A stretch of 64,000 nt of DNA from Nitrospirota bacterium. Lineage in GTDB: Bacteria; Nitrospirota; UBA9217. Positions 1 through 64,000 of this stretch are shown one piece after another. Positions within the stretch are counted from its first letter, which is position 1. Every line of letters starts with the position of its first letter. The notes under the pieces are model-generated. The model was not told where the DNA came from and ran no database searches. It worked only from the letters and a program-made list of their open reading frames with translations. The stretch spans positions 288,001 through 352,000 of the forward strand of contig CAWFSF010000002.1 of assembly GCA_963818475.1 (NCBI GenBank). Reading direction: 5' to 3'. Both the position numbers and the translations under genes were made by a program.

Positions 1-359
1 TGCGGCGTCATGATCACCGTGCTGGGCCAGCCTCCCTGGTTGTACAGGGCATCGATGTCGGGCCGCATGTCCGAGTCGACCCTGATGGGAATGAAATGCT
101 CGTTGATGAACGCGATGATCTCCTCGTTCGAATAGGTGGTCTCGTCCATGACATGGCACCAGTGGCACCAGATTGCACTGAGCGAAAGCAGGACCATGCG
201 ATCCTGCTTCTTTGCCTCGTCCAGCGCGTCCTGTCCCCAGGCCCGCCAATGGATCAGGTGCGCCTTGTTCGGATTGGGCGAAAAGCGGAGATCCGACGCA
301 GAAAGGGGAAGCGGCGTCAGGAGAACGCAGCAGCAGACGAGAAGGAGAAGGCGTTTCAT
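1..359 (-). CDS. DUF255/YyaL-like thioredoxin-domain protein with signal peptide (3' part outside window)
   Basis: Own translation from ATG at 359: MKRLLLLVCCCVLLTPLPLSA-SDLRFSPNPNKAHLIHWRAWGQDALDEAKKQDRMVLLSLSAIWCHWCHVMDETTY...IRVDSDMRPDIDALYNQGGWPSTV. WCHWCHVM and GGWP are YyaL N-domain motifs. Not in the ORF track. Confidence 0.85.
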   Translation of the reverse strand, partial: MKRLLLLVCCCVLLTPLPLSASDLRFSPNPNKAHLIHWRAWGQDALDEAKKQDRMVLLSLSAIWCHWCHVMDETTYSNEEIIAFINEHFIPIRVDSDMRPDIDALYNQGGWPSTVIMTP

Positions 360-466
360 AGGCCAATAATACATCATTTTTATAAAGAAAAGAACAGCGT
401 TCATGCATTTGGCTTCGCAATTTTCCCTTGTACATCGTTGCCGATTCTTGTATATTCCTCACTATT

Positions 467-1559
467 ATGAACACCCTCCCGCGCAGGAACAAGGATATAA
501 TCAGGCTCGTCAAACCGCAAATACGCAAGCTCGCAGCCTATCACATCGATGAAACGCCCTGCCGCATCAAGCTCGACGCCATGGAGAACCCCTTCTCGTT
601 GCCGGCTGCGGTGCAGCGCGAACTGTCGAAAGCCGTAAGCAGCGCATCGATCAACCGCTACCCCGATCCCTCGGCCAAAGAGCTGAAAAAGGCGATCGCC
701 GGCCTCTGGGGCATGAAGCCCGCGAACATGATCCTCGGCAACGGTTCCGACGAACTGATCCAGGCGATCCTGCTCGCCTTCGGCGGGCCCACGCTCATCC
801 CGGTGCCGACCTTTGCCATGTACGACATCACGTCGCGCGCGCTGTCGCAAAGGGTCGTGACCGTGCCGCTTGGACAAGAACTTCGATCTCGATGCGGACC
901 TGCTGCTCAGAAAGGCAAAAGAGAGCAAAGCAAAGGTCATCTTCCTTGCCTGCCCGAACAATCCCACGGGAAACCGGTTCTCGGACAAGGCCGTGCGTAA
1001 AATACTGGACAGGGCCGATGCAGCCGTGGTCATCGACGAAGCCTACTTCAGCTTCTCCGGCAAGAGCTACTGAACGCCTTTTGGAGAAATACCCGAACAT
1101 GATCGTGCTGCGCACGCTGTCGAAGATCGGCTTTGCCGGCCTCCGCATCGGCGTGCTTGCCGCGTCGCCGGCGATCGTCGCGGAGCTGAACAAGATCCGG
1201 CTGCCTTACAACATCAACACCCTGTCCCAGGTCGGCCGCTGTTGCCGCGCTGAAGCACCGGGACATCATCGACCGCCAGATTTCCCTGTTGATTTCAGAG
1301 CGGGAAAACCTATATAATGCGCTTGGCGCAGATGACGGGCGTCACAGCCTATCCGTCCGAAACAAACTTCATCCTGTTCAGGACCGCCACCGACGCGACA
1401 GCGGTCTATGGGAAGCTGAAGAAGGCCGGCATCCTGATCAAGAATCTGAACAAGCCGGGGCCGCTCAGGAACTGTTTGCGCGTGACCATCGGGACACCGG
1501 AAGAGAACCGGGAATTCCTGAAAACGTTAAAAAGAATATTGGACACTGACACACCCTGA
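467..1559 (+). CDS. hisC: Histidinol-phosphate aminotransferase (several apparent frameshifts)
   Basis: [56 protein letters not shown] spread over ORFs 428, 870, 892 and 1317. Confidence 0.93.
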
Positions 1560-1577
1560 GAACAAAACAGTTATCCT

Positions 1578-1668
1578 GCCACGAAGACACTAAGACTCGA
1601 AGAACATTTAGTCGGTGATCAGACCTTACAATCAATAAGTATTTCTCCGTGCCTCAGTGCCTCGTGGC
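1578..1668. repeat. Intergenic inverted-repeat element built of 9-mer units
   Basis: gccacgaagacactaagactcgaag ... ctccgtgcctcagtgcctcgtggc; similar element at 54752-54843. Confidence 0.7.
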
Positions 1669-1704
1669 AAAAAGATTTGCGCATCCGGTGTTAGGGAGAA
1701 CGGC

Positions 1705-2295
1705 ATGTCTCGCAAAGCAACGATCGAACGCAAGACCAAAGAAACGGACATCAAGATATCCCTGGACCTCGACGGCACGGGCGTGTACAGCATCAAGACC
1801 TCGGTGCCGTTCATGGACCACATGTTCTCGCACATCGCCAAGCACGGCTTCTTCGACCTCACGATCAAGGCCAAGGGCGATATCGAGATCGACGACCACC
1901 ACACGGTCGAGGACCTGGGCATCGCCTTCGGCCAGGCGCTCAAAAAAGCGCTGGGCGACAGCAAGGGCATCCGGCGGTACGGCGATGCGACGGTGCCCAT
2001 GGACGAGACCCTGGCGCAGGTGGTGATGGACCTCTCGGGCAGGCCTTTCCTGGCTTACCAGGTCGATCTGCCGAAGAAGTACAAGCTCAAGGACTTCGAC
2101 CCCGGACTTGCAGAGGATTTTTTTCAGTCCGTTGCGAACCATGCCGGCATGAACCTGCATATCCGCCTCCATTACGGCCGCGATGTCCACCACATGCTCG
2201 AAGGCATCTTCAAGGCCTTCGGCCGCGCCCTGGACCAGGCCACCAGCCTCGATCCGAGGATCAAGGGCGTGCTCTCGACGAAAGGCAAAATCTAA
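1705..2295 (+). CDS. hisB: Imidazoleglycerol-phosphate dehydratase
   Basis: [40 protein letters not shown]. Confidence 0.97.
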
Positions 2296-2380
2296 ATCGG
2301 TGAATAGGGTGAGTAGGTGAAGAGGTGAATCGGTCAAGGAGTTTTCCCTCCGATTAACCCATTCACCGATTAACCGTTTC
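2296..2380. repeat. Intergenic inverted-repeat element of 8-mer units (GGTGAATC-like / GATTAACC-like)
   Basis: cggtgaatagggtgagtaggtgaagaggtgaatcggt ... cgattaacccattcaccgattaaccg. Confidence 0.65.
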
Positions 2381-2393
2381 GCCAGATATTATT

Positions 2394-3031
2394 ATGATCG
2401 CAATTATCGATTACGGAATGGGCAACTTACGGAGCGTTCAGAAGGGCTTTGAACGCGTGGGCCGCGAGGCCGTGGTCACGAGCGACGCAAAGACGATCTT
2501 AAGCGCAGGCAAGGTCGTGCTGCCCGGCGTCGGCGCGTTCCCGGACTGCATGCGGAACCTGGAGCAGAACGGCCTGATCGACGTGGTACACGAGACCATC
2601 AGATCCGGCAAACCCTTTCTCGGCATCTGCCTGGGGCTCCAGCTCCTGTTCACCGAGAGCGAAGAGTTCGGACTTTCAAAAGGACTGGATATCATCAAAG
2701 GCCGCGTGGTCCGGTTCAAGGGTCCTCAGTTCGAAACGCAGGATCCGAACGCGAAACATTGAAGGTCCCCCACATGGGCTGGAATTCCATTTCGATCAAG
2801 CGGCGGCCACCGGCGCTCCAGGATGTTCCTGACAACAGCCATGTCTATTTCGTGCATTCCTTCCATGTCGTGCCTGACGACAAGAACGTGATCGCCACGA
2901 CAACGGACTACGGCATCGAGTTCGTCTCGAGCATCTGGAAGGACAATATCTTCGCGGTCCAGTTCCACCCGGAGAAGAGCCAGACCCTGGGGTTGTCGAT
3001 ATTGAAGCGCTTCGGAGAACAGAAATCGTAG
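2394..3031 (+). CDS. hisH: Imidazole glycerol phosphate synthase glutaminase subunit (frameshift near 2760)
   Basis: IIDYGMGNLRSV, LPGVGAF, GICLGLQLL, KVPHMGWN, YFVHSF, QFHPEKS. Confidence 0.96.
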
Positions 3032-3035
3032 ATCC

Positions 3036-3160
3036 ACCACGGAGACACAGAGTCACAGAGAAGGCAAATTTAATCACAAGTTGACACAGATAACACGGTA
3101 ACAAGCTGATCAAGTCGCTTCTATTTCTAGCTTTCCTCCGTGCCTCTGTGTCTCCGTGGT
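3036..3160. repeat. Intergenic element with perfect 17-bp terminal inverted repeat, 9-mer units
   Basis: accacggagacacagag ... ctctgtgtctccgtggt; related copies at about 50680-50808 and 59561-59639. Confidence 0.8.
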
Positions 3161-3179
3161 AAAAAGTTTTGAGGTTTTC

Positions 3180-3925
3180 ATGCTGATCATTCCCGCAATC
3201 GATCTTCAAAGAAGGCAAATGCGTCCGGCTCGAACAGGGGCTCATGGACAAGGCCACGGTCTACTCCGATGATCCCGGCACCACGGCAAAGCACTGGGAA
3301 GCGCAGGGCGCCGAGCTGCTGCATGTGGTCGACCTGAACGGCGCGTTCGCCGGCGTGCCCAAGAACCTCGACGCCATCAAGGCCATCCGGGCCGCCATCA
3401 GGATCCCGATCGAAGTGGGCGGCGGCATCCGCGACATCGCAACGATCGAGACCCTCGTCTCGATCGGCATCGACCGGATCATCCTCGGCACCGCGGCCAT
3501 CGAGAACCCGCGTTCGTCGGCGAGGCCTGCAGGAAGTTCCCGGGCAGGATCATCGTGGGCATCGACGCCAAGGAAGGCCTCGTGGCGATCAAGGGCTGGG
3601 CAGAGGTCACGAAGGTGCAGGCCGTCGACCTCGCCAGGCAGATGCAGGACCACGGCGTTATCGCGATCATCTACACGGACATCAAGCGGGACGGCATGCT
3701 GTCGGGCCCGAACATCGAAGCGACCAAGGCGCTCGCGAAAGCGCTCACCATCCCGGTCATCGCCTCGGGCGGCGTGCATACCATGAAGGACATCGAGAAC
3801 CTGCTGACCGTCAGGCACTCCGGCGTCTCCGGGGTGATCACCGGCAAGGCGATCTACACGGCTCGCTCGATCTGAAGGAAGCGATCACGTTCGTCAAGAT
3901 GAACGACAACCGCTGCGCACGGTAG
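3180..3925 (+). CDS. hisA: ProFAR isomerase (apparent frameshifts)
   Basis: [52 protein letters not shown]. Confidence 0.95.
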
Positions 3926-3929
3926 GATC

Positions 3930-4070
3930 AATTTCCAAATGACAAGCATCAAATCTCAGAATAAACTCCAAATGCCAAAAACCAATCATGAAACTTACTT
4001 CATTTTTAATTTCGGTCATTGGATCTTTGCATATTATTTGCGATTTGTTATTTGTAATTTGTGATTTGCT
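3930..4070. repeat. AT-rich intergenic element of degenerate 7-mer units in inverted arms
   Basis: tttccaaatgacaagcatcaaatctcaga... / ...atttgcgatttgttatttgtaatttgtgatttg; similar element at 33056-33188. Confidence 0.65.
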
Positions 4071-4085
4071 TTATTTAGGAGTCCC

Positions 4086-4944
4086 ATGCTTAACCAAACG
4101 AATCATACCCTGTCTCGACGTAAAAGCCGGCCGCGTGGTAAAAGGCGTCAGCTTCGTGAACCTGCGCGACGCCGGGGACCCGGTCGAGATCGCAAAGGCC
4201 TATGACGAACAGGGCGCCGACGAGCTCACGTTCCTGGACATCACCGCCTCGCACGAGGAGCGCGGCATCATCCTCGACATCGTGCGCCGCACTGCGGAGC
4301 AGGTCTTCATGCCGCTCACGGTCGGCGGCGGCATCAAGGTGCTCGACGACATCAGGAACCTCCTGCTTGCCGGGTGCGACAAGGTCTCGATCAACACCAC
4401 GGCGGTCCACGACCCGGAGTTCATCAAGGCCGCCTCGACCCGCTTCGGCAGCCAGTGCATCGTCGTCGCCATCGACGCCAAGCAGGTGATAGCGCACGAC
4501 CCGGACTTCAAATCGCCCTTGAAATGGGCCGACGACCCGAAGTATAAGTCTCTGCTTCTTTCGCAATCCGCAATCCGCAATCCGCAATCCGAAATTACAT
4601 GGGAGGTCTACACCCACGGCGGCAGAAAGCCCATGGGCATCGATGCCGTGGCCTGGGCGCGGATGATGGCGGAGTACGGCGCGGGCGAGATCCTGCTCAC
4701 GAGCATGGACCAGGACGGACAGAAGAACGGCTACGACCTGGAGCTGACGCGCGCCGTTGCCGAGGCGGTCTCCATACCGGTCATCGCATCAGGCGGCGTG
4801 GGGAACCTGGAACATATATATCAGGGATTGACGACGGGCAAGGCTGATGCTGCGCTGGCTGCTTCGATCTTTCACTTCAAGGAATACACCATCAGGCAGG
4901 CAAAAGAATATTTAAAGGAACGCGGCGTGCCGGTGCGGTTGTAG
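4086..4944 (+). CDS. hisF: Imidazole glycerol phosphate synthase cyclase subunit with about 30-aa loop insertion (1-bp indel just after ATG)
   Basis: [55 protein letters not shown]. Confidence 0.97.
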
Positions 4945-4982
4945 CGAACTGGAAACGTGTTGTTCTGCTCCGCTCTTCTGCT

Positions 4983-5372
4983 TTAAAACCTATACCCTCC
5001 CAGAAACGTGCAGACCGTCTTGATGAGCTCGACCTGATTCACCGGTTTGGTGAGATAACCGTTCGCTCCGAGCGCCATCCCCATTTCCCGGTCCTTTACT
5101 TCCCCCTTGGTCGTGATCACGATGATCGGCATGTTGCTGTTCAGCCCGGTGCGCACCCACCTGACCAGCTCGGCGCCGTTCATTTCCGGCATGTTCATGT
5201 CGGTCAGCAGAAGATCGAAGGTGCCGCTCTTCAGCTTGGCAAGGGCGTCGAGCCCGTTCACCGCTTCCGTAATATTGATCTTGAGCATGCGCTTCAGGTT
5301 CATGACAAGGAACATCCGCATGATCGCCGAATCATCCGTCACGAGTATGGATTTATCTGAATAGTTAAACAT
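4983..5372 (-). CDS. Single-domain CheY-like response regulator
   Basis: ILVTDDS, LLLTDMNMPEMNG, IVITT, GYLTKP. Confidence 0.9.
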   Translation of the reverse strand: MFNYSDKSILVTDDSAIMRMFLVMNLKRMLKINITEAVNGLDALAKLKSGTFDLLLTDMNMPEMNGAELVRWVRTGLNSNMPIIVITTKGEVKDREMGMALGANGYLTKPVNQVELIKTVCTFLGGYRF

Positions 5373-5487
5373 CCCTGCGATCTTCCTTTTCGCCTGCCGG
5401 GGTTAGAAAAAGCGGGAAGAGGCTCCCGCCATGTCTTTCTTGCGCCTGATTATAGCATGGTCCGCGCTGGTCCGCCAGACCGGAAGC

Positions 5488-8400
5488 TTACCATCCGGCG
5501 AACCACTTCACCGCTTCCGCAGCGGAGAGCTGATCGAACTTCATCCTGAGCTTGACGAAGAATCCACGGCTCGTGAACTCGGCACGGGAGAAGTCCCGGT
5601 CATTGAATCCCTCGAAATTATAGCCGATGCTGATCCAGAGGTTCTTTGCAGCGGTATAACCCACTGAGGCCTGGCTTCCATAGCTTTTCTGATCGAGGCC
5701 CCAGGAATGCAGCATGCTGCCGCGGAGCCCAACGTCCCAGGACGTGGTGATATCGTATCGCCCTTCGATCCCGATCAGGTCCGTGTATCCGCGGTAGTCG
5801 TCCTGGTCGATCGTCTCCTGCACATACTTGGACCCGTACTGGAATGAGAGCTGGGTGCGGCTGTCCGCCCGATGGTTCAAGACGAGATTGTTCACCAGCC
5901 GCTGGTTCTCGAAGGATACCGCAGCGCTCTGCTGGTCCGTGCGAATGTAGTCGAAGCGGTCCAGAAGGATGATCCGGGTCTCGAATGGCCGGTAAGCGAA
6001 ACCGATCCGGAAGTCTCCGTTGAAATTCTCCGTTCCCGTTGCCGCGACGCTTCGATAGGTTTGCAGACCCGCGGCAAGCCCCAGGCCGCGCCGCACCTCG
6101 CCTACCGCGCCGGTCGTGAAGCTCACCCGCTCCTCGCTTTCAGAAACGCGGCGCTCTGCGCGGCCGGTCCAGGACCACTTCTCCTGGCGGTATCCTGCGC
6201 CGAGCGAAATGGCGGTGAAGTCCTCGGTGCTGCCCGACGCAGGCGGAACATTCGTATTCACCGAGTACGTTCCGCTGTTGCGGATCGTCGCGGTGCGGTC
6301 CACGCCGCCGTCGAGCGACCAGGCCTTCGTGAGCTGCCAGGTCTGCTTCAGCCCCAGGGTGGAGAAAAGCCGCAGGCCGTTCCCGGTCTCCAGCTGCTCC
6401 ATGGTGGAGCTCATCTGGCCGCCGGTCCAGGGCGACGCCCGCAAACCGATCCGGGTGGTCGCCGTGTCAGCCTGCTTGCCTTGGGTAAGCTCCTGATCGG
6501 CAAAGAACGTCGCGGTCGGGTTCAGCCGGTACTCCATGCCCATGGTCGTCCGCGTCGGAAAATCGATGTTGTCGCTGCTGCCGATGGACTGGTCGTGCTG
6601 GACCCTGCCGAAGAAGCGCTCCGTGAACTGATAACGCATGCTGGTATAGATCTGGTCGGACTGGTGCGTTTCACCTCCAGCCAGCGCATCCTCGGCCTGA
6701 CGCAGGCCGGCTGTCACGTCGTATTTCGTTCCCGTGTACCGTCCCCAGAGCTCGGCAAGGTTGCGCGTTGCGTTCGTGGAGAGGTTCTCCTGACGGAAGG
6801 CCTCGCCGCCCACGGACCAGGGCTGGTCAAGCCGGTAGAGCAGGCCTGCGCCCGTCTTCCGGGTGCCGGTTTCGCTGCCGTTCTGCTGGCCCAGGCCGAA
6901 ACCAGTCTCCTGCTCCCGCACGTAGGCCTTGCCGTCCATCCGGTCGCTCTGGTGCTGGACCTCTGCCAGGTATGCGGAACCCTCGGTCGTGACGCCGGCC
7001 TGCTCCGTCTTCGTGGTCGCCGCCTCTGCCCGGACCTTCGTTGCAGGACCGAGCTTCAGTGTGGCATCGACGCCTTCGAGGTTCCCTTCGCCGCCGACCC
7101 TGCCCTCATGCACGTGCGAGACCCCCACTTCCAGCGTCTGATCCAGAAGCTTCAGGGCGCCGCGGCCGCCGTAGGTGTACGACGTATCTGACGAATCATT
7201 GGACTCGTAGGCTGCCACGATGAAGATGGGGTTGAAGCTGCCATCCCTGCTGAATACGGGCGACTTGAAAAAGACCGTCCCCGCCTCGTAATCAATGGTG
7301 TAATCAAGAAAGCGCGTCAGCTGCAGCCGCGAGACAATGACCTCGCTCTTGAACCGGTCCCGGGTCTCGATGGTTATGCTCTCGGAATTGGCCGCGATGT
7401 TCCTGCGCGAGAGCCGGTAGAGGCCCGAGGTGCCGTCTCCCTGGATCTCATCCCTGACATAAGCCTGGTCCGTGTCCGCCAGGAACAGACTGTACTCGAA
7501 GTTCTCGCCCTTCATCTCGGATTTAAAACCCGTGAAGGTGCGGCTGTACCGAGACAGGTCGGTCACGGTCAGACCGGTGTCATAGTCGCCGAACAGGGCG
7601 TAGAACTGGTCGCGTTCCAGCTTGACATAGATGTTCTTCGCGCTCGCCGCATCGTATTGCTGCTCGCCGGCGTCACCGTAGAGGAGGTAATACTTGTTCG
7701 GATCGATGGTCTGGTAGAGGTCCCGTTTCTTGCTGCCGCTCTTTTTGCTGTCATAGGCAGCCGTGATCAGCCACTCTCCCTTGATCATGCCTTTGGCATA
7801 GAACGCCAGCCTGCCCTCTTCAGAGAAGCCGTCGCCGCCCGGCAGCGTCTCCATGTTGCCCGTTACCGTGTCGTAGCCCACCGTGCCCTCGGCAAGGCCC
7901 ACCAGGACCCAGTCGCGGGTCTCGGGTCTGAGCCAGACGCGGATCTCCTGCACCCCCTGTGCGAGCGGGATCCGGACAACCGCCTCCCCGGTGCGCGTGG
8001 TGGCCGCAAGTTCGATGAGCGCCACGCCGTCCTCACTCACCTCATACCTGAACCGTTCGCGCGGTCTGAGCGGTGAGCGGCGCCTGCTGCAGCTCCGTTG
8101 CGCGCTGCTGCGGCAGATAGGGCGGGTCAATGCTGAATTCGCCGAGCGCTCCCTGGCGCGCCGGATGGCCGTCCCGGTCAAGGAGCCGGACAGCGATGAT
8201 CGCCGGGTTCCTGCCGTCGGCAACAAGCCGCGATCGCCCGGGCTCCAGAACAGCCTGCAAGGGAGGGCCTGAATAGTGCATCGAACGCTCCATGCGGCTG
8301 ACCTCGGCGCCTGACGGGTCAAGGACCACCAGCTCGAACCGGTTATCACCGTCAACGAGGTGAATGCCGCGCCAGATGCTGACCCCGACGGTATGGTCGT

Positions 8401-11400
8401 TCTTCTTCACCGTTCCGTCGAAATAGAGCGCATCCACCGGAACGCCGTTCTGGAGGAGCCGCACCGTCATGCTCGGGTCATGCTTGATCGCGATCTTCGT
8501 GCTCGCGATGGCGGGATGGTCGCTGTCAGGCGGCCAGAGCCAGGCAGTACCGGGCTCTGCTGTGTCGAGCCAGGCAGCAGTGTAGGCCGGCATGCTCTTG
8601 TTGTCCGAAACAGCGGCTGTTCCCTTTTCCGGAGCCCAGACCTCACCGGGCCGGAGCCCGATCGTTGCCACGGCCTTCATGCCGCTGGCCGGGCCGCTCT
8701 TGAGGGCGGGGACTACGAGGACCTGCAGAGGCGGCCGCACCTTGAGTTCCACGCGGCGGTTCCGGGTCCGGCCCTGCTCCGTTGCGTTGCTTGCCACCGG
8801 CTCGTCGGGCCCTTTGCCCTCATAGGTGACTTGGTCAGGTGCAAGTCCCAGCGCGTCGGCGAGGTACGACCCGACCGCTGCCGCGCGCTCGAACGACAGG
8901 GCGTGGTTGTCGGGATACCGCGCTTGCAGTCTGCGGCTGATCGGCCGCGAGTCCGTATGGCCGGTGACCGTAATGTGCTGCACGCGCACCTTTCCGAGCC
9001 GGACAAGGAGACGGTCCAGTTCCTTTTTATCATTCCCGGTCAGGACCGCACTGCCGCTCGAGAACTTCGGATGGAGCACGATGTCCGGCACGGGCTGGAG
9101 CTCCTCGCGGGTGCCAATAACGAGCGCGGTGTTCACCGCCGGCGTCCGGTTGTTCCTGGCCTCGGGCGAATCCGACGTAAGCACGGCTCCGGTAGGCAGC
9201 TGCCGGCCTTCGGGACCTTCGAGCGGCACCGCCGCGTCGAACTTGACCATCCCTTCCCAGTTCGCAGGGACCTCAGCGAAACGGAAGGTCAGCGCTCCCG
9301 CGGTTTCCTGAGGCTCGCCGATGGGGATAACGACCGGGGAGGCTCCGGTCGCCGCTCCGTCAACGATTCTGCCGGAAAAGATCACACTGCCCTTCCGGTA
9401 AGATGCCCCCTCAGGGAGCATGATCGAAAGCTTGAGGTTGCGCGCCGGCACCATGCCCACATGCATCGGCATCGTGTACTCAATGAGGTCCTTCCCAGCA
9501 CCCGCGCCCGGTGCGCCGTCTGCGGACCGCTTCGGAGCCGTGGCGATCTCGATGCTTACCTCGCCGGCAGCCTTCGGTTTGAGGCCGAGGTGGAAGTCCG
9601 CACGCCAGAGCGTCCCGCCCTGCAGATCCGCGAACCGGGAGAAGGGGTTCCCGGCAGAGCGGGTGTTCTCTTCACAGGGCAGGATCTCGTATTTCTCGGG
9701 CACGGTCGCAGTGTCAAGCTGAACCACGTGCGTGCCCGGCTTCACCGCAGCGAAGTGGAACATGCCCTGCTCGTCCGTCACCACGTAGGTGCCGTCCTCC
9801 AGGAAGATCCGGACCTGAGCCAGGCCGGCGCCGATGCTCCGGTCAGGATCGCCGCACCCGTCTATGGCCACACGGCCCGCGATGGTCGCCGTGGAGCGGA
9901 ACAGGTCCTCGATGACCAGCACCGTGGCAGTGGCGGCGTTCGATGCAGAGCCGATCACGGTCGTGGCTACAGCCGTGTTAACGGCCTTGCCGGGATTGGC
10001 GCCTGCTCCGACCGACGCCACATAGGCAACCAGTGCCCTGCCTGACGGTCCCAGGTCGCCGACGGAGAAGGTAAGCCCCCGGCCGTCAGGGGTAACCGTG
10101 GGATCGGCCAGCCGCACGCCGTTCAGCCGGGCCGAGCCTTTCTCGTAGCGGAATCCCGCGGGGCAGCCGGTCCGTGACACCGACACCCGGCGCAAACGCC
10201 GTCGTATCGGCGTTCTCCACCGTAAGAGTATAGGGAACGAAATCTCCTACAGCTGCGGTCGCCTTTGCCGCGGTCTTCTGGAGCCAGAGCCCGGTTCCCA
10301 CGGGGTCCACAGGAATGTCGATATGGAGCGCCGGACCGGGGTTCACCACGAATTCCTCGCCTCTTGATCCGGGATCCACCATGGCAAAGGGGCTGCCCGG
10401 CAGCGCCTGGATCGTCGAGGTGGGCACTGCCGAAGGGGCCCGGTACGCAGCCGGCGGGACAACATCGAGGCGGTAGCGTCCGGGCGCGATATAGGGGAAC
10501 CGGAAACCGCCGGCGGCAAAAGTGTAGCTCGCGCCGCCGCTGTCCATGGCTGTGCCGCCGGAAGTGACCGAGGCCGGGAATGCTGACACGCCGTCATCGC
10601 CATACACCGTGGCAGGCAGGCCGGTCGTTGTGTCAACGAGGGTGACCGTGGCCCCGTCCACGGGCAGGCCGGTCGTGCTGTTGAAGACCAAACCATAGGG
10701 ATCGACCAGAGCAAGGTCGACGCGGCTGTCGGTGCTGTCGGCCACGTCCACGTAGGAGCCGTTGATCCGGGAATTGACGGCAACGCTCAGGATCCCGTTC
10801 CCGCTCACGGCGGGCCCGGGACCGGTCTGGATGTAGCCGGTGAATACGCCCGTGTTCGGGCCGGTCTCGCGAAGACGCAGAACCTCTATGTCATTGGTGG
10901 CGCTGACTCCGACCGTCACCAGGACGGTCTCGATGGCCGCAGGATCGAGGTCCTGGTCAAGGTCGGTCAGGCGGATGAAGAGCGGTTCGCCGGTATGGTA
11001 TGTGCTTCCTGGCACCAGCGGGACAGGCGCGCTGAGGTTGATCGGCGCGGTGCTCGGGAACTGTACCGGATCGGGCAGAACGGCAAAAGGACCTGCGCTC
11101 GTGCGGTAGTCCGTCAGTGAAATGACCGTCGGACGGCTGACGGCGACGCCGGGGCATACTGCAGGAACTCAAGGACCGACGGCGTGCGCGTTGCCACGGT
11201 GGTGATCCGCACCAGGTTGGAACTGGAGGCTACGCCGGCGCCGTCCACGGTATAGGCCGCCGTGGCCGTATTATCGATAAGGGTCCCCGGCGGCACTGCC
11301 CAAAGAGATGAGGACGAAAGAATAAGAATGAAAAGGACCAGGATTGCCATCAGTCCCGATGATGCTGCCCGGGAAAAACAAGCAGCCGCAGGAGCGCATT

Positions 11401-11522
11401 CCGCGCCCCTGCGGCTGATGATCGAATTCTTTTCCAAGCAGCAGACGCAGCCCGTCCGTGCTGCCCATGCTCCGGGCAACCGGTCTGACGACTGCATCAC
11501 TGTTGCGGGAAAAGTGGTTCAT
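5488..11522 (-). CDS. Very large (about 2000 aa) outer-membrane protein: N-terminal DUF11 donor strands, Ig/DUF11/SdrD-B-like domains, OmpA-like peptidoglycan-binding domain, C-terminal beta-barrel (broken by apparent indels; start between 11350 and 11522)
   Basis: Consecutive minus ORFs 11114-11500, 10086-11015, 8042-10195 and 5488-8355 join by frameshifts. Signal peptide AILVLFILILSSSSLWA; DUF11 LWLQKT..GDFVPYTLTVEN..VTDRLP..AVNTA; OmpA motif FSSGSA..VTGHTDS..NHALSFERA..G.DEPVASN..GRTRNRRVE; about 700 aa of amphipathic beta-strands at the C-terminus. Confidence 0.8.
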
Positions 11523-11537
11523 ACTGCGAACTGCTCC

Positions 11538-12656
11538 TTACTGGACCACGACCTGGAACTTGATCACTGCCGATGACGAGAGTGGGATCGTAAGCCCGCT
11601 CACCGTCACGGTATTGGCAGTGAAGTTCGCCCCGTCTCCGTCTGCGTTCGTGTTGGTCTTGCATCCGCCGTTCACCACGATGCCCTCCCCTGCGACGCAG
11701 GTGATCGTAACGCCGTCATTGAACTGCGTGTTAAAGGCCAATCTGCCTGCAGCGATCTCAGCAGCAAGGCTGTCGGTGATGGACACATTATCGGCTTGAG
11801 AACCGGTCGCGCCGTTCGTCACCGTAATGGTGTAGGTGATGACCGCTCCGGGGATCATCTTGGGATTTGACGAGCTGAACGGATCGGAATAGACCACTGC
11901 GGTTTTGGTGATCGTCAGGGCTGCTGCGGTCACCCGGTACGCGCTCCGGTCGGAACCCTCTCCGTCATATTGCGTGTCCGTCCCCACGCTGGCGTTGGCT
12001 GCATCGGCAAAGACCACGTCCACGCCGAGCAGGTTGTTCGCGGCACCGGAGGAGTCCGCCGTCAGCGCGCCAAGACCCGCTCCGCCCGCGTTATGCGTTG
12101 TAGCAATAAGAGCGTAGGCGGCTATATCATTGGTGGCCTGGCCTGCGGGAATGTCTGCCACGATGTAGACCGTCGCGGTTGCATCGGAGACCAGTTCGTC
12201 AATGATAGTCGCAGTGTCCGCACCCGCCTGGTATCCCGCTGTTCCGTTGGTCTCAACAAAGACCTGAACGTTCGCGGCGTCGAAGGAATCGGCCGCATCT
12301 CCGTTGAAGGGATCAGTGGCAGCTGCCGCCGCGAGACTATAGTCCTGCGTTGCGTTGCCATTGTTCCTCACCGTAAAGGTCTGCACCTGCGAGGTTGAAC
12401 TGGGTGCCGTGCTCACATAACTGCCGTCCGTGGTCGTCACGGTGAGGTTGACCTTTGTGTCAACCGCAAAGGTCGCCGTGGGGCCCGTGCTGAGCGGAGT
12501 CTGTGCCACGCCGCTGACCTCGTAGTTGACCGTGGCGCTGTTGGTGATCAGTGTTCCTGAAGCCGTGCCCGCGGCCTCTGCCGACAGCGGGGCGACGATG
12601 GCGATTGCCGCGATCAGCAGCAGCGCCATAAATCTGTAGATCCTGTTCGTATTCAT
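11538..12656 (-). CDS. Secreted split-DUF11 protein, candidate major pilin (372 aa)
   Basis: Strong RBS AGGAGG before ATG 12656; signal peptide ending LSAEA; mature N-terminus AGTASGTLITNSATVNY; C-terminal DUF11 LTITKT..PGAVITYTITVTN..SITDSL ending IKFQVVVQ*. Confidence 0.85.
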   Translation of the reverse strand: MNTNRIYRFMALLLIAAIAIVAPLSAEAAGTASGTLITNSATVNYEVSGVAQTPLSTGPTATFAVDTKVNLTVTTTDGSYVSTAPSSTSQVQTFTVRNNGNATQDYSLAAAAATDPFNGDAADSFDAANVQVFVETNGTAGYQAGADTATIIDELVSDATATVYIVADIPAGQATNDIAAYALIATTHNAGGAGLGALTADSSGAANNLLGVDVVFADAANASVGTDTQYDGEGSDRSAYRVTAAALTITKTAVVYSDPFSSSNPKMIPGAVITYTITVTNGATGSQADNVSITDSLAAEIAAGRLAFNTQFNDGVTITCVAGEGIVVNGGCKTNTNADGDGANFTANTVTVSGLTIPLSSSAVIKFQVVVQ

Positions 12657-12821
12657 GTAATTCCTCCTTCGTAGTACTTCACCATTTCGTTCAGGTAGTT
12701 TATTCTGCTGCACGTGTTCTTCGCTTCTTATCAGTTTAATATCTGCAGTTGCACCACACTCCTTTCAACAATCAGTTTTATCAAGTCTTGTGAACTTGCT
12801 TGCATAGATATAAAAACCTTC

Positions 12822-13317
12822 TCATTTCACCATGGCCCGGAACGAAACGCTGCCTTTGCCGCCCGGAGCCAGCGGTTTGCCCAGGGTCCAGCGTATATGC
12901 GTATAATCCCCGGCCGTGGCCCGCTTCGACACTCCCTTGGCATCGGTCTTCGTCAGCTTATCCGGGGCTGCATAGCGCTTTCCCCTGGTCCACGGAGAAT
13001 TCGATCTTCATGCCCTGGCCCTCGGCGCTGTTCTCGACGTAGACAACGTGTTCGGACACGGGATTCGTTATCACGACATTCTCTACAGGCTTTTTGTCGA
13101 TGTTCGCATACTGCGTGGTGAATATGACCACATCGCCCGGTATGACCTTGGCTGCTGCGGCATCCACCCGCGTCACCTCTTTTTCACCTTTGGTGTTCGT
13201 TGCGGTGACCTCGACCTCGGAAATTGATATCAGTTCAAGGCTCCCTTTTTTCTGCGCTGTTGCAATCGTCGGCAGCAGCAGAACCAGCAGCACCATGCTC
13301 ACAACCGTTTTTGTCAT
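12822..13317 (-). CDS. Small secreted stand-alone truncated DUF11-like protein, candidate chaperone/cap (frameshift near 12980)
   Basis: Signal peptide ..LLPTIATA; PGDVVIFTTQYAN..NVVITNPV; after the frameshift ..YAAPDKLTKTDAKGVSKRATAGDYTHIRWTLGKPLAPGGKGSVSFRAMVK* (stop 12822-12824). Confidence 0.8.
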
Positions 13318-13341
13318 TATCGTATGCCCTCCTTGTAGTGC

Positions 13342-14380
13342 TCAATTTATTTTCACGTCAAACGTAATGGTCTGGACCGGGGAAGACGCGCTGTTCAGGT
13401 CCCCGAGCCTCACCGTCACCGTCCCGGCGGTCGTTACGTTCACGTCTCCTGCGTCGGCATCCGCGGCATCGGTCAACAGGCTGTTGTTCAGCCTGAGCGT
13501 TCCGGCCACAGAGGTCGTATTTGTCGGAACCGGGTCCGAGATCACCACACCGGTTGCCGTGCCCGACCCGGACACGGTCACGGTGATGGTATACCGGATG
13601 GTTGCACCGGTGACGGGCTGACCGCCTGCGGAGGTCACCACTGCGCTTTTCAAGAAGCGAGACCATTGCGCTGGCAACACGATAAGCTGACGCTGCCGAG
13701 TGCGCGCTGTCCCTGATCCCGTCGGCAACACCTGCTCCATCGGCAAACACGGTGTCCACCGCAGCCTGGGTGTTCGGCCCAACAGTCTCCGGGACCACGC
13801 CACCCAGTACGCCGACGACGCCGCCGGACCGGGCTGTTGCGACGAGGCTCAGCGCGGAGACATCGCCGCTCACCTGGGCTCCCGGCATGTCGGCAACGAT
13901 ATAGACCGTGCGCACGGCGTCAGCTGCCAGCTCGTCAAGATAGGTCCCCGTGTCCTCCGCAGCCTGATACCCTGCGGTCACGCCGCTCTCAGCGAATACC
14001 TGCGGATTCGCTGCATCGAAGTTGTCGGTCCCTCCGAAGGGGTCAGCAGCAGGGACCGCTGCAAGGGCGAAATCCTGCACGCTGTTGCCGGTGTTCGTCA
14101 CCGTGAAGGTCAGCACCTGAGAAGCTGCACCGGGAGTGACGCTCACAGGGACGCCGTTCGTTGTCGCTGCGATGAGATTGATCTTTTGGTCGACCACCAG
14201 GCTGGTCAAGGCAGTGATCGGGGGCTGGGGGCTTCCGCCATAGTCATACGTGGCGATCGCCAGGCTCGATATGGTCACCCCCGCGGGCGTGCCGGCGGCG
14301 CGGGCGGAGCGCTCCATGATCGTCACCAATACAGTCAGGGCGATGAATGCCGCCAGAACATATTGTGCTGTTTTCTTCAT
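13342..14380 (-). CDS. Secreted split-DUF11 protein, paralogue of 11538-12656, candidate minor/adaptor pilin (frameshift near 13655)
   Basis: Signal peptide ..ERSARA; N-terminus AGTPAGVTISSLAIATY; middle domain matches the paralogue (FTVTNTGN..QDF, DNFDAAN.QVF, DEL..D....VYIVAD.P, VD.VFAD); C-terminal VSLLKS..GATIRYTITV..VISDPVP..ITFDVKIN*. Confidence 0.83.
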
Positions 14381-14403
14381 AGCGAGCGCCCTTGTGCTCC
14401 TCA

Positions 14404-17400
14404 TCACTTCACCCTCACCCGGAACTGCAGCGCAAAGGAGGGAGTGTTCGTGCCGCTCGCACCGTTGAACGTTCCGCTCAGGGATATTTTGATATTCGTA
14501 ACACTGCCGTCGAAACCGTTCACGTCGGGAACCGGCAGGTAGTCGTAGGTTGCACCGTTGTTGCTCGAGAACGAGATGCTGTCAAAAATATTCGACAGGC
14601 CTCCAAAGGCGTAACTGAGCCCGCTCGCTATGGCGCCGTCCGAGAATGCAATGGGGCCGGAACCGGCGACACCGAAGTCACCGGCAAAGAACTCGGTTAA
14701 GGATGGAAGGGGATCGGTCACTACCACAGTCCCTGCAGCGCCTCCCCCGGTATTCGTGGCCAGGATCGTGTACTGCATGCTCGATCCGGGGATGGCCTTG
14801 GGACTGGTGGTGCCGTTCACCGGGTCGGAGTAGGTATTCACGGACTTGACCATCACGATATTGGGGTGGCTTACTGAGGTGAACAGCACACTGGAACTAT
14901 TGTTGGCCATATTCGGATCGGTCTGGTCGTTGGCCGTAATGCTTGCGCTATTGGTAATGGTCACTCCGCCCGCGGTCACCATGGCGGTTATGTTCAGCGC
15001 TTTTGTCGCATCCTTGGCCACGCTGCCCGCCGTCCAAACGCCGGTCCCGCTGTTGTAGGCGCCGCCGCCGTTGTCCGACACATAGGTGACACCCGCGGGC
15101 AGCAGATCGGAAACCATTATGCCGGTCGCATTGTTCGGACCGCTGTTCCCGATGGTGAGCGTATAGACGACGGTGGTTCCCTGGTTTGGCGTTGAGTTGC
15201 TCACGGTCTTGGTGATGTAGAGGTCGGTGCTCTGCACGGTGATCACCGCGCTGGCGGTGTTGTTGGAACTGTTGGTGTCCCCCTGATCCGCCGACGTCCT
15301 CACGGCCGTGTTCGTGATGGTGCTCCCTGCCGTGCCGGTATTGACCGTGGCGTTGATGGTCAGCGTTGCCGTTGCTCCGCTGTTCAGGGCGGCGATGCTC
15401 CAGATGCCGGTCACGCTGGTATAGGTGCCTGCGGTCGCAACGGACGACGTCAAGGTCAACTCCGCGGGCAAGAGATCGGTCACCACGACCGTTGTTGCGT
15501 TGTTCGGGCCGTTGTTCCTGAGCCCGACGGTGTACACGACCGCGCCCCCTTCGTTGGGCGTTGCATTGTCCACCGTCTTGGTCACTGCCAGGTCCGTCGC
15601 GCCAACCACAAGGGACGCGCTCGCTGAATCGTCGGCTGGATTGATGTCGCTCTGGGTCACGGCGGTGATCGACGCCATGTTGTTGATCGTCTGACCCATG
15701 GTACCTGCGTTGACAGTGGCCGCCAGCAGCATGGTGGCCGTCGCTCCCGAGTTGAGCGGGCCAACGGTCCAGGCGCCCGAACCGCTGTTGTAACCGCCTT
15801 GCGTCACCGACGATCCTCCGGCAGCGTAGGTGAGTCCCGCGGGAAGCGCGTCGCTCACGGTTACGTTCGTGGCATTGGTCAGGGACGGATTGCTGATCAC
15901 GATTGTGTAGGTGACGGTCGCGCCGATTGCCGGCGATGTATTGTTCACGGACTTCGTGACCGCAAGGTCCGTGATCCCCACGCCGACCACCAGCGAATTG
16001 ATCGACGAGTTGTTCGCGTTCACCGGATCCGCCTGGGCTGCTGACACGATCTCGGCCATATTGTGAACGGTGGTGCCGTTCGCTGTTGCATTCTTCACGG
16101 TCACATTGATGGTGAGGGCCGCGCTCGCACCGCTCGCGATCGGCCCGGCTATGGTCCAGGTGAGCGTCGGCGCGGAATAGGTCACGGACCCGGTGGTGGC
16201 CGATGCCGAATTGTACGTAAGGTTCCCGGTGTCGATCACGTCCCGCACCGCGATGTTCGTTGCAGGGTGCGGACCGTTGTTGGTGAGCACCACGGAATAG
16301 GAATAGGCTTCGTTCTTGTTCGGCGAGGGGTTGCTCGAAGTCTTGGCCACGGATAGGTCTGCACGCTGCACCGTGATCGACGCGTTCGCCGTGTTGTTCG
16401 CCGTGTTGGGGTCGCCGACGCTCGCGCCGTTGATGGAGGCCATATTCGTGATCGTCATGCCGTTCGTGCCCGCGTTGACCGTGGCAGTGATGGTCCTGAC
16501 CGCGGACCCGCCTGCCATGATGGTGCCTGCGGACCAGAGACCGCTCCCGCTCACGTAGGTGCCGGTGCCTGCGGACGAGACATAGGTCAAGCCGGCGGCG
16601 AGCAGGTCCGAGACCGTGACCGAACCTGCGCTGTAGAGCCCGTTGTTTGTGACGGTAATCGTATAGGTTATGGAATTGGCCTCGTTCGGTGCCGCATTAT
16701 CGACTGTCTTGGACAGGGACAGATCAACGCCGCTGATGAAGACCGAAACGCTGGCACTATTGTTCGCGGTCATGGGATCTGCCTGATCGGATGTTGCCAC
16801 CACCGCCGTGTTGGTCGCTGTTGTACCCATGGCACCATCCACATCCGCCGTGATGCTGAGCGTTGTGGTCGCGCCGCTCGCGAGGTTGCCGACGGTCCAC
16901 GTGCCGCTGTTGTAGGACCCTTGGGTGGCGCTGGACGTCGAATACGTCAGTCCCGAGGAAAGGACGTCGGTCACCGTCACGCCTGTAGCGAGGGAGGAGC
17001 CCAGGTTTTGGAGCGTGACCGTGAAGACCACGCTCCCGCCGGTCGGAGGAGAAGTGTTGTTCACGGTCTTGAAAAGGGCGAGATCCGCGCCGCCGATCGT
17101 GAGCGAATTGCTTGCCGTATTATTGCCGCTCACCGGATCATAGATGGCCGAAGCGGTGATGCTGGCGGAATTGGCAAAGGTCGCTCCCTGGGTGCCCGCA
17201 TTCACGGTCACGGTGATGGTCAGCGATGCGTTCGCGTTGTTCGCGAGCGAGGGCACTTCCCACACACCCGTGGTGCGGTTATAGGTCCCGGCCCCGCTGT
17301 CCGAGACCCAGGTCACGCCAGCCGGAAGCATATCGGTCACCTGGATGCCGGTCGAGTTGTTCGGTCCGTTGTTCGTGACCGTAAGCGTGTAGGTCACGGT

Positions 17401-18573
17401 CTCCCCTTCTGCGGGCGTGGTTTTGTCCGCCGTCTTGGCCATGCTCAGGTCTGCGGCCTTCTGCACGGTCAGTGTGTCGGTCCTAAGTTGATTGGTGTGG
17501 TAGGAGGCGTCGATTGAGTCGAGATAGGTGACGGTCACTGTCTCGATGGCTGTCACCTGGAGCGAGCCGTTCCCGGTAACCGGCGCGCCCGTTGCTGTTG
17601 TGAGAGACCCGGTGAAGATGCCCGTATTAACGTCGGTTTCGGTCAGCGTCACGGTCTCGCTGTCGCCGGTCGGGCTAGTTACCGAGACCGTAAGAGTCTG
17701 GACCGCGGCGTGATTGGTGTTCACATCCTGGTCCGTCATGTTTATGTAAAGGGTTTGGCCGGAATTGAGCTGGGTCACGTCGCCGGTTCCGGCAAGGTTC
17801 GAGACGAACGTGACCGTACCGGTGGCGGGATAGGTGCCCAACGGCGTGACCGCATCGGTGGCATTGGCAGGCATGCACTGGGAGAGATTTGTTGAGCACG
17901 TATTGGATATATCAACGAGGTCCGCCGAGAGAGACTGGGCGCTGTTCGAGCTCCCAATGAAGAATCTGATGGGAGAGGTATCGGTCAGGCCTGTTTTGGC
18001 TTTAAAGGTGGCGTAAGGGATGCGGAAATCGAGGAAATAGTCCCGCCCACCATTCGTCGACGAGTCTGCGGTAACGGTCCGGAAATTGACGTTCAACTGC
18101 CACTGCTCGGACCAGACGGTGACTTCAGTCTTGTCGGACGGGTCACCCAGCGTCCCCTGAGAGGTGTTCTGACCGATCTCGATCGTATCGGGATTATCAA
18201 TGCCGTTCAGCATCACCATCCACTCATAGTCGCTGAAGTCATTGTCCGTATCGATCAGGAACCCCCAGCCGAACGGCTGAAGGCCGGTACCCTGATTATT
18301 CAACGCGTCCCCATCCACACGAATACGATAGAACATATAGGTGCCGTCATTAAACAGGTAAGCTGAGGGATAGGTCGACGTATTGGTGACGATGTCCCGG
18401 GGGTCGTTGGCTCCGCCTTGGGAGTCACTGATGATGTCCGTAAGGCCGGACATGGTTTTCGTCAAAACGATCCACTCGGAGTCCAGCGGCCAGGCAAAGA
18501 GATATGCCGGATAAAGGCAGATGGCCAGAAGGGTGATGATGAGTATTTTTTTTAAGTTCCTCATGAAATTCAT
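14404..18573 (-). CDS. Large secreted adhesin-like protein with 7 complete and 1 C-terminally truncated DUF11 repeats (1389 aa)
   Basis: Signal peptide; seven repeats DLxxxK..YTxxxxNxG..VxDxL..GxTxxNxA..D...NN; eighth unit PNIVMVKS..PGSSMQYTI..VVTDPLP ends LQFRVRVK*. Confidence 0.9.
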   Translation of the reverse strand: MNFMRNLKKILIITLLAICLYPAYLFAWPLDSEWIVLTKTMSGLTDIISDSQGGANDPRDIVTNTSTYPSAYLFNDGTYMFYRIRVDGDALNNQGTGLQPFGWGFLIDTDNDFSDYEWMVMLNGIDNPDTIEIGQNTSQGTLGDPSDKTEVTVWSEQWQLNVNFRTVTADSSTNGGRDYFLDFRIPYATFKAKTGLTDTSPIRFFIGSSNSAQSLSADLVDISNTCSTNLSQCMPANATDAVTPLGTYPATGTVTFVSNLAGTGDVTQLNSGQTLYINMTDQDVNTNHAAVQTLTVSVTSPTGDSETVTLTETDVNTGIFTGSLTTATGAPVTGNGSLQVTAIETVTVTYLDSIDASYHTNQLRTDTLTVQKAADLSMAKTADKTTPAEGETVTYTLTVTNNGPNNSTGIQVTDMLPAGVTWVSDSGAGTYNRTTGVWEVPSLANNANASLTITVTVNAGTQGATFANSASITASAIYDPVSGNNTASNSLTIGGADLALFKTVNNTSPPTGGSVVFTVTLQNLGSSLATGVTVTDVLSSGLTYSTSSATQGSYNSGTWTVGNLASGATTTLSITADVDGAMGTTATNTAVVATSDQADPMTANNSASVSVFISGVDLSLSKTVDNAAPNEANSITYTITVTNNGLYSAGSVTVSDLLAAGLTYVSSAGTGTYVSGSGLWSAGTIMAGGSAVRTITATVNAGTNGMTITNMASINGASVGDPNTANNTANASITVQRADLSVAKTSSNPSPNKNEAYSYSVVLTNNGPHPATNIAVRDVIDTGNLTYNSASATTGSVTYSAPTLTWTIAGPIASGASAALTINVTVKNATANGTTVHNMAEIVSAAQADPVNANNSSINSLVVGVGITDLAVTKSVNNTSPAIGATVTYTIVISNPSLTNATNVTVSDALPAGLTYAAGGSSVTQGGYNSGSGAWTVGPLNSGATATMLLAATVNAGTMGQTINNMASITAVTQSDINPADDSASASLVVGATDLAVTKTVDNATPNEGGAVVYTVGLRNNGPNNATTVVVTDLLPAELTLTSSVATAGTYTSVTGIWSIAALNSGATATLTINATVNTGTAGSTITNTAVRTSADQGDTNSSNNTASAVITVQSTDLYITKTVSNSTPNQGTTVVYTLTIGNSGPNNATGIMVSDLLPAGVTYVSDNGGGAYNSGTGVWTAGSVAKDATKALNITAMVTAGGVTITNSASITANDQTDPNMANNSSSVLFTSVSHPNIVMVKSVNTYSDPVNGTTSPKAIPGSSMQYTILATNTGGGAAGTVVVTDPLPSLTEFFAGDFGVAGSGPIAFSDGAIASGLSYAFGGLSNIFDSISFSSNNGATYDYLPVPDVNGFDGSVTNIKISLSGTFNGASGTNTPSFALQFRVRVK

Positions 18574-18655
18574 ACCATCTCGGGAACGACCGAGACCGTC
18601 CCACTAAACTGAAATATCTTTGTAATACGCCACCATAGTAGCTCGTTTACTGTAA

Positions 18656-18668
18656 AATCAACGACTTA
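18656..18668. promoter_or_regulatory. Candidate IHF site upstream of the DUF11 cluster
   Basis: AATCAA-CGAC-TTA matches the WATCAANNNNTTR consensus, in an AT-rich upstream region. Confidence 0.4.
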
Positions 18669-18932
18669 TGCGATAAGAAATAATGAGCCAATGCTACTCA
18701 CTTATAGCATTTATAGGTACAAAGTACTAAAAATAGATTTTTTTGTCAATACAAAAAATATTATTCTTCGCGGCTTTTGGGAGTTGTTCCGGGATGGCCT
18801 GCAAGAGGGAAATCGTCAGTTCAGAGGGTGGACGGCATTGTGAAACGAACACGAGGGAATTTTTCCTGACAGGCGGGTAGAACATGGGTGATGTTCTTTG
18901 TATCTGCACAGACCGGATGCTTGAGCGTAACG

Positions 18933-18961
18933 AAAAAAGGCGGGACCAATTCGTCCCGCCT
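18933..18961 (-). terminator. Intrinsic terminator after adk
   Basis: aaaaaa-ggcgggac-caattc-gtcccgcc-t hairpin with U-tract on minus strand. Confidence 0.75.
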
Positions 18962-19000
18962 CGTACCATTCTTGAAATCGATAAGCGCTGCTTCCTGAAA

Positions 19001-19654
19001 CTACTTCTTTGCCGCAATCCCGTTCTTGATCGCATTTACGACGCCGTCGCTGCTTGGCTCGCTGATCTTGAGCAGCATGCCCTTCTTCTCATAGTAGCCG
19101 ATGAGCGGAGCGGTCTTCTCGTTGTAGACGTCGAGCCGTTTGCTGATCGCTTCCACGGTCTCGTCGGCGCGCTGGATCGTGGGGCTGCCGCACTTTTTGC
19201 ACTTGTCGCCTGCTGCCGGCGGGTTGCTCTTGATGTTGTAGATCTCCTGGCAGGATGGGTTGGAGCAGGTCCGGCGCGTGGTCAAGCGGTCAAGGATCAC
19301 GTCGCGCGGCACTTCGATGCTCGCCACGAGGTCGAGCTTGATATTGAGCTTCTTCATCAAGGCATCGAGCGAATCGGCCTGCGAGATGGTCCTCGGAAAG
19401 CCGTCGAGCAGGAAGCCCTTCTGGCAGTCCGGCTCCTGAAGCCGCTGTTCCATGATGCCCATGATGAGCGAATCGGGAACCAGGTCGCCCCGGTCCATGA
19501 AGCCCTGTGCCTCTTTGCCGAGCGGCGTTCCAGCCTTTACGGCGCCGCGCAGAATATCACCGGTCGAGATCTGCACCGAGCCGTCCAGTGCGGTTAACAG
19601 TTTTGATACCGTGCCCTTGCCGGCGCCCGGCGCCCCTAACAAAATAATTTTCAT
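19001..19654 (-). CDS. adk: Adenylate kinase (Cys4 zinc LID)
   Basis: LLGAPGAGKGT, ISTGDILR, GDLVPD, FLLDGFPRT, C-x4-C...C-x2-C in the LID. Confidence 0.97.
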   Translation of the reverse strand: MKIILLGAPGAGKGTVSKLLTALDGSVQISTGDILRGAVKAGTPLGKEAQGFMDRGDLVPDSLIMGIMEQRLQEPDCQKGFLLDGFPRTISQADSLDALMKKLNIKLDLVASIEVPRDVILDRLTTRRTCSNPSCQEIYNIKSNPPAAGDKCKKCGSPTIQRADETVEAISKRLDVYNEKTAPLIGYYEKKGMLLKISEPSSDGVVNAIKNGIAAKK

Positions 19655-19745
19655 GGAAAGAACCTCCTTAGGATATGTGGTGATGCATCAAGTCGGCCAT
19701 TATCGTATGAACCGCTGAAAAAATCAAGAAAAAAGGTGTTCAGAG

Positions 19746-21092
19746 TCAGGCGAGGTTGTACTTTTTGAGCTTCTCGTGCAGCGTGGACCGCGACATGCCG
19801 AGGATCTTTGCGGCGGTGCTGCGGTTGCCCCCCTCTGCATGCAATACCTTGAGAATATATTCCCGCTCCATCTCCGCCAGCGGCCGATAGCCTTCGCTGC
19901 CGGCCTGCCTCCCTGCATCGCCCCTGTCGCGCTCTTCACCGGTGATCTCCCGCGGCAGGAGGTCGACCGGGACCAGGCTGCTGCGCGACAGCACTATGGC
20001 ACGCTCGACGATGTTCTTGAGCTCCCGAACGTTCCCCGGCCAGGCATAGGCCTGCATAAGCTCCAGCGCCCGGGGAGAGAAACCGGTGACGTGCTGCTTC
20101 AACGTGGCGTTGAACTGCCGCACGAAATAATCGATCAGCACCGGAATATCCTCGGGGCGTTCGCGCAGCGGCGGCATGGTCACAGGGAAGACCTTGAGCC
20201 GGTAGTAGAGGTCCTCGCGGAAACGCCCTTCCGCCACAGCCCGCTCCAGGTCCCGGTTGGTCGCCGCGATGACGCGCACATTGACCGCAATGTCCCGCGT
20301 GCCGCCCACCCGTTTGAAGCGCTGCGTTTCGAGCACGCGGAGCAGCTTCGGCTGAACTGCCAGCGGCATATCGCCCACCTCATCGAGCAGCACCGTGCCG
20401 CCGTCAGCCACCTCGAAGAGGCCCTGCTTCTGCTCCCGCGCATCCGTGAAGGCCCCCCGCTCATGGCCGAACATCTCGCTCTCCAGCAGCGTCTCCGAGA
20501 GCACGGCGCAGTTGATATCGAGGAACGGCCGGTCGCTCCGTGCACTCCTTCGATGGATCTCCCGTGCCGCCAGTTCCTTGCCCGTGCCGCTTTCGCCGAG
20601 CAGCAGGGTTGTCGTCTCGGCATTCTCGGCCATCAGATCGATCATATGGTGCAGTGTCTGGATCGCCATGGACGTGCCGACCAGGGGGTGGTCCAGCAGC
20701 TGCCGGTAGTAGCGGTTCTCGATCCGCAGTTTCCGCGTCTCGAGGATCCGGTTGATCAGCGCCGACAGCTCGAGGAGCTGGGCCGGTTTGGTGAGATACT
20801 GCTCGGCGCCGAGCTTGATCGCCTCGACCGCGTTCCCGATGGAACCCCAGCCGGTCATGACCACCACCGATGCCCGGCATCCCTGATCTTTCAGACGCCG
20901 CAGCACATCGAGCCCGGCCATGTCCGGAAGCTTCATGTCAAGCAGGACCACATCCGGCGCAAAGCTCTCGGCAAGCGTAAGCGCATCGCTCCCGGTCTCC
21001 GCGTGCGCTGCGTCCCAGTTCAGCGATTTGAAGTAATGGAGCAGCGGCGTTATTACGGGGCGTTCGTCGTCTACCAGCAGGATCCTCGGCAT
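19746..21092 (-). CDS. Sigma-54-dependent response regulator (REC-AAA+-Fis HTH, NtrC/AtoC family)
   Basis: LLVDDE/LLDMKLP receiver; GESGTGKE, ESEMFGHERGAFTDA, LLDEVG, FREDLYYRL, WPGNVREL; C-terminal GNRSTAAKILGMSRSTL. Confidence 0.95.
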   Translation of the reverse strand: MPRILLVDDERPVITPLLHYFKSLNWDAAHAETGSDALTLAESFAPDVVLLDMKLPDMAGLDVLRRLKDQGCRASVVVMTGWGSIGNAVEAIKLGAEQYLTKPAQLLELSALINRILETRKLRIENRYYRQLLDHPLVGTSMAIQTLHHMIDLMAENAETTTLLLGESGTGKELAAREIHRRSARSDRPFLDINCAVLSETLLESEMFGHERGAFTDAREQKQGLFEVADGGTVLLDEVGDMPLAVQPKLLRVLETQRFKRVGGTRDIAVNVRVIAATNRDLERAVAEGRFREDLYYRLKVFPVTMPPLRERPEDIPVLIDYFVRQFNATLKQHVTGFSPRALELMQAYAWPGNVRELKNIVERAIVLSRSSLVPVDLLPREITGEERDRGDAGRQAGSEGYRPLAEMEREYILKVLHAEGGNRSTAAKILGMSRSTLHEKLKKYNLA

Positions 21093-21429
21093 ACTGCGCG
21101 TTCTGCTCCTTTCCTAACGGAATCGCTGACCCGGACAGGCTGCGGACCGACTTGCTCTGCTCGTTACAATCCCTGAGCCGCGAAAGCCGGGTGAAAAAAG
21201 ACCCGGGGTCTTTTCATGTTTTTTCCGCACATTTTTCGCGTACTTTCGGGGACACGGTATTGATACTATACCAGCCCAGCCGGAGGGTCAACCAGAAAAA
21301 CATGGTGTGCGGCATCGCGGGCGAGCACCCTTGCTCATAAAAAAACCGGGGCCCGCTAATGATTAGAAGAAATCTGCAATTGCGAAAGGTTGAAATACTA
21401 TGATAAGTTATCGCCTCGGGAAAAGCATT

Positions 21430-21465
21430 TGATTATTTTTTAAGCACATGCCTATTTTGTTATCA
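21430..21465. promoter_or_regulatory. Tandem 17-bp NtrC-like boxes upstream of type III glutamine synthetase
   Basis: TGATTATTTTTTAAGCA-ca-TGCCTATTTTGTTATCA; same 17-2-17 layout upstream of glnB. Confidence 0.55.
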
Positions 21466-21593
21466 CTGTTCATTTAAAATATGGCTTTTCCCCACGCAGG
21501 GTCAGCTGAGTTAGAGCGGTTCTTTTTTTAGAACGGTCAATATTACAAACTGTTAACTTTGCCTACGGCTTGCACTCTCCATATTCATAAAAT

Positions 21594-21609
21594 GGGCACA
21601 TATATTGCT
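21594..21609 (+). promoter_or_regulatory. Sigma-54 -24/-12 promoter candidate for type III glutamine synthetase
   Basis: GGGCAC-ATATA-TTGCT; GG-N10-GC spacing exact. Confidence 0.65.
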
Positions 21610-21718
21610 TTTATATGGGAGTTGTCTTTGAAGCAATAATCTGCTAAAACTACTAAAACTAATTGCAGCTCCAAGAGCTGTATAAATCCACAACACAACG
21701 ACAAGGAGCGAGAACAAA

Positions 21719-23806
21719 ATGGAGATTTTCGGTAAGAATGTATTCAATCAAGAGGTAATGAGAGAAAAACTGCCAAAGGCTGTTTACAAAAATCTGAAAA
21801 AAACCATAGATGAAGGTTTGCCGCTGGACCCGTCCATTGCCGATGTGGTTGCTACCGCCATGAAAGATTGGGCTGTTGAAAGAGGCGCAACACATTTCAC
21901 CCATTGGTTCCAGCCGATGACCGGTATCACCGCGGAAAAGCATGACTCGTTCATCACACCGACCGACAATGGTATCTTAATGGAGTTCTCAGGCAAAGAG
22001 CTGATCAAGGGCGAGCCGGATGCATCCTCCTTCCCGAGCGGCGGTTTGAGATCAACATTCGAAGCCAGGGGCTATACTGCCTGGGACTGCACTTCTCCCG
22101 CATTCCTGAGGGAAGAAGCGGATGTCATTACACTCTGCATCCCTACCGCCTTCTGTTCCTATACCGGCGAGGCGCTGGACAAGAAGACTCCACTGCTTCG
22201 CTCCATGGAGGCAATTTCGACCCAGGCGATGCGGATGCTCAGACTCTTCGGGAACACGAGTGCAACAAGGGTAACGTCAACCGTCGGCCCTGAGCAGGAA
22301 TATTTCCTGATCGATAAGTCCTATTTCCTCGACAGGCTCGACCTGCTTTTGGCCGGCAGGACGCTGTTCGGCGCCATGCCCCCCAAGGGGCAGGAGATGG
22401 AAGATCACTATTTCGGCAGCATCAAGGAAAGAGTTATTTCCTACATGAAGGAAGTCAATACCGAGCTCTGGAAGCTTGGCGTTACCGCCAAAACCCAGCA
22501 CAACGAGGTTGCCCCCGGACAGTTTGAACTCGCCCCGATCTTCGAAACGACCAACATTGCAACCGACCACAATCAGATGGTTATGGATGTGCTCAAGCGC
22601 ATCGCGATCAGGCATGATATGATCTGTCTGCTGCATGAAAAACCGTTTGCCGGCGTGAACGGCTCCGGCAAGCACAACAACTGGTCCATGAGCTCCAATG
22701 ACGGACAGAATCTGCTCGAGCCGGGTCACACCCCGCACGATAATATGCAGTTCCTGACCTTCCTGATGGCCACCATCAAGGCTGTTGATGAGCATGCCGG
22801 GCTGCTGCGGGTGTCCTGCGCGAATGCGGGCAACGACCACCGTCTGGGCGCGAATGAGGCGCCTCCGGCCATCATCTCCATGTTCCTTGGCGACCAGCTT
22901 GCCGACATCGTCGATCAGATCGAAAAAGGCGGGGCAAAATCCTCCACCAAGAGCGGGGAAATGAAGATCGGCGTGACGACGCTCCCCGCACTGCCGAAGG
23001 ACACGACCGACCGAAACAGGACCTCTCCCTTCGCCTTTACCGGCAACAAGTTCGAGTTCCGGATGGTCGGCTCCTCCTTCTCCATCGCGGGCCCGAATGT
23101 CGTTATCAACACCATCATTGCTGATGCACTCAAGCAATTTGCCGACAAACTGGAAAAATCGAAGGATTTCTCCGGCGACCTGCAGAAGCTGCTTCAGGAG
23201 ACCGCCAAGAAACACAAGCGCATCATCTTCAACGGCAACAACTATTCCGATGCATGGGTCAAGGAAGCCGAGAAGCGCGGCCTGAAGAATATCCCGAACA
23301 CCCCCGAAGCGCTCAAGGAGCTGGTGACGAAGGAAGCGGTCGAGCTGTTCGCTACCCACAAGGTCTTCACGGAAAAGGAAATTCATTCCCGCTACGAGAT
23401 CATGGTCGAGCAGTATATCAAGACCCTCAATATAGAAGCCCTGACCATGATCGACATGGCCAAGCACAGCATCATGCCTGCCGCCACTTCCTTTGCAACG
23501 GAAGTCGCCCAGTCTCTTTCCGCGGTTGCCGCCGTATCCGATAAGATCGATGTGTCAGCCCAGAGAGAGCTGCTGGAAAATATCTCCAACAAACTGTCCT
23601 CGATGAACAAGAACGTCAAGGCGCTTGAGAAGACCCTTGATACCACGTTGAAGATCTCTGACGTCGCTGAACAGGCCGCTGCTTTCAGGAAAAACGTGTT
23701 CGCCCAAATGCTCGCATTGCGAGCGGACGGCGATGCACTGGAAAAGATCATTTCCGCGGATCAGTGGCCTCTGCCGACCTATGCGGAAATGCTGTTCAAC
23801 CTCTAA
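21719..23806 (+). CDS. glnN: Glutamine synthetase type III
   Basis: 695 aa; [91 protein letters not shown]. Confidence 0.97.
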
Positions 23807-23833
23807 AACTCTGCAACAAACAGATGCGAACAC

Positions 23834-23866
23834 AAAAAGGAGCCCTGAAATCAGGGCTCCTTTTTT
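23834..23866 (+). terminator. Intrinsic (bidirectional-type) terminator after glnN
   Basis: aaaaaggagccctga-aa-tcagggctcctttttt. Confidence 0.85.
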
Positions 23867-23986
23867 ATTGCTATTCTCCTGCGTCTGGATCGTGATACGC
23901 ATCGACAGCGCCCCTATTGAAATTGCCCTTGTTATTATAACGCTATGTGTTACACTGTTCCTCATGATTGTGAACTTCGGCGACAT

Positions 23987-24227
23987 GAAGTGATTGACTA
24001 TCATTAAGGAGAGTATCACGATGTTTCAAGTAAAGAGACCCCCGACGCATCCCGGCGTAATATTGAAAGAAGATTTCCTGTCGCCTCTCGGGACCACGCA
24101 GACCGAGCTTGCGAAGGCGCTCAAGACTTCCTTTCGGACCATCAACGAAATCCTGAACGAGAAACGGAGCATAAGCCCGGACATGGCGCTTCGTCTGTCC
24201 CGTTATTTCGGGACCACGCCGGAATAG
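23987..24227 (+). pseudogene. higA: Remnant higBA locus: last codons of a HigB-like toxin (EVIDYH*, 23987-24007) and a C-terminally truncated HigA antitoxin (24021-24227)
   Basis: PTHPGVILKEDFL..TQTELAKAL..INEILNEKRSISPDMALRLSRYFGTTPE then stop where FWxNLQ normally follows; DYH* is the usual HigB terminus. Confidence 0.75.
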
Positions 24228-24277
24228 GTTAAGAACTTTCACCGCTGAGGGCGCGAAGAGCGCAGAGGAAAAAGAGA

Positions 24278-24540
24278 ATGAAAGATAAGTCTCTTGCCAT
24301 TTTTGAAAACTACAACATCCGCAGAATCTACGATGAGGAAGCGGAAACCTGGTATTTCTCCGTTGTGGACATCATGCAGGCCTTGATCCAGCAACCCGAT
24401 TATCAAACTGCGCGGAAATACTGGAACAAGCTGAAGGAGAGGCTGAAAAGAGGGCAGCAAGTCGGTGACAAATTGTCACCGACTCAAGCTGGAGGCGGCC
24501 GACGGGAAAAAATATATGACCGATGTCGCTCTCAACGCAT
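24278..24540 (+). pseudogene. BRO-N domain protein fragment (frameshifted, truncated)
   Basis: FENYNIRRIYDEEAETWYFSVVDIMQAL..RKYWNKLKERL, then in another frame VTNCHRLKLEAADGKKYMTDVA, after which similarity stops. Confidence 0.75.
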
Positions 24541-24689
24541 CAAACTTGCTAGACATGTTATCCTCCGTGAGACAAACATATCATTCGTCACTGCCAACTG
24601 TATGGCAGTCTAGAAAATAGCATTGTTCGGGATAAAATAACAAGGATATTGTTCATTTATCCTGCTAACAAGAATACATAGCCAACAAA

Positions 24690-24727
24690 TAAAAAGGGAC
24701 CTGGATGACCAGACCCCTTATGCCCGT
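24690..24727. repeat. 38-bp structured direct repeat, left copy
   Basis: taaaaag-N20-cttatgcccgt; second copy at 25471-25508. Confidence 0.6.
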
Positions 24728-24785
24728 ACTTTTTTCGTTGAAGCTGCTTGTCCAGCCTGCTTCAGGATGAAACCCACTCCAGGCT

Positions 24786-25073
24786 TTAAACCGTTCTCTT
24801 TGCCTTCAGCGTGATGAACAACTCGGCGTCCAGGGCGTTCGCGATCTTCTTGAGCGTTGCAAGATTCGGCAGGCCGTGGGTCAACCCCTCGATCCGGGCG
24901 ATTGTGGGCTGAGGCATGCCGGTTTTATCCGCGACATCCTGCTGCGTCATTTTCTTTTTCAGTCGCTGATTGATAATGCTCCGCGCCAGTTCGTACTCGG
25001 GCTGCATGTTTTCATGAGCGGCCTTAACCGTTTTGTCCTTGAGCAATTCTTTTCTGTGCGTTTTGTAGTTCAT
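24786..25073 (-). CDS. XRE/HTH antitoxin
   Basis: ELARSIINQRLKKKMTQQDVADKTGMPQPTIARIE..PNLATLKKIANAL; 4-bp overlap with the toxin stop. Confidence 0.9.
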   Translation of the reverse strand: MNYKTHRKELLKDKTVKAAHENMQPEYELARSIINQRLKKKMTQQDVADKTGMPQPTIARIEGLTHGLPNLATLKKIANALDAELFITLKAKRTV

Positions 25074-25435
25074 GATCCCGCCTGCCCCCTTCTTGAAAGG
25101 TATTCCTTCATCCGTTTTTCCGCTATCTCGATCTCACGGTGAGGCGTCTTGTCCGTCTTCTTCGTGAATCCGTGCAGGAGAACCAGCTTCCTGCCGGTAA
25201 ATGCAAAATAGAAAATGCGGTGTATGTTCTGTTTGTCCTTGATCCGTAGCTCGAAAAGCTTTCGCGTCCCGGTAATGGGCTTCACGTAGGGCTCCCGCAC
25301 ATTCAAGCCGTACTCGGTGAGAAGGTCCGCGATAAAGATAAACTTCGCCTTGCTGTCCGGCGAAAGAGCGTCGATGAACTCCTTTATCGGTGATCGGTCT
25401 CCATCGGAAACGAAATACTCTATCGCCCATTCCAT
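25070..25435 (-). CDS. RelE/ParE-family (Gp49/DUF891-like) toxin, toxin-first operon
   Basis: SPIKEFIDAL, EPYVKPI, LFELRI, RIFYF, LVLLHGFTKKTDKTP..EIEIAEKR. Confidence 0.92.
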   Translation of the reverse strand: MEWAIEYFVSDGDRSPIKEFIDALSPDSKAKFIFIADLLTEYGLNVREPYVKPITGTRKLFELRIKDKQNIHRIFYFAFTGRKLVLLHGFTKKTDKTPHREIEIAEKRMKEYLSRRGQAGS

Positions 25436-25444
25436 GACCCAGTA

Positions 25445-25462
25445 TATAGCATTAATGCTATA
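25445..25462. promoter_or_regulatory. Perfect 18-bp palindrome, likely antitoxin operator
   Basis: tatagcattaatgctata, about 10 bp upstream of the toxin ATG. Confidence 0.7.
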
Positions 25463-25470
25463 AGCGCAAG

Positions 25471-25508
25471 TAAAAAGACCTCCGGTTTCTCAGGGGTCTT
25501 ATGCCCGT
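25471..25508. repeat. 38-bp structured direct repeat, right copy
   Basis: taaaaag-N20-cttatgcccgt. Confidence 0.6.
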
Positions 25509-25622
25509 TTTATGCCCGTCAGACCGGAGAATCTGCCAAATTACCGTATCTACTGCCAAAAGCGAGCGAAGATAAGCCTTTATTTCCACAAGGATTACGT
25601 TGTATTATTGAGCATCTCGCAG

Positions 25623-26032
25623 AGCGGCCCGCTCCGTTAGTCTCGCTCTGCCTGAATGAAATTTTTGACCCGTCTAAGGCCACATCCGCTCGATCGCGCA
25701 AACTCGGCCTCCCCGACCTCGTCGGGACAGGTCGGCCTCAGACAGTGCGCGCTCACCCTTGCGGGACGCTTCTTTAGGCCAAGACGGGTGCACAAAAATT
25801 TCATAGGGCCGCTCCGTGGACATGCGGGGTTGGTTTAAAGACGTTTCACTAAAAGCTTCCCATGCGAAAATCTAGGCATGCGACCGAGTCCGTAGGGTTA
25901 AACATTTCAGACTGTCTGAGCCCGAAGGGCGAGTTTCTGAAATGTACCGAAGGACGACCGAGCATGCCGTTAAAGATTTCCGCCGGGTGCCCTTCTTTCG
26001 GTTACCTTTCTTGGGCAAGCAAGAAAGGTGAC
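25623..26032. repeat. Pair of long imperfect hairpin elements (REP/MITE-like)
   Basis: 25623-25813 bounded by agcggccc/gggccgct with inner atgaaattttt..cccgtct / agacggg..aaaaatttcat; 25875-25968 bounded by ggcatgc/gcatgcc; both carry an AAACTCG..CTCAGACA core in opposite orientations; extra hairpin 26001-26032. Confidence 0.65.
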
Positions 26033-26126
26033 AGAAAATGCGAAGAATGGCGTAAATACTGCTTAATAAATCATATAGGCGCTTGTTCACACCCACATGA
26101 AAGCCTGAAGACCCACATAATCTAAC

Positions 26127-26159
26127 AAAAAAACCGGGACCCCTGTTCGAGGTCCCGGT
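26127..26159 (-). terminator. Intrinsic terminator after glnA
   Basis: aaaaaaa-ccgggacc...ggtcccgg hairpin with U-tract on minus strand. Confidence 0.8.
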
Positions 26160-26186
26160 CGCTGGTGTTCACCTGGTTAGAGTGAT

Positions 26187-27603
26187 CTATATGTCGTAGT
26201 ACAGGAAGAACTCGTAGGGATGGGGCCGCAGACGGAGCGCGTCCACTTCCTTGGTCCGCTTGTAGTCGATCCACTTCTCGATGGCGTCCTTGGTGAACAC
26301 ATCGCCCTTCAGCAGGAAGCTGTGGTCCGCTTCGAGGTTGTCCAGCGCTTCTTCGAGCGAACCCGGCATGGACGGAACCGATGCCAGTTCTTCGGGCGCC
26401 ATATCGTAGATGTCCTTGTCCAGCGGCTGGCCCGGATCGATCTTGTTCTCGATGCCGTCGAGACCTGCCATCAGCATGGCCGCGAACGCGAGATAGGGGT
26501 TGCACGACGGGTCGGGGAAGCGGACCTCGACGCGCTTTGCTTTCGGATTGGCGCTGTACATGGGGATGCGGATCGAGGCCGAGCGGTTCCGGCTGGAGTA
26601 GGCCAGGTTCACCGGCGCTTCGAAGCCCGGGGTCAGACGCTTGTAGGAGTTCATGGTCGGGTTGGTGAAGGCCGCGATGACCTTCGCATGCTTCAGGATG
26701 CCGCCGATGTAGTGCAGCGCCATCTGGGACATGCCGGCATACTGGTCGCCGTGGAACAGGGGCTTGCCGCCCTTCCAGATGGACTGGTGGCAGTGCATGC
26801 CCGAGCCGTTGTCGCCGAAGAGCGGCTTCGGCATGAAGGTCACGGTCTTGTTGTGGCGCTTGGCCACGTTCTTGATGATGTACTTGAAATACATGACCTG
26901 GTCTGCGCACTTCACGAGCGGGATTGAAGCGGATGTCGATCTCGGCCTGGCCGGCGGTCGCCACTTCGTGGTGCTGACGCTCGACGTAGATGCCGACCTT
27001 CTGCATCTCCATGCACATCTCGGTGCGGATGTCCTCCTGGGAGTCGATGGGCGGCACCGGGAAGTAGCCTTCCTTGTGGCGCGGCTTGTAGCCGAGGTTC
27101 GGCTTTTCATCACGGCCGGTGTTCCAGACGCCTTCCGAGCTGTCGATGTGATAATAGCCTTCATGGGAGTTCTGATCAAAGCGGACGTCGTCGAAGATGA
27201 AGAATTCCGGCTCGGGGCCGAAGAAAGCGGTGTCGCCGATGCCGGTGGACTTGAGGTATGCCTCTGCTTTCTGGGCGATGAAGCGCGGGTCGCGGGAATA
27301 GCGCTCCTTGGTGATCGGGTCGACGATGTTGCAGATGAGCGAGAGCGTCGGGTACTGCGTGAAGGGGTCCATCACCGCGGTTTCCGGATCAGGCACGACC
27401 AGCATGTCGCTCGTGTGAATGGACTGCCAGCCGCGGATGCTGGAACCGTCGAACCCGAGGCCTTCCTCGAAGATGCCCTCGGTCAGCTCGTCGACCGGCA
27501 CGGAAAAGTGCTGCCAGAGCCCCGGGAAATCCATGAACTTGAAGTCCACCATTAAAGCCTTGTTGTCCTTTGCCATCTTTACTACGTCTTTCGGTGTCGC
27601 CAT
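26187..27603 (-). CDS. glnA: Glutamine synthetase type I (frameshift near 26925)
   Basis: [74 protein letters not shown]. Confidence 0.97.
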
Positions 27604-27687
27604 GTTGCTTCCTCCTCAAATGAGAATTTAGCGGTCAGGAGTCAGAGCAGAAGATTTCGCGTTCCCACTCGCTCCAGTATTCTTTCT

Positions 27688-28086
<399 letters not shown>

Positions 28087-28120
28087 TCAGCAGGTTATTT
28101 TCCGGGGAAATGGAGGCAGC

Positions 28121-28156
28121 TGCATTATATTTAATCAGCTGCACAAACTATAGGCA
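28121..28156. promoter_or_regulatory. Tandem 17-bp NtrC-like boxes upstream of glnB-glnA
   Basis: TGCATTATATTTAATCA-gc-TGCACAAACTATAGGCA (TGCAC-N7-GTGCA-like). Confidence 0.6.
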
Positions 28157-28158
28157 GG

Positions 28159-31100
28159 TCATTGTTTTACTTTCTCGTTTTTTCTGTTCTTTTCCTGGCG
28201 TTCGATCTTCTCTCCCTCCTGGAAGAACTTGGCGGAAATATCCCGCTCGATGTCGTTCTTCAGCTGGTCCATGGAAACGTACTGGCCTTGCTGGAGATCC
28301 TGGAGCTTCGAGGCTGCGTCACGATACCCCTGATTCGCATTGTATACTTCCTGGAACTCGGCGAGCGCGGACTCAACATCACCCGACCCCTGGTAGGCAA
28401 GACCGAGGTCGTAGTGCATATCAATGCGTTCGTCCGCGCTGCCGCGGTAGGTCATGGAATAGTTCAGGGCATTATTGAGCTCCGTGATCGCTCCCTGATA
28501 GTCCCCCTGCTCCATGTAGCAGAGCCCGAGCAGATAGCGGCTCTGCACGAATTTCGTCTCTCCCTCGGGCGTCAGAATGAACTCGGCAATGGCATCGTCA
28601 AGGAGCCCCATTTCCTTATAGGAAACACCGAGATTATAGTGCGTATCGGCATCCTGCTTCCCTTCCTGCGCCTCAACACCCTTCTTGAAGTCCTCAAAGA
28701 TATCATCCAGGGTCTGCTCCTCGGCCGCTGCTGCCGGCTGCGGCGAGACCGAAACGGTGCTCAACTCGTCCCTGAGTTCGGCAGCAAGATCGAAGAAATC
28801 GTCCGTAGGCGGCGCCGGTTTCGGGGCCGCTGCCGGCGTTGACATCTTGCCCAGCTCTTCGCCGAGATCGAAGTAATCCTCTTCTGCAGACGCGGCCGGC
28901 GGCGCAGGTGGCGCTGCTCGCCGATCATCCCTGGGAACTGCCGGCTTCGAGAACGGCGTTTTGGGCGGCGACGGCGCGGCCGCTCTCGGCGGCGCTGGTT
29001 TCAGTGTTTTTTCGAGGGGAGGGACAACAGCTGCCGGCCTCTTCGGCGGGACCGGCTTTTGCAGCGTCTGGATCTCCTGCATCAGGTTCCGGACCGCCTC
29101 TTCATCGGACTCGCTCGACGCGAGCTCACCGTCGAGCGACCCTGACGGCATAAAATCCTCGAGGTCCTCGACCGCTTCGGCCAGCTGCGAAAACTCCTGC
29201 GATTCTTCGGCCTCGCGGGAGATCTCGGTCAACCGCGCGATGGCCCGCATGTCGCCGGGATTAAGCTGGATAATCCTGGCGTAGTGCTTCTTCGCCTCAT
29301 TGAACAGACCCTGCTGGTAGAAGAACTCCGCTTCGGCCCAGACCTCGCTGATATCGATATCTGCGAGCGGCTCCCCTCCGTCCAGGGATTCTTCTGCCGC
29401 TTCCGGTTCCGGCTGTTCTTCCTCGTAGGGCGGCTCTTCTTCAACAGGAGATGCGGCATAGGGCTGTTCCTGCCGTTGTGCGATGTCCGGGACATACTCG
29501 GTCCTCAGTTGCCTGGACAGTGGTTGCTCAACAGCGGGAGTTGCCTGAATGGGTGGCTTGTTGACCGGCGGCTCAACAGCGGGCTGTTCCACAGCCGGGG
29601 CCTCTTCATACTGCAGGGCCTCGTCAGGAGCGAAGTCGGTCATGAACGGCTCAGGCAGTTCCGGCGCTCCCAGCTCGATCGCCTCGCCGGGTGCTTCCGC
29701 GAGGCTGTCCATGGGCTCAACGTGCGCATCCAGACCGCCCAGATCAAAGTTCGCATGTTCAGACTGAAACGCCGGGTCTTCTGTCAGCAAATCGTCGGCA
29801 AAAACCGGCGGGGGCATCTCCTCCGTTTCAGCGGCAGCTGACGGAGCCAGGCCGAGGCGCGCTCGTATGGCCGTGCTTTCCGGGAACATCTCCAGAGCAG
29901 CACGGAGAGACATCTCCGCACGCTCGGACATGCCCTCGCGGTCGTACAGCGCTGCCAGTGCCAGCACATGCTCAACGGCCTTCCCGGCATTGCCCCCTTC
30001 CTGGTAGAGATCGCGCAAACGTGCATGTACCTGCGGACTGTTCGGAAAGCGCTCCGACAATCCCTCGAGCTGCTCGATCGCCTTTACCGCAAGGCCGTAT
30101 TTCATGAGCACTTCCACTTCGGCGAAAGCCTCGGTCAGGGCAGGGGGCGCTTCGAATGCGGACGGTTTTGCCGCTGCGGGTGCTGCGGGTGTTTCGGGTG
30201 CTTCGGGGCTGTCGGATGTTTCGAATGCTGCGGGCGCTTCGAGTGCTTCTATTGCTTCAGGCACTTCAGGTTCCGCAGCCGGAACGTGAGGCATCTCGAT
30301 CGCGGGAGCAGCAGGCCGCTGCAGGCTTTCGAGGCGGCTCTGCGCTCCGGCATGGGCCGGCGCCAGCCCGACGGCCCGGGCAAGAAGATTTTTGGCGCCT
30401 TCCCGGTCGCCGTCCTCGATCAGGATCTCAGCGGCCTGCACAAGCTCGTCAGCCGCATTGTTCGGCTTGCCGATGTTCTGATAGAATTCGGACAGCTTGC
30501 AGCGACCGTCAATGCTGCGGGGGTCTTCCGCAACAAATCCCTTCAGAATCTCTTCGGCGGCATCGAATTCCTTGCTCTCGATGCGGACGGCAGCTATGGC
30601 TCCTGCTTCGGACAGCGCCTTGTCAAAATCTTTTTTTGCGAGATAGAGGCGGTAGAGCTTGTCGCGCAGATCGATCCGTCCGGGGTCCTGGGACAGCAGC
30701 TTTTTATAGATCTCTTCAGCGTCGGCATCGCGTCCGGCCTTGGAAAGGGATTCAAGATACAGTTCGAGCAGTTCCTGGTTGGAGGGATCGGCATCGAAGG
30801 CAGGCTTGAGGGCCTTGCACGCGTCATTGAACTTGCCTTCCTTATGATAGATGACACCGGCCTTTTGGTAGACCGCCTTGTTGTCCGGATCGAGAGCGAG
30901 CACTTTCTGGAAGATCTCGCGGGCATCCGGGAAAGCGTTCTGGGACACATGGACATCGGCAGCAGCAAGATAGGCACGGGACGCTTCGTTCTTCATCCCC
31001 TCCTTGGCGTACATGTCCGCCAATCTGAGCCGGAGGGCGATGTCCGCCGGCTTCATGTCCGCCATTTTTTGTAAAATTTCGAGGGACTTGGCCACCTGCT

Positions 31101-31479
31101 TGTGCTTCGTATAATGGCTGTAGACGAATTTGTAGTTTTCGAGGGCGTTGCCGATGAGGCCCTTTTCCGCGTTCATATCGCCGAGTATGATATGAACGTC
31201 GATCTGGGAAGGATCGATGTTCAGGACCTTCTTGTAGAGAGCAATGGCTTTTGAGGTGAATCCGTCGGCGGCAAGAAGGTCGCCGGCCCGTTTATACGCT
31301 TCAACCGCTTCTTTCTTGGAGTCCTTCTTAAGGCACAGGTCTCCTATCGTATTGAAAAGATTGGGATCGTTCGGTGACTCCTTGACGATCTTCTTCCACT
31401 CCGCGATGGCCTTATCGAACTGGCCCTTGGCAGCAAACTTCTGCGCCTCTTTCGCTATCGCGTTTTTGTCGATTGCCAT
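28159..31479 (-). CDS. Large TPR protein with long acidic Pro-rich linker and C-terminal TPR module
   Basis: N-terminal TPR array (NLFNTIGDL, KAIALYKKVLNIDP); E/P/A-rich low-complexity middle; C-terminal THYNLGVSYKEMGLLDDAIAEF. Confidence 0.88.
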   Translation of the reverse strand: MAIDKNAIAKEAQKFAAKGQFDKAIAEWKKIVKESPNDPNLFNTIGDLCLKKDSKKEAVEAYKRAGDLLAADGFTSKAIALYKKVLNIDPSQIDVHIILGDMNAEKGLIGNALENYKFVYSHYTKHKQVAKSLEILQKMADMKPADIALRLRLADMYAKEGMKNEASRAYLAAADVHVSQNAFPDAREIFQKVLALDPDNKAVYQKAGVIYHKEGKFNDACKALKPAFDADPSNQELLELYLESLSKAGRDADAEEIYKKLLSQDPGRIDLRDKLYRLYLAKKDFDKALSEAGAIAAVRIESKEFDAAEEILKGFVAEDPRSIDGRCKLSEFYQNIGKPNNAADELVQAAEILIEDGDREGAKNLLARAVGLAPAHAGAQSRLESLQRPAAPAIEMPHVPAAEPEVPEAIEALEAPAAFETSDSPEAPETPAAPAAAKPSAFEAPPALTEAFAEVEVLMKYGLAVKAIEQLEGLSERFPNSPQVHARLRDLYQEGGNAGKAVEHVLALAALYDREGMSERAEMSLRAALEMFPESTAIRARLGLAPSAAAETEEMPPPVFADDLLTEDPAFQSEHANFDLGGLDAHVEPMDSLAEAPGEAIELGAPELPEPFMTDFAPDEALQYEEAPAVEQPAVEPPVNKPPIQATPAVEQPLSRQLRTEYVPDIAQRQEQPYAASPVEEEPPYEEEQPEPEAAEESLDGGEPLADIDISEVWAEAEFFYQQGLFNEAKKHYARIIQLNPGDMRAIARLTEISREAEESQEFSQLAEAVEDLEDFMPSGSLDGELASSESDEEAVRNLMQEIQTLQKPVPPKRPAAVVPPLEKTLKPAPPRAAAPSPPKTPFSKPAVPRDDRRAAPPAPPAASAEEDYFDLGEELGKMSTPAAAPKPAPPTDDFFDLAAELRDELSTVSVSPQPAAAAEEQTLDDIFEDFKKGVEAQEGKQDADTHYNLGVSYKEMGLLDDAIAEFILTPEGETKFVQSRYLLGLCYMEQGDYQGAITELNNALNYSMTYRGSADERIDMHYDLGLAYQGSGDVESALAEFQEVYNANQGYRDAASKLQDLQQGQYVSMDQLKNDIERDISAKFFQEGEKIERQEKNRKNEKVKQ

Positions 31480-31583
31480 AGTTTTTTAAAATACCATAAA
31501 GCTTCGAGTGGAAGTCAACAGTATCATGGCTTGGGCATCTTATACCTTGATTTTATATATCAATCATGTTACATATGAAAATC

Positions 31584-32103
31584 ATGGCACTTCGAGACAT
31601 TTGCACCTATCCTGACCCCGTGCTCAGGACCAAAACAGCCCGCGTGGGCGCCATCGACAACACTATCAACCGGCTGATCGACGACATGATCGAGACCATG
31701 CATGCAGCTCCGGGAGTAGGCCTGGCAGCGAACCAGGTCGGCGTGTCGCTCCAGCTCGCGGTGATCGACCTGAGCCAGGTGGAGGACGAAGCCCGGCGCC
31801 ATCCGCTCCTGGTCCTGATCAACCCCGAGGTCCTGTCCCTGGAAGGCTCGGTGACCGAGGAGGAAGGCTGCCTCAGCATCCCCGAGTACGCCGAGACCGT
31901 GAAACGCGCGGCAAAGGTCAAGGTGCGGGCGCTCGACCGCTCCGGCAAAAACATTCGAACTGGAAGCCCAGGGACTGCTCGCCAAGGCCCTTCAGCATGA
32001 GATCGACCATTTAAACGGACTGCTGTTCATCGACCGCTTAAGCCCGCTCAAGAAGAACATCTTCAAACGAAGATTCCGGAAGACCTCATCACAGACGGAA
32101 TAA
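31584..32103 (+). CDS. def: Peptide deformylase (frameshift near 31950)
   Basis: [27 protein letters not shown] in the shifted frame. Confidence 0.96.
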
Positions 32104-32130
32104 GATGCTCACCACGGAACCGGGGGGCCT

Positions 32131-33052
32131 ATGAAGCTGGTATATATGGGCACGCCGCAGTTCGCGGTGCTGCCATTGCTCTCGCTGATCGAGGCGGGCC
32201 ATGAGGTCGTGGCCGTTGTCACCAGGATCGACAAGCCGGCGGGACGGGGACGGGCTTTGGCCGCGCCTGCGGTCAAACGAGCGGCGCTTGAGCGCGGTCT
32301 TACCGTATACCAGCCGAAGCGCGTGCGCGAACCGGAGTTCATCGAGACCCTGAGAACACTCGGACCCGAGGCGATCGTCGTTGCCGCCTATGGCCAGATC
32401 CTGCCGCCGGGAGATCCTGACGCTGCCGAAGTACGGGTGCATCAATATCCATGCCTCCCTGCTGCCGCGCTACCGCGGCGCAGCGCCCATCACCTGGGCC
32501 ATCGTCCGGGGTGAGGCCGAGACCGGAAACACCATCATGCAGATGGACGAAGGCATGGACACCGGGGCGATCCTGCTGCAGGAACGCATCCCCATCGACC
32601 CGAAAGATACGGCAGGTACACTGACGGAAAAGCTGTCCCTGCAGGGCGCGAAACTGATAACTGCGGCGCTGCCGCTGATCGCCTCCGGGAAGCTCACGCC
32701 GACTGCGCAGGACAGCTCCGGGGCGACTCTGGCCCCGCTGCTCAAAAAAGAAGACGGCCGCATTGACTGGGAACGCGGGGCGCAGGAGATCCACGACCGG
32801 GTCCGCGGCATGAGCCCCTGGCCCGGAGCGTACACGGTCCTGGACAACAAGATCGTCAAGCTGATCGAGACTGCGGTCGCGGACGGAAGTGCAGAACCGG
32901 GCCGTTTGCTGGAAAAGGACGGGAACACCCTTTTCGCAGGCACCGGCAGCGGCCTGCTGCAGCTCCTGACCATTCAGCCGGAGGGCAAAAAGCCCATGTC
33001 GGCTGCTGAGTTCCTGCGCGGACACCGGGGATATCGCAGGGAAAAAATTTGA
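32131..33052 (+). CDS. fmt: Methionyl-tRNA formyltransferase (frameshift near 32410)
   Basis: YMGTPQFA, VVAAYGQIL, NIHASLLPRYRGAAP, MDEGMDTG, PWPGA. Confidence 0.96.
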
Positions 33053-33055
33053 CGC

Positions 33056-33188
33056 GACAAGCACCAAATCCCATGCACCAAATTCCAAATAAGCTCCAAG
33101 AACCGAAATCACAATAACCAAACGTTTCGGACCTTGAATTTTGGAGTTTGGAATTTATTTGTTATTTGGAATTTGTAGTTTGGAATTT
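33056..33188. repeat. Intergenic 7-mer tandem element with inverted arms
   Basis: caagcaccaaatcccatgcaccaaattccaaat ... atttggaatttgtagtttggaattt. Confidence 0.7.
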
Positions 33189-33196
33189 TAAAAATT

Positions 33197-33970
33197 ATGT
33201 CCGAACCTAAAAAACGCATATTCATCGGCCTCATTGTTTTTACGGTCCTCCTGATCACCGCGATCACCGTGGGACTGTACCTGATCCCCTATATCGGGCT
33301 CAGGAACATCCACCCTCTGGCGCCGACGATCGTCTGCTATACCATGGGCTCCATGCTCGGCCTCCTGCTGTTGGGGGTGGGACTGCTCATCGCGACGCTC
33401 GTCCGGGGCAGGGAGGTCTTTCTTGCCGCGCGGCTCAGGGGCGTCGTCATCGAGGTGCTCTTCCCGATCATGATCATCGTGGGCAGGCTCCTGGGCATCT
33501 CCAAGATGAAGGTCCAGCAGTCCTTCGTTGAGGTGAACAATCTGCTCGTCCGCGCCCGCTGCGCCGAGATCAAGCCGAAGCGCCTCCTGCTGCTCATGCC
33601 GCACTGCCTCCAGTTCAGCGACTGCGAGATCAAGGTGACGAGCGACGCCTCGAAATGCAAGGCCTGCGGCAAGTGCAAGATCAAGGACCTGGTGGAACTT
33701 GCGCAGAAATATGACGTCCACCTTTCCGTTGCCACGGGAGGGACGCTGGCGCGCCGCCGCGTTGCAGAGGCCAAACCTGAAGCGATCATTGCCGTGGCCT
33801 GCGAACGGGACCTCACGAGCGGCATCCAGGACGCCTACCCCCTGCCGGTGATCGGCATTCTGAACGATCGCCCTTTCGGGCCCTGCTTCAATACGAGCGT
33901 CGACATCACCAAAGTTGCCGAGGCGCTCGAATTTCTCGTAAGCGGCAGATGCGAGACCCCGGTTGCTTAA
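33197..33970 (+). CDS. DUF116 family membrane protein
   Basis: Two N-terminal TM segments; LLMPHCLQ..C..CKACGKC, VATGGTLAR, AVACERDL.SG; typical position between fmt and rsmB. Confidence 0.85.
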   Translation: MSEPKKRIFIGLIVFTVLLITAITVGLYLIPYIGLRNIHPLAPTIVCYTMGSMLGLLLLGVGLLIATLVRGREVFLAARLRGVVIEVLFPIMIIVGRLLGISKMKVQQSFVEVNNLLVRARCAEIKPKRLLLLMPHCLQFSDCEIKVTSDASKCKACGKCKIKDLVELAQKYDVHLSVATGGTLARRRVAEAKPEAIIAVACERDLTSGIQDAYPLPVIGILNDRPFGPCFNTSVDITKVAEALEFLVSGRCETPVA

Positions 33971-35295
33971 GGACATCCCGCGGGAGACAGCGCTCACGAT
34001 CCTCTGCCGGGCGGAAGAGGGCATCTTCGTTGATGCCGCGCTTGCCCTTGCCCGCCAGCGGCTCGATGCGCGCGACAGCGCTTTCCTTCTGGAGCTCGTG
34101 TATGGAACGCTCCGGAACCGGGCGCTCCTTGACTGGACGCTGAACCGCTTCTCGGCGAAGCCCGTGGACACGACCGATGCCTGGACCCGGAATATTCTGC
34201 GGCTTGCGGCCTACCAGATGCTGTTCCTCGACCGGGTGCCCGTGAGCGCAGCGGTGAACACCGCCGTGGAACTGGCCAAGGCGCATGGCAACAAACACGG
34301 GTATGTGAACGGACTCCTGCGGGGGTTGGACCGGAAGCGCAGCACGATCGGACAACCGGACCACGCCGACCCTGCAGTGCGCCTGGCCATCCGCTGCTCC
34401 CATCCGCTCTGGCTGGTCCGGCGCTGGGTCGCACGCTACGGGGCTGAAGCAGCCGAGACGCTGCTCCGGGCGAACAACCAGCCTGCGCCGCTTACCATCA
34501 GGGCCAACACGCTGAGAACAACGCGGCAGGCGCTCCGGGCGGCGTTGGAAGCCGAAGGAGTGTCTGTTGCGGAAACGGACGTAGCTCCCGCGGGCCTCAC
34601 CATTCTGGCAACGCCGCAGTGGCTGCGCATGCTTACAGGCCTATCGGGACGGCTGGTTCGTGGTGCAGGACCAGGCGGCCCAGCTCATCAGCCTGCTGCT
34701 CTCGCCGCAACCCGGCGAAACGGTCCTCGATGCCTGCGCAGCGCCCGGCGGCAAGACCACGCATCTGGCGGAGCTCATGCAGGACCAGGGGGCCGTTGTC
34801 GCGCTCGAACTGGATGCTTCGCGCATGGTGAAGATCCGCGAAAACAGCAGACGGCTCGGCATGACGAGCATCGCAACCGTCCAGGGGGACGCGACGTCCT
34901 ATCACGAAGGCAGCTACGACCGGGTGCTGATCGACGCACCCTGCTCCGGCCTCGGCGTCCTGCGAAGGCACCCCGACGGCAGATGGAACAAGGCCGAGCA
35001 GACCGTGGACGAGCACGCTGCGCTCCAGCGGCGGATCCTGCAGAACTGCTCCGGCCTGCTGAAACCGGGCGGCACACTGGTCTATGCAACCTGCACCACC
35101 GAGCCCGCTGAGAACGACGATGTGATCGCGTGGTTTCTCGCCGGGCCGGGAAGCTCGTTTCAGATCGACGATCCCCGTCCCCTGCTGCCGCAAGCGGCAG
35201 CAACGCTCGTGGACAGCCGCGGTTTCTTCCGGACGGTTCCGACCGCGCCGGACATGGACGGGTTTTTCGGCGTTCGGCTGGTGAAAAAATCATGA
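33963..35295 (+). CDS. rsmB: 16S rRNA m5C967 methyltransferase (frameshift near 34640)
   Basis: NusB-like N-domain (ELVYGTLR, VNGLLR), SHP.WL, VQD, LDACAAPGGKT, DAPCSGLG, YATCT, DGFF. Confidence 0.95.
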
Positions 35296-35400
35296 TGCAG
35301 GAAACAGGATGCAGAAAGACAAAAAGTACTTCACATAAACTCCGCTCGCCTGCATCGTGCATCATGGATCCTGAACCCTGCATCATGGATCATGCATCTC
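35292..35400. repeat. Intergenic 7-mer tandem element (GATGCAG / CTGCATC-like) with inverted arms
   Basis: atgatgcaggaaacaggatgcag ... cctgcatcgtgcatcatggatcctgaaccctgcatcatggatcatgcatc. Confidence 0.65.
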
Positions 35401-35454
35401 GTTATTATTGCTCTTGCATCTTATGATTACTCTGGTAAAATACGGCCCTAATTC

Positions 35455-36174
35455 ATGAAGCGTTTCCTGAAAGGCTTCGGCATATTTTTTGTCCTCCTCG
35501 GCATCGGAATCGTCAGTGCGCTTGCCGTTGTCTCCTTCCTGCTCCGGCAGGAGGAGGTGCGGGTGCCTGATCTCACGGGCCAGGATATCGTGACCGTGAT
35601 CGAAACGCTTAACCTGCAGGGGCTCCAGCTCAAGGTCGAGCGGCGCGTGGCAGATCAGCTCATGCCGCGGGACACGGTTATCTCGCAGACACCGCCCGCA
35701 GGCAGCGGCATCAAAAAGGGCCGGCCGGTCAGGGTGGTCGTAAGCCAGGGACCGAGCGACCTGACGACGCCCCGGCTGATCGGCGAGCACTATCGCAAAG
35801 CGGATATCCTGATCAGACAGGCGGGATTCCTCCCGGGCGGCGTCGCAAAGGTTTCCTCGGACACGGTGGAGCGGGACACGGTGATCGCCCAGGCGCCGCA
35901 GGCCGGCAGCCTGCTTGAAAAAGGCGATACGGTCAGCCTGCTGGTTAGTTCGGGGAAAAAGCAATCCACCCTGGCAACACCGCAGCTCGTCGGCAAAAGG
36001 GCTGAGGAAGCAGTACGGGTGATTGAACGCATGGGGCTTCAGCACCGACTGTCCTACCGTGCAGCAGCTGATAAAGGATCGACGTCAACGGGGCGCATGG
36101 TGTTGAACCAGCGGCCTGCTGCGGGCTACCCCATAACGCCGGACGGAATGGTGGAGATCGTCGTGACGCGGTAG
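35455..36174 (+). CDS. Membrane-anchored triple PASTA-domain protein
   Basis: N-terminal TM; VPDLTG..VISQTPPAG..VVSQG; PRLIG..VIAQAPQAG..VSSG; PQLVG..VLNQRPAAG. Confidence 0.9.
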   Translation: MKRFLKGFGIFFVLLGIGIVSALAVVSFLLRQEEVRVPDLTGQDIVTVIETLNLQGLQLKVERRVADQLMPRDTVISQTPPAGSGIKKGRPVRVVVSQGPSDLTTPRLIGEHYRKADILIRQAGFLPGGVAKVSSDTVERDTVIAQAPQAGSLLEKGDTVSLLVSSGKKQSTLATPQLVGKRAEEAVRVIERMGLQHRLSYRAAADKGSTSTGRMVLNQRPAAGYPITPDGMVEIVVTR

Positions 36175-36291
36175 GGGCGGGGCGGTCTCGATGCGCCCGC
36201 AGTGTTCGGGCGCCTCATGGAAATGATGCTATAGCGCTGCGCTATCTTCTCACCACACGCTTCGTGGTAAAACAGCGAAAGGTTGCCGCCA

Positions 36292-36951
36292 ATGACACGT
36301 AAAATCAAAGTAGCGCCATCGATCCTCTCGGCCGATTTCTCCCGCCTGGGTGATGAGATCAGGGCAGTGGAAGCAGCAGGGGCCGACATCATCCATGTGG
36401 ACGTCATGGACGGGCACTTCGTGCCGAACATCACCATCGGCCCCCTGATCGTCGAAGCGGCCCGCCGGTCGACGAAACTGCCGCTCGACGTGCATCTCAT
36501 GATCACGAACCCGGAGCTGTATATCGCGGACTTTGCGAAGGCCGGCGCCGATTATATCGCCGTGCATGTCGAGACCGCATTCCATCTGCACCGGCTCGTC
36601 CAGTCGATCAAGGAGCACAAGCGTAAAGGCCGCCGTAGCGCTCAATCCCGCGACGCCGCTCTCGGCCCTCGATCATATCCTTGCCGACCTCGACATGGTC
36701 GTGATCATGTCGGTGAATCCCGGCTTCGGCGGACAGTCCTTCATCCCCTCGGCCATGGAGAAGATACGCGCAGCTCAGGAAGCGGATCGACGCCGCGGGC
36801 CTGAACATCGAGATCGAAGTGGACGGCGGCGTCAAACCGTCCAATGCCGCGGAGATCGCCGCAGCCGGTGCCGATATCCTGGTGGCCGGCTCGGCCGTAT
36901 ACGGCGCAAAGGATTATGCAGCGGCTATAAAAGCGATCAAAAGACACATAG
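36292..36951 (+). CDS. rpe: Ribulose-phosphate 3-epimerase (apparent frameshifts)
   Basis: [52 protein letters not shown]. Confidence 0.96.
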
Positions 36952-37013
36952 CTGTTTTTGCACTCCGAACTCCAGACTCCGAAGCTCTGAACTTATTTCC
37001 GCAGGAGGTTCCA

Positions 37014-38801
37014 TTGACCATAAAAAAACAGACATCGCAAGTACCCGTAGAGCTCAAGGATGTCAAAGAGCCGATGCTCTACCGCGACATGTTCCCTTAT
37101 TCGAGCGTGCCCCGGGTGGTGTTCGAGGACCGGATGATCCAGACCAGCATCCCGAAGGACATCTGGATCACGGACACGACGTTCCGCGACGGCCAGCAGT
37201 CGCGGCCGCCCTATACGCCGAAACAGATCGTGGACATCTTCGACTTCATGCACCGCATGAGCGGACCGAAGGGCGTGATCCGCCAGACCGAGTTCTTTCT
37301 CTATTCCGAAAAGGACCGCGAGGCCGTCCGCCTCTGCAAGGAGCGGGGTTACCGGTTTCCCGAGATCACGGGCTGGATTCGGGCGAACAAGAACGACTTC
37401 AAGCTGGTCAAGGAGATGGGGCTCAAGGAAACGGGCATCCTCACTTCGTGCTCGGATTACCACATTTTTCTGAAGCTGAACCTGTCCCGCAAGGATGCGC
37501 TCAAGCAATATCACGACATCGTCGTCACGGCGCTGGAGCAGGGCATCACGCCGCGCTGCCATCTCGAAGACATCACGCGAGCCGATTTCTACGGTTTCGT
37601 CATCCCCTTTGTGCAGGACTTGATGAAGCTTGCCCAGGAGTCGAAGGTCCCGATCAAGGTCCGTGCCTGCGACACCATGGGCTACGGTTTCCCTTTCCCC
37701 GGCACGGCACTGCCGCGCGGGGTCCCGGAAATATTCTATGCCCTTATCCACGACGGCGGCGTGCCGTCGGAGCAGCTTGAGTGGCACGGACACAACGACT
37801 TCCACAAAGGCCTGGTGAACGGCGTGGCTGCATGGATGTATGGCTGCGCCGCCGTGAACGGCGCGCTCCTCGGCTTCGGCGAGCGCACCGGCAACACGCC
37901 GGTCGAGGCGATGTTGATCGACTACATCAGCCTGACCGGGGACGGCGACGGCATCGACACCACGGCGATCACCGATATGGCCGAGTACTTCCGCAATGAA
38001 ATGAACTTCCCGATCCCGACCAACTATCCCTTTGTCGGGTCCGAGTTCAACTCGACGAGCGCCGGGATCCACGCCGACGGCATGATGAAGAACGAGGAGA
38101 TCTATAATATCTTCGATACCTCGAGGATCCTGAAGCGGCCCATGGGCGTCATTATTACCGACAAATCGGGCATCGCCGGCATCGCCCATTGGGTAAACAG
38201 CCACCTTCATTTGGATGCGGACAAGAAGATCGACAAGCGCCATCCGGGCCTCGCCAAGATGCACAAGTGGGTCCTTGCGCAGTACGAGCAGGGCAGGACC
38301 ACGAGTATCTCGCACGACGAGCTGCTGGACCGCGCCAAAAAGTATCTTCCCGAATACTTTATCTCCGATCTTGACCGGCTGAAGAAGAAAGCCTCCGAAG
38401 TCGCGCGCCACATCGTAGAAGCTTTTGTCGAGCGGCCGGAGATCAGGGCCATGGACCCGGTGAAACAGGAGCCGGTAATGGAAAAACTCCAGCGGGAAGA
38501 CCCCTTTATCCAGTTCGCTTATGTGGTGAACGCGGATGGAAGAAAGATCACCAAGAATATAACCGATATTGAGAACAAGGCAAAGTTCGAGACTTCCGGG
38601 CTCGGGGACAATTTCTCCGACCGGCCCTGGTTCATCAGCCCCATGAAGGACGGCAAGAGCTTTGTCTCGGATTTTTATACGTCCAAGATAACGGGCGCGC
38701 TTTGCATCACGGTATCGGCGCCCATCGCCGACGACGAAAGCAACATTGTCGGGGTGTTCGGGGTGGATATCCGGTTCGAGGATCTGGTGCGGGCGGAATA
38801 A
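37014..38801 (+). CDS. DRE-TIM metallolyase, Re-citrate synthase-like, with C-terminal Cache/PDC-like domain
   Basis: TTG start after AGGAGG; IWITDTTFRDGQQ, CHLEDITRAD, CDTMG, EWHGHNDF, GFGERTGN, AGIHADG; C-terminal DNFSDRPWF..SDFYTSKITGALCITVSAPI..IVGVFGVDI. Confidence 0.8.
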   Translation: MTIKKQTSQVPVELKDVKEPMLYRDMFPYSSVPRVVFEDRMIQTSIPKDIWITDTTFRDGQQSRPPYTPKQIVDIFDFMHRMSGPKGVIRQTEFFLYSEKDREAVRLCKERGYRFPEITGWIRANKNDFKLVKEMGLKETGILTSCSDYHIFLKLNLSRKDALKQYHDIVVTALEQGITPRCHLEDITRADFYGFVIPFVQDLMKLAQESKVPIKVRACDTMGYGFPFPGTALPRGVPEIFYALIHDGGVPSEQLEWHGHNDFHKGLVNGVAAWMYGCAAVNGALLGFGERTGNTPVEAMLIDYISLTGDGDGIDTTAITDMAEYFRNEMNFPIPTNYPFVGSEFNSTSAGIHADGMMKNEEIYNIFDTSRILKRPMGVIITDKSGIAGIAHWVNSHLHLDADKKIDKRHPGLAKMHKWVLAQYEQGRTTSISHDELLDRAKKYLPEYFISDLDRLKKKASEVARHIVEAFVERPEIRAMDPVKQEPVMEKLQREDPFIQFAYVVNADGRKITKNITDIENKAKFETSGLGDNFSDRPWFISPMKDGKSFVSDFYTSKITGALCITVSAPIADDESNIVGVFGVDIRFEDLVRAE

Positions 38802-38841
38802 CCAAAGAGAATCCCTGATCGGCGCATTATCAGCACACAAA

Positions 38842-38882
38842 ACAGCCGGCGTTCAAAGATGAACGTCGGCTGTACTTTTTTC
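38842..38882 (+). terminator. Intrinsic terminator
   Basis: acagccggcgttca-aaga-tgaacgtcggctgt followed by T-tract. Confidence 0.7.
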
Positions 38883-39194
38883 AGCTTGCGCTAAGGCTGC
38901 ATCCTCTCAGAACAATGGGTTAATCAACACATCCTGATCGGGCTTGTGGTCAAAATGACCACGGGCAGAATGGCTTGTCGCAAAAGAGCGACACTGCAGT
39001 TTTTTGCGCGAGCGCACGTCGCACCGGTCTCTGCTGCATGCCCTGTTTCAGCAGTTCCTCTTTGATTCCCCGGCGAAACGCTCTTCCCCATGCTCATGCG
39101 TTGACCGGTTTTTAATTGACAGAGGTGGTCACCTATGTTAGATTTTTTACGCAGGCGCAACTATCTCAAGATCGATGGTCATCAGGGAGAAAAA

Positions 39195-39935
39195 ATGCCG
39201 CCAAAGCTGGAAGAGCTGTATGAGCAGGGCATGGATGCGTTCAACAAGAACGAGTACGGCGTCGCTGAACAAGCCTTCCTGCAGATCCTGAGCACCAAAC
39301 CTGATTTTGCCGATATCCAGAACAAAATGGGCATTATCTACAATCAGACGAACAGGCTTGAGCTTGCGGTCAAGGCCTTTGAAAAAGCCATCGAATTGAA
39401 CCCGGGGTATACCGAAGCATCGCTGAACCTTGCCGTCACCCTCAGTGAGCGCGGAAAGTATGATAAGGCCCGGGAGGTCTTTGAGAAAGCCGCCCGTTTT
39501 GCCGAGAAACCCGCAGCAGGACCTGCGGACAGGACAACGCCAACAAAGCCGGCCGTCGATCCTTTTGTCAAGGGCAAGCTCGCAGACGAGCATCTGCGCT
39601 TAGGCAAGCTGTACTACGACATGGGACTCCTTGATGAGGCCATCGACGAGTACCAGAAGGCCCTCCGCCTTGCCCCGACCTTCGCCGACATCATTACTCA
39701 GCTCGGAATCGCCCTGCGGGACCAGGGCAAGCAGAATGAAGCGATCAAGGAGTTTAACCGGGCGATCGAGATCAATGCCAATTTCATTCCCGCGCGGCTG
39801 CACCTGGGGATCACCTATTACTCCCAGGGATTCTACGGGCTGGCCGAAGAGGAATGGCGGAAGGCCCTCAAGATCAATCCCGAGAATTCCGCGATCAAGA
39901 CCTATCTCAATTTCGTACGACCTCAGAAATCCTGA
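39195..39935 (+). CDS. TPR protein
   Basis: Repeated TPR motifs (PDFADIQNKMG, NPGYTEASLNLA, PTFADIITQLG, ARLHLG); start could be 39135. Confidence 0.88.
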   Translation: MPPKLEELYEQGMDAFNKNEYGVAEQAFLQILSTKPDFADIQNKMGIIYNQTNRLELAVKAFEKAIELNPGYTEASLNLAVTLSERGKYDKAREVFEKAARFAEKPAAGPADRTTPTKPAVDPFVKGKLADEHLRLGKLYYDMGLLDEAIDEYQKALRLAPTFADIITQLGIALRDQGKQNEAIKEFNRAIEINANFIPARLHLGITYYSQGFYGLAEEEWRKALKINPENSAIKTYLNFVRPQKS

Positions 39936-39949
39936 CCGGAGCATTGCGC

Positions 39950-40911
<962 letters not shown>

Positions 40912-40914
40912 ATC

Positions 40915-40945
40915 GATTGCGGATTGCGGAATGCGGAATGCGGAT
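40915..40945. repeat. 7-mer tandem repeat GA(T/A)TGCG
   Basis: gattgcg gattgcg gaatgcg gaatgcg gat; reverse complement of the tract inside hisF. Confidence 0.75.
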
Positions 40946-41076
40946 CAATGACCATTGACGATCTTAATACCCTGATCCGATTTATGCATTTGCTCGAGAA
41001 TTCGGCCATGCTTGTTCGCGTAATTCGTGCTCGTATATCGTGCGAAATTCTGCTGTCCAGGTTCTCCGTAATAGAT

Positions 41077-42042
41077 ATGACTAACGACACTTCCTCGAAA
41101 TCGACAACGTCTTCAAGACCTTTCCCGTAAAAGCGGGTTTCGGCAGGTCCGCGGTCGCCAAGGCCGTGGACGGCGTTACGCCTGTCCGTGGCTGCCGGTG
41201 AAGTGGTCGGACTTGTCGGCGAAAGCGGCTGCGGCAAATCCACGCTCGGCAGGATCGCGCTGAACCTGATCGAACCCACCGCGGGCACCGTCTCGTTCAA
41301 AGGCCGGGTCTTAAGCACTCTGGACAAGGACGAGCTCCGGTCGCTCCGCAAAGAGATGCAGATCATCTTCCAGGACCCCTTTGCCTCCCTCAATCCGCGG
41401 ATGCGCGTCCAGGAGATCATTGTCGAACCGCTCGTGATCCATGGCCTTGCCCGCACAGACGAGCTGGCGGACCGCGCCGCGGCCCTGCTCCAGAAAGTGG
41501 GGCTTCCGACCGATGCCCTCCGCCGCTACCCGCATGAATTCTCCGGCGGCCAGCGCCAGCGCATCGGCATCGCGCGGTCGCTCGCCAGCAACCCTTCCTT
41601 CATCGTGGCCGACGAACCGGTCTCGGCGCTCGATGTTTCGGTGCAGGCACAGATCATCAACCTGCTCGACGACCTTCGCTCCGAGATGGGGCTTGCCTTC
41701 CTGTTCGTTGCCCACGACCTGAACCTGGTGCACCACTTCTCGGACCGCGTGGCCGTCATGTACCTGGGCAGGATCGTGGAGATCGCAGCCTCCGACGAGA
41801 TCTACCGGAACCCGTCGCACCCCTACACCGAGGCGCTGCTCGCGGACATCCCCGTCGCCGATCCCACGGTGAAGAAGAAAGCACATCCTGCTGAACGCCG
41901 ATATCCCGAGCCCGACCCAGATCCCCCCGGCTGCCGGTTCCACACCCGCTGCATCCACCGCTTCGAACCCTGCGACAAGATCGTGCCGAAAACAACGGAC
42001 CTCGGGAACGGCCACTTCGTGGATTGCCATTTGCGGGGATAG
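41077..42042 (+). CDS. Oligo/dipeptide ABC transporter ATPase, DppF/OppF type (frameshifts)
   Basis: GESGCGKST, IFQDPFASLNP, YPHEFSGGQRQR, ADEPVSALD, GCRFHTRC. Confidence 0.93.
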
Positions 42043-42331
42043 CGAGAAAAGCAGAGAATGAAACAACTGCGGTCTTGAGGATCACTTCGGTACGGTGTGC
42101 GTGGAATGGATGCTGAAGATCTTCTCCCGGCATGTGCCCTGCCCTTTCACTCTTTCGATTTCCTTCATCTAATACATTAGTACTTCCTTTCCTGGATCCG
42201 AAGCTCTTATCCCTGCGCTTGTGAACTTGCACAGATGTATGCCTTCACCACTGACCTGCTTTGCAATTTGAACAATCAGAAAACCGCCTTTTCTCAGGTA
42301 TGCGAATTTAGAAGAGGAACGATTTGCGAAA

Positions 42332-42365
42332 AATCAATCACTTGCATTCTGGCATGGCTGATGCA
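42332..42365 (+). promoter_or_regulatory. IHF site plus sigma-54 -24/-12 promoter
   Basis: AATCAA-TCAC-TTG (42332-42344) followed by TGGCATGGCTGATGCA (42350-42365, GG-N10-GC). Confidence 0.7.
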
Positions 42366-42404
42366 ATATACCTGGCAAGACAAGACGAAAAGGAGGGCAC
42401 GATC

Positions 42405-42722
42405 ATGAAAACCACAATAGCAAGAAAGACAGCATACATAGGGGCAGGTGCAGGACTGGTGTTGTTCGCTCTGTTCGGACTTTTACCCGGCAGCCTCTTA
42501 GGCGGCGCCATGGGGATCAATGTTGCGGGATGGCTCTTCGGGCTTCCGCTCGAACCGGGGCTTATCTCGCGGGCTATCGTTCTGGCCGGCATGCTCGTCG
42601 GCGTCCTGGTTGCCGGCATCGTTATCGTAACGGCAGGCACAACGGTCGGATGGCTCGTTGGCAGGCTTCTGGAAGGTTCTGCCCATGAGGAGCAGGCTCA
42701 CAAGGCCATGGGGCACCGGTAG
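42405..42722 (+). CDS. Small Gly-rich membrane protein
   Basis: RBS AGGAGG; YIGAGAGLVLFALFGLLPGSLLGG..GLPLEPGLISRAIV..GWLVG. Confidence 0.8.
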   Translation: MKTTIARKTAYIGAGAGLVLFALFGLLPGSLLGGAMGINVAGWLFGLPLEPGLISRAIVLAGMLVGVLVAGIVIVTAGTTVGWLVGRLLEGSAHEEQAHKAMGHR

Positions 42723-42805
42723 GGAGATCAGAAGTAAGAAGCAATATAACGGCAAATAGAGAAAATAAAACGATTTTCCAAATCTTGGAAAAGGAGGAAT
42801 TGGCC

Positions 42806-43153
42806 ATGAAGAACGAAACAGTAAAAGCGGGAATGAAGATCGGTGCAACGATCGGCGGGCTGGTGTTTTTGGTGGCGGGGATCGTTCCGGGATTCTACTT
42901 CGGCAGCTTCGGGACCCTGATCCTGCTCCAGAAGATCATGGGCGGAGCGGTAGAACCCACGCTCTTTGTGCGGGCGGCGATCGTGATGGGGATCGCCGTC
43001 GGGATCGCCTGTGCTGCCACGGTGAGCATCGTGGTCGGCGGGTTGCTCGGCACCGCAATGGGGTATATCATTTCAGCTCCGGCCGCTCGCCGGGAAAAGA
43101 AGGAGCTGCTGAGACCGCATAATAGAACGGGCAGCCTCTCACAGCAGCCCTGA
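42806..43153 (+). CDS. Small Gly-rich membrane protein, paralogue of the upstream gene
   Basis: RBS AGGAGG; IGATIGGLVFLVAGIVPGFYFG..GGAVEPTLFVRAAI..GYII; 3' end uncertain. Confidence 0.78.
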   Translation: MKNETVKAGMKIGATIGGLVFLVAGIVPGFYFGSFGTLILLQKIMGGAVEPTLFVRAAIVMGIAVGIACAATVSIVVGGLLGTAMGYIISAPAARREKKELLRPHNRTGSLSQQP

Positions 43154-43197
43154 TCATCCTTAACGAAGGCGGTGAGAAACTCACCGCCTCGTTGTAT

Positions 43198-44064
43198 TTA
43201 TGGCCTTCCTTCTTCAGCCCGCGGTTGAAGCTCTTCGTCCGCAGGCGCTTCTTTTGTTCCCGTGCCGGCCTTGTAGGTGTCCACCGTGCCCAGCTTCCAG
43301 GTATAGACCCTGCCGCAGGATTCGCAGGACGCTCCCGACAGCGCCTCTTTGCAGGACGGGCAATAGAGGATGAAGTGTTTGGAAAGCAGATATTCTTGAT
43401 CATCGAGGACCACCTGCCTGCCGCAGCATTTGAAGTCATGCGTAAGGTCGGTGCCGCAGACGCACCGCCGGTCAAGCGGCCAGGGCAGCATTTCTTCCAG
43501 GGTATAGATCGCCTCTCCCAGCAGGTCCACGAGCTCGTCATTGGTCGCATTGCCGAAAAAGGACTCGGTCAGCTTTTCGCGGATCGTGATCATCATTTCG
43601 TCTTCTTTGAGGAAGCGCAATATTTTGCGTATTCGCTGATCTCCCGTGCCGATCCTTGACAGGGCGCGCAGGTTCCTGTTCGCTTTATAGTGCTCCTGAA
43701 AGTAGATCAGCATCCATATCTGCGTCATGTCATAGAAAAATTCGAGCACGGGATAGTATCCGTATTTCTCCCTGATGCTCTTCTCCACCTCTCCCCGCTC
43801 CTCCGGAATGCGCGGGTAGACGGCGATCAGCAGCCCATTCTCAAAGTCCTCGTAAAAGAAGGGCGATCCGGAAAAATGACGGCACCCGCAGTGCGTACAT
43901 TCGATGATATTGAATTCCCATCGAAGCAGCGCCGGCTTCGCCTGCGGCGCGCGCGACACATCCACCCATGTAATGACCTTCGCCTGAAAGTCCTTCTCGC
44001 AGTGACCGCATTGAAAGGTCTCGACGCTGTATGCTTCTGCCTGATTGTTCAGCAGGTTGACCAT
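43198..44064 (-). CDS. CpXC-domain zinc-ribbon protein with additional C-terminal Cys clusters
   Basis: CGHCEKDF..ECTHCG..FFYED; C-terminal CVCG, CCG, CPSC, CESCG. Confidence 0.75.
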   Translation of the reverse strand: MVNLLNNQAEAYSVETFQCGHCEKDFQAKVITWVDVSRAPQAKPALLRWEFNIIECTHCGCRHFSGSPFFYEDFENGLLIAVYPRIPEERGEVEKSIREKYGYYPVLEFFYDMTQIWMLIYFQEHYKANRNLRALSRIGTGDQRIRKILRFLKEDEMMITIREKLTESFFGNATNDELVDLLGEAIYTLEEMLPWPLDRRCVCGTDLTHDFKCCGRQVVLDDQEYLLSKHFILYCPSCKEALSGASCESCGRVYTWKLGTVDTYKAGTGTKEAPADEELQPRAEEGRP

Positions 44065-44277
44065 GGTTTATTATACACCACTTTTTATAATCTTACTTTG
44101 GTAATTTACGTTGTTTATGGTACAATGCCGCCTGAAAAAAGCATTTTTCTGTACATTCAGCGCTGGTGGCGCGTCAGCCGATGATCCGACACTGGCACGC
44201 CGGCGGCTGAGATTTCGGAACCCGTGCACATTCCGGGGACGTGCGATCTTCACCAACAGGGAAAGGGGTTTTGCACC

Positions 44278-46545
44278 ATGCCGTTACCAGACGATTCAGT
44301 CATAACAACTGCGCTCCACTCGGAAGTCGAGAACCGCTTTTTGACCTATGCGCTCTCGACCATCGTGTCGCGTTCACTCCCTGATGTCAGGGACGGACTC
44401 AAGCCCGTCCACCGCCGGATCCTCTTTGCCATGTGGGAAATGGGACTCGGCCCGACCGCGCGGTTCAGAAAAAGCGCCGCCGTCGTCGGCGAGGTGCTCG
44501 GCAAATTCCACCCTCACGGCGACCAGGCGGCCTACGACGCCATGGTCAGGATGGCGCAGGACTTCTCGCTCCGCTATCCCCTGGTCGATGGTTCGGGAAA
44601 CTTCGGCAGCCTTGACGGCGACCCGGCTGCGGCCATGCGCTACACGGAGGCCCGCCTTTCGAAGATCGCCGAAGAGCTGCTGTTCGAGATCGACAAGGAT
44701 ACGGTCGGGTTCAAGCCGAACTATGACAACTCGCTCAAGGAGCCGCTGGTGCTCCCGGCCCGGTTCCCCCAGCTCCTCGTGAACGGCACCTCGGGCATCG
44801 CCGTGGGCATGAGCTGCTCCTTCCCGCCGCACAACATCGGCGAGGTGATCGACGGGCTGGCCGCTCTGATCGACAATGCGGACATCGAGACCAAGGACCT
44901 CCTCAAGTTCATCAAGGGGCCGGACTTTCCCACTGGCGGCCAGATCCTGAACACGAAGAAGGAACTGCGCGAGATCTACGAGGCAGGCTCCGGCGGCATC
45001 AGGACCCGCGGCGAGTACACGGTCGAGGACCTTCCTCGCGGCAAGCAGGCCATCGTCTTCACCTCCATCCCCTATCTGGTGAACAAGGCACGATTGCTTG
45101 AGAAGCTTATCGGCCTCATGGAAGACCGGAAACTGCCGCAGGTCACTACGGTCCGTGATGAATCGACCGGCGATGTGCGCATCGTACTCGAGCTCAAGGC
45201 AGAGACCAATGCCGAGCTCGTGACCGCTTACCTCTTCAAGCACACGGACCTGGAGTCGACCTTCCCCATCAATTTCACGGCGCTCAAGCCGAACATGGAG
45301 CCGGAACGCCTGTCGCTCAAGGCGATCATGCGCTACTTCCTGGACTTCCGGCACGAGATCACGACCAGGCGGCTTAATTTCGACCTTCGCCTGCTCAAGG
45401 CGCGGCTCCACATCCTCGCGGCATTTGAGGCGCTCTACGACGACCTCGACACGGCGATCAAGCTCATCCGCAAGGCAAAGTCGCGCGAAGACGCGGCGGA
45501 GAAGCTCAAAAAGCACTTCAAGCTCGACGATGACCAGGTGAAGGCCATCCTCGACATGCAGCTCTACAAACTCGTCGGCCTCGAGATCGACCGCATCCTC
45601 AAGGAAAAGGCTGAGAAGACCAAGCTGCGCAAGGACATCGAAGCCATCCTCGCAAGCCAGAAAAAGATCTGGGGCCTGATCAGGACCGAGCTGCTCGAGA
45701 TCAAGGAAAAGTACGGCGACAAGCGCAAATCCGTCATGAAGGCCGCCGATGACGTTGAGTTCTCGCAGGACGACTTCGTCGTCCATGAGGACGTCACCGT
45801 GATCCTGACGAAGATGGGCTGGATCAGGCGCGTCAAGACCGTGGGAGAGAATCTCCGGTTCAAGGAAGGCGATGCGCTGCTGGCGCTGCTGCCGGCGAAC
45901 ACCCGGGACAATATCGCCATATTCTCGTCAGCCGGCAAGGTCTATGTGAACAAGGCCTTCGACCTGCCGACCGGCTCCGGGTTCGGCGAACCCGTGCAGC
46001 ATCTGTTCAAGTTCGGAGACGGCGAACGGCCGATCATGGCCATGAACCTCACGACCGTCCTGTCCGGCGGCGCAGCTGCGGCGGACGGAGGTGTTGCAGA
46101 CAAGCAGGCCGAGCTCACGCTCACCGGCGGGAGCGCACTGGCACTGACCGTCTCGGCCAAGGGAGTAGGCTTCCAGTTCGACCTCGCGCAGTTCAACAGC
46201 ATCACGACCCGGGCAGGCAAGAAGTTCGCCGGTGTAAAGGAAGGCGACAGCATCCTGGGCGTGGACCTCATCGACCTTCCTAATGTGCTGTTCCTCACGT
46301 CTGAGGGCAGGGCGGTCGTGCTCGCGGCAAAGGACATCCCCACCCTCACCGGCGCAGGCAAGGGCGTGAAGCTCGTGAACGTGAAGAACGGCGACGTTGT
46401 TCTGTTCAAGGCTGTCCGCAAGAACGAGCAGGTGAAGGTGATCGACGAGAAGGAAAAGGAAAAGGTGATCGACCTGAAGTCTTACGGCGTCATGACCCGC
46501 GGCGCGGTCGGCATGAAAGCGTTGAAGGCGATACGATTCGCCTGA
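44278..46545 (+). CDS. parC: Type IIA topoisomerase A subunit, ParC-like (no GyrA box)
   Basis: [52 protein letters not shown]; no QxRGGKG motif at the start of a short CTD. Confidence 0.8.
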
Positions 46546-46574
46546 CACGACCTGGAATCTTCTGCACGAACAAG

Positions 46575-46615
46575 AACGGCGGGGCAATCAATTCGATTGC
46601 TCCGCCGTTTTTTTT
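46575..46615 (+). terminator. Intrinsic terminator
   Basis: aacggcggggcaatc-aattc-gattgctccgccgtt-tttttt. Confidence 0.85.
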
Positions 46616-46631
46616 CATCCTGAAAGAGCTT

Positions 46632-46760
46632 TTTGGACACGGATAAATTCGGATAAAAATCGGATAACGGCGGATTTGTTTGTCGGGAGATTACCTAAAA
46701 GATAATGCTTTGGGTTTATCCGCCCTTATCCGATCTTTATCCGCTTCTTCCGTGTCCAAA
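46632..46760. repeat. Dispersed element with TTTGGACACGGA terminal inverted repeat
   Basis: 12-bp perfect TIR, internal CGGATAA units; homologous to 62404-62572 and 49841-49930. Confidence 0.8.
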
Positions 46761-46773
46761 TGTTTTTTCAGGT

Positions 46774-47280
46774 TTAGTGGTATGACGACACTCCAATGCC
46801 GATGCCGAAAGAAACGCGGGACCCTGAAGAAGGCTCCCACAAATGCAGGCTTTTCGCAGACACCAGGGGATAGTCGTACTCGACCTCGCCAAGCGGCAGG
46901 ACCTTCCGACCCGACACCTCACCGATGACGGTCAGTTCCCTGCCCGCATGATACACCGCAGCATCCAGAAATTCTTCAGCCACGACAAGCAGGCGCCCTT
47001 CCGTGACGTCCGTCTGGAGCGGCCGCCCCGATCTGTCCAGCGGCCTCTGAAGCAGCTCGATCACGGTGCCCTCTTTCGTGTTCTTTGCTGCCACGATCGT
47101 GCCGCCGAGCATCACCCACGCGCCCTTGTATTTGTCGGGGTTCTTATGCAGCTCCTTAAAAGAAAGGTTCCTGTCCACGCGATCCAGCATCTGCTGCGGA
47201 AAAGGCGGCGCGCAAGCGCCGGCCAGCAGCAATGTGAGCAGAGCGCAGAATACCAGGCGTTTTTTTTCGCATGCATTCAT
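46774..47280 (-). CDS. Slp family outer-membrane lipoprotein
   Basis: Lipobox AGAC; VMLGGTIV, ELLQRPLD..GRP, EGRLLV, FLDAAVY, GRELTVIG, YDYP. Confidence 0.9.
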   Translation of the reverse strand: MNACEKKRLVFCALLTLLLAGACAPPFPQQMLDRVDRNLSFKELHKNPDKYKGAWVMLGGTIVAAKNTKEGTVIELLQRPLDRSGRPLQTDVTEGRLLVVAEEFLDAAVYHAGRELTVIGEVSGRKVLPLGEVEYDYPLVSAKSLHLWEPSSGSRVSFGIGIGVSSYH

Positions 47281-47333
47281 ATCGCATCACCTCTCCGAAG
47301 CGAGGGCGGCCCGGCCTGACAGGCCGGGAACGA

Positions 47334-47840
47334 CTACTGAGTTCGCACGGACCCGTAGGGATCGTACAGCGGATCGAACCATTGGGGACCGGTCCGGACC
47401 GAGCGATCATCCTCCCACAGTTTCAGCTCCTTTGACACTAAGAGCGGAAGGCGGAGGCCCTGATCTGCCAGCGCCGTCACCTCGGTGCCGTCGACGATTG
47501 CGGCGGCAGTGATCTCCCGGCCTGGAGCGTAGAGCAGGGTATTGAGGTGCGCCGGATGGGACAGCAGGAACCGTCCGCTCGTTTCATCGGTGCGCTTGGG
47601 GCGGCCCCAGTAGTCAAGGCTGCGCTCCACGACCTCGAGCAGGGTGCCGTGATCCGTGCTGTTGACCTGAGCGATCGTTCCGCCGATGATCACGAGCTTC
47701 CCCTGGTACAGCTCCAGGTCCTGCCTGATTTCGCGCAACGAAACTGTCCTATCGGCCTGACGGACATACTCCGGCGAGATGGCATAGGTGCAACCGTGGA
47801 AGAACAAGGCAAGGCTTATGGCGAGAATGGTATTTTTCAT
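47334..47840 (-). CDS. Slp family outer-membrane lipoprotein (tandem paralogue)
   Basis: Lipobox FHGC; IIGGTI, LDYWGRP, SGRFLL, YAPGREIT. Confidence 0.85.
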   Translation of the reverse strand: MKNTILAISLALFFHGCTYAISPEYVRQADRTVSLREIRQDLELYQGKLVIIGGTIAQVNSTDHGTLLEVVERSLDYWGRPKRTDETSGRFLLSHPAHLNTLLYAPGREITAAAIVDGTEVTALADQGLRLPLLVSKELKLWEDDRSVRTGPQWFDPLYDPYGSVRTQ

Positions 47841-47911
47841 GGCAGCCGCACATCTCCCTGCGGATCCCACCCGGGAAGTACAGTCCGGCCACACACCCGA
47901 TGCCGGGAGCA

Positions 47912-48169
47912 TCAGGCCTGCGGTTCAGCTTCCTTCTCTATTTTTTTACGCACGTGATCGGGAATATCGATCCCGCTGAGATCGAAGTTCCCCAGCTCCC
48001 GGGCCAGCAGGCTGATCTTGTCGATATTCTGGAGATACTTGTTAATAATGATCCTGCGGGTCTCCATCACCCGGCATGACCCTCCCTTTGACGTTTTCAG
48101 ATCGTCATAGGTCACTTTGATGGAAAGGGCCTTGGCCACGTTTTCGAGATCCACGAGCGTAATTTTCAT
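47912..48169 (-). CDS. Hypothetical protein (85 aa)
   Basis: Protein-like composition (LENVAKALSIKVTYD..GGSCRV..IIINK..LARELG), co-oriented with the Slp genes. Confidence 0.65.
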   Translation of the reverse strand: MKITLVDLENVAKALSIKVTYDDLKTSKGGSCRVMETRRIIINKYLQNIDKISLLARELGNFDLSGIDIPDHVRKKIEKEAEPQA

Positions 48170-48306
48170 AGTGTTGTCTTAAGTATAGCAGATTGCCGGA
48201 GGGGTATGGCCGATCGCCGTCCCTCCGGCGCGACCGGGAACGATGCCGCCGATGCTGCATGCAGCAGTGAAGAAGGACCGCCGCACAGGAGCGGTCCCAG
48301 AGGTGC

Positions 48307-48432
48307 TTACACTTCTTCCTTATGAACTTCGAGAATGCTCACGACATTGATGTTCGCGTCCTTGAGCGCCTTTTGCACATCAGCAAGTTTTGCGTCCTGT
48401 ACTTTCAGAATGAAATTCGATTTCGTAGCCAT
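48307..48432 (-). CDS. Small 41-aa protein not in the ORF track
   Basis: AGGAGG RBS, then MATKSNFILKVQDAKLADVQKALKDANINVVSILEVHKEEV*; hairpin ggaccgc..gcggtcc downstream. Confidence 0.7.
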   Translation of the reverse strand: MATKSNFILKVQDAKLADVQKALKDANINVVSILEVHKEEV

Positions 48433-48732
48433 GGTCTTGCCTCCTGATCAGTATGGTTACCCTGCGATGCTTCGCTGAGTGCGATAAATTAACACAAACC
48501 AAACGTTCAAGTCAACCTCGAAAACCAGAACGAACGTCGCGAGCCTGGCAACACAGCAATGACCGTGCTCCACCGCATTACCCTGAAATTACCCCGAAAA
48601 TACCCCATAATTCGCTAAAATTTTTCTTGCTATTTTACAGGAGACTGTTTATACTTCCCTCGAAAAACAGGATCACTCTGCCTTTGGGCAGCGGACTATT
48701 CTCGTTACCATTTCATTTTAAGGAGGAAGTTT

Positions 48733-49020
48733 ATGGCAAAAGCAATGACGAAGTCACAGATTGCAGATCACATCGCGAAGAAGGCAGACATCAAGAAGAA
48801 GCTGGCAGTCCAGATTCTCGAAGATATGGCAGCACTCGCCTACAAGGAAGCAAAAAATTCCTTCACCCTTCCCGGCCTCGGCAAGCTTGTTCTCGTACAA
48901 CGCAAGGCACGCATGGGCAGAAACCCCCAGACCGGCGCAGCCATCAAGATCCCGGCAAAGAAAGTCGTGAAGTTCCGCGTAGCCAAGGCGGCAAAAGAAG
49001 CGATCCTCGGCAAGAAGTAG
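48733..49020 (+). CDS. hup: HU family DNA-binding protein
   Basis: MTKSQI, LPGLGKL, RKARMGRNPQTG..IKIPAKKVVKFR. Confidence 0.95.
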   Translation: MAKAMTKSQIADHIAKKADIKKKLAVQILEDMAALAYKEAKNSFTLPGLGKLVLVQRKARMGRNPQTGAAIKIPAKKVVKFRVAKAAKEAILGKK

Positions 49021-49045
49021 GTTCTGCCGCAGATATACAAACATA

Positions 49046-49079
49046 CAAAAGGCATTCCGGATTTCCGGAATGCCTTTTG
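49046..49079 (+). terminator. Intrinsic terminator after hup
   Basis: caaaaggcattccgga-tt-tccggaatgccttttg. Confidence 0.85.
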
Positions 49080-49132
49080 CGTCTCCCCGGCATCACAGCA
49101 CAGGACGAAAGCGCTGACGAATCTCGAAATCT

Positions 49133-49836
49133 ATGGACTATCATTCTTTTCATACTCTATCCCCTTTCCCTGGTACGGCCGCGCTTCATGCTGCCGGCCC
49201 TCGCGTTCCATGCGTTCCTCATCGTGGCTTCGGCGCTGCAGTTCGGAAGAATACCGCTGATCGGCATGCACGACACGCTCGGTTTTCTTGCTTTTGCCAT
49301 CGGTGTTGTGTACGTCATTGCCGCATGGAACCGCGAACGCGATCTCTTCTCCTACCTGACAACACCGCTTATCTGCTCTTCCTCGCCGGGTCTGCGGTCT
49401 CGCCGCCCGTGACCGACGGGATGCCGCCGGTGCTCAAGACCATCTGGTTCGAGCTCCATGTGATCCTGTCGTTCGTCTCGTATGCGCTCTTCGCCGTCGG
49501 CGCGGTCTTCGGCCTGCTCGATCGCTGTACGGAAATGACGTCCATGCGGAGAGCAACCAGTACCGGAGCCTGCTGCTCGGCTACGTGCTCTTTTCCATTG
49601 CCATGATCTTCGGCGGCATCTGGGCGTTCCTCGCCTGGGGCACCTACTGGCTCTGGACGCCGAAGGAGCTCTGGACCACCATCGTCTGGTTCTTCTACAG
49701 CCTCTATCTCCATGCACGGCTGGTGCGCGGCTGGTCAGGCCCGAAGGTCGTCTGGATGGGCATTATCGGATTTGTGATCGTGCTGTTCACCTATGCGGGC
49801 GTGGGGCTTCTGATGAAAAGCTCGCATGAATTCTAG
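49133..49836 (+). CDS. ccsA: Cytochrome c biogenesis protein CcsA/ResC (system II), compact, frameshifted
   Basis: PVLKTIWFELHV, GGIWAFLAWGTYWLWTPKELW, YLHARL, SSHEF; start uncertain. Confidence 0.85.
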
Positions 49837-49840
49837 CTTT

Positions 49841-49930
49841 TTTGGACACGGATGAACATGGAAACTTCGGATTAAAGAATGAAGGGCGCATCGAAGTTTT
49901 GATCCGCTTCTTCCGCGAAAGTCCGTGTCC
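49841..49930. repeat. Shorter copy of the GGACACGGA inverted-repeat element
   Basis: tttggacacggatgaacatggaaacttcggatt ... atccgcttcttccgcgaaagtccgtgtcc. Confidence 0.7.
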
Positions 49931-49945
49931 CCTTGCATCTTAATT

Positions 49946-50664
49946 ATGAAAAACTTCTTTCTCTCACTCAAGACAACGGTCTGGACCCTGCTCGGGCTGG
50001 TCATCCTTTTTTTCATCGGCTCCTACATGATGCCGATGCACCGGGAAGTATTTTCGTCCATGAACGACAGCCTCCTGTTCGATTGGGTAAAAGGCGTTGC
50101 GTTCCGGAACCTCTGGCAGACCTGGTGGTTCTTCGCCGCCCTGGCCGGGCTCATCCTGCTCACCATCAACACCATCGTCTGCAGCCTCCAGGCGATCCAG
50201 GGAAAATGGTCGCGCGCGGACTTTCTCCTCCGCATCTCGCCGCAGATCATTCACATCGGGTTTCTGTTCATCCTGCTGGCGCATTTGCTTGGATCGGGCT
50301 GGGGATACAAACTTTCCGGCATGATGCCTGAAGGTGGATTCGCGCGCTTGCCTGAGGACAGAGCGTTGGCCCTGCAAAGTGTTGTCGCGCAAACAGATCC
50401 TGCCGGATACATGCAGGACTGGTCTGCCGAGGTTTCTTTGTATGAGAACAATGAGGTCGTGAAGCGCGGAACGCTCGGCCCGAACAAGCCGCTTTTCTAC
50501 AAGGGCGTCGGCGTCTATCTCAAGAGCCTCGATTTTGAACGAGGTCCGGCCGCTCGTGCTCATGGTCAACAAGGACCCCGGCGCGATCTGGGCGCTGGTC
50601 GGCAGCGTGCTGTTCATGCTGGGGTCGATCATCCCTGCTTGCCCTCAAGTGGAAAAAGGCGTAG
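49946..50664 (+). CDS. Short ResB/CcsB-like cytochrome c biogenesis protein (frameshifts at 3' end)
   Basis: FFLSLKTTVW, TWWF..LTINTIVCS, IIHIGFLFIL, PNKPLFYKG, KDPGAIWALVG; follows ccsA. Confidence 0.78.
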
Positions 50665-50819
50665 AGCTACAACGGAAACACGGAGGAAGTACTAAACTAG
50701 AGCATGAAACTCCAAAAGCAGAAAAAATATCAGATGTTATTTAATTTACACCTTGCCTGTCGACTTTTTTTCTTTTTGAATTTCTCCGTGCCTCCGTGCC
50801 TCCGTGGTAAGAAAACCTT

Positions 50820-51879
50820 ATGAAAAAACGTGTTCTCGTAGCCATGAGCGGAGGCGTCGACAGCTCCGTAACAGCAGCTCTGCTCTTACAACAGGGTATG
50901 GTTGTCGAAGGCGTCACCATGAAGCTGACCGCAGGCTTGTGCTGCGACATCGGCTCTGCACAGGCCGTGTGCCGGCATCTTGGCATTCCGCACCGCATGA
51001 TCGATGCGCAGGCATCGTTCGAACAGAACGTTGTGCAGGATTTTATCTGCTGAATACCGCATCGGCCGCACGCCCAATCCCTGCATCAGGTGCAACGACC
51101 TCATCAAGTTCCAGCTGCTCCTTTCCTACGCCCGCGAACAAGGTTTTGATGCGCTCGCCACGGGCCACTATGCCCGCGTTGAACAGGATGCGGCCTCCTC
51201 CCGTTTTCTGCTCAAAAAAGGCATTGACCCTGGCAAGGACCAGAGTTACTTCCTGTACCGTCTGACGCAGGACCAGCTCCGGAGCGTGCTTTTCCCGCTC
51301 GGCGAAATGCACAAGGCCGACGTTCGCGATCTCGCGCGCAAGCTTAATCTCCCTGCTGCCGAACGTCCGGAGAGCCAGGAGATCTGCTTTGTGCCGAATG
51401 ATGATTATCGCGCTTTTTTGAAAGAGCACGCGCCTGCTCTGCTTCGACCGGGAGAGATGGTCATGACCGATGGAAGGGTGGTCGGCAAACATGACGGCAT
51501 CGCCCTGTTCACCGTGGGACAGCGCAGAAAGCTCGGTGTTGCCGCAGGCGAACGGCTTTATGTGGTGCGGATCGAACCTGAAACGAACAGGGTCGTGCTC
51601 GGAAAGCTATCAGAACTGCAGACCAGTGAAATGATTGTTGGAAACTCCAGTTGGATCGTTATGCATGACCTCTCTGCACCCATTGAAGCAACGGTCAAGA
51701 TACGATACCGCTCTCCTTTTGTTCCGGCAGTCATTCAGCCGTTTGACAAGAAGGCGCTCCGCGTCATATTTAAACAGCCCGTTCCCGGCGTTTGCCCGGG
51801 TCAATCTGCTGTTTTTTATGACAACGATATCGTTATCGGCGGCGGAACAATAGAGCCGACACCCGCCATGAACCAATAG
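50820..51879 (+). CDS. mnmA: tRNA 2-thiouridylase (frameshift near 51050)
   Basis: VAMSGGVDSS, RTPNPCIRCN, ATGHYA, KDQSYFL, ESQEICF, TVGQRR, PGQSAVFY. Confidence 0.96.
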
Positions 51880-51996
51880 TGAGGACGCACTCTCTTCTCC
51901 GCGCTTTCTCACGCGCAATATCAAACTCATCCGATGTCTATCCTGCGCAGAACATTTTATCAAGCCTCCCTATAAGGATGACTAGCTACATCTGCC

Positions 51997-52030
51997 TTGA
52001 CAAGCGTTATTCCCTGCGATATATTACGCT
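51997..52030 (+). promoter_or_regulatory. Sigma-70 promoter overlapped by a ModE-like palindrome
   Basis: TTGACA (51997)-N17-TATATT (52020); agcgttat...attacgct inverted repeat 52003-52030. Confidence 0.65.
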
Positions 52031-52398
52031 ATGCACACAAATCGACTTCTCGAAAAAAAGTCAGCACGCCGGTCGTTCGCGGCCGCATCTGGATCGACGG
52101 CCCGGAGGGCACATTCTTTGGCCACGGGCGCGCGGTCCTGCTCGAACGGATCATTGAACATGGCTCGATCACCAAAGCCGCCAAGTCTATGGACATGGCC
52201 TATCGCCACGCTTGGGACTTGGTGGATTCAATGAACCGGCAGCACAAGGAGCCCTTTGTGGAAGTCTCCACCGGAGGAAAAGGAGGTGGCGGCGCGCGGG
52301 TGACCAAAGCTGGAGAACGGGCGATCAAGACATTCTGGCGGTTCCATAAGGACCTCCAGGCATTTTTGATTCGGGAACAGAAGAAACTCAAAATCTAG
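52031..52398 (+). CDS. modE: Short ModE-family winged-helix regulator (indel near 5' end)
   Basis: RIWID..FFGHGRAVLLERI..GSITKAAKSMDMAYRHAWDLV..GGKGGGGARVT. Confidence 0.85.
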
Positions 52399-52414
52399 CA
52401 ACAAAGGAGATTCA

Positions 52415-53230
52415 ATGAAAAAGTCGATCGTACTGACCTTGTTATTCATGCTTATCAGCAGCACAGCAGCGGTTTCAGCAGAAACACGCATTCGGATGGC
52501 TTCGACCACCAGCACGCAGAATTCCGGGCTCTTTGACTATCTGCTGCCGATCTTCGAGAAAAAGACGGGCATCAAGATCGATGTCGTCGCCGTTGGCACC
52601 GGTGCTGCCATCGAGATCGGGAAGCGGGGCGATGCCGACGTGGTGTTCGTCCACGCCAAGGAACAGGAGCTGAAAGCCGTGGAAGAGGGCTTTTTCGTGA
52701 ACCGCCATGACGTGATGTACAACGACTTCGTCGTCATCGGCCCCACGAATGATCCGGCAAAGATCAAGGGAATGAAATCCACAACCGATGCGTTCAAGAA
52801 GATCGCGGAATCCGGATCTTCATTCGTTTCACGCGGAGACAAATCCGGCACGAATACCAAGGAGCTTGCTCTCTGGAAGAAAACGGGGATTGAACCTGCA
52901 GGCCAGAAATGGTATCTTGAGGTCGGTCAGGGAATGGAGAAAACGCAGCGCATTGCCGACGAGAAGCGGGCCTATACTCTGACCGACCGGGGCACCTGGC
53001 TTGCGACCAGTGGCAAGGACAAACTCGATATGGTCATCGTACTCGAAGGCGACCCGACGCTCTTCAATCAGTATGGCGTCATGGCAGTGAACCCGGAGAA
53101 GATCAAAACGGTTAAGTTCAAAGAAGCCATGGAGTTCGTGAACTGGATCATTTCCAAAGAGGGTCAGGATGTTGTAGCCGCGTATAAAGACAAGAACGGG
53201 AATGCTCTTTTTATCCCGAACGCAAAGTGA
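52415..53230 (+). CDS. tupA: Tungstate ABC transporter substrate-binding protein
   Basis: ASTTSTQNSGL, GTGAA, GDADVVFVHA, VMYNDF, SRGDKSGT, GQGM, TLTDRGT, NQY. Confidence 0.92.
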   Translation: MKKSIVLTLLFMLISSTAAVSAETRIRMASTTSTQNSGLFDYLLPIFEKKTGIKIDVVAVGTGAAIEIGKRGDADVVFVHAKEQELKAVEEGFFVNRHDVMYNDFVVIGPTNDPAKIKGMKSTTDAFKKIAESGSSFVSRGDKSGTNTKELALWKKTGIEPAGQKWYLEVGQGMEKTQRIADEKRAYTLTDRGTWLATSGKDKLDMVIVLEGDPTLFNQYGVMAVNPEKIKTVKFKEAMEFVNWIISKEGQDVVAAYKDKNGNALFIPNAK

Positions 53231-53348
53231 ATCTGATGGAAAAGCAGTAGCATGTGGCAAGTAGCAAGGAAAAGCAGACCCAAAACCCTATGTTTATCGA
53301 ATGCTCTTTCTTGACCCTTGTTACTTGACCCTTGCTGCTTGAGAAACT

Positions 53349-54051
53349 ATGGACTCAATAACTCAAGGTTTTATCCGGGCTTTCGAGCTCATCTTTCACC
53401 TCAATGCCGAGCTTTTCGGCATTATTCTCCTGTCGCTCAAGGTGTCCGGCCTTGCTCTCGTGATCGCGACGCTCGTGGGACTTCCCCTCGGCGCGATGCT
53501 TGGCCTGAAGCGGTTCACTGCGCGCGATTTCTGCCATCAGCGTTGTAAATACACTTATGGGCCTCCCGCCGGTAGTCGTCGGGCTCTTTGTGTATCTCAT
53601 CCTGTCACGCAAAGGGACTCTCGGGTTCCTGGGCTTGCTCTATTCGCCTTCAGCAATGATCATCGCCCAGTCGATCCTGGCGATCCCGATCGTAACAGCA
53701 CTCTGCCACTCGGCCATCGTGAACGTCGATCCCCTCATCAGGCAGGCCAGCCGCACCCTCGGCGCAACGCCGAGGCAGGAGACCCTGGCGATCATCCATG
53801 AGGCGCGGTACGGCATCATCTCGGCCATTGTGGCTGCCTTCGGAAGGGTCATGGCCGAGGTCGGCTCCATCCTTATCGTGGGCGGAAATATCGCGGGCTA
53901 CACCAGGGTCATGACCACCACGATCGCGCTCGAGACGGACAAGGGAAATTTCGAGCTCGCCCTCGCGCTCGGCATCATCCTGCTTTTGCTGTCGTTCATG
54001 GTGAATGCCGTGCTGCACAAGGTCCAGAGAAAAGGTATGCCTGCCCAATGA
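53349..54051 (+). CDS. tupB: Tungstate ABC transporter permease (frameshift near 53535)
   Basis: MGLPPVVVGL, AFGRVMAEVG..VGGNI..TRVMTTTIALE. Confidence 0.92.
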
Positions 54052-54704
54052 AGCTCATTGTCTCCCATATCACCAAGGCCTACGGCAGCAGAACGATCCT
54101 GAACGACTGCTCCTATGTCTTTGACAAGACCGGGACCTATGTGCTTATGGGCCCCAATGGCTGCGGCAAATCAACGTTCCTCAGGATCTGCGCGTTGCTC
54201 GAACAGCAGGACAGCGGAGATATCGCCTATTTTGACAACAGCACTGCACTCGCAAAAGACATAACGCTCAGGCGCAGACTGACCCTGGTGCTTCCCCGCA
54301 CCGGCGTGTTCAATACCACGGTATTCAAGAATGTTGCTTACGGCCTCAAGATACGGGGCCTCGATCACCCTGCGATAGAGCGGAAGGTGAAGGCTGCGCT
54401 CGATTTCGTCGGACTGGGGCCGAAAGCAGGCCAGCATGCCCGCACGCTTTCAAGCGGAGAGACCCAGCGGCTCGGCATCGCCCGCGCGCTGGTCCTGGAA
54501 CCCGAGGTCCTTTTCCTTGACGAGCCCACGGCATCCATTGACGAGGAAAACACGGAGATCATCGAGTCGATCATAGGAACCATGAGAAAAGAAGGCCGCT
54601 CAACGATCATCATGACCACGCACGACCGGGACCAGGCGAACCGGGTCGGTGACATTCAGCTGGTCATGAGGAACGGTAAGATAATAATCCAGGACCTGCA
54701 GTAG
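54048..54704 (+). CDS. tupC: Tungstate ABC transporter ATPase
   Basis: GPNGCGKST, LSSGETQR, FLDEPTA, TTHD; in operon with tupAB. Confidence 0.88.
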   Translation: MKLIVSHITKAYGSRTILNDCSYVFDKTGTYVLMGPNGCGKSTFLRICALLEQQDSGDIAYFDNSTALAKDITLRRRLTLVLPRTGVFNTTVFKNVAYGLKIRGLDHPAIERKVKAALDFVGLGPKAGQHARTLSSGETQRLGIARALVLEPEVLFLDEPTASIDEENTEIIESIIGTMRKEGRSTIIMTTHDRDQANRVGDIQLVMRNGKIIIQDLQ

Positions 54705-54751
54705 TACCTTGTCTGCCGCGCACTCACTTCCCGAAAAAACCGAACAATTTT

Positions 54752-54843
54752 TGCCACGAAGACACGAAGGCACTAAGAAAAACTGGATGTTTGTGTAGCC
54801 CATTTGTTTAACGCTGTCTTCGTGTCTTAGTGCCTTCATGGCA
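54752..54843. repeat. 9-mer inverted-repeat intergenic element
   Basis: tgccacgaagacacgaaggcactaaga ... tcttcgtgtcttagtgccttcatggca. Confidence 0.75.
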
Positions 54844-54960
54844 GAATTATTTTTTCATAGAATTTCGTTCTTCGGAAACTAACTGAAAAGACTTTACGGA
54901 CCTTTGGTGTTTATCTTGTTGGTTGCGGTTTTCCTTGAGATTGTGTAAGATTGCACATCC

Positions 54961-55896
54961 ATGGGCTACTACCTTCTCAAACGGATTCTCCTCTTCATCC
55001 CGACGCTCCTCGGCATCACGCTCATCACGTTCGTCCTGATGCAGGCGTTGCCGGGCGATCCGGTAGCGGGCATGGCAGGAGAACGGGCCACTGCAGAAAC
55101 CATTGCACGGATCAGGTCGGAGCTCGGCCAGGACCGGCCCTTGCCGCTGCAGTTCATCGGCTATGTGAAACTTCTTGCCACCGGTGAACTTGGCCGCTCG
55201 TACTACACCAACCGGAAGATCTCGGATGACCTGCTCCAGAAGTTTCCGAACACGCTCAGGCTCGCTTTGGCAGCCATGCTCTTCGCTTCGATCTTCGGGA
55301 TCGGACTCGGAACGCTTGCAGCTGTCAAGCGCGGAACCAGATGGGACCGACTCATCGCGTTCGTTACCGTGGGCGGCATCTCGGTCCCGGTCTTCTGGCT
55401 CGGACTGGCGCTCATGCTGATCTTCTCGCTGTACCTCCGGGTGCTGCCGCCGTCGGGCATGGGCAACGGCCGTCTCGAATACCTGATCCTTCCTGCCATC
55501 ACGCTCGGCACGTTTTCGCTGTCCTACATCGCACGGGTTACGCGCTCATCCATGCTCGAATCACTCTCGCAACCCTACATTGCTGCGGCGCGCGCCAAGG
55601 GGCTTTCCGAGACAAAAGTGGTGCTGAAGCATGCGCTCAAAAACTCCCTTATCCCGATCGTGACGCTCATCGGCCTTGACCTCGGTTCCTATTTGAACGG
55701 CGCTGTCTTGACCGAGACCATCTTCGGCTGGGACGGCCTCGGCCGCTACGCCCTGGACGGCATCCTGAAGCGCGACTATCCCGTGATCATGGGCGTCGTG
55801 CTGTTCGGCGCTTTTATTTTTGTGACCATGAATCTGCTGGTCGATCTCTCGTATCATGTGCTTGACCCGCGCGTGAGGATAAAGAGTGGGGACTGA
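54961..55896 (+). CDS. Peptide ABC transporter permease (DppB/OppB type)
   Basis: LPGDP, GELGRSY, SVPVFWLG, RSSMLE..YIAAARAKG, ETIFGWDGLG, RDYPVI, DPRV. Confidence 0.94.
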   Translation: MGYYLLKRILLFIPTLLGITLITFVLMQALPGDPVAGMAGERATAETIARIRSELGQDRPLPLQFIGYVKLLATGELGRSYYTNRKISDDLLQKFPNTLRLALAAMLFASIFGIGLGTLAAVKRGTRWDRLIAFVTVGGISVPVFWLGLALMLIFSLYLRVLPPSGMGNGRLEYLILPAITLGTFSLSYIARVTRSSMLESLSQPYIAAARAKGLSETKVVLKHALKNSLIPIVTLIGLDLGSYLNGAVLTETIFGWDGLGRYALDGILKRDYPVIMGVVLFGAFIFVTMNLLVDLSYHVLDPRVRIKSGD

Positions 55897-56030
55897 AAAA
55901 AACAAATGAATTTTGACACTGATAAGGACTGATTATCTATGACACATCATGCTTCTTCATAGCTTGTCAGCGTTTATCAGTGTCAGAGAATTTTTTACCC
56001 TTGTTTAAAAATCTGATTCTTTAGTTTCTT

Positions 56031-56873
56031 ATGCCTATGCGCGCTACTGGTTTACTGAACGAACTGAGATCAAACCTGCCCGCCATGACGGCCGCGGTTC
56101 TGCTTACGCTGCTCGCACTAACTGCAATTGCCGGCCCGTGGCTTGTTTCCGCTGACCCGCTCTTCATGGACCTGGAGCACTTGAAGGAGCCGCCGAGCGC
56201 AACCCACTGGCTCGGCACGGACAGCACCGGCCGGGACATCCTGTCGCGCATCGTTTCGGGCGCGCGCATCTCGCTCGCCGTCGGCATCATCGCTTCTGTT
56301 CTTTCTCTCAGTATCGGCATCTGCTTCGGACTGATAGCCGGGTACTTCGGCGGCAAAGTGGATGCGTTCCTGTCCCAGGTCTTCGACATCTTTCTCGCGT
56401 TCCCAAGCCTGATCCTGGCCATCGGCATCAGCGCGGTCATGCCGCCGGGGCTCACCTCTGCCATGCTTGCCATCACCCTCGTGGGCTGGTCGGGCTTTGC
56501 CCGTCTTGTGCGCGGCATTACGCTTTCGCTCAGGGAGCAGACCTACGTCGAGGCATCGCGGGCCATTGGCGCCTCGAACGCACGGATCCTTTTCCGCCAC
56601 ATCCTGCCGAATGCGCTTCCCCTGATCCTCGTTGCCGGCAGTTTGCGCGTGGGCGGGTTCATCCTGCTCGAAGCTGCTCTCTCGTTCTTAGGGCTCGGCG
56701 TCCAGCCCCCGACGCCCACCTGGGGATCAATGATCAGTCTGAACCGCGCCTACATCAACTCAGCTCCCTGGATGGTGATCTTCCCGGGCCTTGCTATCAG
56801 CATCACGGTGATCAGCTTTAACATGCTGGGCGACTTTCTGCGCGATAAGCTTGATCCGAGGATGCAGGTGTAG
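56031..56873 (+). CDS. Peptide ABC transporter permease (DppC/OppC type)
   Basis: HWLGTDSTGRDIL, YVEASRAIGA, HILPN, LSFLGLG, TWGSMI, GDFLRDKLDP. Confidence 0.94.
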   Translation: MPMRATGLLNELRSNLPAMTAAVLLTLLALTAIAGPWLVSADPLFMDLEHLKEPPSATHWLGTDSTGRDILSRIVSGARISLAVGIIASVLSLSIGICFGLIAGYFGGKVDAFLSQVFDIFLAFPSLILAIGISAVMPPGLTSAMLAITLVGWSGFARLVRGITLSLREQTYVEASRAIGASNARILFRHILPNALPLILVAGSLRVGGFILLEAALSFLGLGVQPPTPTWGSMISLNRAYINSAPWMVIFPGLAISITVISFNMLGDFLRDKLDPRMQV

Positions 56874-57000
56874 TGCAATCCATCGAAACTCGCACAGCAG
56901 TAGGTTTACTTTTCTTTTTATGCGACTGCCTGCAAACACTCTCGCAGATCATGACAATATCAGTTTATAAATCATCGGATTAGTGTTAATATACGAAATT

Positions 57001-57813
57001 ATGATCGACAGCATCCGCGCAAAGAAATCCCTTGGCCAAAACTTTCTCAAAGACCCGCTCTATCTTTGTAAGATCGCTGACGCTGCACAGGTCGGGCCGG
57101 ATGATCAAGTGCTCGAGATCGGCCCTGGGCTCGGCCATCTGACAGAGGTGCTTGCAAAGCGTGCGCAGCGCGTCCTCGCCCTCGAACTGGACACGCGGCT
57201 TATCCCGGTGCTGGAACGCCAATTCTCCGGGCAGGAGCACGTTGCGATCGTGCACGCTGACGCGCTCGATTACCCCTATGGTGAACTAACCGGCAGGTGG
57301 AAGGCTGTTGCGAACCTTCCCTACTATATTTCGACGCCGATCATTCAACTCCTGATCGATCACCGCGACAAATTCTCGACCCTTACGCTGCTGCTCCAAA
57401 AAGAGGTTGCCCAGCGGATCGCGTCGCCACCGGGAAGCAAGGAGTACGGATTTCTCTCCGTGCTCGTCCAGCTGTCTGCCGAGCCGCGGGTCGAATTCAT
57501 GGTCCCGGCAGGCGCGTTCACCCCGGTACCCAAAGTGGATTCAGCCGTCGTCACCCTCAGAATGCGCGAACACCCGGCAGCATGCAAAACCGACAAAGCC
57601 TTCCTGATCAGCCTGCTCAAGGCTGTTTTTTCGCAGCGCAGAAAAACGTTACGCAATGGGCTGAAGCCCCTTGCCATACCGCTCGAACGTCTCGACGCCG
57701 TGCCCGCACAGACAGGAATCGACCTGACCCGAAGAGCTGAAACGCTGAGCATTCTGGAATTCTGCGCTCTTGCCGACTTTTTACGAGAACAGCAAGCGTC
57801 CTTGAGCTCCTGA
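57001..57813 (+). CDS. rsmA: 16S rRNA m6,2A dimethyltransferase
   Basis: KKSLGQNFL, LEIGPGLG, ANLPYYIS, QKEVA, F.PVPKVDS, QRRKTLRN, RRAETL. Confidence 0.97.
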   Translation: MIDSIRAKKSLGQNFLKDPLYLCKIADAAQVGPDDQVLEIGPGLGHLTEVLAKRAQRVLALELDTRLIPVLERQFSGQEHVAIVHADALDYPYGELTGRWKAVANLPYYISTPIIQLLIDHRDKFSTLTLLLQKEVAQRIASPPGSKEYGFLSVLVQLSAEPRVEFMVPAGAFTPVPKVDSAVVTLRMREHPAACKTDKAFLISLLKAVFSQRRKTLRNGLKPLAIPLERLDAVPAQTGIDLTRRAETLSILEFCALADFLREQQASLSS

Positions 57814-57910
57814 TCACCCCAGCGCAGGCGCAGCCCGTTTTTACAGCCCTTTTTGCCTTGACATTTACCTGTCGTACCCTATAATAATCAGCGTTGCGGA
57901 GGGGCTGGCC

Positions 57911-58492
57911 ATGAAAGATGCTATCATCCATGCATTTGAAGAGAGCGCGCAGGTCAAGGTAGCATTTGTGCGCGATAACGTCGACAAGATCGTCGAGGTG
58001 GTGCAGCTGATTGCCCAGGCGTTCCGGGAAGGGAAGAAGGTGCTCCTGTTCGGGAACGGCGGCAGTGCCACTGACGCGTCCCATATTGCAGCCGAGTTCG
58101 TGAACCGCTTCCTGATGGAGCGGCCGCCGCTGCCGGCCATCGCGCTGAACACGGATGTGGCGGTCCTCACGAGCATCAGCAACGATTACGACTATTCACA
58201 GGTGTTCTCGAAGCAGCTCAGCGCCCTGGGGCACGAAGGCGACGTGGTGATCGCGATCAGCACGAGCGGCAACTCGTTGAACGTCATCAAGGCCCTGGAT
58301 GTGGCAAAAAAGAACCATATGAAGACCGTAGTACTGACCGGCGGGACCGGTGGCAAGCTGGCGAACACGGCCGACTACACCTTCATCGTTAAAACCAAGC
58401 ATACGCCTCGGATCCAGGAGACGCACATTACCCTGGGCCACACCATCTGCCAGATGGTGGACGAAGAACTCTTCGGGAACCACCACAAATAA
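57911..58492 (+). CDS. gmhA: Phosphoheptose isomerase
   Basis: FGNGGSA.DA.H, SNDY, ISTSGNS, RIQETH. Confidence 0.96.
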   Translation: MKDAIIHAFEESAQVKVAFVRDNVDKIVEVVQLIAQAFREGKKVLLFGNGGSATDASHIAAEFVNRFLMERPPLPAIALNTDVAVLTSISNDYDYSQVFSKQLSALGHEGDVVIAISTSGNSLNVIKALDVAKKNHMKTVVLTGGTGGKLANTADYTFIVKTKHTPRIQETHITLGHTICQMVDEELFGNHHK

Positions 58493-58497
58493 TCCCC

Positions 58498-59427
58498 ATG
58501 AAAAAGCTCGACACCTCCGGAATAAAGACCTACTCCCTCAGAGACCGCCCAAGCAAGGTGCGGATCGGTGATTTCGCAAAACCCCATCGCCCCGGAGCAA
58601 GCTTTCAGGATTTTTTCTCATCCCTCCCGAACATTCTCGGCGCTCAGCATTTGAAGGACGTGGTAGCCGCTCTGGTCCAGGCCCGCAAGGACCAGCGGCC
58701 GGTCATGCTCGGCATGGGCGCCCACTCGATCAAAGTCGGCCTGAACCCGGTGATCATCGACCTGATGGAACGGGGGATCATTACGAGCCTTTCCCTGAAC
58801 GGGGCCGGCATCATTCACGACTTCGAGCTTGCTTTCGTCGGCCAGACATCGGAGGACGTGGACAAGGAGATCCTTTCCGGCGCGTTCGGCATGGCGGAAG
58901 AGACCGGCAGGATGCTGAACCAGGCGATCGCATCAGCATCCGGAGATGAAGGTATCGGGGCATGCGTCGGCAGGATGATCCATGCGGGAGACTTCCCGTA
59001 CAAGGACAAAAGCCTGCTTGCCGCCGGCCACCGGCTGAACGTGCCAATCACGGTCCATGTTGCCATCGGCACGGACATCATCCATATGCACCCGTCCTTT
59101 GACGGGCGCGCCCTGGGAGCAGCTGCGCACCGCGACTTTCTCGCCTTCTGCGCGCTCGTGTCGGAACTCGAAGGAGGCGCCTATATCAACCTCGGCTCCG
59201 CCGTGCTTTTGCCCGAGATCTTCCTCAAGGCCGTGACGCTCTGCCGCAACCTCGGCCATCCGCTGCAGCACTTCACGACCGTGAACATGGACTTTGTGCA
59301 GCACTACCGGCCGAACACCAATGTGGTGCGCCGTCCCACTCAGGGAGGTGGCAGAGGTTTTGCCCTGACCGGCCACCACGAGATCATGCTCCCCCTGCTT
59401 GCCGCTGCCCTGATCGAACAGTTCTAG
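58498..59427 (+). CDS. Conserved uncharacterised protein, possibly deoxyhypusine-synthase-like fold
   Basis: MGAHSIKVG, NGAGIIHDFE, TSEDV, FGMAEET, HVAIGTDI.H, GSAVLLPEIFLKA, GHHEIM; 5 bp after gmhA. Confidence 0.7.
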   Translation: MKKLDTSGIKTYSLRDRPSKVRIGDFAKPHRPGASFQDFFSSLPNILGAQHLKDVVAALVQARKDQRPVMLGMGAHSIKVGLNPVIIDLMERGIITSLSLNGAGIIHDFELAFVGQTSEDVDKEILSGAFGMAEETGRMLNQAIASASGDEGIGACVGRMIHAGDFPYKDKSLLAAGHRLNVPITVHVAIGTDIIHMHPSFDGRALGAAAHRDFLAFCALVSELEGGAYINLGSAVLLPEIFLKAVTLCRNLGHPLQHFTTVNMDFVQHYRPNTNVVRRPTQGGGRGFALTGHHEIMLPLLAAALIEQF

Positions 59428-59560
59428 CCACCTCGCGTACACAGAGCCGCTCAATTCCGCACATCCCTGCCCGAAATCATGCACTCAGAAACGGTCCTTC
59501 TGGGCGCAGCGAAGAATCTCGATTTCCCTTAATTGATGATCTCGTAAAAAGTCATGATCT

Positions 59561-59639
59561 ACCACGGAGGCGCGGAGACGCGGAGAAATGCATAATGAAA
59601 ATAAGAGGGATTTTCTCTGCGCCTCTGCGTCTCAGCGGC
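59561..59639. repeat. 9-mer inverted-repeat intergenic element
   Basis: accacggaggcgcggagacgcggagaaa ... tttctctgcgcctctgcgtctcagcggc. Confidence 0.7.
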
Positions 59640-59689
59640 TAAAATTCTATTTGTGAGCTGCAGACACTGGCGTGAGAGAGGGTGGGGAG

Positions 59690-62309
59690 TTATGATGCAG
59701 GTCCGTTGATGACCCTGTGCACCGCTTCGCTCAGGTCCTTGATCCTGAACGGCTTGGCAAGAACACCGCTGAAACCGAACTTCCGGTATTCGGCCATGAC
59801 CGGGTCCTTGGAGTATCCGCTCGAAACGATGGCCTTCACGTTTGGATCGATCTCGATCAGCTTCTTCACCGCATCCTTGCCGCCCATGCCGCCCGCAATG
59901 GTAAGGTCCATGATGACAGCGTCGAAGGGGGTCCCGCGCTGGCCCAGGGCATTCCGGTATAGTTCGACGGCCTCTGCGCCGTCCTCGGCAAAGGTCACGT
60001 CGTATCCAAGGCGCACCAGGATGTCACGCATGGTCGTACGGATCGTCTCCTCATCATCCATGACCAGCACCCTGCCATGCCCGGTCATGATGCTTTCAGC
60101 CTCTGTCCTTGCCGGAAGGCGCTTTTTCTCCGTCGCCGGAAGGTAGAGCCGGAAGGTCGTCCCTTTCCCGAGCGTGGACTCGAGGGTAATGTGACCGCCA
60201 TGCTTATTGATGATGGAGTACGTGACCGCCAGACCCAGGCCGCTGCCGCGCTGTTTGGTCGTAAAATAGGGGTCGAACACCTTGGCCAGATGTTCTTTCG
60301 AAATGCCGGTCCCGTGGTCGGCGATCGTTATCAGAACGTATTTTCCGGCTTTCAGGGGCGGGACCGCCTGGGCGTCCAGCATACTGTTCTCGCAACGCAC
60401 GGTGATGACCCCGCCTTCGGGCATGGCCTGATCGGCATTGATCAGCAGATTGTTGATCACCTGCGTCATCTGCACCTCGTCGGCCTCAATGAGCCAAAGA
60501 TCGTCGGGAAGCTGCAATTCATGGCTGACGCGCGATCCGCGAAGCGCAAACCCGGCTGATTCCCGGATGAGCTCGGCAAGAGACGCGACGGTCTTGACCG
60601 GCGTGCCGCCTTTGGAGAAGGTCAGGAGCTGCTGCGTCAGGTCCCGTGCCCGGAGCGATGCCTGTTCCGCCTCGGCCAGGTGCCGGTGCGCCCGGTCCGC
60701 GGGCGGGATGTCCATCTTGGCGAGCGAGACATTGCCCATGACCGACGCGAGCAGATTATTGAAGTCGTGGGCGATGCCACCTGCCAGGATTCCCAGCGAT
60801 TCCAGTTTTTGGGCGCGCAGCAGATCGCCTTCGACCTTCTCACGCTCGGCGATCTCGCGTTTCAGGCGCACATTCGCCGCGGTCAGCTCGATCGTACGCT
60901 CATCGACCAGGTCAAGGAGGCGCTCACGGTGATCGCGCAGTTCATTTTCGACGCGCTTGCGCTCCGTCATGTCCCTCATGATCCCGATCATGGCAATGGG
61001 CTCGTCCTGGTCGTTTTTGATCAGGGCAGTGGCCAGCCATATGGGAAACGCCGTGCCGTCCTTGTGCAGGACCATGATCTCGCCGCTCCAGCGGCCTTCT
61101 TTCCTGATGCAGGGAACGATCACGCGCGAAGCAAAGTCCTTGTCCACGTTCATGGTATTGACGTGTTTGCCCACAAGCTCTGTCTGGGAATATCCGTAGA
61201 TCTCCATAACGGCCTTGTTGGAGTACAGAATGTATCCTCTGAGATCGGTGATCTGAACGCCGTCCATGGCCTCTTCAATGGCTCCCGAGAACAGCTTTAC
61301 CTTTTCCTCGGCCTGTTTGCGCTGGGTAATGTCACGGATAATGCCGGTCGAGAACCAGCGGCCCTTGATCTGGATGGCTGACAGGGAAACCTCGACCGGG
61401 AAATCCGTGCCGTTCTTCCGCAGGGCCTGCAGCTCCACGGTCTTGCCGAGCACACTGCCCTCGCCTGACTGCTGGAACTGCGTGACCCCCCTCTGATAAG
61501 CGGTGTGATAGCTTCGCGGCGCAATCAGCAGGTGCAGTTCCTTGCCTAGGGCCTCGCATGCAGGATGGCCGAAGGTCTGTTCGGCAGCCGGGTTCCAGAA
61601 AACGATCCTTCCTTCGTCATCCATCATGATAATGGCATCTTTTGCCGTGTCAGCGATCGTGTGCAGCGTTTTTTCGCTTTCGCGGAGCAGCGTCTCAGCG
61701 CTCTTGCGGTCGGTAATGTCCCGCACCAGCTCAATGCCGGCGATCATCTCGGCCTGATGAATCCTTGAGCGGTGACGCAGTGATCTCGATGGATCGGTCG
61801 TTTTCATCGCCGGCCATGCTCTTTTCGAGCGAATGGATATGCCCATCCTGGAACGCACGCTGCACGGGACAACCGGGGCAGACCTGGTCGAGTTTTCCGT
61901 AGGCCTCGTAGCAAAGTTCACCCAGATGCTCCCCGGTCATTTTTTTATGCGCCGGGTTTTGATACAAAATCCTGTAGCTGGTGCCCTGGATGCTGATCCC
62001 GTCGCCAATGGCCCCCAGCACCGCTTCGGTTCTCGCCTTTTCATCAGCAAGCTTTACATAAGCCGCCTGCAGCTGTTCATCTGCCTGTCTGCGGCGTGCC
62101 ATGATGCGGGAGATCAGGATGCCGAAGACGATGAATGCGACGAGGAAGAGCGACCGGAAGTAGAGCTCGTGAAATGAAACTTCGAATAGCAAGGAATCCA
62201 GGAGCAGTCCGTGCGAAAAAAAGACCGAATCAATGAGTGCGTCAACGACCCAGAGCGATATGCCGCCGAACGCGGACAGGAGAATGATCTTTTTTTCTTC
62301 CTTGGACAT
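59690..62309 (-). CDS. Membrane-bound multi-PAS hybrid histidine kinase with receiver domain (frameshift near 61750)
   Basis: Two N-terminal TMs; three PAS-like domains; LAGGIAHDFNN, NLLINA, DHGTGI, PYFTTK..GSGLGL; VMDDE..IMDL..VSSG..KP. Confidence 0.93.
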
Positions 62310-62403
62310 TATTAAAACACCTTTATGGATCTGAAGAAATTCTGTTTTTTCAAGCCTGCAATTGCTATCAGCGGGCTTTGCTCAGAAGCTTAATCCTAAA
62401 AAC

Positions 62404-62572
62404 AGCATTTGGACACGGAAGAATCGGAAACATCTGATTACCAGAAGTAGGCGCTTCTAAGCGACGCGGATAAATTCTAAAGCAAAGCATTCACCTATTG
62501 GGTGAACCTCTTATAAAAGAAATAATCCGCCGTTATCCGGCTCTTATCCGTGTTAATCCGTGTCCAAATGCT
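62404..62572. repeat. Dispersed element with 16-bp terminal inverted repeat
   Basis: agcatttggacacgga ... tccgtgtccaaatgct; inverted homologue of 46632-46760. Confidence 0.8.
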
Positions 62573-62774
62573 TTTTAAGGTTTATAATAACAAATCAGAA
62601 CCACTGAGTACATAGAAAAATTCAGCTTGATCATCAGATGCTCCGCTAAAAATCAATATCCAACGGAGGAGTATCTTGAAGGTAGCGGGGGAAGAAGCTC
62701 AAGGAATTTCTGGAAATTAGTGATCAGTGGCCCGTTTGGAGGTCAAAAGAGGCCACATAAAAGGCACAAATAAT

Positions 62775-62806
62775 AAAATCCCATGCCGGAATGCCGGCAT
62801 GGGATT
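62775..62806 (-). terminator. Intrinsic terminator after fhs
   Basis: aaaatcccatgccgg-aatg-ccggcatgggatt. Confidence 0.8.
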
Positions 62807-62832
62807 GTGTATTTCGCTTCGCAATCCAGTAC

Positions 62833-64000
62833 TTAGAATACGCCTTTGACCTTCCCGGTCTCCACGTCCACATCCACGCGGCGATACGCCGGGTCTGACG
62901 CCGTGCCGGGCATCAGCGTGATGGTGCCGGCCACCGGGACCACGAAACCTGCTCCTTTGAAGGTCAGGATGTCGCGGATCCGGAGCCTCCAGCCCTTGGG
63001 CACACCCTTGAGGTTCGGGTTGTCCGTGAGCGACAGATGGGTCTTGACCATGCAGACGCCCATCTTGGCGAGCTCGGGATCGGCTTCCAGCTTCTTGGCC
63101 TTGGCCTCTGCCTCGGGCGTGTAGTCCACGCCGTCGGCGCCGTACACTTCCTTGGCGATCAGCTCGATGCGCTGTCGGAGCGGCGTCGCAGAGCTCGTAG
63201 AGGAACTTGAAGTCGTTCTTCTCGTTGCAGGCGTCGATGACCGCATCGGCGAATTCCAGGGCGCCGTCGCCGCCCTTTTCCCAGTGGCGGGACAGGGCCA
63301 CGCGCGCGCCGGCTGCTTCGGCCAGCCTGCGCACGGCCTTGATCTCGTTGTCCGTGTCGGTGTAGAAGGCGTTGATGCAGACCACCGGGTTGATGCCCGA
63401 CTTCTTAGCGACCTTGATGTGGTGGATCAGGTTGTCGCAGCCCTTCTCGACCCAGCCCACGTTCTCGCCCTTGTACTCGTCGGCATGGGCTTGCCCGGCA
63501 CCGGGATCGGCGCGCCGCCGTGGCACTTGAGCGCGCGGATGGTGGCGACGATCACCGCGGCGTGCGGCTTGAGGCCCGACATGCGGCACTTGAGGTTCCA
63601 GAACTTCTCGAACCCGATGTCGGCGGCAAAGCCGGACTCGGTGACGACGTAGTCGCCGAGCTTGAGGCCGACGCGGTCGGCGATGATCGACGACTGGCCG
63701 ATGGCGATGTTGGCGAAGGGGCCGGCATGCACGAACACGGGCTGGCCTTCGATGGTCTGGAGCAGGTTCGGGTTCAGGGCCTCGACCATCCAGGCGGTCA
63801 TGGCGCCGGCAACGCCGAGGTCCTCGGTGGTGACCGGCGTGCCGTCCTTGCTCGTAGGCGACGACGATCCTGCCCATGCGCTCGCGCATGTCCTTGAGGT
63901 CCTTGGCGACGGCCAGGATCGCCATCACTTCCGACGACACGGCAATGGCGAAGCCGGACTTCATCATGAAGCCGTTCGACTTGCCGCCCATGCCGATGAT
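62833..64000 (-). CDS. fhs: Formate-tetrahydrofolate ligase (5' part outside window; frameshifts)
   Basis: [59 protein letters not shown]. Confidence 0.96.

Follow-up and report, generated by a model that had tools for sequence, protein, structure and literature searches.

A candidate diderm surface fibre built from DUF11 domains split between neighbouring proteins

A five-gene operon on the minus strand of the window, the 64,000-nucleotide stretch of Nitrospirota DNA analysed here, encodes proteins in which DUF11 (CLIPPER) domains are divided between neighbours. On in silico evidence only, and with reasonable though not strong confidence, we read its products as a diderm surface fibre that is donor-strand-complemented, probably locked by isopeptide bonds, and held and perhaps secreted by a beta-barrel protein. 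The first-pass annotation had proposed a donor-strand fibre of split DUF11 domains, and the split point, the protein roles, the reactive triad and a two-copy fold prediction all agree with that proposal. The genes run from 18573 to 5488 in the order tip protein, pilin A, small protein, pilin B and an OmpA/beta-barrel protein, the anchor, and all five products carry Sec-type signal peptides as judged by eye. The features are as follows.

18937 to 18962, minus strand: terminator-like hairpin 3' of the adenylate kinase gene (ADK), the upstream operon edge.
14404 to 18573, minus strand: tip protein, 1389 aa, intact; signal peptide, seven DUF11 repeats and C-terminal acceptor domain.
13342 to 14407, minus strand: pilin A (adaptor type), one frameshift near 13651; donor strand and acceptor domain.
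12822 to 13317, minus strand: small protein, about 165 aa when intact, one frameshift near 12986; signal peptide and a single acceptor-type DUF11 domain.
11538 to 12713, minus strand: pilin B, intact; donor strand, N-domain and C-terminal acceptor domain.
11383 to 11417, minus strand: strong hairpin (16 pairs, 12 of them G-C, then a T-rich tail) in the gap from the pilin B stop to the likely start of the anchor.
5488 to 11500, minus strand: anchor, broken into four ORFs by three frameshifts (near 11110, 10160 and 8059); donor strand, stalk, OmpA domain, Ig-like domains and barrel.
5411 to 5430, minus strand: terminator-like hairpin right behind the anchor gene, the downstream operon edge.

The indels mentioned earlier for this DNA were located as the five frameshifts listed for pilin A, the small protein and the anchor. 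They look like assembly errors, because hisA and hisH of the same window are likewise frameshifted and related public contigs are one base shorter at four of the five sites. If they were real, this copy of the operon would be dead in the Nitrospirota source organism.

The tip protein matched the Pfam DUF11 model with 682 bits in eight stretches (cut-off 24.6). Behind its signal peptide lies a region without a Pfam match, followed by seven complete DUF11/CLIPPER repeats (residues 374-1237) and the acceptor domain (residues 1238-1389, nt 14407-14862). Each of the seven repeats holds Lys, Asp and Asn within one domain, as the DUF11 criterion demands. In the repeat starting at residue 993, which contains LTINATVNTGTAGSTITNTAV, a hand count placed them at positions 7, 41 and 96. 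The complete repeats have the same spacing as the CLIPPER isopeptide triad in PDB 9IFR, given as Lys715/Asp748/Asn806 (PMC12617251). The acceptor domain keeps the Lys (in VMVKSV) and the Asp (in VVVTDPL) and lacks the Asn strand; the ORF ends with LQFRVRVK directly before the stop.

The split point was tested by profile comparison with these seven repeats. Complete repeats carry an Asn strand that the C-termini of tips, pilins and small proteins stop short of, and pilins and anchors begin with an Asn-bearing strand directly behind the signal peptide. The pilin N-terminal profile aligned to repeat columns 86-107 (E 0.001), and for 76 anchor N-termini the match covered columns 86-110 (E 7e-4). 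At the other end of the chains, the C-terminal 40-45 residues of pilins (E 0.016), tips (E 0.04) and small proteins (E 0.011) ended at column 85-86, each of these matches being weak singly. Since the Asn stands at repeat position 96, it lies beyond the split. The terminal domains accordingly fail the one-domain triad criterion: their Asn strand is missing and is found at the N-terminus of pilins and anchors. The claim that DUF11 is split between proteins was thus supported by computation, and the sequence strings quoted for it were all present where the first-pass annotation had placed them.

Both pilins combine a donor strand with an acceptor domain. Pilin B probably begins at Met20 (nt 12656). 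Its donor strand follows a signal-peptide-like stretch, opens with AGTASGTLITNSATVNY (residues 48-64) and spans residues 48-66 (nt 12516-12572), including Asn58. The acceptor domain holds Lys270 (nt 11904-11906) and Asp314 (nt 11772-11774), and the chain ends with IKFQVVVQ before the stop. Pilin B scored 29.9 against TIGR01451 (cut-off 24) and fell below the Pfam DUF11 cut-off. The pilin A donor strand, AGTPAGVTISSLAIATY at nt 14240-14296, also lies behind a signal-peptide-like stretch and has Ser at the donor-Asn site; the nearest relatives likewise lack the Asn, with Ser or Gly at this site in the clade. The acceptor residues of pilin A lie in LKSAVV (Lys, 13636-13653) and VISDPV (Asp, 13528-13545). 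Its second frame (13342-13803) ends with ITFDVKIN and the stop, and the C-terminal fragment matched Pfam DUF11 with 29.9 bits over positions 9-84 of 114, the match stopping three residues short of the stop.

We surveyed the roles of the proteins in the loci of eight relatives and in a set of 80 loci, four loci being common to both. The proposed role set (tip and small protein acceptor only, pilins donor plus acceptor, anchor donor only) held across both. A search of the first 130 residues for the donor motif gave 135 positives among 143 pilins and 56 among 58 full-length anchors, against 3 among 46 tips and 60 among 3322 other ORFs. Among 159 pilins, the acceptor Lys270 was conserved in 159, Asp314 in 157 and the donor Asn58 in 148, and every pilin encoded downstream of the small gene had the Asn (86/86). 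Tips kept the acceptor Lys in 51 of 53 cases and the Asp likewise in 51 of 53. The idea that Lys and Asp sit on one subunit and Asn on the next holds for most pilins but not for pilin A of the window, and because of its Ser the tip-to-adaptor joint here would lack the Lys-Asn lock.

The operon ranges across several phyla, from Nitrospirota to sphingomonads. Five-gene synteny had been put forward as something to look for. Of the 80 loci surveyed, which come from several phyla, 70 showed the core order small protein, pilin, anchor without interruption, and 45 had a tip-class gene. A pilin was found in 11 of 41 related genomes, and all 11 also had a full-length anchor.

Pilin B (residues 46-391) was folded computationally as a two-copy complex. 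As the annotation had anticipated for a pilin dimer, the N-terminal strand of one copy was placed inside the C-terminal domain of the other, head to tail, with an ipSAE of 0.61 versus 0.00 for the best of three controls. Residues 48-87 of copy 2 lay against residues 262-325, 376, 384 and 390-391 of copy 1; contacts agreed to at least 97% between runs and the partner pLDDT was at least 88. The contact pairs included 270-60 and 314-60. Asn58 was not in the 25 best contact pairs, and only its neighbour, residue 60, touched Lys270 and Asp314. In the benchmark, 20 of 30 proteins solved as same-chain pairs reached this ipSAE mark, as did 1 of 23 solved as single chains, counts that are only rough here since our own alignment was supplied. 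The interface is a prediction and not a measurement: the score is the model's own confidence, and as many as 19 per 100 single chains might score that high. Pilin B had no solved relative by sequence (0) and none by fold (TM below 0.3), which makes it improbable that the two-copy result merely reproduces a known structure of this family; donor-strand pili in general do have solved structures.

The same strand might instead fold into its own C-terminal domain and form an intramolecular isopeptide, in which case the products would be circularly permuted monomers, separate and stable at the surface or in the periplasm. The models do not exclude this fold-back, which looks possible: the AF2 monomer sets the N-terminal strand at high confidence (pLDDT 94 for residues 51-60), and the dimer interface holds residue 249 of one copy, where the N-domain ends, together with residues 262-264 of the other, where the C-domain starts. 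The strand's return into its own chain therefore looks sterically possible, with the linker closing the loop. We nevertheless consider monomers improbable. When given two copies, the model picked interchain insertion. Tips that keep Lys and Asp and seldom carry the donor motif would be left with a permanently unfinished domain, and anchors, which keep the donor strand beside a sole DUF11 domain that is complete, would be left with a spare strand. Strand insertion between chains, for which there are no experimental data, is in our judgement likely.

In the fibre reading, tip and pilins would each end in a CLIPPER/DUF11 sandwich one strand short, with Lys on the first strand and Asp in a TD motif, and the missing Asn strand would be supplied by the mature N-terminus of whichever protein follows. 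The predicted order is tip, pilin A, n copies of pilin B, anchor. Insertion would finish the fold by donor-strand complementation and gather Lys, Asp and Asn; a spontaneous Lys-Asn isopeptide could then lock each joint, making sortase or ATP unnecessary. Bond formation is inferred, and a covalent lock, given interchain insertion, is in our view decidedly likely. The anchor's donor strand would cap the fibre, and its OmpA domain would tie the fibre to peptidoglycan. The surface location is likewise inferred.

The anchor is about 2000 aa long in relatives and here likely starts at a Met at 11350. Its donor region starts with VPPGTLIDNTATAAY behind a signal-peptide-like stretch, and the strand itself, VPPGTLIDNTATAAYTV, lies at nt 11246-11296. 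The stalk domains that follow include one complete DUF11 (profile 4-111 of 114), and the N-terminal strand is therefore without a partner in its own chain. The OmpA peptidoglycan-binding domain lies at about nt 8756-9064, ahead of two Ig-like domains; it exceeded the PF00691 cut-off of 27.2, scoring 56.1 bits in the window fragment 8042-10195 and 59.1 in the anchor of G014, and PDB sequence matches of the anchor were confined to it. A large beta-barrel occupies roughly nt 5491-7830. The AF2 model of the anchor (pLDDT 77.7) showed the two Ig-like domains, 32 strands over residues 500-1063 and seven more ahead by our own count, and a small, highly conserved domain inserted in the barrel (model residues 430-490). 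The barrel showed no particular likeness to any one family, FimD ranking only 48th with a TM of 0.30. With at least 32 strands and its conserved insert, the barrel would be the likely outer-membrane passage within the mechanism; that it is a conduit through the outer membrane is plausible but falls just short of an even chance, the pore role being inferred.

The topology of the anchor is an unresolved difficulty for the pilus reading. The OmpA domain, expected to be periplasmic, is flanked by the barrel on one side and the stalk, presumed to be external, on the other, so that the chain would have to thread its own barrel.

The small protein has no donor strand, and its second frame ends with VSFRAMVK at the stop (12822-12824). 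The window fragment scored 16.6 for DUF11, under the cut-off of 24.6, and the intact G014 copy scored 35.1. The annotation had called it an acceptor without reactive residues, which describes most members: in the window, VVITNPV has Asn in place of the catalytic Asp and Ile stands at the Lys position, and among 87 small proteins the Asp site is Asn in 74 and Asp in 12, with the Lys kept in only 27. Within the mechanism it would most likely hold donor strands reversibly in the periplasm. Its role as a chaperone-like cap is inferred, and we give it less than an even chance.

Pilin B is likely the major subunit, and polymer length is inferred. A fixed, short modular adhesin, in which tip, adaptor, one or a few copies of pilin B and the anchor are joined once each as a stalk, in the manner of a fibrillar adhesin that arrives piecewise, would suit the presence of one gene per role and the many stalk domains of tip and anchor (seven DUF11 repeats in the tip), and copy number is without any measurement. 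We give this arrangement little credence, because the model predicts head-to-tail self-binding of pilin B, which carries a donor together with a reactive acceptor of matching type and is separated from the anchor gene by a strong hairpin, as expected for an abundant subunit. This hairpin (11383-11417) could be an attenuator setting the ratio of subunit to anchor, a function that is inferred. A donor-strand polymer without a covalent lock, with strands passing between chains in the manner of chaperone-usher pili and Lys, Asp and Asn serving folding only or being ancestral relics, is also improbable. In its favour, the BsaA N35A oligomers are SDS-stable without the bond until heated (PMC11580942), and the Ser or Gly of the pilin A clade implies at least one joint that works without Asn. 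Against it stand the near-total conservation of Lys, Asp and, in downstream pilins, Asn, the selective Lys/Asp loss in the small protein, which is hard to understand unless these residues react elsewhere, and the finding that the same triad forms the bond in a complete CLIPPER domain (PMC12617251).

The absence of sortase, PapD and usher homologues, noted for the cluster, extends to the genome, which is 91% complete: no matches were found to usher (PF00577), to the PapD-like chaperone (PF00345; E. coli control positive) or to sortase (PF04203). The proposed design resembles chaperone-usher pili in that an unfinished Ig-like fold would, on the two-copy prediction, be closed by the N-terminal strand of the next subunit, with a tip adhesin first and a terminator last, and in that an outer-membrane barrel with an inserted domain would serve as passage. 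The usher is described as a 24-strand outer-membrane barrel with a plug (PMC13721041). The operon differs in several respects. Its subunits have the CLIPPER/DUF11 fold in place of the Ig fold of pilins, and covalent joints are probable. A single protein combines terminator, peptidoglycan anchor and barrel, and this barrel is larger than the usher (at least 32 strands by our count). The candidate chaperone consists of an acceptor domain and does not donate a strand. Bacteroidota type V pili exchange strands without a chaperone-usher pair. They are defined by a lipoprotein precursor with a lipobox Cys and by protease maturation; no such Cys was seen by eye at the mature N-termini of the operon proteins, whose signal peptides end in A-x-A-type sites followed by A/V-G-T. 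Sortase pili of Gram-positives have covalent joints and intramolecular isopeptides; no LPXTG occurs in the operon proteins, whose C-termini are a beta-strand directly before the stop.

Closer in chemistry is BsaA of Clostridium perfringens, a TasA-family protein. It inserts a donor strand into its neighbour and then forms an N35-K74 bond with E56 as acidic catalyst, and mutants lose oligomers (PMC11580942). In both, a donor Asn would bond an acceptor Lys after strand insertion. BsaA, however, forms a matrix fibre in a Gram-positive bacterium, has a TasA-like fold and uses Glu as catalyst, and it comes without an outer-membrane part or a tip, adaptor and anchor set. No operon protein matched a TasA-family Pfam model, the operon triad being N-D-K in a DUF11 fold, and BsaA has no Pfam relation to DUF11; the operon acts alike but is no member. 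In the archaeal thread Saci_0406, donor strands join the subunits head to tail into a filament, an isopeptide links separate chains, and a cap protein is co-encoded (PMC9715654). There, Asn57 bonds the N-terminal amine of Asp24 of subunit n+2, the archaeal cell lacks an outer membrane, and the thread subunit, which has no Pfam domain, is unrelated.

The first-pass annotation was aware of no description of this mechanism for such operons. The exchange-and-lock principle itself is already published for BsaA and the archaeal threads, and the DUF11-based outer-membrane version is the unreported part, our literature search having found no paper on a DUF11-based Gram-negative system. It would be going further, and we think unlikely to prove right in full, to claim a new class of Gram-negative pilus with self-ligating, naturally split isopeptide subunits, an anchor that is at once last subunit, peptidoglycan anchor and plugged pore of at least 32 strands, an inverse chaperone, and a bond that drives assembly. 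If this were true, the small protein would cap donor strands rather than acceptor grooves until their transfer to a reactive groove, and the irreversible bond would be the driving force in an ATP-free periplasm.

The CLIPPER/DUF11 stalk domains of fibrillar adhesins (PDB 9IFR) belong to the same family and have the same triad, and the seven repeats of the tip are ordinary members. The words 'split', 'truncated' and 'donor strand' are absent from the main-text passages available of the corresponding paper, supplements excluded (PMC12617251). In those stalks the bond lies within one domain of one chain, whereas the terminal domains of the operon are split and the Asn strand is on another protein. 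In isopeptag/pilin-C, SpyTag/SpyCatcher and DogTag/DogCatcher, the strand excised from an isopeptide domain binds back to the remainder and forms the bond spontaneously. These engineered pairs are laboratory constructs from Gram-positive adhesins, whereas the operon would represent a natural split that serves polymerisation.

The region is a single gene cluster on the minus strand of the window, bounded by two terminator-like hairpins:

18962-18937, minus strand, terminator-like hairpin after the adenylate kinase gene, one bound of the cluster
14404-18573, minus strand, tip (1389 aa)
13342-14407, minus strand, ORF of pilin A, of the adaptor type
12822-13317, minus strand, ORF of the small protein
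11538-12713, minus strand, ORF of pilin B
5488-11500, minus strand, anchor, a very large protein broken into four ORFs
5430-5411, minus strand, terminator-like hairpin, the other bound of the cluster

In the Pfam search the tip had eight DUF11 stretches, the C-terminal fragment of pilin A also matched DUF11, and the third of the anchor's pieces had an OmpA domain. A strong hairpin lies between pilin B and the likely start of the anchor, which is consistent with pilin B being the abundant major subunit. The four largest plus-strand ORFs inside the operon region, none of which matched a Pfam family, were treated as antisense ORFs of GC-rich DNA and not as genes. The cluster is flanked by his genes, a receiver-domain protein, adenylate kinase and a sigma-54 activator. 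The sigma-54-dependent response regulator (19746-21092) adjoins the operon, and its identity was confirmed in the window only. Genes of similar size at two pilin loci from other genomes (L016:771-2117 and L014:1218-2645) have translations that begin, by eye, like a receiver domain, and one of the two adjoins a 928-aa gene without identification. The sigma-54 promoter consensus had 6 matches in the window vs 5.04 expected, none of them upstream of the operon.

The reading frames of the cluster are interrupted at five points, which were placed by alignment with intact relatives. Pilin A and the small protein are each broken once, near 13651 and 12986 respectively, and the anchor three times, near 11110, 10160 and 8059. 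We read these frameshifts as assembly errors for several reasons. First, hisA is spread over three frames and hisH over two (2394-3922) when compared with a same-genus relative at 90-100% identity, and frameshifts in these housekeeping genes point to indel errors over the whole assembly. In addition, the same genome carries a second, paralogous whole operon outside the window (contig C1, about 8290-18260, minus strand, in the order tip-pilin-small-pilin-anchor), which is fragmented into far more ORFs than the copy in the window; its anchor is represented by 13 overlapping ORF matches. Finally, contigs of four public runs have exactly one base fewer at 8059/8060, 10160, 12986/12987 and 13651. 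These contigs are 90-99% alike and belong to relatives rather than to this strain, and several of the sites rest on one contig, at a depth under 5. Real pseudogenisation is less favoured on the same evidence. The first-pass annotation had already noted indels here. True decay of the operon in this strain is not excluded.

The first-pass annotation had proposed, from the sequence alone, that DUF11 domains are split at a fixed point between neighbouring subunits of a donor-strand pilus. We compared the protein ends with a reference profile of 122 columns built from the tip's seven complete repeats. The first half of the pilin C-terminal domain aligned to repeat columns 2-52 (probability 96.7%, E 4.5e-10). 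The last 40 residues of 158 pilins ended at repeat column 85 (E 0.016), and the ends of 53 tips (E 0.04) and 87 small proteins (E 0.011) fell on the same column, each match being weak alone. The complementary part was found at the N-termini: 27 N-terminal columns of the pilins aligned to repeat columns 86-107 (E 0.001), and 76 anchor N-termini to columns 86-110 (E 7e-4). The individually weak end matches therefore converge on one point, which is the proposed split. A 20-column donor HMM (hmmsearch) discriminated poorly, with no anchor at a score of at least 10, and was replaced by a motif count and the profile comparison.

As far as the accessible text of a 2025 paper goes (PMC12617251), DUF11 has been renamed CLIPPER, and a solved CLIPPER domain has an intramolecular isopeptide bond, Lys715-Asn806, with Asp748 beside it. 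By hand count, the window's repeat starting at residue 993 has Lys at 7, Asp at 41 and Asn at 96. This spacing is that of the CLIPPER triad, and the Asn therefore lies in the strand past the split. Among 159 pilins, Lys270 (pilin B numbering) was conserved in 159, Asp314 in 157 and Asn58 in 148. None of the 86 pilins encoded downstream of the small gene lacked the Asn; the exceptions are upstream pilins only, mostly of Nitrospirota, and include the window's pilin A (Ser). The tips had Lys in 51/53 and Asp in 51/53, and the donor motif occurred in only 3 of 46 tips of the 80 loci analysed below; two of these hits were inspected, and neither was at the signal-peptide junction. The donor motif was present in 56 of 58 full-length anchors, the internal DUF11 of which is complete. 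Of the two exceptions, one has its N-terminal piece encoded by an ORF of its own and the other a Gly in place of Ala. At the Asp site, the 87 small proteins had Asn in 74 and Asp in 12, and at the Lys site only 27 of the 87 had Lys. These counts agree with the earlier proposal that Lys and Asp sit on one subunit and Asn on the next. The distribution of reactive residues thus matches the putative roles of the proteins exactly. The donor strand of pilin A in the window (14240-14296) and in four other loci (L016, L017, L014 and L015) has Ser or Gly at the site of the isopeptide Asn. The joint between tip and adaptor may be non-covalent in this clade, though the tip still has Lys and Asp.

The first-pass annotation had also called for a survey of five-gene synteny. 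Eight loci in related genomes contained all five genes in the same order as in the window, with an anchor of 1985-2026 aa where whole. A pilin was present in 11 of 41 related genomes, and all 11 had a full-length anchor. In a scan of one genome per species, 466 stretches among 569 pattern matches encoded a pilin relative, and the best 80 loci were analysed.

Taxonomic labels of the best 80 loci
Nitrospirota: 10
Delta- or Thermodesulfobacteriota-type: 7
Gammaproteobacteria: 20
Betaproteobacteria: 5
Alphaproteobacteria: 22, of which 21 Sphingomonadales
Unspecified Pseudomonadota: 6
'Bacterium': 5
Other (Campylobacteraceae, Zixibacteria, Eisenbacteria, Krumholzibacteriia, one Pedobacter MAG): 5

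Isolates accounted for 5 of these 80 loci, and the cultured carriers include the sphingomonads Novosphingobium arvoryzae KCTC 32422 and Sphingomonas oligophenolica JCM 12082. With profiles built from the Nitrospirota set, the small protein, pilin and anchor were consecutive in 70 of the best 80 loci. In six of the remaining ten the listed genes run to a contig end, and the other four have either a fragmented pilin or an additional one. Tip-class genes were found upstream or downstream in 45 of the 80. Four loci (L021, L022, L060 and L061) duplicate the contigs of L016, L017, L019 and L014, so that the pooled counts contain a few duplicates. The pilin family comprised 1940 representative clusters at an E cut-off of 0.001 and 342 at one of 1e-30, and its members are named in their sources only as hypothetical, TIGR01451-family or DUF11 (domain-containing) proteins. 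The tips range from 396 to 1945 aa, and their N-terminal content varies, with a G8 domain in one related genome (G014) and seven DUF11 repeats in the window; the last ~150 residues are common to them (L013:16234-19614, window 14404-18573 and L016:2660-8497). This pattern is as expected for exchangeable adhesin heads.

The AF2 monomer model of pilin B had a pLDDT of 90.3 and a pTM of 0.77. No solved relative of pilin B was found by sequence or by fold, and a PDB fold search with the model returned only generic matches (integrin legs, SspB, Saf and CfaB fusions) at TM below 0.3. Two mature copies of pilin B gave an ipSAE of 0.61 (runs 0.59, 0.61 and 0.63) vs 0.00 for the best of three controls. 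Of 30 proteins solved as pairs, 20 attained this ipSAE, as did 1 of 23 solved alone; both counts are rough, since our own alignment was supplied. Contacts agreed by at least 97% between runs, and the partner pLDDT was at least 88. In the prediction the copies are arranged head to tail with open ends, residues 48-87 of one packing against residues 262-325, 376, 384 and 390-391 of the other, and Lys270 and Asp314 both contact residue 60, two from Asn58. The predicted interface is compatible with strand donation between chains and does not prove it. The donor strand may also close within its own chain, as the monomer model likewise places the N-terminal strand confidently and the two-copy interface lists are compatible with a single-chain fold-back. 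Against this stands a stronger, genetic argument: proteins that only accept and proteins that only donate would make no sense unless strands were passed from chain to chain. Donation between chains is therefore preferred. The dimer modelling suggested earlier placed the N-terminal strand in the neighbour's C-terminal domain as anticipated, but an intrachain fold-back was not ruled out. In two public runs, ~89 bases at 11622-11713 (pilin B residues ~334-364) are replaced by 86-87 others; this is a variable stretch of the pilin C-terminal domain.

An intact anchor was modelled over its last 1080 residues, with a pLDDT of 77.7. The model has two Ig-like domains followed by a long run of strands, of which we counted 32 over residues 500-1063 and 7 before them, and many of the alignment's invariant residues fall in a small beta insert at 430-490. 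A PDB fold search with the anchor returned only large outer-membrane barrels in general (SlpA, SprA, LptD, TonB-dependent receptors, MtrB and FimD), generic matches with TM at most about 0.3. We take the model to suggest a wide barrel whose insert resembles a plug and through which folded subunits could pass. Attachment of the base to peptidoglycan would be the task of the OmpA domain; this tether would require the N-terminal stalk of the anchor to thread its own barrel, which is unproven. The anchor profile also matched in six related genomes beyond the 11 pilin holders, covering most or all of the profile in three (G022, G026 and G035) and positions 248-660 only in the others (G010, G020 and G023). 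Partial matches were also seen in the genome of the window (C6:1566463-1567108), in G010, G020 and G023, and as second hits in G003, G007, G014 and G022. These extra anchor-like frames of ~240-2030 aa (~1700 aa in 5 of 9 hits) match only positions ~248-660 of the anchor C-terminal profile, the first barrel strands and the conserved insert, and lie outside any pilin operon; they may belong to a related barrel family. The tip (16801-17775) and the N-terminal part of the anchor (10140-11522) share a homologous stretch with 28-30% identity (E 1e-17); by eye, the pattern TDxDxN...ETGxNTGxFTG can be seen in it ahead of the DUF11 repeats.

Taken together, the observation in the first-pass annotation was confirmed and its interpretation is supported in silico. 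If true, many environmental diderms, with carriers seen in Nitrospirota, Desulfobacterota-type lineages and Gamma-, Beta- and Alphaproteobacteria, have an unrecognised, covalently linked adhesive fibre whose assembly calls for no chaperone-usher, sortase or ATPase components. Such a system would parallel SpyTag-like protein ligation in nature and would provide a new set of orthogonal tag/catcher pairs and a new outer-membrane translocon for study.

In the literature we found no split-DUF11/CLIPPER pilus of diderm bacteria, no split CLIPPER domain and no account of this operon. The passages of a 2026 review on intermolecular isopeptide bonds and donor strands (PMC13721041) deal only with non-covalent donor-strand pili. 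The 'DUF11' of the tafi paper (PMC11821415) is DUF1102, and in the F-ENA preprint DUF11 is merely a spacer in the spore anchor. The logic of chaperone-usher pili is similar, but neither of their two defining proteins, the chaperone and the usher, was found in the genome of this operon, in line with the absence of PapD and PapC homologues from the cluster that the first-pass annotation noted. The lock has a precedent in BsaA of C. perfringens, with the Asn supplied by the donor and the Lys and Glu by the acceptor, and the accessible part of the report describes mutants that support this split-residue lock (PMC11580942). An intermolecular isopeptide bond is also described, in the text available, for an archaeal thread (PMC9715654). 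Given these two precedents, the principle of exchange and lock is not new, and the first-pass remark that the mechanism seemed undescribed for such operons still stands, so far as our searches went, for a diderm, DUF11-based system. The in silico evidence supports the operon product as a variant of the donor-strand, lock-type fibre that is built from wholly different parts and is widely distributed.

Follow-up and report, generated by a model that had tools for sequence, protein, structure and literature searches.

Introduction

In chaperone-usher pili such as Fim and Pap, each subunit is completed by the N-terminal donor strand of the one that follows; the tip is placed first, a donor-only protein acts as terminator, and a large outer-membrane barrel takes part. 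In the SpyTag/SpyCatcher system, a peptide and a truncated domain rebuild a fold that is then locked by a spontaneous isopeptide bond, and pairs of this type have been engineered from CnaB-type domains of Gram-positive adhesins.

According to the accessible portion of a survey of DUF11/CLIPPER domains (PMC12617251), these domains are CnaA-like and form an Asp-catalyzed Lys-Asn isopeptide bond, solved in 9IFR (K715/D748/N806), that connects the first and penultimate strands; the bonds covered in that portion are intramolecular only. The available part of a preprint on BsaA, a TasA family protein of Clostridium perfringens (bioRxiv 10.1101/2024.11.04.621531), describes a 'donor-strand exchange and lock' in which the N-terminal strand enters the next subunit and an Asn-Lys bond (N35 and K74) is formed with an acidic side chain of the receiving subunit (E56) as catalyst, with no sortase. 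In the Sulfolobus acidocaldarius thread (Saci_0406), as far as the available text of PMC9715654 describes it, Ig-like subunits are arranged head-to-tail by donor-strand complementation, an inter-subunit isopeptide bond runs from the N-terminal amino group of Asp24 to Asn57 in the next subunit but one, and the adjacent gene encodes a cap protein with a donor only.

The gene cluster analyzed here lies in a window of 64,000 nucleotides from a Nitrospirota bacterium (assembly GCA_963818475.1, contig CAWFSF010000002.1, positions 288,001 to 352,000), to which all coordinates below refer. We propose, with a probability of about two in three (0.68), that its 372-residue protein P0001 is the repeating, self-locking subunit of a Gram-negative (Nitrospirota-like) surface fibre, completed in trans and Lys-Asn bonded. 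A literature search returned no description of a split DUF11 domain, of this pilin family or of the giant barrel protein encoded beside it.

The closest analogues, BsaA, the Sulfolobus threads and chaperone-usher pili, are non-homologous. BsaA resembles the system proposed for P0001 in the insertion of an N-terminal strand and in the Asn-Lys lock, but differs in its unrelated fold and family, its Gram-positive host and membrane anchoring, the use of Glu where P0001 has Asp, and the lack of both a barrel protein and a tip bearing a terminal acceptor; neither a TasA-type family nor a SipW-type signal peptidase family of Pfam or NCBIfam matched any cluster protein, placing P0001 outside the TasA/BsaA group by these profiles. 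The Saci_0406 thread likewise has head-to-tail Ig-like subunits, a donor strand, an isopeptide bond and an adjacent donor-only protein, but is archaeal and has neither the Lys/Asp/Asn triad nor a DUF11 domain. With chaperone-usher pili the proposed fibre would share a donor strand, a tip-first order, a donor-only end and a large outer-membrane barrel (that of the anchor has FimD/PapC among its best fold matches), whereas its donor has two strands, its junction is probably covalent, and its barrel protein is far larger and carries a donor strand of its own. No sortase, chaperone or usher family, PapD-like chaperones and PF00577-type ushers included, was revealed when every ORF of the cluster and those next to it were scanned against Pfam and NCBIfam, which sets the cluster apart from chaperone-usher systems. 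P0001 ends in ...AVIKFQVVVQ without an LPXTG-type sorting signal, unlike the subunits of sortase-dependent pili, and its signal peptide has no lipobox Cys, unlike the lipoprotein precursors of Type V (Bacteroidota) pili, which mature by proteolysis. The likeness to SpyTag/SpyCatcher drawn in a preliminary description of this DNA is apt as an analogy, P0001 having a natural split isopeptide domain, with the differences that the split is CnaA-like and would serve polymerization.

Results

The pilin gene and its surroundings

The pilin gene, its signals and the parts of its product are laid out as follows.

11538..12656, minus strand: putative major pilin gene P0001 (372 aa), from ORF and translation, stop codon within the range
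12663..12668, minus strand: ribosome-binding site AGGAGG, read from the sequence, 6 nt 5' of the P0001 ATG
12657..12821, minus strand: spacer of 165 nt that separates the pilin gene from the small DUF11-like gene
12573..12656, minus strand: signal peptide, residues 1-28, read from the sequence, probable cleavage after AEA
12453..12572, minus strand: donor segment, residues 29-68, equivalent to the two final strands of a DUF11/CLIPPER domain, with Asn39 in the penultimate one
12540..12542, minus strand: Asn39 codon (LITNSATV), proposed isopeptide partner
11931..12452, minus strand: middle Ig-like domain, residues 69-242, Asp-rich
11541..11930, minus strand: acceptor domain, residues 243-372, a DUF11/CLIPPER domain minus its last two strands
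11904..11906, minus strand: Lys251 codon (LTITKT), in the acceptor domain
11772..11774, minus strand: Asp295 codon (SITDSL), proposed catalytic residue, in the acceptor domain
11373..11417, minus strand: terminator-like hairpin of 16 pairs (12 G-C) followed by a T-run, about 120 nt past the pilin stop

The ORF extends from an ATG at 12656-12654 to a stop codon at 11540-11538. All that the preliminary description had reported seeing in this gene was borne out: the AGGAGG motif occupies 12668-12663, 6 nt before the ATG; the small upstream gene, read in its true frame, stops with TGA at 12824-12822, leaving a spacer of exactly 165 nt (12821-12657); the donor Asn of the ITNSA motif near the N-terminus is Asn39 (codon 12542-12540); the Lys of LTITKT and the Asp of SITDSL are Lys251 and Asp295 of a truncated C-terminal domain that gave partial TIGR01451 and DUF7927 matches; the middle domain is Asp-rich, with 18 Asp in the 180 residues 63-242 (10%); and the Cys pair consists of C320 and C332, both located in the acceptor domain. 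These two are the only Cys residues of the protein, the signal peptide having none. In the AF2 model, the signal-peptide region appeared as a helix at residues 3-21 with pLDDT below 50 at residues 23-27, and the middle domain as an all-beta structure with pLDDT mostly above 90.

No sigma-70-like site was found on the P0001 strand across 11300-13000 in a promoter scan, and no sigma-54-like site in the spacers 5' of the pilin or tip genes; over the whole window, sigma-54-like matches numbered 50 vs a chance mean of 68. An NtrC-type regulator encoded at 19746-21092 was considered as a regulator of the cluster and was not tied to it, since the spacers lack a sigma-54-like site. A sigma-54-like site with one mismatch sits 5' of a type III glutamine synthetase gene. 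The terminator-like hairpin occupies the same position behind the pilin gene in two loci (L001 and L002) and would fit the gene of a major subunit, needed in excess. In public sequencing runs, the largest share of sampled words found in any run was 0.11, and no RNA run was among the matches.

A DUF11/CLIPPER domain divided between the two ends of the pilin

Residues 262-300 of P0001 matched TIGR01451 with 30 bits, above the family cutoff of 24. PF01345 itself gave no match in the Pfam scan, and DUF7927 scored 21.5 bits, under its cutoff of 31, covering only positions 8-81 of the 132 in the profile. When profiles were aligned with hhalign to the 125-column alignment of the tip's complete DUF11 repeats, the acceptor matched columns 2-64 (E 8e-9) and the N-terminal profile of the pilin matched columns 88-100, which correspond to the Asn strand (P 0.004). 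P0001 shares with the DUF11/CLIPPER adhesins (PF01345, TIGR01451; 9IFR) the domain family and the triad, in which Lys lies in the first strand and Asn in the penultimate one, with Asp as the third member; their domains, however, are contiguous and bonded within one chain, while P0001 has its last two strands relocated to the N-terminus, with K251 and D295 in the C-terminal part and the sole conserved Asn strand at position 39, so that the triad lacks the contiguity of the family. Because its domain is split, P0001 is best described from its sequence as a derived form of DUF11/CLIPPER rather than an ordinary member. Its donor is made of two strands (about residues 29-68), not one. The fold is of the CnaA-like DUF11/CLIPPER type, for which a Lys-Asn bond with a catalytic Asp is to be expected.

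In PDB sequence profile searches, neither the pilin alignment (A1) nor that of the barrel (A4) had a match at E<=1. A specific fold relative of the pilin model was also sought in the PDB, where only generic tandem Ig-like matches appeared (integrin legs, AgI/II and CfaB fusions; TM-score <=0.33), and none was retained.

Complementary halves in the neighbouring genes

The cluster holds exactly one protein of each type, as follows.

14404..18573, minus strand: putative tip adhesin, 1389 aa, with seven complete DUF11 repeats, then a C-terminal acceptor, and no N-terminal donor
14407-14886, minus strand: tip acceptor domain, residues 1230-1389, lacking the Asn strand
13342..14407, minus strand: minor pilin paralogue, donor Asn replaced by Ser, acceptor Lys and Asp kept, frameshift near 13650
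12822..13317, minus strand: small secreted acceptor-like DUF11 protein, frameshift near 12982
5488..11350, minus strand: giant putative anchor gene, whose product has an N-terminal donor, Ig-like/DUF11 domains, an OmpA domain and, at the C-terminus, a barrel of about 850 aa
11132..11299, minus strand: anchor donor segment (AVPPGTLIDNTATAAY...), which touches the pilin acceptor in the model described below

In tip-like proteins of related loci, the acceptor was the last domain in 39/39, starting 94-158 residues from the end, and K14 and D58 were invariant across 27 tip domains. The donor HMM matched none of the 39, and a loose donor pattern matched two, about the chance rate. The reverse arrangement was found in the anchors: the I/V-x-N-x-A...Y/F motif directly follows the signal peptide in 19/19 OmpA giants, none of which had an acceptor match, and N10, A12, S27 and N28 of the donor segment are invariant in 20 anchors. 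Among loci with at least 4 kb of downstream sequence, an ORF of at least 1000 aa directly follows the pilin gene in 55/61, and the donor motif is present in 52 of these 55 ORFs.

The C-terminal 854 aa of the anchor were modelled as about 40 long antiparallel strands. The best fold matches were all large outer-membrane barrels (SlpA, MtrB, LptD, FimD/PapC and SprA) with low TM-scores, the likeness to ushers, at TM-scores of 0.15-0.25, being one of fold class only. The anchor gene contains about three single-base frameshifts, near 11115, 10160 and 8060, and homologues with an intact gene encode 1950-2234 aa. The minor pilin paralogue matched PF01345 with 29.9 bits, and the small acceptor-like protein has no triad Lys. 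One base at 12982 is absent from the contig of a relative; the frameshifts in the anchor, minor pilin and small protein genes look like assembly errors.

Probable completion of the pilin by another chain

With its last two strands at the N-terminus, the divided domain of P0001 can be completed only by another chain or by folding back. Four lines of computation, independent of each other, favour completion in trans. The first is the distribution of donors and acceptors over the tip, the pilins and the anchor, which favours a head-to-tail arrangement. The second is a natural two-unit fusion (P0125), the single example of a pilin tandem fusion, with the order donor-middle-acceptor-donor-middle-acceptor. 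An HMM of the complete repeat spans its internal junction unbroken (residues 276-383, HMM positions 15-100, through the Asn) and ends at HMM position 61 in its terminal acceptor; the junction therefore reads as a contiguous DUF11 domain built from acceptor 1 and donor 2, which favours completion in trans. Pfam matches across the junction of P0125 were all sub-threshold (DUF7927, E 0.014; GramPos_pilinBB, E 0.018), and the custom repeat HMM was more informative than Pfam on this protein.

The third line is a three-chain model that combined the mature pilin in full with the tip domain and the N-terminus of the anchor. It reached ipSAE values of 0.84, 0.83 and 0.84 vs 0.21 for the best of three controls. 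Of 80 solved complexes, 58 attained that mark, as did 2 of the 110 mismatched pairs, ipSAE being the model's own confidence and the job, with its three chains and custom alignments, being unlike those of the calibration set. The runs shared at least 95% of contacts, with partner pLDDT of at least 88. The pilin N-terminus entered the tip (pilin 37-47 and 60-68 with tip 12-18, 28-33 and 49-61) and the anchor N-terminus entered the pilin (anchor 8-19 and 25-37 with pilin 244-253, 266-279, 288-295 and 365-372). That the pilin N-terminus was placed in the tip despite the availability of the pilin's own acceptor favours completion in trans. The conserved hairpin behind the pilin gene was counted as the fourth line.

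Completion in cis, whereby P0001 would be a monomer, its CLIPPER domain circularly permuted and interrupted by the middle domain, with a bond inside the chain that serves stability only, is unlikely. The AF2 monomer was confident over the N-terminal segment (pLDDT 87 and 85 for residues 31-50; pTM 0.74), which suggests that this segment docks on the pilin's own acceptor in the monomer and that folding back is sterically possible; CnaA- and CnaB-like domains, moreover, accept inserted domains, and Gram-positive pilins include known cases of discontinuous isopeptide domains, according to the accessible portion of PMC12617251. A pilin closed on itself, however, would leave the tip's terminal acceptor, with its invariant K14/D58, without an Asn strand, and the anchor's N-terminal Asn strand, conserved in 19/19 giants and 52/55 downstream ORFs, without an acceptor. 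The model with partners chose the trans arrangement though the cis one was open to it, and the P0125 junction joins the acceptor of one unit to the donor of the next.

Proposed fibre

In the trans reading, P0001 would be exported by Sec and its signal peptide removed. The first ~40 residues of the mature protein would then contain the bond-forming Asn39 and make up the two final strands of a DUF11/CLIPPER domain, and these donor strands would enter the incomplete domain of the subunit ahead, so that a complete domain is rebuilt at each junction. Asn39 would be brought beside Lys251 and Asp295 of the neighbour, and a Lys-Asn isopeptide bond would form without an enzyme. At the start of the chain would stand the acceptor-only 1389-aa adhesin; pilins, with both donor and acceptor, would extend it; and the donor-only giant OmpA/barrel protein would end it with its N-terminus and fix the fibre both in the outer membrane and to peptidoglycan. 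The preliminary description had called P0001 a self-polymerizing shaft subunit; of this, completion in trans is what the computations favour, and we infer the rest, namely the covalent Lys-Asn bond between subunits and homopolymerization into a long shaft, with P0001 as the major shaft subunit. The passage of the fibre through the anchor barrel and the order of assembly are likewise proposed on these grounds. The variants devoid of a lock (the minor pilin without its Asn and the small protein without its Lys) might act as cap or chaperone.

Trans completion could also yield a fixed chain of tip, minor pilin, major pilin and anchor, one copy each, forming the stalk of a modular adhesin. This arrangement, which we regard as slightly less probable than a cis-closed monomer, would agree with the presence of one gene per protein type in the cluster and with the three-chain model, where all junctions are heterotypic, the entry of a pilin donor into a pilin acceptor being an extrapolation from it. 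Yet the pilin has a donor and an acceptor that both follow the standard, fully conserved pattern, two pilins are naturally fused in P0125, and the hairpin right behind the pilin gene suits a subunit made in excess, all of which speak for the repeating subunit.

Conservation and spread

A homologue search returned 264 homologues of P0001, and its relatives at E<=1e-3 amounted to 1943 cluster representatives (50% identity). No longer (fused) relatives were found at E<=1e-10, a search result of little weight. N39, K251 and D295 are invariant in the 42-sequence pilin alignment (A1). Among the 260 of 265 relatives in which all three regions were aligned, N39 was kept in 243 and K251 and D295 in 257 each; the full triad was present in 240/260 and incomplete in the other 20. 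The preliminary description had named non-conservation of these positions among orthologues as one refutation of its reading; they are conserved. Given the Ser of the minor pilin and the 20 incomplete triads, not every junction can be covalent. Purely non-covalent donor-strand complementation, with the triad serving packing or persisting as an ancestral relic, is very improbable, for although the minor pilin is conserved without its Asn and, in the available part of the BsaA preprint (bioRxiv 10.1101/2024.11.04.621531), the N35A polymer survives SDS until heating, the triad is retained in full by most relatives across many phyla, its residues are also kept in tips and anchors, and the same triad bonds in the solved CLIPPER domain.

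The chances are about even that these loci represent a widespread, undescribed class of Gram-negative pili in which all junctions are split, self-locking CLIPPER domains, the fibre probably passes through the ~2000-aa barrel protein, no chaperone, usher or sortase takes part, and the junctions form a natural set of ligation pairs. If true, covalent, enzyme-free pilus assembly would extend past Gram-positive bacteria and archaea into many Gram-negative phyla, and the chaperone-usher, type IV, type V and curli systems would be joined by a new assembly pathway; many hypothetical 'DUF11 repeat' proteins would be explained, and naturally evolved Lys-Asn peptide/domain ligation pairs, probably mutually specific, would become available for practical use.

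Relatives occur in Nitrospirota, Gamma-, Alpha- and Deltaproteobacteria-type lineages, Campylobacterales, Verrucomicrobiota, Spirochaetales and Zixibacteria, among others. Cultured carriers include Novosphingobium arvoryzae KCTC 32422 (L057) and Sphingomonas gilva ZDH117 (L051).

Opposite ends of the putative major pilin correspond to one DUF11/CLIPPER domain

Four features of the cluster are used throughout (window coordinates).
11538-12656, minus strand: gene of the major pilin P0001 (open reading frame and translation, 372 aa, ATG at 12656, stop at 11538)
12822-13317, minus strand: gene of a small secreted DUF11-like protein (about 155-180 aa), flanked by the genes of the minor and the major pilin
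13342-14407, minus strand: gene of a minor pilin paralogue, whose donor reads GVTISSLAIATY
11373-11417, minus strand: strong terminator-like, G+C-rich hairpin of 16 bp with a T-run, about 120 nt past the pilin stop

The P0001 gene is separated from the upstream gene by a 165-nt spacer and carries AGGAGG 6 nt 5' of its ATG. Its product is laid out in four parts, namely a signal peptide (residues 1-28 approximately, ending in AEA), a short N-terminal segment holding LITNSATV (Asn39), an all-beta, Asp-rich middle domain (18 Asp in 180 residues) and a C-terminal domain with the motifs LTITKT (Lys251), YSDPF, NPKMIPG, TVTNG and SITDSL (Asp295) and two cysteines (320 and 332). The preliminary description had placed the reactive Asn at the N-terminus and the Lys and Asp in an incomplete C-terminal domain; this placement and the codon positions given for the three residues agree with the sequence, as do the ribosome-binding site, the spacer, the Asp-rich middle domain and the Cys pair reported there. 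An AF2 model computed from a 42-sequence alignment (mean pLDDT 89.6, pTM 0.74) was all-beta beyond the signal helix.

The NCBIfam DUF11 repeat TIGR01451 matched residues 262-300 of P0001 above its cutoff; the sole Pfam match was a partial, sub-threshold one to DUF7927 (profile positions 8-81 of 132). DUF11 has been renamed CLIPPER in a 2025 survey, whose crystallography established it as a CnaA-like domain in which a Lys-Asn isopeptide bond is formed with Asp as the catalyst, the bond linking the first and penultimate strands (triad K715/D748/N806 in structure 9IFR; PMC12617251). The 1389-aa tip protein of the cluster contains seven complete DUF11 repeats, each reading K...VTD...ITNxA followed by the last strand, and the alignment of these repeats was compared with the N- and C-terminal profiles of the pilin family. 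The C-terminal profile aligned to repeat columns 2-64 (E 8e-9), and the N-terminal profile matched precisely the Asn strand, columns 88-100 (P 0.004). P0001 therefore carries a split DUF11/CLIPPER domain: it begins with the last two strands (the donor) and finishes with the first seven or so (the acceptor).

The family is large: one search found 264 matches, and cluster representatives numbered 1943 at E<=1e-3, 1280 at 1e-10 and 338 at 1e-30. Residues N39, K251, D258, P259, K266, N281 and D295 were invariant in the 42-sequence pilin alignment. Among the 260 of 265 proteins in which all three regions aligned, N39 was present in 243, and K251 and D295 in 257 each; the complete triad, whose conservation the preliminary description had made a check on its reading, was found in 240. 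The exceptions include the minor-pilin subfamily, with Ser or Gly at the Asn position.

Orphan acceptors and donors at the ends of the cluster

Gene order was conserved across the public loci studied (the best 80 of 559 stretches encoding relatives): tip protein, minor pilin, small DUF11-like protein, major pilin and giant protein. An acceptor was the very last domain of all 39 tip-like proteins of these loci, with K14 and D58 invariant in 27 sequences; the donor HMM matched none of the 39, and a loose donor pattern occurred in two, for an estimated chance rate of about 5%. Conversely, the 19 long OmpA proteins all showed I/V-x-N-x-A...Y/F right behind the signal peptide (N10, A12, S27 and N28 invariant in their alignment), and no acceptor was found in them. 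A wider count was made on 61 loci, after removal from the 80 of 17 whose downstream sequence was shorter than 4 kb and two that lacked a full pilin ORF. An ORF of at least 1000 aa lay within 400 nt 3' of the pilin gene in 55 of them; 52 of these large ORFs held the donor motif and 18 a recognisable OmpA domain. Shorter giant downstream proteins (about 1520-1730 aa) were observed in many Alphaproteobacteria and Campylobacterales, the Sphingomonadales loci L020, L037, L042 and L057 among others; they kept the N-terminal donor motif, and a search with the OmpA domain of the window gave no match in them.

The giant anchor is intact in relatives, at 1950-2234 aa, and is made up of the donor, domains of the Ig-like and DUF11 types, a peptidoglycan-binding domain (OmpA) and some 1080 further residues. 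In the model of the last 854 residues of the window's anchor (pLDDT 74, pTM 0.63), about 40 long strands run antiparallel, and the best fold matches, at low TM-scores (0.15-0.25), were all large outer-membrane barrels (SlpA, MtrB, TonB-dependent receptors, LptD, FimD/PapC, SprA). The barrel part (5488-8355) had no match in Pfam or NCBIfam, nor had its profile in a PDB sequence search.

Probable strand complementation between chains

An acceptor without a donor on the tip and a donor without an acceptor on the anchor leave exchange of strands between chains as the sole sensible reading of the cluster's ends. Docking of the N-terminal strands of P0001 onto its own acceptor is nevertheless feasible in model terms, since the monomer AF2 model was confident over the N-terminal segment. 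Besides the orphan ends, two observations argue against such completion in cis. A natural protein of 696 aa, P0125, joins two complete pilin units in tandem and is the only long form of this kind among the 150 representatives listed. In it, the complete-repeat HMM spanned acceptor 1 and donor 2 unbroken (residues 276-383, HMM 15-100, Asn included) and ended at HMM position 61 on the terminal acceptor. Furthermore, a three-chain fold of the last 160 residues of the tip, the whole mature pilin and residues 1-56 of the mature anchor put the strands in trans, even though the pilin had its own donor and acceptor. Pilin 37-47 and 60-68 lay on the Lys strand (12-18) and the Asp strand (49-61) of the tip and on tip 28-33, and anchor 8-19 and 25-37 on pilin 244-253, 266-279, 288-295 and 365-372, with at least 95% of contacts in agreement between runs and partner pLDDT of at least 88. 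The ipSAE values of 0.84, 0.83 and 0.84 (best control, 0.21) are the model's own confidence, obtained with custom alignments and a design unlike that of the calibration, in which the ipSAE mark was attained by 58 of 80 solved complexes and two of 110 mismatched pairs. The model supports strand binding between tip and pilin and between pilin and anchor.

Consistent computational evidence therefore favors trans, covalent, fibre-forming assembly of P0001, to which we assign a probability of about 0.68; the preliminary description's observation is confirmed, and its interpretation of P0001 as a self-assembling subunit is supported by computation to that same degree. Completion in cis, a fixed chain of four parts and complementation with no covalent bond each take a share of the remaining confidence.

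Other components of the cluster

The donor of the minor pilin has Ser at the bond-forming Asn position, and its acceptor keeps Lys and Asp; P0032, P0034 and P0039 are alike in this, and P0037 and P0043 have Gly at the Asn position. The N-terminal junction of the minor pilin cannot lock covalently. The small DUF11-like protein was conserved (83 ORFs of <260 aa in the 80 loci and the window), with an acceptor-like end, no donor motif, a first strand without a conserved Lys, and Asn or Asp at the Asp position. Possible roles for it are those of a cap that binds non-covalently or of a chaperone that holds donor strands in the periplasm. Sortase, chaperone and usher families were all absent from the Pfam and NCBIfam matches of the cluster and its neighbours.

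The hairpin past the pilin gene recurs in the same place in loci L001 (11251-11295) and L002 (6115-6161) and precedes the hydrophobic start of the anchor. The hairpin suggests that the anchor truly starts at the ATG at 11350, rather than with the longer ORF. It fits production of the pilin subunit in excess over the anchor, and is possibly an attenuator setting the ratio of the two.

Relation to known systems

The proposed insertion and locking have counterparts in two non-homologous systems: Clostridium perfringens BsaA, in which donor-strand insertion precedes a spontaneous isopeptide lock (N35/K74/E56; bioRxiv 10.1101/2024.11.04.621531), and Sulfolobus threads, in which the lock joins the amino group of Asp24 to Asn57 of subunit n+2 (PMC9715654). 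Chaperone-usher pili resemble the proposed fibre in polarity, with the tip first and a donor-only terminator last, and in their barrel; the chemistry would be of the CLIPPER type. No published description of a split-domain pilus system was found in the literature, supplementary files excluded. If true, a CnaA-like isopeptide domain naturally split between subunits would be new, as would its use by Gram-negative bacteria of many phyla and an anchor that is a giant barrel itself bearing the final donor.

Intact and frameshifted genes of the cluster

The genome (4.66 Mb, seven contigs, completeness 91%, contamination 6.2%) has intact pilin and tip genes and single-base frameshifts in the minor pilin (near 13650), the small protein (near 12982) and the anchor (near 11115, 10160 and 8060), each adjoining a short homopolymer. 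These sites were compared with close relatives' contigs (90-99% alike) drawn from four sequencing runs. Relatives' contigs were exactly one base short at 8059/8060 (three runs), 10160/10164 (two runs) and 12982 (one run), and one contig had one gap within 13536-13737; over the parts of the pilin gene that contigs span, there were no indels. Since a base is missing at several of the frameshift sites, assembly errors are the most likely explanation, ahead of real decay of the cluster. None of the sequencing runs listed contained more than 0.11 of the sampled words, and no RNA run was among them.

A second pilin-like locus in the same genome (G000:C1:14637-17339, loci L083-L086) is in several frame pieces with 37-66% identity to parts of P0001. 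Elsewhere in the window, the adjoining ORFs 3244-3786 and 3988-4944 (both plus strand) match His_biosynth, the first covering profile positions 22-111 of 228 only; it may be another frameshift-cut gene. Finally, a gene for an NtrC-type sigma-54 activator (19746-21092, minus strand) adjoins that of a type III glutamine synthetase (21719-23806, plus strand), upstream of which lies a sigma-54-like site with one mismatch (21594-21608, plus strand); the pair looks like nitrogen regulation unconnected to the pilus cluster.
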